This document shows positions 1-22,486 of a stretch of DNA of 22,486 nucleotides, piece after piece. The notes below the pieces were generated by a model, which worked only from the letters and a program-made list of their open reading frames with translations, was not told the origin of the DNA and made no database searches. The stretch lies in contig JBBCAW010000132.1 of NCBI GenBank assembly GCA_051382295.1, positions 1 through 22,486 of the forward strand, read 5' to 3'. The stretch's first letter is position 1, and the number at the start of each line of letters is the position of its first letter. Source of the DNA: Bdellovibrionota bacterium FG-1 (GTDB lineage Bacteria > Bdellovibrionota > UBA1018). A program made the position numbers and the translations under genes.

Positions 1-185
1 TGATTTTCTTTGTCTTCATTACGGTCTCCTCGGTTGTTTATGGCTTGGGTTGTTTTGTGACTTCCCTAACCAACGTCAATCGAGGGGACTTTTCAATAAC
101 TTCGTGCACCACCCTCTAGTGTTTTTTCAGCATAGCGACTGCCTGGCGCTACACCAAAAAGGTCATCCTTCAAGGGCATCTGCCG

Positions 186-2057
186 ATGTGGACTCCTCTT
201 CCGGTGGGAGGGGAGCCTAATTTTGCCAATCTTTCTCAGGGATATATCACCCCGAGATTTCTGTTTTTTCTGCTTTTCAAAGATTCCTTGGGTTGGACGC
301 TGGGGCTGATTTTTCAGTTTGCGATTGCTGGCTTCGGAACTTTTTTGTTTTGTCGTCAAGCCCTCGGGTTTTTTCCATCCGTTTTTGCGGGCCTGACGTT
401 CATGGCGTGTGGTTTTAACTCGTCTTGGTCGCAGTGGCAGTATTTTATGACGAGCTGCTGGATTCCTTGGATCTCGCTGGCTGGGGCCCGTTTGGCAGTG
501 ATGCCGACTCTCAAAAAAACCGGAATTTTAGCCTTTTTTGTCGCACTTTTGATCTTGGGCGCCTTTCCGGCGGTGGCCGGTTACGCCCTCTATATGGGCG
601 GTTTTTTATTTTTAGTGCTGAGTCTCCAGGCTTGGCGAAGTCACAGGGATTCGTCTCTTCTTTTAAAGACCTTGTTTTTTGGATCGATCGCCCTGGGGCT
701 GGGTATTCTTATTTGCACTTTTCAGCTTATGCCGTTCAAGCAGATGCTTTCTGAGTACGATCTGACCTCTAGAATTGGCGGATATGGAATTGGACTTCGA
801 GCGCTCGGGCGTTTGTTGTTTCCTCTTCGGCATCATTTGGCTCATGTTGAATTTACGGGTTATGTCGGAATACTGGGACTTGGGTTGGCTCTTTCGAGTT
901 TTTTGTTGATGGGTTTTCGTAAGGCCGGTTACCTTCGGCAGACGCCCCTTTTTCCGGCGTTTTGGGTGGGGTTCTCGGTTTTTTCGCTGTTGGTAATCGT
1001 TGGCGAGACAAGTTTAATTAAAGAGATCTGCGCGCGGCTTCCGGTCTTCAATTTCAATAACAACGGCCGAATGCTGAGTGTTTTTGATTTCAGTATGGCC
1101 GTGTTAGCAGGTATTTCTTTTGATATGTTGTGGCGAAAGGGGCTCGAAGGCTTTCCTCCCCGGCGTAAACTATTCATGGTTTTTGCGGTCGGAGCGGTTT
1201 TATTTCAGGGCGCGGATCTGGCCAGAGTTTTGCGATATCAGAATGCGGTAGTTCCGGAGCAGGCATTTTTTCCGATTCCTGAGACTGTTCGGTATACGGC
1301 AAGCCATATTTTGCCTGGCCAGTCGGTCCTAGCCACCACGGGTCCGTTTATGATGCCCGGGACGCTTGGTAATTATGGACTTTCTGAGTGGTTTGCCCAT
1401 GATTTTAAGCGAAATAACGAAAAAGCGGTGTTGGAGCAGATTGTGTCCAATCCGTGGATGAGTGCAACGTCGGCTAGTTTTGATTTTATCCAAGTCAATA
1501 TGGCGTCTCCTTGGATAGACCTCTTGGGGACGCGCTATGTGCTGACTTCTCGGAGTGAGATCCAGGTCGCTGGATCGGCGCGCAAGTGGCCGGGATGGCA
1601 TCTGGCTTTTGAGAGCGAGCTTATGGAAGTTTTGGAGCGAGATCGCTCGCCAGCAGGGGCCTATCTGATTTCACAGTTGGCTTTGACGGATTCTCCGCAG
1701 GGCGCGCAGCCGAGGTGGAGTGATGTTTCGGTGCAAAAACACGAAGCTGAGCATCAGATTTATGAAGTCAAAGTGGCCACCGCCTCTTATCTCGTCATGA
1801 CGATGAGGGTTTGGTCGGGATGGAGCGCGTGGGTAGACGGACAGCCAGCTCAGATTGCGGCTTATCAAAAGATTTTGCCGGCCGTTTTATTGACCCCAGG
1901 TATGCACCGTGTGGAGCTCAAGTACGAGGAGCCTTTTTGGAGGTTGTGGCTCATGATTTCTGGGTTGGCGTTTATATTTACAATGGTGCTGATTATTTCC
2001 ACGGGTAAACCACCCTTGGCGGATAGGCGAACGCAAAGTCCTCCCCCTCAATCGTGA
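186..2057 (+). CDS. YfhO-like (GT-C fold) multi-pass membrane glycosyltransferase; 5' end apparently truncated or interrupted
   Basis: 623-aa ORF with many hydrophobic helices. N-terminal 'G-H-LP-M-W-x-P...GGEP..AN' motif (in-frame AWRYTKKVILQGHLP lies upstream of ATG 186). YfhO-type C-terminus 'SGWSAWVDG...PAVLLTPGMHRVELKYEEP' followed by a final TM helix. In-frame TAG at 117-119. Confidence 0.8.
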   Translation: MWTPLPVGGEPNFANLSQGYITPRFLFFLLFKDSLGWTLGLIFQFAIAGFGTFLFCRQALGFFPSVFAGLTFMACGFNSSWSQWQYFMTSCWIPWISLAGARLAVMPTLKKTGILAFFVALLILGAFPAVAGYALYMGGFLFLVLSLQAWRSHRDSSLLLKTLFFGSIALGLGILICTFQLMPFKQMLSEYDLTSRIGGYGIGLRALGRLLFPLRHHLAHVEFTGYVGILGLGLALSSFLLMGFRKAGYLRQTPLFPAFWVGFSVFSLLVIVGETSLIKEICARLPVFNFNNNGRMLSVFDFSMAVLAGISFDMLWRKGLEGFPPRRKLFMVFAVGAVLFQGADLARVLRYQNAVVPEQAFFPIPETVRYTASHILPGQSVLATTGPFMMPGTLGNYGLSEWFAHDFKRNNEKAVLEQIVSNPWMSATSASFDFIQVNMASPWIDLLGTRYVLTSRSEIQVAGSARKWPGWHLAFESELMEVLERDRSPAGAYLISQLALTDSPQGAQPRWSDVSVQKHEAEHQIYEVKVATASYLVMTMRVWSGWSAWVDGQPAQIAAYQKILPAVLLTPGMHRVELKYEEPFWRLWLMISGLAFIFTMVLIISTGKPPLADRRTQSPPPQS

Positions 2058-3918
2058 GGTTCGGGCTGTAGGCTGGGTCCTGCTTGAGCTGCTCCCCCCA
2101 TTTTTCGCGAAGGGCCGCGGCCTCGCGTTCAAAACGCGGGCGATTTTCTGGAGTACTGTCTGACCCCCGGGTGGCGGACTCAAAGTGATAGAGTTCGGCA
2201 TAGGGTGTGAAAATATTTCGATAGCCGGCTTCACGAACCTTAAGGCAGAAGTCCACATCATTGAAGGCCACGGCAAACCGCTCTTCGTCAAGCCCGCCGA
2301 CCTGCTCATAAACCTCTCGGCGGACGAGGAGACAGGCCGCAGTGACTGCGGAGAGGGCTTGAGCGATCACCGCTCTGCCCATAAATCCGGGTTCGGATCG
2401 AAGGTATCCGCGATGGGAGTGACCTGCAAGTCCTTGAATTCCCAGGATCACTCCCGCATGTTGGATCATGTTATTGGGATAATAAAGCTTGGCGCCTACG
2501 CAACCGACTTCGGGACGAAGGACGTTGCTGACCATCTCTTTGAGCCAACCGGGTGAGATGACCTTGAGATCGTTATTCAGGAGGCCAATGATTTTACCGC
2601 GGGCTTGTTGAACTCCCCAGTTGTTCAGTGCCGAAAAGTTAAAGGGGGCATCGTAGGGGAGGATTCGAACCCGGGGATCTGTACGCAGCTTTTCGAAGTA
2701 CCTTAAAGTTGCTAGTTCTTTGCTGCGATTATCGAGAATGAGAATTTCAAGAGCAGGGTAGTCAGTTTGGTGAAGTAACCCATTGATCAATGGTTTGAGT
2801 AAATCGACCTTGTCTTTGGTTCCGATGATCAAACTGACCAGGGGGGCCGGTTCGGGAATGGGGTAACGGACGCGATGGAGCTGGCTAAATCCGCGCTCGA
2901 CCTTGGCCTGGACGCCTTGGCGATCCAGATGTTCTTGAATGGCTTTGCGGGCGATGTCGTGAGCATAGCTTTTTTGCGTAGGTCCCATTGCGATCGAACC
3001 TGGAATAATTCGCCAATGATAAAGGACATGGGGGATATGTCGAACTTGCTCGGGTTTGGTTTTTTCTAGCACGCGTAAGGCGAGGTCGTAATCCTGGCTT
3101 CCATCGAAGCCCGGGCGAAAGCCGCCCACACTTTTCACTAACGCCGCTCGGTACACGCCCAGGTGGCTAATCATGTTTTGGCAGTAAAAAAGATCGGGGT
3201 TCCAGTCCGACTTGAAATAAGGGTCTGTGGGCTGGCCTTGTGGGTCGAGCTTGTCCTCGTCACTGTAAAGAATGTCAGCGTCGGGGTGGGTATTGAGCTC
3301 CTCTGCCATCATGTAAAGAGCGTGTTCGGTGAGTTCGTCATCGTGGTCAAGGAGAGCGATAAAATCCCCGGTTGCCAGCTCTAGGGCACTATTCGAAGCC
3401 GCGGCGATATGTCCGTTTTTATCGCGAAAAACGACGCGAATTCTCGGGTCCGCTTTTGAATATTCAGACAAAATGTCTCGAATGTGAGGTAGTTTAGAGC
3501 AGTCGTCGGCAATGCAGAGCTCCCAGTCGGGATAGAGCTGTCTGTGGACTGAGTCGATAGCCGCGCGCAAAAGAACAGCGTCAGTGTTGTAGGTGGGCAT
3601 CACAATCGAAAACTTGGGGCGGTAGCCGAGGGTTTTGATGCGGGCTGAGATTTGCTCGCGATCCGTATCAGTCAAGTGGCCGTAAAGGCTCACCCACTTA
3701 GAGTAGCCGGAGTTTTTTTTGAGCAGCCGAAGCTTGACCGCGCCTAGGCCCCCATGCCGCCAAAGATCCCAGGCTTTGATCAGGTTCTCTATGAGCTTCT
3801 TGGGATTGCGTAGCAGGGGTAGGAGTGCGGGGATTCCCAGGCTAAACCCTTTTTGGACCTTTTTGATGATGCGCATGGGCAGAAAGTCTCTATGGGACAT
3901 GACTTTATTGTGTTGCAT
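1993..3918 (-). CDS. Tandem two-domain family 2 glycosyltransferase
   Basis: 641 aa. First GT2 domain: SIVMPTYN, ADDCS, LDHDD, YSDED, QDYD, LYHWR. Second GT2 domain: SLIIGTKD, LDNRS, LLNND, QHAG, FNDVDFCL, HFESATRG. Several nearby Met codons make the start uncertain. Confidence 0.93.
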   Translation of the reverse strand: MQHNKVMSHRDFLPMRIIKKVQKGFSLGIPALLPLLRNPKKLIENLIKAWDLWRHGGLGAVKLRLLKKNSGYSKWVSLYGHLTDTDREQISARIKTLGYRPKFSIVMPTYNTDAVLLRAAIDSVHRQLYPDWELCIADDCSKLPHIRDILSEYSKADPRIRVVFRDKNGHIAAASNSALELATGDFIALLDHDDELTEHALYMMAEELNTHPDADILYSDEDKLDPQGQPTDPYFKSDWNPDLFYCQNMISHLGVYRAALVKSVGGFRPGFDGSQDYDLALRVLEKTKPEQVRHIPHVLYHWRIIPGSIAMGPTQKSYAHDIARKAIQEHLDRQGVQAKVERGFSQLHRVRYPIPEPAPLVSLIIGTKDKVDLLKPLINGLLHQTDYPALEILILDNRSKELATLRYFEKLRTDPRVRILPYDAPFNFSALNNWGVQQARGKIIGLLNNDLKVISPGWLKEMVSNVLRPEVGCVGAKLYYPNNMIQHAGVILGIQGLAGHSHRGYLRSEPGFMGRAVIAQALSAVTAACLLVRREVYEQVGGLDEERFAVAFNDVDFCLKVREAGYRNIFTPYAELYHFESATRGSDSTPENRPRFEREAAALREKWGEQLKQDPAYSPNLTIEGEDFAFAYPPRVVYPWK

Positions 3919-3985
3919 AAGGCTGAAACGAGGTCCAGCGGCATTGTTATTTGTAGTTTTGTTTTGGAACGTCCTGATTTAGGGT

Positions 3986-3990
3986 GAGGA
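3986..3990 (+). promoter_or_regulatory. Shine-Dalgarno site of rfbF
   Basis: GAGGA 4 nt upstream of ATG 3995. Confidence 0.7.
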
Positions 3991-3994
3991 CACT

Positions 3995-4771
3995 ATGAAA
4001 ACCGTCATCCTTTGCGGGGGGCTCGGGACCCGCCTTTCTGAAGAAACTGTGCTTCGTCCAAAACCGCTGGTGACGATTGGTGGCCGTCCGATTTTGTGGC
4101 ACATTATGAACGGCTACGGGCAACAGGGTTTTACCGAGTTTGTTCTCGCCCTGGGCTACAAGGGGGAGCTGATCAAAGAATATTTTCTGAACTATTATTC
4201 ATTGAATAGTGATGTGGAAGTTGACCTTTCAACTGGCAAATTCGTGTGTGAGAATACACGTCCCCGAGACTGGAAAGTGAAGATGGTCGATACAGGGGAT
4301 AAGACAATGACCGGGGGGCGCGTTAAGCGCTTAGAGCAGATGCTTCGTCCTCAGGGCACATTTATGCTGACTTACGGTGACGGCGTCTCGGACGTTAATA
4401 TCGCGGAACTAGTTCGGTTTCATAAGTCCCATGGAAAGCTGGCTACGGTCACGGCTGTTCGCCCCACGGCCCGCTTTGGAGGGATGGCGTTCAAAGATAA
4501 GCAGGTTGTTACGTTCAAAGAGAAGCCTCAATCGGGCGAAGGATGGATCAACGGTGGCTTTTTTGTGATGGAGCCGGGGGTGTTGGACTATCTTGAGGAT
4601 GATTCGACCGTTCTTGAGCAATCCCCTCTTGAGCGTCTCGCGCGGGATGGTCAGCTCATGGCGTTTCATCACGAAGGATATTGGCAGGCGATGGATACCA
4701 TTCGTGAGCGCCAAATGCTTGAAGAGAGCTGGAACTCAGGAAAAGCACCGTGGAAAACCTGGAAGGACTAA
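3995..4771 (+). CDS. rfbF: Glucose-1-phosphate cytidylyltransferase
   Basis: LCGGLGTRLSEET..PKP, LGYKG, VDTG..TMTGGR, LTYGDG, INGGFF, WQAMDT..., GKAPWK motifs; directly followed by rfbG. Confidence 0.96.
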   Translation: MKTVILCGGLGTRLSEETVLRPKPLVTIGGRPILWHIMNGYGQQGFTEFVLALGYKGELIKEYFLNYYSLNSDVEVDLSTGKFVCENTRPRDWKVKMVDTGDKTMTGGRVKRLEQMLRPQGTFMLTYGDGVSDVNIAELVRFHKSHGKLATVTAVRPTARFGGMAFKDKQVVTFKEKPQSGEGWINGGFFVMEPGVLDYLEDDSTVLEQSPLERLARDGQLMAFHHEGYWQAMDTIRERQMLEESWNSGKAPWKTWKD

Positions 4772-4776
4772 GACTC

Positions 4777-5898
4777 GTGGCATTTGGAGATTACTATCGC
4801 GGTAAAAAAGTGCTCGTCACCGGTCACACGGGGTTTAAGGGGTCTTGGTTAACCCAGTGGTTGGTGGATCTGGGGGCTGAGGTTGCCGGGTTTTCCGTGG
4901 ACCTTCCGTCTGAGCCTTCACATTTTCAGGTATTGGGTCTGGCCAAATCCATTCGTGATTTTAGAGGTGACATTCGGGATCCGGCAGCGCTAAGGCGTGC
5001 GATGGATGAGTTTCAGCCGGAGATTGTCTTTCATCTGGCAGCACAAGCGTTAGTGCGCGAATCTTATGAACATCCAGCGGATACCTTCCATGTGAATGTC
5101 GTAGGGACCGCTCATGTTTTGGATGCGGTTAGGCAGACCCGTTCAGTGAGAGTTTCTTTGGTGATCACGAGCGATAAAGTTTATGAAAATCACGAGTGGG
5201 AATATGGATATCGGGAGAATGATCGGCTAGGAGGCAAGGATCCCTACAGTGCTTCCAAAGCGGCCACCGAGATTGTTTTCAGCTCTTGGTTTCGTTCTTT
5301 TTTCAATCAGCCGGGAGCTGCAAGAATTGCTTCCGTTCGTGCAGGAAACGTCATAGGAGGCGGGGATTGGGCTAAGGATCGTCTTGTACCGGATGCGGTT
5401 CGCGCCTGGTCGCGAAACCAAGAGCTTTTGGTACGGAATCCAAAATCGACCCGTCCTTGGCAGCATGTGCTCGAGGCGTTGGGTGGATATTTGTGGCTTG
5501 CCGCTCGTCTTGGGATGGGTGATGAGTCGCGAGGCGCACTCAATGGTGAAGCCTTTAATTTTGGCCCCAACAATGAGGCTCATCAGACTGTCGAAACGCT
5601 GATCGGTGAGATGAAAAAAACATGGAGCCAGGCTGGCTGGTGTTTGGATCCCGCCGGTGTGGGTCAAATGAAAGAGGCGATGTTGTTAAAGGTTTGCTGT
5701 GAAAAAGCTCAGTGGCGATTGGGATGGAACGCCACGCTGAGCTTTGAAGAAGCGGTGCAAATGACCGCTTCTTGGTATCAGGCCTACTATGAAAATTCGG
5801 CTTCCTCCGAGGCTTTAACGAGCCTACAAATTCGTGACTACGTCAAGCGCGCTCAAATGCGAAAAATGATTTGGGCCGATTCAATTCACAAGGTGTAG
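4777..5898 (+). CDS. rfbG: CDP-glucose 4,6-dehydratase
   Basis: VTGHTGFKGSWL, HLAAQ, TSDKVY, YSASK, RAGNVIGGGD, RPWQHVLE motifs. Start moved from 4750 to in-frame GTG 4777, which follows GGAAGGA (4761-4767). Confidence 0.95.
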   Translation: MAFGDYYRGKKVLVTGHTGFKGSWLTQWLVDLGAEVAGFSVDLPSEPSHFQVLGLAKSIRDFRGDIRDPAALRRAMDEFQPEIVFHLAAQALVRESYEHPADTFHVNVVGTAHVLDAVRQTRSVRVSLVITSDKVYENHEWEYGYRENDRLGGKDPYSASKAATEIVFSSWFRSFFNQPGAARIASVRAGNVIGGGDWAKDRLVPDAVRAWSRNQELLVRNPKSTRPWQHVLEALGGYLWLAARLGMGDESRGALNGEAFNFGPNNEAHQTVETLIGEMKKTWSQAGWCLDPAGVGQMKEAMLLKVCCEKAQWRLGWNATLSFEEAVQMTASWYQAYYENSASSEALTSLQIRDYVKRAQMRKMIWADSIHKV

Positions 5899-8208
5899 TT
5901 TTTTAAGGATCGGGTGAGGGACGGAGTAGTGCAGCTGTAAATTCACTTTTCCTTGCGGGACAATCATCGCTTTGAAGGTAATATTCCCTCGAAGAATGGG
6001 TGTCGGTAATTCGTTAATCGTAGCACTCCAGCCTGGGAAATAGGTGTCTGTCACCATAAAAATACCGGGAGAACTGACGACCAGTTCGTAATCCAATGAA
6101 TCGGCCGTTCTAATTACTTTCTCTACTCGGCCCTGAGCGGGCTTAAGTACTTGCGGAGAACCGAGTCCATCTTGGGTAATGACTGCCAGCCCCTCGAGAT
6201 CTGAGAGGGGGACTTTTTTTAGAATTTCTAAGGCTTGAGCTTTTGATCCAGCTGTTTGTACCAACCGAGGAAAATAGCCAACCCCCCCCATTTCAGGGCA
6301 AATATAGCTCTTGATTTTGGTGTCTTCCGCCAGCAGTCGGCATTTAGACTCTTCGTAAGGACCCGGCAGCGTTGAAAAGACCACATCGTCGGGTGTAAAG
6401 GTAAAAAGCGAAATACGATTGAGAAGCAAGAGACGCTGAAAGTCGGACTCAAAAAGGGATTTTGTCGGAAGGTTTCTTACAAACCGATCCGGCTTAATCA
6501 TGTTGCCGGGGTCTGAATCCCACTTGTCCGTCAATCCTCCATTGAGTTCAAAATATCCTTGAGGGTAAATAGCATATAAAACGCGCATATCCAGAATATT
6601 AAAAGCTGCAGACCAATTTGGAAATAGGACCGTGCTTGGACTGTAATGTCTTCGGTCCTCAGAGATCGAAAGCTTTTGAACCGCACCCAGTGGACTAGTA
6701 GGGTCCAGTGCTTCATTGACCGCGGCGACTTCGCGTGCGGGACCATGAGCGAGAAGTTTGGGCAAAAAAACAGCCGAAAAGCTAATGGGCGGAAAAACTA
6801 AAAGACCGATTCCGGCAGCAATGAGTCCTGATTTGTATTTCGTAAATCGCCTAGCAAAGATTGCCAAAGCAAGGAGGGTTACTGAACCGCCCAAAAACGC
6901 GATCTTGATCGCCAAATTTTCTCGATAAAAAAGCGTCAGGAAAGTCAAAGCAGGGACGGTAAGCCAAAAAACAGGGGGCTTTTTTGAATTTTTGAGAGAG
7001 GTGATCGTGGTATGAATGCCGATGCCCGCCATGGAAAGAAAAAGAAATTGAGCATAGGGCAATAAATGCCGCACAAAACGGATGCCAGAGACGCCAGGAA
7101 CGTCGCAAATGGCGTCAGGCATTCCCCAGACAAGGAGGTAGCCAATAGCGGTTAAACTGAGAAGTGGAAAAAGTTGACGGTGGGCTAATGTAGTTATCGC
7201 AATTAAACCAAACCCTGCCAAACTTCCAAAAAGGAAGATGTTATTGGTTCCGATGGTAGGCTTTAGCAACGAGTTTAAAAATGAATCCCGCCCGATTGCT
7301 CCCACGGCAATACAGCCGGTTGCGTTCCGGCTCGAGAAAAAATGTCCGATATTCTCGACTACTGGAATCCATGCTGGCAGAGTGAACAAAAAGCCCAAGC
7401 CGGCAGCAATACCGACTAAAAGTGATCTACCGTGTGTCTGAGGTGCCGCCACCATCGCAAAAATTGCGACCATTAATAAAAACACAAACTGAGATTGAAG
7501 GAATCCGAGGAGGCCAATGAGGATACCTAGAATAAGGGCACTCGTTAGAGCAACCTTCAGTGAAATCTGTTTGCCTGTGATTGCGAGCAGAATCACGGCA
7601 ATCCACGGCCCAAGCATATCTCCATCAAGAAAGACAATGTCGATATAACTAGTATGATAGGGTGCAAGAGTTGCAGCCATTGCGGTAACTAGAGCAGCAG
7701 CTAGCCCCCCTCCCATCAGGAGAACACAAAGCGTAATTCCGGTGGTCCACAATAAGATACGTAAAAATATTAACCAGTCGCGTCCGCTTGAGCTTGGAAA
7801 AAGCCTCAAAAAGGCCCGAGTCGGCGAGTAACGGCTATAATGGCCATCCAGTGCAATGGGATAGCCTGAACCAATATAGGGGTTCCAGCTGGGTAAGGCG
7901 AATGCCCCTGTTGCGTTCTGGCTGAAAAAGTGGTCGGCCGGAAGCTCTTGCGCAGCCGGGGCTCCGGGGTCCACATATCCGATGGCTTTGAGGTTTTTGC
8001 GACATTCTAGCCGAGCCCCGGTAGCCTGACAGTCGGGGAAAACCGTAGCGTGGGTCGCACTTGATGAAAGCGTAAACTGAGGAAGGAGAAAGATACCCCA
8101 CGTCATGAGGGTGGCGCACAAAGCAATCAGTAGCGATCTGAACAAGATCCCGCCCGATAAAGCTCTTTGGAATAGTTTCTTAATGTTTGCAACTAAAGAT
8201 TCTAGCAT
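5881..8208 (-). CDS. YfhO-like (GT-C fold) multi-pass membrane glycosyltransferase
   Basis: 775 aa. N-terminal TM helix, YVDPGA (candidate catalytic Asp), LPSWNPYIGSGYP motif, many TM segments, C-terminal TDTYFPGWSATIN...ILRGNITFKAMIVPQG...LHY domain. Confidence 0.8.
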   Translation of the reverse strand: MLESLVANIKKLFQRALSGGILFRSLLIALCATLMTWGIFLLPQFTLSSSATHATVFPDCQATGARLECRKNLKAIGYVDPGAPAAQELPADHFFSQNATGAFALPSWNPYIGSGYPIALDGHYSRYSPTRAFLRLFPSSSGRDWLIFLRILLWTTGITLCVLLMGGGLAAALVTAMAATLAPYHTSYIDIVFLDGDMLGPWIAVILLAITGKQISLKVALTSALILGILIGLLGFLQSQFVFLLMVAIFAMVAAPQTHGRSLLVGIAAGLGFLFTLPAWIPVVENIGHFFSSRNATGCIAVGAIGRDSFLNSLLKPTIGTNNIFLFGSLAGFGLIAITTLAHRQLFPLLSLTAIGYLLVWGMPDAICDVPGVSGIRFVRHLLPYAQFLFLSMAGIGIHTTITSLKNSKKPPVFWLTVPALTFLTLFYRENLAIKIAFLGGSVTLLALAIFARRFTKYKSGLIAAGIGLLVFPPISFSAVFLPKLLAHGPAREVAAVNEALDPTSPLGAVQKLSISEDRRHYSPSTVLFPNWSAAFNILDMRVLYAIYPQGYFELNGGLTDKWDSDPGNMIKPDRFVRNLPTKSLFESDFQRLLLLNRISLFTFTPDDVVFSTLPGPYEESKCRLLAEDTKIKSYICPEMGGVGYFPRLVQTAGSKAQALEILKKVPLSDLEGLAVITQDGLGSPQVLKPAQGRVEKVIRTADSLDYELVVSSPGIFMVTDTYFPGWSATINELPTPILRGNITFKAMIVPQGKVNLQLHYSVPHPILKKLHLVN

Positions 8209-9062
8209 TTTTCAGTCAGCCCCTGGATGGTTTCTCGGATACCCTGCTCAAGCGATATTTCTGGGCGCCAGGAGGTCGAAGCCATTATTTTTTGGTTATC
8301 CCCCGTGAGTAGAGGCGGGTTGGCATCATTCGGCGGTCGGTGTTCTACGTGCAGAAGGTCCTCTTTGTCCATTGTTTTGGCAATGAGACGGGCAACATCT
8401 TCCAGCGAGACGCCCACTCCGGACGAAATATTGAAAGCGCCCTGAGCCGGGCTTTCCAATAAATGGGCAAATGCAGATCCAACATCAGCCACATGCAGGA
8501 AATCGCGGATCAGTGAGCCGTGGAGCACTGAGGCTTTCTGATTCGCTGCAAGTTTGAGCATGATTGATGGAAAAAGGCGGAGTGGGTTTTCGTTTGGTCC
8601 ATAAAGCAAAAAAACACGACCCCATGCGGCGCTCATTCCCATTTGTGCGGAGTAGGCCAGCAGGATTCGTCGCAAGGAGTCTTTGGCTGCCCCGTATAGG
8701 GTGAGAGGAGCACAAGGAGTGACATCCTCTTGGCAACGGCCTGCCTTTGCCCAGTCATACTCAGCACAGGTACCAGCCATGACCACACGTTTTCCGCCCG
8801 CTTCCGCAAATGCCTCGAGGAGATCAAGGCTGCACCGTACCCAGCGTAGATTTTCTGGGGTTGTCCAAAACTGACCGTGGGTGGTGTTCCAGGCGAGGTG
8901 AAGTAAATGAGAGGGGCGTACTTCATTGAGGACCTCCCGTAACTTGAGTGAGTCGAAGAGGTCAAACGTGTAAACATGGACATCGAAGCCCAGTTGTGAG
9001 AGCCGCTGAACCGCGTGTTGACCAATGAAGCCAGTCCCCCCGGTCACAAAAACGCGCTTCAT
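8202..9062 (-). CDS. NAD(P)-dependent epimerase/reductase (extended SDR), probable CDP-4-keto-6-deoxysugar 4-reductase
   Basis: VTGGTGFIG Rossmann motif, HLAW, GTCAEY, YGAAK (YxxxK); translationally coupled to the RmlC-like gene. The reductase role is inferred from context. Confidence 0.85.
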   Translation of the reverse strand: MKRVFVTGGTGFIGQHAVQRLSQLGFDVHVYTFDLFDSLKLREVLNEVRPSHLLHLAWNTTHGQFWTTPENLRWVRCSLDLLEAFAEAGGKRVVMAGTCAEYDWAKAGRCQEDVTPCAPLTLYGAAKDSLRRILLAYSAQMGMSAAWGRVFLLYGPNENPLRLFPSIMLKLAANQKASVLHGSLIRDFLHVADVGSAFAHLLESPAQGAFNISSGVGVSLEDVARLIAKTMDKEDLLHVEHRPPNDANPPLLTGDNQKIMASTSWRPEISLEQGIRETIQGLTEKC

Positions 9063-9589
9063 TTTAAATAATCCCCAAAAAGCAGGTCTTTTTCAGCGAT
9101 TTTCGATATCGGTAGCGGCCAACGAACATTAAAAGCCGGGTCGTTCCACCTAACACCGCTGGCGTGGGTAGGAGAGTAACGCTCCGACATCAGGTAAAGA
9201 ACATCCGAATTTTCTTCCAGAGTCTGAAAACCGTGAGCGAACCCCTTGGGAATATAAAGGCTACGACGGTTTCGAGAGGAGAGTTCGATCGAAAAGCTTT
9301 TGCGCCAAGTGGACGAGTCCGGGCGCAAGTCAACAATGACATCCATGATCGCCCCCTGGGAGCAATTCACCACCTTCGCCTCTTCCATAGGGGCCGTCTG
9401 AAAGTGCATTCCCCTGACAGTTCCGAGGCTTGGATTGCTAGAAACATTGCTTTGAACAATCGAAAAATGAATCTGGTGTTGTTCAAATTCATCGGTGCAA
9501 AAGCTTCTAAAAAAGGTGCCGCGTTCATCCGTGCGAAGTTCGGCGTCAATGACCCAGACTCCTTGAAGCGGTGCTGCGGTAAAAATCAT
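9059..9589 (-). CDS. RmlC-like NDP-4-keto-6-deoxyhexose 3(,5)-epimerase (cupin)
   Basis: DERG.F, GTVRGMHFQ, EAKVV, DVIVDLR, GFAHGFQTL, VRWNDP motifs. Start set at ATG 9589, which forms an ATGA overlap with the upstream stop. Confidence 0.92.
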   Translation of the reverse strand: MIFTAAPLQGVWVIDAELRTDERGTFFRSFCTDEFEQHQIHFSIVQSNVSSNPSLGTVRGMHFQTAPMEEAKVVNCSQGAIMDVIVDLRPDSSTWRKSFSIELSSRNRRSLYIPKGFAHGFQTLEENSDVLYLMSERYSPTHASGVRWNDPAFNVRWPLPISKIAEKDLLFGDYLK

Positions 9590-10812
9590 GAAAGGACCTC
9601 GACCTCCGGAATCGGGGTGACAAATTTTCCGCCCCACTCCTTGATCCAGCTCATCTGTTGCGTGATTTCAGTTTTCAAATTCCAGGGAAGGATAAGCACA
9701 TAGTCAGGGCGGGTGTCTCGGATTTTTTCAGGAGAAAAAATAGGAATGTGGGTTCCGGGTAAAAAACGGCCCTGTTTATAGGTACTCCGATCAACTGTGT
9801 AGTCGATCATGTCCGTTTTGACCCCGCAATAATTGAGCAGCGTATTGCCCTTGGCGGGCGCGCCATAACCCACGACTGTTTTTCCGTCATTCTTAGCATT
9901 GATCAAAAATTGGAGTAAGCTTCGTTTTGTCTTTTTAACTCTCTCACCGACGTGGCGGTAGGTTTCTAGTTGATCTAGCCGGAATTTTTTCTCTGCGGCA
10001 TGTATCTGAGCGACTGAATCATGGAGGGGGCGGTTTTCGTTTGAATGGGCGCCAAAGATCCGAATGGAGCCGCCATGAGTTGAAAGTTCATCCACTCGGT
10101 AAAGGGTAATTCCATGATGACGGAAGATTTTTTCGGCGGTCATAAATGAGAAATACGAAAAGTGCTCATGGTAAATTGTGTCAAACTGATTGTGTTGGAT
10201 GAGGCGCAGCAGATGGGGGAACTCCATGGTGATCGTTCCCTGTGGGGCCAAGAGGATTTTCATTCCGGCCACAAAATCATTTAAATCCGGCACGTGGGCC
10301 AACACGTTGTTGCCAAGTAATAAGTCCGCTGCTTTGCCCTCTGACTTCAGTCGCAGAGCCGTTTCCCGGCCAAAAAAGCTGACTTCGCTCGGGATTCCTT
10401 TTTCGATTGCGACCTTGGCTACGTTTGCGGCAGGTTCCACGCCAAGAACGTTCATCCCTTTCTTCTTGAAATATTGAAGCAGGTAACCGTCGTTGCTCGC
10501 AAGTTCGACAATCTTTGCGGTTGGACCGATGCCGTGTTGAGAAGTCATCTCGTCAGCGTAGTCGCTGGCATGTTTCAGCCAACTGTCTGAGTAGGATGAA
10601 AAGTAAGCGTATTCTGAAAAAATACTTTCCGGGGATTCAAAGCTTTCTAGCTGCACCAGAAAGCAATTTTCACAAACAAAAGCATGAAGCGGATAAAAGG
10701 GTTCCATCGCTTGGGTTTTCTCAGGTGGAAGGTAAGCATTCGCGATGGGTGACATCCCGAGATCAGCGAATGTAACACTCAGTTTTGCATGACAGAATCT
10801 GCATTGGGCCAT
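9586..10812 (-). CDS. NDP-hexose C-methyltransferase (TylC3/EryBIII/NovU-like family)
   Basis: CRFC...CENC zinc site, ELASNDG, NNVLAHV, FDTIYHEH, THGGS, YGAPAKGNT, ILPWN. Start set at ATG 10812, which follows an AAGGAAGGA ribosome-binding site. Confidence 0.93.
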   Translation of the reverse strand: MAQCRFCHAKLSVTFADLGMSPIANAYLPPEKTQAMEPFYPLHAFVCENCFLVQLESFESPESIFSEYAYFSSYSDSWLKHASDYADEMTSQHGIGPTAKIVELASNDGYLLQYFKKKGMNVLGVEPAANVAKVAIEKGIPSEVSFFGRETALRLKSEGKAADLLLGNNVLAHVPDLNDFVAGMKILLAPQGTITMEFPHLLRLIQHNQFDTIYHEHFSYFSFMTAEKIFRHHGITLYRVDELSTHGGSIRIFGAHSNENRPLHDSVAQIHAAEKKFRLDQLETYRHVGERVKKTKRSLLQFLINAKNDGKTVVGYGAPAKGNTLLNYCGVKTDMIDYTVDRSTYKQGRFLPGTHIPIFSPEKIRDTRPDYVLILPWNLKTEITQQMSWIKEWGGKFVTPIPEVEVLS

Positions 10813-10829
10813 TTTAGTGTTCCTTCCTT

Positions 10830-13800
10830 TTATTCCAGAATTCGAAAACACAACGAAAAATCAGGGGGATGGGTTTTGAGGGTGTCGTCGTTGTAGTAGG
10901 GGTCTTTTTGCACGAGATTACCCCAACGTTCCAAAAAGAGGTCAATTTCCGCATCCTTGACTTTGGCCTCGCGAGAAACGGACTCAAAATGATACATTTC
11001 TGCGTGAGGCGTGTAAACAATGCGCTTGCCTTGGCTTCGCACTTTTAAGCAATAATCGATGTCGTTATAGTTGATGCCAAAGTCCTCGCTGTAGCCGCCC
11101 ACGCTCCGAAATTGTGCAGTTGGCGTCAGCATGCAGGCTCCTGTGACGGCCGTCCAATTTCGGGTTCCTACCGTACTAAAAAAATACCCCGGCTCATCGC
11201 GGTGAAAGTGCTTTCGAACGTGATCAGGTAATCCTCGGCAAAAGGTGACTCCGGCGTGCTGGAGGGTGTCATTTTCGTAGAGGAGCTTAGCTCCCACCAC
11301 TCCGACCCCACCTTTCAAGCCCTGTTCGAGCATGGCCTGAATCCAATCCGGCGCGATAGGTTCAATGTCGTCGTTGAGAATCAGTAGAAATTCTCCCTGT
11401 GCATGTTGAGCGCCGAGGTTGATTTTTTTTGCGATGTTGAACTCAGGTTCCAAATAGGTCACCCAGTGAATGCGCGCAGATTTTGAAATGGCTTCGATTT
11501 TGTTTCTGCGATCTTTTGATAGGTCGCCGTTGTCCACGATGATAAATTCGAGGTTCTCGTAGGTCGATGTTTTCAGTACCTTTTCGACACAGTTTTGGAG
11601 GAGATCTACCTTTTGGCCTCGAACGGTTGCACTAAAGCCTCCCGTGGGCAAGATGATCGAAACGAGGGGTTGGGACGGTAGCTCCCATCGAAGGTCAAAG
11701 CAACCGGCATACCGACTCATTTTCGCAGTGCCCTTACGGCCAGTCCTGGCTAGGCGATCCTCAAGGCCCCGAATAGCGGCTTGAATCACATAGTTCTTTG
11801 CATCCATACTCGACGCGGTCGAACCGGGAATGGCCCGCCAATGATAAAGGATTTTAGGAATGTGTGCGATTTTGTCCGTTTTTTCAGTAAAGCGAAGGAC
11901 AAAGTCATAGTCTTGGGCGCCATCGTACCCCTGCCGAAAGCGACCCACTGAATCAGCGATGCCTTTGCGATAGCAAGCTAAATGGGCCGTAAACATGGCA
12001 GATTCAAGATACTCAGGGGACCAGTCTGGCTTGAAAAAAGGTTCATAGCGATAGCCGGCCAGATCTAGTTTATCCTCGTCGCTATAAATCATGTCGAGCG
12101 AGGGGTCCTCGTTGAGCTTTTTGGCGAATTCAAAAAGAGCATTGGGGGCAATCTCATCGTCATTGTCCATCAAGACGTAGTAATCGCCCTTGGCCAATTC
12201 CATTGCGGAGTTGGTCGCAGCCGAGATGTGCCCGTTTTTTTCGCGATAAACCACTTTGATTCGAGGATCTCGAGCCTTGAGGCTCTCCAATACCTTGCGA
12301 ACTTGGGGATCCGTAGATGCGTCGTCGGCAAAGCAAATCTCCCAGTGCGGGTAAACCTGATTGATCACCGATTCGGCCATCGCGCGAAGCCAGCGAGCCT
12401 TGACATTGTAAACGGGCACAACAATGGAGAATACTGGTTTATATGAAAGGTGAGTCAGGGTGGCTCGCATTTTCTCATACTGTTGAGGACCGTCCTCTGC
12501 AAAACTCAGGTAATCTTGATAGTACGCAAAAAGAGGATCCTTGGTCCGTGACGACCCTTTTAATTTGAGCTTGATTCGGTCTAAAGCTAAGCGGGCGCCA
12601 TCGCGTGACTGAAAGTCCTTAAAAAGGTGATTCAGTTTTTTTTGGGCTGGCTGACGAGGTGACAAAGATTCGACTTCGAAGGAGTGCAAGGTAAATTTGC
12701 CAGGACCATCGAGCGGGTCAAAGCGAAGATTTTTGCACGAAAATGGAAGAATAAAGCGACGTTGAAGCGGGGTACCCGTATTTGACATGAGTCCGAGGTC
12801 TAAAGTTTGTGACTCATGATAAGCCCCTCGTTTTGCGTAGTAGAGCTTCATGTGCCCATTGCCGGCTAGCACGGTTGCTGAAATCGAGACTTTGAGCGGC
12901 CCCGCTGGGAACGGACCTTTTAAGATAAATTGGGGATCAGTTCCTTCGGAGGTCCAGACTGTAAGGTCATCCTTGATCTCTTGGGTCAATTGCTGTTTTG
13001 GAATGACTTTCAATGGAAACCTCCCGGTAGACGATGGAAATTGAGACTGATTGGCGGCGAGGAATCGCGAGCCCAGTCTTTGTCGGATAGTTCTCCGGTC
13101 TCGAATGGCCATTTCGAGGTGGCGTTGTGTTTGCATAAATATGTGGTTCCTCTGGTCAAGTTCCTCGCTCCGCTCTTGTTCCTGTCGATAGGCGGTGGTC
13201 ATGGCCTTGCGGAAGAGATTCAAAAGAAGGTTATCCAGCGTGTCCTGATTGTTTCTCGAGCCAGGAATTGAAAACAAGCGAGAAATTTGGGTACGCACGA
13301 GATCAAGATGACTCGTGTTACGCGTCGCTACTATAAAGTGGCGATAAACAGGACCTGTGACATCTCCAAGAAAAACGGCTTGGTTATAGTGCCGGTCGAG
13401 TGACTGCAGTTCTGGGCCAAATTCGGGTTTGGCGATGACGAGCATCATGGCGCTCATCAGTCGATCCCAAACAGCCAGCGAACCATGCCCCAGTGTGAGG
13501 GTTGAAAGACTGTTGTTAGCAACGGCCTTCTCCGTCTTTGAGAGATCAGGTAAGCCGTTATTGAGGTGCTCGATTAACCAAGGATGATCTCGGTAGGCTA
13601 AGGACCGAAATAAGTCGTTGGCTTTTTTTTCAGAATTAGCAACGCCGTCCGTGTCAAAGGGGGCCGCTAGGATCAAGCCCTCCCGTGCCACTCGACTCAG
13701 TTGGTTGATAAAAACATCTCTTTTCAACGGATCAATATGCTCCAATACGTCCAGTGCGATCACAAAGTCAAAAGATCGATCCTCGAATGGTAACTGGGTG

Positions 13801-14033
13801 GCGTCCGCTTCAACGAACTGAGGATCGCCCCGGACCTCATCGGACAGGTTCCGGTCCGAATACATGATCTGATCTAGAGGAAGAAACTTCTCAAGATTTC
13901 TTTGAAAATTGGCCCCAATTTCGAGGAGCGTGAAGGTTTGCCCTTGAATCCTGAGGGAATTCAGAATTTGAGCTGCAAAAGCGTAGCGCTGATACTGATC
14001 GAAATGGATGTCCAGATTAGGTTCGAAGGGCAT
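10830..14033 (-). CDS. Multidomain protein: class I SAM methyltransferase + helical linker + beta-rich module + two GT2 domains (WsaE-like architecture)
   Basis: 1067 aa. N-terminal LLEIGA and DATQLPFEDRSFDFVIALDVLEH; charged helical stretch YRQEQERSEELDQRN; WTSEGTDPQF...LRFDP module; GT2 motifs SIVVPVYN/DDAS/DNDD/YSDED and SIILPT/VDNG/LNDD/QHAG/YNDIDYCL. Confidence 0.9.
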   Translation of the reverse strand: MPFEPNLDIHFDQYQRYAFAAQILNSLRIQGQTFTLLEIGANFQRNLEKFLPLDQIMYSDRNLSDEVRGDPQFVEADATQLPFEDRSFDFVIALDVLEHIDPLKRDVFINQLSRVAREGLILAAPFDTDGVANSEKKANDLFRSLAYRDHPWLIEHLNNGLPDLSKTEKAVANNSLSTLTLGHGSLAVWDRLMSAMMLVIAKPEFGPELQSLDRHYNQAVFLGDVTGPVYRHFIVATRNTSHLDLVRTQISRLFSIPGSRNNQDTLDNLLLNLFRKAMTTAYRQEQERSEELDQRNHIFMQTQRHLEMAIRDRRTIRQRLGSRFLAANQSQFPSSTGRFPLKVIPKQQLTQEIKDDLTVWTSEGTDPQFILKGPFPAGPLKVSISATVLAGNGHMKLYYAKRGAYHESQTLDLGLMSNTGTPLQRRFILPFSCKNLRFDPLDGPGKFTLHSFEVESLSPRQPAQKKLNHLFKDFQSRDGARLALDRIKLKLKGSSRTKDPLFAYYQDYLSFAEDGPQQYEKMRATLTHLSYKPVFSIVVPVYNVKARWLRAMAESVINQVYPHWEICFADDASTDPQVRKVLESLKARDPRIKVVYREKNGHISAATNSAMELAKGDYYVLMDNDDEIAPNALFEFAKKLNEDPSLDMIYSDEDKLDLAGYRYEPFFKPDWSPEYLESAMFTAHLACYRKGIADSVGRFRQGYDGAQDYDFVLRFTEKTDKIAHIPKILYHWRAIPGSTASSMDAKNYVIQAAIRGLEDRLARTGRKGTAKMSRYAGCFDLRWELPSQPLVSIILPTGGFSATVRGQKVDLLQNCVEKVLKTSTYENLEFIIVDNGDLSKDRRNKIEAISKSARIHWVTYLEPEFNIAKKINLGAQHAQGEFLLILNDDIEPIAPDWIQAMLEQGLKGGVGVVGAKLLYENDTLQHAGVTFCRGLPDHVRKHFHRDEPGYFFSTVGTRNWTAVTGACMLTPTAQFRSVGGYSEDFGINYNDIDYCLKVRSQGKRIVYTPHAEMYHFESVSREAKVKDAEIDLFLERWGNLVQKDPYYNDDTLKTHPPDFSLCFRILE

Positions 14034-14757
14034 TGTTTTGCAATCTCATCCCGACTGCCAAGTTGATATTCGGAAAGGGAACTCGCAGTGGAAAAAAATG
14101 TCGCTGAACTGGAAATAGGTGTTGGGTTAGTTCGTGTAAAACCTCCCCGTAGCTATTGACGTGTTCATTTAGATGGATGGGCGTGAAGTCCATATTGAAG
14201 TTCGACACAAAAAGGCGTTCCGCAGAAATCTTGCGTGCTAAAGTATGAGCCAGCCCGCCTTCGCAAGGAATGACGATATCCAAAACCCCGTTGGGTTTGA
14301 GCAGACGGTGGATTTCTTGAATTGCATTGGGAAGGTCTCTCAGGTGTTCGAGCACATGAATAGCTACGATGCGATCGAAATAACCGTCATCCCAACATTG
14401 GCGCTGGTGAATGTCGCCACAGTGAACTCGGGTAGGTGGAAGGATTTTTCTGATTTCTTTACAAAATTCTTCACGATATTCAAGGCAATGGTATTCTTGC
14501 GCATCGAGGTTTTCATACCGGCAGTGCTCGCCGATGCCTGCTCCAATTTCAAGAGTTTTCCAGTTGGGTTTTATCGGCAAAGAGGCAGGAAAGCCGTGAT
14601 TGAATTTTTCGATGACCCCATATTTTTTTGGCAACTCTTGATGCCATAAGAGCATGTATTTTTCTCTGGCGTCCAGTTGCTCGTTTGAGAGGGAGGGAGG
14701 ATTTTTTGGCCATATCCCTCTGGGAAGTGGGTCTCGGTATTTGAAAAATTCGATCAT
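14017..14757 (-). CDS. Class I SAM-dependent methyltransferase
   Basis: 246 aa; LEIGAGIG motif I, FDRIVAIHVLEHL, LLKPNG; ATGA overlap with the upstream GT-C gene. Confidence 0.88.
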   Translation of the reverse strand: MIEFFKYRDPLPRGIWPKNPPSLSNEQLDAREKYMLLWHQELPKKYGVIEKFNHGFPASLPIKPNWKTLEIGAGIGEHCRYENLDAQEYHCLEYREEFCKEIRKILPPTRVHCGDIHQRQCWDDGYFDRIVAIHVLEHLRDLPNAIQEIHRLLKPNGVLDIVIPCEGGLAHTLARKISAERLFVSNFNMDFTPIHLNEHVNSYGEVLHELTQHLFPVQRHFFPLRVPFPNINLAVGMRLQNNALRT

Positions 14758-17090
14758 ACTTCAGCTCGTTTTGGAAAAATGATTCTGAAAAGCAGATAAA
14801 GTGCCCCGAAGAGGGCTAAAGCGCAAAGGGCTAAGCTTGGCATGAGCCAATATGGTTTATATCTGAACTCAATTTGATAATCCCGCGGTTCAGGAAGAAA
14901 GACCGCCCGAAACGTCAAATTTGCCGGGGATATAGGTAGTTCACTATGACTGGAAATGTCAAATGCAGTCCAGCCGGGGTAGAAATTATCGTTCAGCATG
15001 AGAATCGTTGGTCCGCGAATTGTGTTTAGAGCCACTACGCTTCCCTGATCGCGTAGGATTTCGATCGGGGTAACTTTCGCTGTTTTGTAAGATTTGCAGA
15101 ATTCTCTCAAAATCAAAGAGTCGGTTTCGATATAGGCAGTACCAAGGTCAGTACCCTTTGCCTCGATAGAGTACTGTTTAGTTTCCTTAATATCGCCCAC
15201 CACAAGACATTTTTCCGGGAGATAGGCGCGAGATAGGGCAGTCGGATCAAAATAGAGGCTTTGATTGTCCCCAAAACGTGCCACCAGGCGCGTACCGTTG
15301 TCAGCAATCTTGGGTTCTGTGGACGAGTCAATCAAGAGACCTACGGAAGCTCTCTTCCAATTAAAGGGGGTGAGTGCGCGTTTATAGGGCATATACCCCC
15401 CCCATTCCGACTCAAAAAAAAGGGTTCGGAAGGTTTGAATTCTGGAGGGGAGAATGGCTACGGCATCTAGATCTGGGGTTGCAAGCCCCGCTGACAGGTG
15501 GCGGAGCTCTATTCCGAATGGATCATAAATTCGATAGTTAACGGAGTTGAGACCATAGCTCTTAATTGCATCAACGGTTGCCAACATTCTAGGGTCCGGC
15601 CGGAGCGTTGGAGTAAATACACTCATTTTTTCAAATAAGTTGGGCCGTACTGCCATGAATTGAAATATTGCGCACACAACCAGAATGTGACCGATGTAAC
15701 GGGAAATAAATCGAGACGGAGGAAGAAAAGCGCGGAGAACTGAAAGTAAGAAAGCCGCCAAAAAAACAAAGGCAATAAAAAACATTGGCCGGTCTCTAGA
15801 GGCCAAAGTAAAGTATGAGGCTCCAAAGAGAGTTTTAGCGGAGGAGGATGCCAAGAAGATCACTGTAAAAAAGGCTAAGGATATTCCCAGTAAGTACTGA
15901 GTTCGTTTTTGAGATATTCGAATATACTCAAGCCCTTTGGCGGCAATTGCGGCAAAGGGGAATAAAAGAAGCGGGATAAAATAAACAGTGAACCAGCATT
16001 GGGTAAAGATGGGGAGTGAACCAAGCCAGGTATTAAAAGCCGGAAAGATCGGAAAGACCTTGAGACAAAAAAAGAGTCCGCAAAAAATGCTAAAAATGTA
16101 GGGTCGCGTAAGTGTTTTGATCGAAAGAGCGAAGGCCCAAATTCCAAGGAAAAACAGAAAAAGAGGAATCAGGCCAAAAATTTGAATATTTTGAGCCTTA
16201 GGAAAAGAGTCCTCAAGACGGGTGATCATGGGCATGAAGTAACTCAAAAAGCCGGGGAATTGTGTCAGCCCTATGCCAATTCGAAAACCAGGTTTCGTTT
16301 GTCGAATAAATTCAACGAGCGCAAAAAGCTGGGGCGAGGCAGCAAAAAAAGCCAATAAATGTGCAATGAATAAATCAGTAACAAGAAAACGGGCTTCACG
16401 TAGGTTCGAGAAGGCTCTTTTTGCCAAAAGCGGCCCTGCAAATAGGATGGCAAAAAGGGTAAACAAGATAGAGGATTCGGGAAATCCACACGTGACCAGG
16501 CTATAAGCCGTAAAGGCTACTGCAAGGATTCGCAGTTTGCGAGATTTAGGGTCTGATGGTGAAGTTGCGTGAAGCGTTAGGCAGTAGATGTACCAGGTTC
16601 CTGCAGCCAAACCGCTCGAATAGGCATGGTTTATCCAGCGGATGTTGTAGAGTGCAAAGGCAAAGCAAAGGGTAAAGAGCGCTGCTGCCGTTTTGTGAAA
16701 ACCAAAGACTCGACTTCCGATGAGGAAGGTCGCGCACCCGGTTAGGATCAGACGAGTGAGCGCAAAGACATTCCAGAAAATTCCACTAGGTAACCAGGAA
16801 AGCAACAGCGTAAGGGGAAAAAGGGGGCCAGATTGAAATTCGTTACCGAGGAGTGGCATTCCCATTCCACGTAAGCTTGACCAAAGTAAGGAGTGGTTGG
16901 AGAATAGGGCCTGTTTAATCGTTTCAAAACCAGGAATAAAAACCAAAGGGCTGGTTACCGGATCCTGAAGCTCCCAGGTTTTAGGCAACATGGCAGACCA
17001 CTTCATAAGACAGAGCTCAGGATAAACCAGGAATACTACGGCAGCAGAGAATGCGAATGCTGTAAAGAATGGTTTTTTGGCAAAAATCAT
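14754..17090 (-). CDS. YfhO-like (GT-C fold) multi-pass membrane glycosyltransferase
   Basis: 778 aa. N-terminal TM helix, LQDP (candidate catalytic Asp), LLWS...GMGMPLLGN..Q...FP motif, many TM segments, C-terminal NDNFYPGWTA...ANLTFRAV...IEFRYKP plus a last TM helix. Confidence 0.8.
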   Translation of the reverse strand: MIFAKKPFFTAFAFSAAVVFLVYPELCLMKWSAMLPKTWELQDPVTSPLVFIPGFETIKQALFSNHSLLWSSLRGMGMPLLGNEFQSGPLFPLTLLLSWLPSGIFWNVFALTRLILTGCATFLIGSRVFGFHKTAAALFTLCFAFALYNIRWINHAYSSGLAAGTWYIYCLTLHATSPSDPKSRKLRILAVAFTAYSLVTCGFPESSILFTLFAILFAGPLLAKRAFSNLREARFLVTDLFIAHLLAFFAASPQLFALVEFIRQTKPGFRIGIGLTQFPGFLSYFMPMITRLEDSFPKAQNIQIFGLIPLFLFFLGIWAFALSIKTLTRPYIFSIFCGLFFCLKVFPIFPAFNTWLGSLPIFTQCWFTVYFIPLLLFPFAAIAAKGLEYIRISQKRTQYLLGISLAFFTVIFLASSSAKTLFGASYFTLASRDRPMFFIAFVFLAAFLLSVLRAFLPPSRFISRYIGHILVVCAIFQFMAVRPNLFEKMSVFTPTLRPDPRMLATVDAIKSYGLNSVNYRIYDPFGIELRHLSAGLATPDLDAVAILPSRIQTFRTLFFESEWGGYMPYKRALTPFNWKRASVGLLIDSSTEPKIADNGTRLVARFGDNQSLYFDPTALSRAYLPEKCLVVGDIKETKQYSIEAKGTDLGTAYIETDSLILREFCKSYKTAKVTPIEILRDQGSVVALNTIRGPTILMLNDNFYPGWTAFDISSHSELPISPANLTFRAVFLPEPRDYQIEFRYKPYWLMPSLALCALALFGALYLLFRIIFPKRAEV

Positions 17091-18082
17091 GATTTTCGTG
17101 CATCCGTCTGCTTATACGCATCGCCCACAATCGTAACTGCCCTGAGCGCGTCTTCGGCTTTTGCGAGATCAGTGTGTTTTCCTTCGATTTCAGCCAGAAA
17201 TGCATCCCACTCGAGAAGCCATGAGCGGTCCTCACCCGGGAAGGTAAACACCTCGGTATCAGGGGGGCCCATTTCTGGCTTCATTTTGTAGTAGCGAAGT
17301 TCCTCGGTTCCGTAGCTTCGACCGAGGCCCCAGATCTGGAGTTTTCCAGTTTGGCCGAAGATTTCGAAATCAAAGAGATTTTTCCACTCAGTGCAGCTTG
17401 CGTGAATATGGCAGTATTGCTTTTTACCGGGGGCTTTCAATAGCAAAAATCCATTATCTTCGACCGGCATGTCCCAAAAAAACGTCTCGACACGGCCATA
17501 CTCGAGTTCAAATTCGCCTCCGAGCCAACGGCAAAGGTCAATGAGATGAACACCCTGGTCTAGAAGTTCCCCGCCCCCTGAAATCTCCCGAACCGCGCGC
17601 CATTCTTTATCGTAACCGATTCGACCGCCATGTCCATATCGTGCGCGGATGTACATGAGGGGCCCAATCCCTCCCGATTGCATGATCTCTTTGGCCTTTT
17701 GAAAGCCAGGGTGAAAGCGGTGATTGAAACCTACTCGCAAAATACGATCTGAACGATGGGTCGCCTCAACAAGTCCTTGAAGGTCCTCGGTGTGTCGGCC
17801 TGCTGGTTTCTCGACTAAAGCGTGCTTTCCGCTTTCGAGGGCGGCCTTCGCGCAAACCGGAATCACGGCGTTGGTCGTAGCGATAATGACCGCATCGATA
17901 TCCTTGCGGGCCATGAGCTCCTGCCAGGAGTCGTAAGCCGTTGCACCGTAGGCGTCGGCCAGCGTTTTTGCTCGATCCATAGCGATATCTGCGACCGCGA
18001 CTAGCTTGGCGCCCGGCATGGATGCCGCGCGTTTGCCACCAATCAGTCCTGCTCCTACAATTCCTACGCGTAATGAGGTCAT
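17087..18082 (-). CDS. Gfo/Idh/MocA-family oxidoreductase (LmbZ-like by context)
   Basis: GIVGAGLIG, LVEKP, GFNHRF, GGGELLDQGVH, VEDN motifs. Confidence 0.92.
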   Translation of the reverse strand: MTSLRVGIVGAGLIGGKRAASMPGAKLVAVADIAMDRAKTLADAYGATAYDSWQELMARKDIDAVIIATTNAVIPVCAKAALESGKHALVEKPAGRHTEDLQGLVEATHRSDRILRVGFNHRFHPGFQKAKEIMQSGGIGPLMYIRARYGHGGRIGYDKEWRAVREISGGGELLDQGVHLIDLCRWLGGEFELEYGRVETFFWDMPVEDNGFLLLKAPGKKQYCHIHASCTEWKNLFDFEIFGQTGKLQIWGLGRSYGTEELRYYKMKPEMGPPDTEVFTFPGEDRSWLLEWDAFLAEIEGKHTDLAKAEDALRAVTIVGDAYKQTDARKS

Positions 18083-18951
18083 TTTGAACTCCTGCTAAAC
18101 AAGTCGTTGTCAATGCGACGCAGTCTGAGTAAGTCCGCATTTTCAGTAATAGTCTTCGGATTTTCGAGGATCTTTTTATCCCACTTTGCGCTGATGAGGC
18201 GTCCCGATACGCCATCCAAGCGAGGGTCCAAAAGTGCCGCCGTCATTTGAGCTGCAAAATCGGGTGAATCGCCCCCACTTTGCTGAACTTTAACCGTGGC
18301 AGCGTAAAGAGCGCCTAAGGCTTTTTCGCCAGCTTGGGCTGCTTGTTCAGTGATTCCCGTTTTTACCGCACCTGGAGCTAGACAGTTAATGTCGATTCCA
18401 GTGGCGTAAACCTCTTCGTGCACGATTTCAACAAGGCGGTAGAGCGCCGCCTTTGCACAACCGTAGGCTGAGATTCCGGGCCAAACCTGGGAACCCCCAA
18501 GGCCGCTGCCACTCATGACCAAGATCTTGCGGCGGAATTGAGAGGGCTCTCCCTTGCCTGCGATCTGGATATAGTGTTGGAGCATTTCGGCGACCGCAAA
18601 GAAATTGAGATCAAAGGATTTTTTCCAGCCTGTAAAATCCACTTCTGAGAGTTTGCCGAGGGTTCCGTAATCACCTGCATTGCAGATCAATGCCTGTGGA
18701 AGGTCCTCGGACGACTTCCAACGTGAAAAAAGCTCAGCCACCCCGCAGGGCTTGCTCAAATCTGCTGGAATGATTTCGACCTGGGTTCCGTGGGTCTTAC
18801 GGAGTTTGTCGGCCAATGAGTTTAACGCCGCAAGATCTCGGCCACAGAGCACTAAATTCCATTTTTCAGTGGCCAATTTTTCGGAGATGGCCTTGCCGAT
18901 TCCTTTAGCGCCGCCGGTAACGATGGCGGTTTTTAATCCGGAGGGTTTCAT
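18079..18951 (-). CDS. Classical short-chain dehydrogenase/reductase (SDR)
   Basis: VTGGAKGIG (TGxxxGIG), CNAG, SAYGCAK (YxxxK), APGAVKT. Confidence 0.92.
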   Translation of the reverse strand: MKPSGLKTAIVTGGAKGIGKAISEKLATEKWNLVLCGRDLAALNSLADKLRKTHGTQVEIIPADLSKPCGVAELFSRWKSSEDLPQALICNAGDYGTLGKLSEVDFTGWKKSFDLNFFAVAEMLQHYIQIAGKGEPSQFRRKILVMSGSGLGGSQVWPGISAYGCAKAALYRLVEIVHEEVYATGIDINCLAPGAVKTGITEQAAQAGEKALGALYAATVKVQQSGGDSPDFAAQMTAALLDPRLDGVSGRLISAKWDKKILENPKTITENADLLRLRRIDNDLFSRSSK

Positions 18952-18962
18952 AAGCTTTTCCT

Positions 18963-19943
18963 TTAGTTTTGAACCATGACCTTGGAGCCTTCATGTTCAA
19001 AGGCAAAACGCACCTCAACTAGGCCCTCGGCTGCCATCGCTTTGCGGAGAGCGGTACGGTCCTTGGCGTAAAACAGAATAAAGCCGCCACCGCCGGCCCC
19101 GATGAGTTTACCCCCTACCGCACCGTTTGCGTATCCGATATCGTACCATCGGTTGATGTTTTCATTGCTGATGCCGGTTGAGCGGGCCTTTTTGTGCAGC
19201 CAATGCTCGTGCATGAAGCGGCCAAATTGATGAGTATCCCCGGTTTCGAGCGACTTTTTAATGGGGTTTGCGAGTTCTTTGATGAAGTGTAGGTTTTCGA
19301 TCATCGCTTTGTCGTTCGTTTCGCTTCGAGTCTTTTGATCGGCGAGAACCGCGCTTGCGCTCCTGGAATATCCCGTAAAGAACATCAGCAAGTTGTCTTC
19401 GAGGTCGTGAAGGGTGTCGGTTGATATCCGAAGAGGTGATACCTGGACTTTTCCGTCCTTATCGAACTCCATGCAGATGAGACCACCGTAGGCGGCGATG
19501 TATTGATCTTGCTTGCCAACCGGTTCTTTGAGGAGGTCGATTTCAATTTTGCAAGCTTCTTCGGCCAGCGCGTTAGTCGTGACATGCTCGCGTTTTAGAC
19601 TATAAATTCCCCGTAAAAGGCCTACATTGAACGCACCCGAGGATCCGAGACCGGTCCCGGCGGGGATGTCCGCCATACTGACCACTTCAGAATAGTTTTC
19701 GACGTTGTGCAGTTTGAAGGTTTCTCGAACGATCGGGTGTTTGATTTCATCGATACTTTCGACCGTTTCCATTGTCGAGTACTTGATGATGTAGTTCGGG
19801 ACAAATGTTTTGTGGACCGCAATATAGATGTAGCGAGTGATCGCTGCTGAAATGACAAACCCGCCAAATTTCTCATAATACGAAGGGAGGTCAGTGCCTC
19901 CGCCGGCGATACTGATTCGAAGGGGGGTGCGTGTAATAATCAT
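18963..19943 (-). CDS. GHMP-family sugar kinase, HddA/LmbP-like (heptose/octose-phosphate anomeric kinase)
   Basis: TPLRISIAGGGTD, IPAGTGLGSSG, GKQDQY, GGKLIGAGGGG. Start set at ATG 19943 (ATGA overlap with the upstream stop). Confidence 0.92.
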   Translation of the reverse strand: MIITRTPLRISIAGGGTDLPSYYEKFGGFVISAAITRYIYIAVHKTFVPNYIIKYSTMETVESIDEIKHPIVRETFKLHNVENYSEVVSMADIPAGTGLGSSGAFNVGLLRGIYSLKREHVTTNALAEEACKIEIDLLKEPVGKQDQYIAAYGGLICMEFDKDGKVQVSPLRISTDTLHDLEDNLLMFFTGYSRSASAVLADQKTRSETNDKAMIENLHFIKELANPIKKSLETGDTHQFGRFMHEHWLHKKARSTGISNENINRWYDIGYANGAVGGKLIGAGGGGFILFYAKDRTALRKAMAAEGLVEVRFAFEHEGSKVMVQN

Positions 19944-20881
19944 AAATGGTCCCTCAAGTATTGAGTAGTGATTCGAACACATTCTTTAATGGTTTTGGTG
20001 GGTCGCCAACCGGTTGCTCGGATCTTGGAGCAGTCGAGAAAGATAAAGGGATTATCTCCCACCCAGCCGCGATCCCCGCCGCTGTATTCGCGTTTGGGGT
20101 TGATTTTAAGTTCATCGAAGATCACGTCGATCGACTCGTTGACTTCGACATACTCATCGGTGCCAAGATTGTAAATTTCGACTTTATTGGGGGATTCAGT
20201 CCGGATTGCCGTGAGAATCGCATTCACGCAATCTCCGACGTAGAGATAGGATTTTCGTTGTTTGCCATTTCCCAGGACGTAAAGCCGGCTTGGGTCTTTG
20301 CGGAGGTTCATGACAAAGTCATAAACATGTCCGTGCGTGTAACGTTCTCCCATGATGGAGACGAAACGAAAGATGTAGGCTTTGATGCCGTAGCCTTCGG
20401 CATAAGCCGACAACAGGCCTTCGCCTGCGAGTTTGGATGCTCCATAGAGCGAAGTCTGGATGGGGAAAGGGCAAGTTTCAGGTGTGGGAATGACTGCGGC
20501 CTCTCCGTAGACGCTTCCGGTTGAAGAAAACGCGATTTTCTTGACCCCGGCTTTTCGGACCGCTTCGAGCACGTTCCAGGTGACAAGGGTGTTTTGTTCC
20601 ACGTCTTTCCACGGGTGCTTCAGGCCATCTCGGACGTCTGCATTGGCCGCCAAATGAAAGACAATATGAGTTTCGGCCCCTAAGAGTCCATCCAGAGCTT
20701 CACGATCGGTGAGGTCCTTTTGGACAAGTTTAAAGCGAGGGGATTTGAGCGCGTCTTTTAAAAAGGCTTCCCGTCCTGTGGAAAAATTGTCGACGCCGAT
20801 AACCTCCCATCCGTCGGATAGGAGGCGGTCTACAAGGTTGCTGCCAATAAATCCGGCCGCGCCGGTTACGAGAGCTTTCAT
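19940..20881 (-). CDS. NAD-dependent nucleotide-sugar epimerase (extended SDR, GalE/LmbM-like)
   Basis: VTGAAGFIGS, HLAANADVR, SSTGSVYG, YGASK. Start set at ATG 20881, just after AGAGGA. Confidence 0.92.
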   Translation of the reverse strand: MKALVTGAAGFIGSNLVDRLLSDGWEVIGVDNFSTGREAFLKDALKSPRFKLVQKDLTDREALDGLLGAETHIVFHLAANADVRDGLKHPWKDVEQNTLVTWNVLEAVRKAGVKKIAFSSTGSVYGEAAVIPTPETCPFPIQTSLYGASKLAGEGLLSAYAEGYGIKAYIFRFVSIMGERYTHGHVYDFVMNLRKDPSRLYVLGNGKQRKSYLYVGDCVNAILTAIRTESPNKVEIYNLGTDEYVEVNESIDVIFDELKINPKREYSGGDRGWVGDNPFIFLDCSKIRATGWRPTKTIKECVRITTQYLRDHL

Positions 20882-20932
20882 GATTCCTCTAAACGTGTTG
20901 TTTACTTTGAGAGGATTTGTTACCAGAAGGTT

Positions 20933-22249
20933 ATGCAAACGTCAAAAAGGCATTACGCTATTGCGGTAATTGGTGATTGGCATCTCGCTTTTTGCACAGC
21001 TGCTTGTATTGCAAGCACCGGCCAAAAAACTCTGTTTGTGAATCCCCTTCTCGGTGAAGCTCAGCGTTGGAGCGGATTTCCGGAGCTTAAGCTGGCTGAA
21101 CCTGGCTTGCCCGAAATGATCCAGAATGCAAAGAATCTCGGAAATCTCGATTACGCGAACGGATTTGAGGAGGATTGGTCGGCCGACGTGGTTTGGCTTG
21201 CGATTGACACGCCGGTCAACGATCGGGATGAGCCAGACACTACGCCGCTTCTTGATGTTGCCAAAAAACTGAAAGCAAAAGGTGTGCAGTTTGAGATTTT
21301 CGCGATCAATAGCCAAATTCCCCTGGGGTTTTCGACACTTTTGGAAAAGTCTTTTGGTTTTAAGGTTGCCTATGTGCCCGAAAACCTTCGGTTAGGTAAA
21401 GGCATTGAAACTTTTCTCAGGGCAGATCGCACGGTTATTGGCGCCTCATCACCTGACACGGCTGAGCAATTAAAAACTAAACTAGCTAAATTTCAGACTG
21501 AGTTTTTGCTTTGTGATTTGCCCACGGCCGAAATGGTTAAACACGGAACCAATGTTTTTCTCGCCATGTCGATCAGCTTTTCCAATGAGTTGGCGAGGAT
21601 TGGTGAGCTGATGGGTGTCGATAATCAGTTAGTGGGAAAAGCACTGAAGTTGGATTCACGAATTGGAAAACAGGCCTACGTGATGCCGGGGCTTGGGTTT
21701 GCTGGTGGCACGCTGCCCCGGGACCTTCGGATTGTTCAAAAGTTGGGACGCGAGCATACGGTTCCTACTCCATTAGTGGATGCAGTACTCACCGTGAACG
21801 AATCCACCGCCCAGGCTTTGACTCAGTCGGTGCGGGAGTATTGGGGTGGGTTGAGTGGCAAGAAGATTTTGGTGATTGGCTATGCCTATAAGGCAGAGAT
21901 CGATACGCTTCGTCGTTCGCTTTCAGTTGATATTGCCCGTGAACTGAATCAGGCGGGTGCCGTAGTGATCGGCTACGATCCGGCGATGAATCACCGCGAT
22001 CTTTCGTCTCTGAAGCCGGTTTTACGGCACGTTGCGGATTGGAGGGAAATTGAGGCTCCCGACGCGGTTTTGGTGATGACTCCGCGCCCGATGTTTCGAG
22101 AACTCGATTGGAAAGCTTTAGGGGCTAAAGTTTCACAATCGGAAAGAAAACCACTGGTTTTGGATGCCGTGAATGTAATCGAAGGTGGACAGATTCTTGC
22201 CGCCGGGTTGGTGTATAAGCGACTTTGGCAACCGATTCAAACGACTTAG
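20933..22249 (+). CDS. UDP-glucose/GDP-mannose dehydrogenase-family protein lacking the catalytic Cys (LmbL-like by context)
   Basis: 438 aa; IDTP, PENLRLG, AEMVKH..N.FLA..ISFSNE, DSRIG, GFAGGTLPRD (canonical GGxCxPKD), GYAYK, YDP motifs. Confidence 0.88.
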   Translation: MQTSKRHYAIAVIGDWHLAFCTAACIASTGQKTLFVNPLLGEAQRWSGFPELKLAEPGLPEMIQNAKNLGNLDYANGFEEDWSADVVWLAIDTPVNDRDEPDTTPLLDVAKKLKAKGVQFEIFAINSQIPLGFSTLLEKSFGFKVAYVPENLRLGKGIETFLRADRTVIGASSPDTAEQLKTKLAKFQTEFLLCDLPTAEMVKHGTNVFLAMSISFSNELARIGELMGVDNQLVGKALKLDSRIGKQAYVMPGLGFAGGTLPRDLRIVQKLGREHTVPTPLVDAVLTVNESTAQALTQSVREYWGGLSGKKILVIGYAYKAEIDTLRRSLSVDIARELNQAGAVVIGYDPAMNHRDLSSLKPVLRHVADWREIEAPDAVLVMTPRPMFRELDWKALGAKVSQSERKPLVLDAVNVIEGGQILAAGLVYKRLWQPIQTT

Positions 22250-22368
22250 TCAGTCGCCTTGATTCGCGAACCATCAGTCTGAGGCATATCCTCAATTTTG
22301 CTAAAACGAAACAGCACAATCGCGCGAATCCAGGTGAGCGGGTCGAGAAGGATCCGAACTTTTCCTGC
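22246..22368 (-). CDS. C-terminal 40-aa remnant of a probable DPM-synthase-like (polyprenol-phosphate) GT2 glycosyltransferase
   Basis: Manual translation: AGKVRILLDPLTWIRAIVLFRFSKIEDMPQTDGSRIKATD*. This resembles the '(E)GKK(V/I)...D.+..+..+++.R' tail of DPM1-like GT2s. Its TAA (22246-22248) overlaps the TAG of the dehydrogenase-like gene. An in-frame TAA at 22369-22371 closes the frame upstream. Not in the supplied ORF track. Confidence 0.55.
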   Translation of the reverse strand, partial: AGKVRILLDPLTWIRAIVLFRFSKIEDMPQTDGSRIKATD

Positions 22369-22486
22369 TTATCCGGTTGTCACTTAATTGATGTTTTTGA
22401 AGATTTCGCGCTGCGCGCAACGCTGTAGACTTCTCGATAGGTTAATCCAGGCCGGAGAGTTCCAAGTCCCAGTAAAGTTCGAAATG

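Follow-up and report, generated by a model that had tools for sequence, protein, structure and literature searches.

The window, that is, the whole 22,486-nt stretch of DNA that was analyzed, carries five adjacent cassette ORFs, all present, open, and intact. The ORFs together with their Pfam matches confirm the five-family set described in the original prediction: a Gfo/Idh/MocA oxidoreductase, an SDR, a GHMP kinase, an NAD-dependent epimerase, and a UDP-glucose dehydrogenase (UGDH) homolog (Table 1). The first four genes are coupled by ATGA overlaps, except for an 11-base gap between kinase and SDR. The kinase start codon, the ATG at 19943, shares bases with the stop codon of the epimerase, and the epimerase starts at an ATG with a Shine-Dalgarno sequence (20881), the ORF tool giving a longer TTG start at 20938. 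This minus-strand unit runs on from the oxidoreductase, whose stop codon overlaps the start of a 778-aa membrane protein, through that protein into a methyltransferase and a GT2 glycosyltransferase. The dehydrogenase homolog is read from the other strand, with 51 bases separating it from the start of the epimerase; in most homologous loci it has the reverse orientation. A promoter scan of 20500-22486 gave no sigma-70-like site (1.5 expected) and three terminator-like sites (2.9 expected). Both contig ends are multi-copy repeats, and the one beyond the dehydrogenase homolog has 98-100% matches, 123-132 bases long, on 10 other contigs, each at or close to a contig end.

Table 1. Coordinates of the cassette and of neighboring features in the window
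Feature	Position	Strand	Remarks
Class I SAM methyltransferase	14017..14757	-	PF08241
1067-aa methyltransferase with double GT2 glycosyltransferase	10830..14033	-	PF00535 twice, PF08241
YfhO-like multi-pass membrane protein, candidate GT-C transferase	14754..17090	-	778 aa
Gfo/Idh/MocA oxidoreductase, CcbZ/LmbZ type	17087..18082	-	PF01408/PF22725; 331 aa
Classical SDR, predicted NADPH ketoreductase	18079..18951	-	PF00106
GHMP anomeric sugar-phosphate kinase	18963..19943	-	PF00288/PF08544
NAD-dependent epimerase, CcbM/LmbM type	19940..20881	-	PF01370
UGDH homolog, CcbL/LmbL type	20933..22249	+	All three UDPG/GDP-mannose dehydrogenase domains (Pfam); 438 aa
Altered nucleotide-binding loop GDWHLA of the UGDH homolog	20972..20989	+	Residues 14-19
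Thr260 codon at the catalytic-cysteine position of the UGDH homolog	21710..21712	+	
Multi-copy repeat at contig break	22352..22486	.	About 100 bases past the UGDH homolog

The surroundings are those of an envelope glycan locus, as had been claimed, with glycan genes as neighbors both here and in the loci of relatives. Pfam and family models found no condensation, carrier, or resistance protein among the 16 window proteins. The 778-aa membrane protein, for which Pfam gave no match, has about nine hydrophobic segments and a C terminus resembling that of 5881-8208; its Atlas score is 0.99, and PF09586 (YfhO) on 38% of the members of one cluster provides a lead. The methyltransferase downstream of it, with related genes in 4 of 80 related loci, possibly O-methylates the glycan.

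Kinship of the cassette enzymes with lincosamide sugar enzymes

For comparison with the lincosamide octose module (CcbR/N/P/K/O/M/L/Z/S, corresponding to LmbR/N/P/K/O/M/L/Z/S), we retrieved the celesticetin ccb cluster (G402, L150), in which CcbD and the CcbZ carrier domain are identical to PDB 7YN1/9DKR. Lincomycin's own cluster was not found among the 401 Streptomyces-like genomes sampled, and Ccb proteins stood in for Lmb proteins in all comparisons; the accessible part of PMC4351081 gives Lmb/Ccb pairs as 59-74% identical. No count or tree includes genomes G132 and G045. In this genome, the best matches of CcbL, CcbM, and CcbZ are cassette genes, with 179, 225, and 192 bits, as against 145, 80, and 74 bits for the next best. 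Cassette proteins are 32-41% identical to their Ccb counterparts.

The dehydrogenase homolog resembles UGDHs in fold and active site. It passes the TIGR03026 subfamily cut-off (215 versus 190), the best fold matches of its AlphaFold model (pLDDT 93) are UGDHs (TM 0.84-0.87), and it retains Lys203, Asn207, and Asp264 of the UGDH active site. However, both the catalytic cysteine and the GxGxxG NAD loop of UGDHs are absent. Alignment to 3VTF and 4A7P places GFAGGTLPRD opposite the GFGGSCFPKD of solved UGDHs, with Thr260 at the catalytic position, and the loop GxGYVG is remodeled to GDWHLA. A threonine occupies that position in all 120 homologs listed and in at least 139 of 149 distant representatives, while G14, W16, and H17 are found in 115 of the 120, the remaining five being gapped there. 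CcbL, which is 33% identical to the dehydrogenase homolog, has GLWHLG at the NAD loop and the same threonine for cysteine; the two proteins also share GxWH, SQ, PENLRLG, and KHxxN, and CcbL keeps 55 of the 65 columns conserved in the dehydrogenase family. With the motif columns removed, the dehydrogenase homolog, a long branch that is not sister to CcbL, falls with CcbL on the Cys-less side of the tree (support 100/99), in a clade separate from UGDHs. A Cys-bearing UGDH is encoded elsewhere in the same genome, on contig C12. Five of the 149 representatives are fusions of the dehydrogenase with the SDR, one GT2-dehydrogenase fusion was found, and phage records gave no match above 34% identity. 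We predict that the dehydrogenase homolog is the elimination partner in a 6,8-dehydration, a reaction on GDP-octose in which CcbL and CcbZ reportedly divide the labor.

The epimerase, 41% identical to CcbM, forms with it a clade (support 100/99, the group having been named after the first tree was seen) that also takes in epimerases from loci without the dehydrogenase. CcbM-type epimerases adjoin kinases without transaldolase as well (L178, L235). The oxidoreductase, 35-37% identical to CcbZ, groups with it at an SH-aLRT of 99 in a tree with only four to five outgroup rows, and at 331 aa, versus 427 aa for CcbZ, it is missing the carrier-protein tail. Judged by their sequences, then, the dehydrogenase, epimerase, and oxidoreductase are kin of CcbL, CcbM, and CcbZ, as originally predicted, the first standing apart from ordinary UGDHs and the second from GalE and RmlB. 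The kinase, which had been matched with LmbP, is not a CcbP/LmbP ortholog in our trees. It is the best match of CcbP in this genome (147 bits, no second match), and a single clade with CcbP is rejected (AU p=0.0002, LG+G4, on compositionally biased rows). Its nearest solved structures are the heptose kinases 4USM, 3K85, and 4N3O, and on the HddA model (cut-off 600) it scores 171 bits versus 421 for a heptose-cluster kinase. On sequence grounds, it is an HddA-family relative within the cassette's own clade.

The SDR belongs to the cassette SDR clade (SH-aLRT 99), with T12, G13, G17, G19, R38, Y163, and K167 invariant in all 30 sequences aligned; it keeps 42 of 51 conserved columns, and its subclade also includes SDRs of two Polyangiaceae. 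It is predicted to fill, as an NADPH ketoreductase, the place of the aminotransferase CcbS/LmbS, for which Pfam found no candidate in the window and whose best match in the genome is unlinked, partial, and 29% identical. This exchange, part of the original prediction, is borne out in related loci, where an SDR is present in 64 of 80 and a DegT aminotransferase in 8 of 80. Of the 15 loci without such an SDR, moreover, 10 carry an extended SDR immediately following the oxidoreductase.

Partner genes in related loci and in this genome

In 54-64 of the 80 related loci, the dehydrogenase again has the other cassette families next to it, and the five-gene grouping is therefore not due to chance. A transaldolase, an isomerase, a phosphatase, and a nucleotidyltransferase, the partners that had been expected, are each present in 46-52 of these loci, and all nine genes occur together in 23. 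A transaldolase adjoins 43 of 47 cassette kinases, as opposed to 1 of 36 control kinases. The cassette transaldolases consist of two distinct subfamilies, 19 of 52 being nearer CcbR, and the use of two subfamilies in one slot argues for need over hitch-hiking. The relatives' isomerase groups with CcbN rather than GmhA (support 98), the main nucleotidyltransferase clade falls on the CcbO side (100/99), and CcbK lies among the cassette phosphatases (97/92). On the GmhA model (cut-off 209), cassette isomerases score 62-90, like CcbN (86), versus 199-212 for heptose isomerases, and cassette nucleotidyltransferases reach 81-92 on the HddC model against a cut-off of 300. Cassette relatives are carried by archaea and by members of many bacterial phyla. 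In 25 of the 31 loci that were scanned, at least one of the four closest genes encodes a glycosyltransferase, and the 120 neighbor proteins from these loci are mostly products of glycan genes, with one AMP-binding enzyme. On plasmid 3 of Lawsonia, the full gene set adjoins GT2, ABC permease, and rfbC genes, and Rhizobium sp. CB3060 (L091) has all nine genes next to one another.

In the present genome, the expected partners were not recovered. At 97.7% completeness, the assembly yielded no cassette-type isomerase (best 95 bits versus about 300), nucleotidyltransferase (111 versus about 300), or phosphatase (160 versus about 220). The only transaldolase, on contig C54, is not linked to the cassette and is the housekeeping enzyme of the lineage. 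Although 62% identical to a cassette copy, it was rejected as an LmbR-like partner because it groups with unlinked family copies and because 24 of the 41 genomes searched have a member of its subfamily above the cut-off, whereas 6 of 41 have a cassette-grade kinase. The window nucleotidyltransferase at 3995-4771 was likewise rejected, as it is a CDP-glucose synthase over the cut-off and outside the cassette clade.

A possible octose route and its alternatives

The cassette is best read as a variant of the known lincosamide octose pathway, and no description of it was found in the literature searched, whose coverage leaves out most subscription journals. Related loci hold eight of the nine enzyme families of that pathway; phylogenetic trees place CcbL, CcbM, CcbZ, CcbN, CcbK, and CcbO together with cassette proteins and CcbR with one of the two transaldolase types, and the Cys-to-Thr signature is common to CcbL and the cassette dehydrogenase. 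The accessible part of PMC12945683 assigns lincosamide octose conversion to a set that includes CcbL. The cassette differs from the lincosamide module in its SDR, its kinase clade, its context of glycosyltransferases, and the absence from the window of carrier domain, condensation, and resistance genes, and only five of the nine genes are at the locus in this genome. By analogy, we give an even chance to the reading that the five genes form the tailoring half of a route to a nucleotide-activated, neutral 8-deoxy-octose for a cell-surface glycan. A transaldolase would produce octulose 8-phosphate, which isomerase, cassette kinase, phosphatase, and nucleotidyltransferase would convert into an NDP-octose, probably GDP-linked; here, the isomerase, phosphatase, and nucleotidyltransferase steps would fall to unassembled genes or to ordinary heptose enzymes. 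The epimerase would reset C6 and/or C4, the Gfo/Idh/MocA enzyme would oxidize C6, and the Cys-less dehydrogenase would remove the C8 hydroxyl to leave a 6-keto-8-deoxy sugar. The SDR would then reduce the 6-ketone where CcbS would add an amine, and the GT2 and YfhO-like transferases would attach the sugar. The product would be unbranched, made via transaldolase, and thus distinct from the C4-branched octoses, hexoses with a hydroxyethyl branch; according to the accessible part of PMC4753412, these eight-carbon sugars occur in Gram-negative polysaccharides and paulomycin and are finished by a ketoreductase.

It is fairly unlikely that the NDP-octose reaches the surface glycan with no oxygen lost, the oxidoreductase and SDR inverting a carbon by oxidation and then reduction and the Cys-less dehydrogenase performing another or optional step. 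Such a scheme is favored by two family relatives (G013, G018) in which oxidoreductase, SDR, kinase, and epimerase occur but a Thr-type dehydrogenase does not, and by three others (G020, G037, G038) where the stretch covered contains the five upstream genes but lacks all three tailoring genes. If an enzyme of UGDH fold oxidized a secondary alcohol at C6, the reaction would, on chemical grounds, end with the ketone and require no cysteine. However, CcbL, with the same remodeled residues, belongs to the set for the lincosamide sugar, which is 8-deoxy. In addition, three changes suggest that the NAD site is weakened: Gly to Trp in the loop, Gly to Asp ahead of TP, and, in this subclade, the loss of the acidic residue that follows strand 2.

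Tailoring of an NDP-heptose, with ordinary GmhA and GmhB feeding a heptose stereoisomer made via C6 oxidation and reduction, is unlikely. The GDP-D-glycero-alpha-D-manno-heptose pathway (GmhA, HddA, GmhB, HddC) supplies surface glycans and follows the same isomerase, kinase, phosphatase, and nucleotidyltransferase logic. The kinase, with its heptose-kinase relatives and its separation from CcbP, would suit it, and this genome has an epimerase-HAD fusion and a true GmhA (212 bits, above the TIGR00441 cut-off) in place of a cassette isomerase. Nevertheless, cassette proteins score far below the HddA, GmhA, and HddC cut-offs, the isomerases side with CcbN, and the transaldolase that marks cassette kinases is missing from 35 of 36 control kinase loci, which are also without Thr-type dehydrogenase. 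Since a heptose has no C8, the heptose version of the originally predicted neutral terminal-deoxy sugar could not, on chemical grounds, be made by 6,8-type chemistry.

That the cassette is a stranded half-pathway here, rearranged beside a mobile repeat and deprived of its substrate supply, appears quite improbable. The missing partners, the inverted dehydrogenase, the repeats at both contig ends, and another genome likewise without the cassette isomerase, phosphatase, and nucleotidyltransferase (L024) are consistent with such a loss. On the other hand, there are no stops or frameshifts, junction overlaps are intact, and the four non-SDR proteins keep 61/65, 62/63, 51/51, and 67/71 conserved columns, with the SDR lower as given above. 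Furthermore, three of the four other split genomes carry the missing nucleotidyltransferase and isomerase on other contigs. Lastly, it is highly improbable that the sugar is destined for a secreted lincosamide-like small molecule, for although the only characterized relatives are antibiotic enzymes (PMC4351081), none of the 16 window proteins belongs to antibiotic assembly or resistance families, the oxidoreductase has no CcbZ carrier tail, and the neighbors in related loci mostly serve glycans.

If the 8-deoxy-octose reading is true, a large family now labeled UDP-glucose dehydrogenase in all annotations carries the wrong name and is the marker of a surface-sugar route for which the literature searched gave no report. 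The cultured, harmless carriers Rhizobium sp. CB3060 and R. jaguaris would then be a source of soluble enzymes for octose nucleotides. In the pig pathogen Lawsonia intracellularis, the complete set on a plasmid beside polysaccharide export genes suggests that the sugar may be part of a surface antigen. The placement of six Ccb sugar enzymes with glycan-locus proteins, in trees without a tested root, would then point to a possible origin for the sugar core of lincomycin and celesticetin. Tentatively, and with some doubt, we propose that the nine-enzyme unbranched 8-deoxy-octose pathway may be a widespread, undescribed source of surface sugar in bacteria and archaea, from patescibacteria to Rhizobium and L. 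intracellularis, and that lincosamides may have taken their sugar core from it, with the final reductase swapped for an aminotransferase.

The module and its surroundings in the window

The window is an entire contig of 22,486 bases from a 4.44-Mb genome in 158 contigs. ORF and Pfam analysis revealed that all five genes are open and belong to the families named in the original prediction and, as read from sequence, there is no decay in the five proteins. Neighboring genes among the four on the minus strand either overlap at ATGA or are separated by 11 bases, and their run continues downstream with a membrane protein of 778 aa, a methyltransferase, and a double GT2 of 1067 aa. The dehydrogenase gene starts on the plus strand, 51 bases from the other four, and the contig ends ~100 bases past it, inside a repeat. 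By eye, C90, C104, and C126, all small contigs, resemble fragments of IS elements.

Features of the window, with strand in parentheses
Feature	Position	Observation
Contig-end repeat	1-143	Matches 3 other contig ends
Multi-pass membrane protein	186-2057 (+)	C-terminal domain weakly common to all three such proteins; alone of the three matches YfhO, below cut-off
CDP-glucose synthase and 4,6-dehydratase, with C-methyltransferase, 3,5-epimerase, and reductase	3995-5898 (+) and 8202-10851 (-)	Synthase and dehydratase over NCBIfam cut-offs; a distinct pathway, likely to a CDP-branched 6-deoxyhexose
Multi-pass membrane protein	5881-8208 (-)	Relatives flank the cassette in loci L012 and L019
Multi-pass membrane protein	14754-17090 (-)	
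Oxidoreductase	17087-18082 (-)	
SDR	18079-18951 (-)	
Kinase	18963-19943 (-)	
Epimerase	19940-20881 (-)	
Dehydrogenase	20933-22249 (+)	
Contig-end repeat	22352-22486	Matches 10 other contig ends

A nine-gene cassette in relatives

A scan of GTDB genomes identified 193 relatives, and the analysis covers the best 80 loci. Going by record titles, which can err, five archaeal groups are represented as well as over a dozen phyla of bacteria. The five families are found there together with a transaldolase, a SIS isomerase, a HAD phosphatase, and a nucleotidyltransferase. Among these best 80 of 193 loci, we found the SDR in 64, the oxidoreductase in 60, the epimerase and the kinase in 54 each, the nucleotidyltransferase in 48, the isomerase in 47, the phosphatase in 46, and the transaldolase in 47 (52 at a looser bound), with all nine genes together in 23. 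Many loci are truncated; when a length of 19.5 kb or more is required, 39 loci remain, with per-family counts of 28-34. Since the profiles were built from the same 80 loci that they score, the scores are not independent. Complete sets occur on plasmid 3 of Lawsonia intracellularis, adjoining a GT2, an ABC permease, and rfbC, and on a replicon of Rhizobium sp. CB3060. Locus L014 is labeled Streptomyces griseus (3.2-Mb genome), probably wrongly; its gene order and motifs match Bdellovibrionota loci.

Tailoring is variable, because three relatives have, within the fetched stretch, the five upstream genes alone (L221, L222, and L223, in genomes G020, G038, and G037) and two have the SDR and oxidoreductase without a Thr-type dehydrogenase (L220 and L224, in G013 and G018). 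The products of these variants may be unmodified or merely epimerized octoses.

The partner genes named in the original prediction were thus found in 46-52 of the 80 related loci. The host assembly (97.7% complete) yielded neither an isomerase nor a nucleotidyltransferase nor a phosphatase of the cassette type, and its single transaldolase, on contig C54, is of the family's common type, which passes the cut-off in 24 of 41 genomes versus 6 of 41 for a cassette-grade kinase. The host does have a true GmhA. Its sole GmhB-like match is a fusion of an epimerase with a HAD phosphatase (L255:2500-4143, contig C12). Of four other genomes with partial loci, three carry the absent nucleotidyltransferase and isomerase on separate contigs, so splitting of the cassette is usual. 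For the missing host partners, an assembly gap and loss are both possible.

Comparison with the celesticetin enzymes

To obtain reference enzymes, 401 Streptomyces-like genomes were searched for the kinase; of the 14 matches, two hold a celesticetin-type cluster, and in G402, CcbD and the carrier domain of CcbZ are identical to PDB chains. In a one-way test, the best host matches of CcbL, CcbM, CcbZ, and CcbP are the window genes, at 33, 41, 37, and 32% identity.

The window dehydrogenase adopts a UGDH fold (predicted model pLDDT 93; TM 0.84-0.87), with Thr260 in place of the catalytic Cys and GDWHLA in place of GxGYVG. Its remodeled set is shared with CcbL, where it reads GLWHLG, SQVP, PENLRLG, KHATN, and FSGSTLQRD, and the NAD site of the Cys-less enzyme looks remodeled. 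In a 38-row tree with these motif columns removed, 27 Cys-less proteins, including the window protein and CcbL, split from 11 Cys enzymes (100/99), the window subclade forming a long branch that is not sister of CcbL. Thr occupies the Cys position in 120/120 close homologues and, among 149 distant representatives, in no fewer than 139. Of the 149, five are SDR fusions, in either order; there is one GT2 fusion. Named homologues come from Oligoflexia/Bdellovibrionota and Polyangiaceae, which makes a bdellovibrionote the probable host. Sister variants carry Asn or His at the position of the catalytic Cys (L229, L230; L063, L074, L089). On C12, the host also encodes an ordinary UGDH that retains the Cys. 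Because each of the best 14 matches in 40 relatives has the Cys, the Thr type has a patchy distribution in the host lineage.

CcbM and the window epimerase form one clade (100/99) to which the GalE- and RmlB-like rows do not belong; this tree omitted three long rows and half of the cassette rows, and its group was defined after an earlier tree. CcbZ and the window oxidoreductase likewise form one clade (SH-aLRT 99, few outgroups). The predicted LmbL, LmbM, and LmbZ kinships are thus supported through their Ccb counterparts, but not that of the kinase with LmbP: CcbP lies apart from the kinases of the cassette, and a topology test rejects their union in one clade (p-AU 0.0002; 28 rows of biased composition). 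As for the partners, CcbN groups with the relatives' isomerases away from GmhA (98), CcbO lies on the side of 14/18 sampled cassette transferases, plus three other rows, and CcbK is placed among six cassette phosphatases.

The lmb gene order (K L M N Z P O S R) recurs in 4/401 Streptomyces-like genomes (L250-L253, in G309, G378, G574, and G407). The L250 cluster, just 34-56% identical to Ccb, carries genes for a glycosyltransferase of the GT1 family and for a PF10706 nucleotidyltransferase, and could specify an uncharacterized lincosamide-like product.

The predicted sugar and its proposed use

A transaldolase lies in the fetched stretch of 43/47 cassette loci (kinase present, at least 11 kb) versus 1/36 control loci, which have other HddA-like kinases and are mostly actinobacterial and not independent; the lone control with a transaldolase also has cassette-type partners. 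The slot is held by two distant subfamilies: TIGR02134 and, in 19/52, a TalC-like type to which CcbR belongs. Central metabolism supplies heptose pathways with their sedoheptulose 7-phosphate. For the octose route, LmbR has been confirmed as the transaldolase (PMC4351081). Together, these points favor a C8 sugar, a longer chain also being compatible.

As to the final conversion, 8 of the best 80 of 193 loci have a CcbS-like aminotransferase, two at 41-42%, both with an SDR present, and in 10 of 15 SDR-less loci an extended SDR immediately follows the oxidoreductase. This supports the prediction that an SDR stands where the aminotransferase would be. The window SDR retains a TGxxxGxG loop, Arg38, and Tyr163/Lys167, a pattern typical of NADPH reductases. 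An envelope-glycan setting, also predicted, agrees with the membrane protein and double GT2 of the window run and with a scan of 120 neighbors (31 loci picked by hand, each contributing at most four; 5/125 selected excluded; tallied by reading), which placed a glycosyltransferase family in 25/31 loci, a Wzx-type flippase in two further loci, and a DegT aminotransferase in none.

Wang et al. 2020 reportedly described 6-epimerization, 6,8-dehydration, 4-epimerization, and transamination steps. GDP-octose is converted to GDP-lincosamide by LmbM, LmbL, CcbZ, and CcbS (PMC12945683). PMC4351081 counted LmbR, N, K, and O as confirmed at its date; L, M, Z, P, and S were predictions then. Based on these steps, the oxidoreductase would oxidize C6, the C8 hydroxyl would be lost with the help of the Cys-less dehydrogenase homologue, and reduction by the SDR would yield a neutral NDP-8-deoxy-octose, which GT2 and YfhO-like proteins would transfer. 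Which nucleotide the octose carries is uncertain; cassette transferases score highest on MurU and guanylyltransferase models, below cut-off.

We found no paper on the cassette or on an unbranched surface-glycan octose in a search of article listings and of passages of PMC12409901 that had most subscription journals outside its coverage. New here are a comparison made directly with the Ccb enzymes and the control for the transaldolase link. The window module would function like the lincosamide octose module, yet it is no member of a lincosamide cluster.
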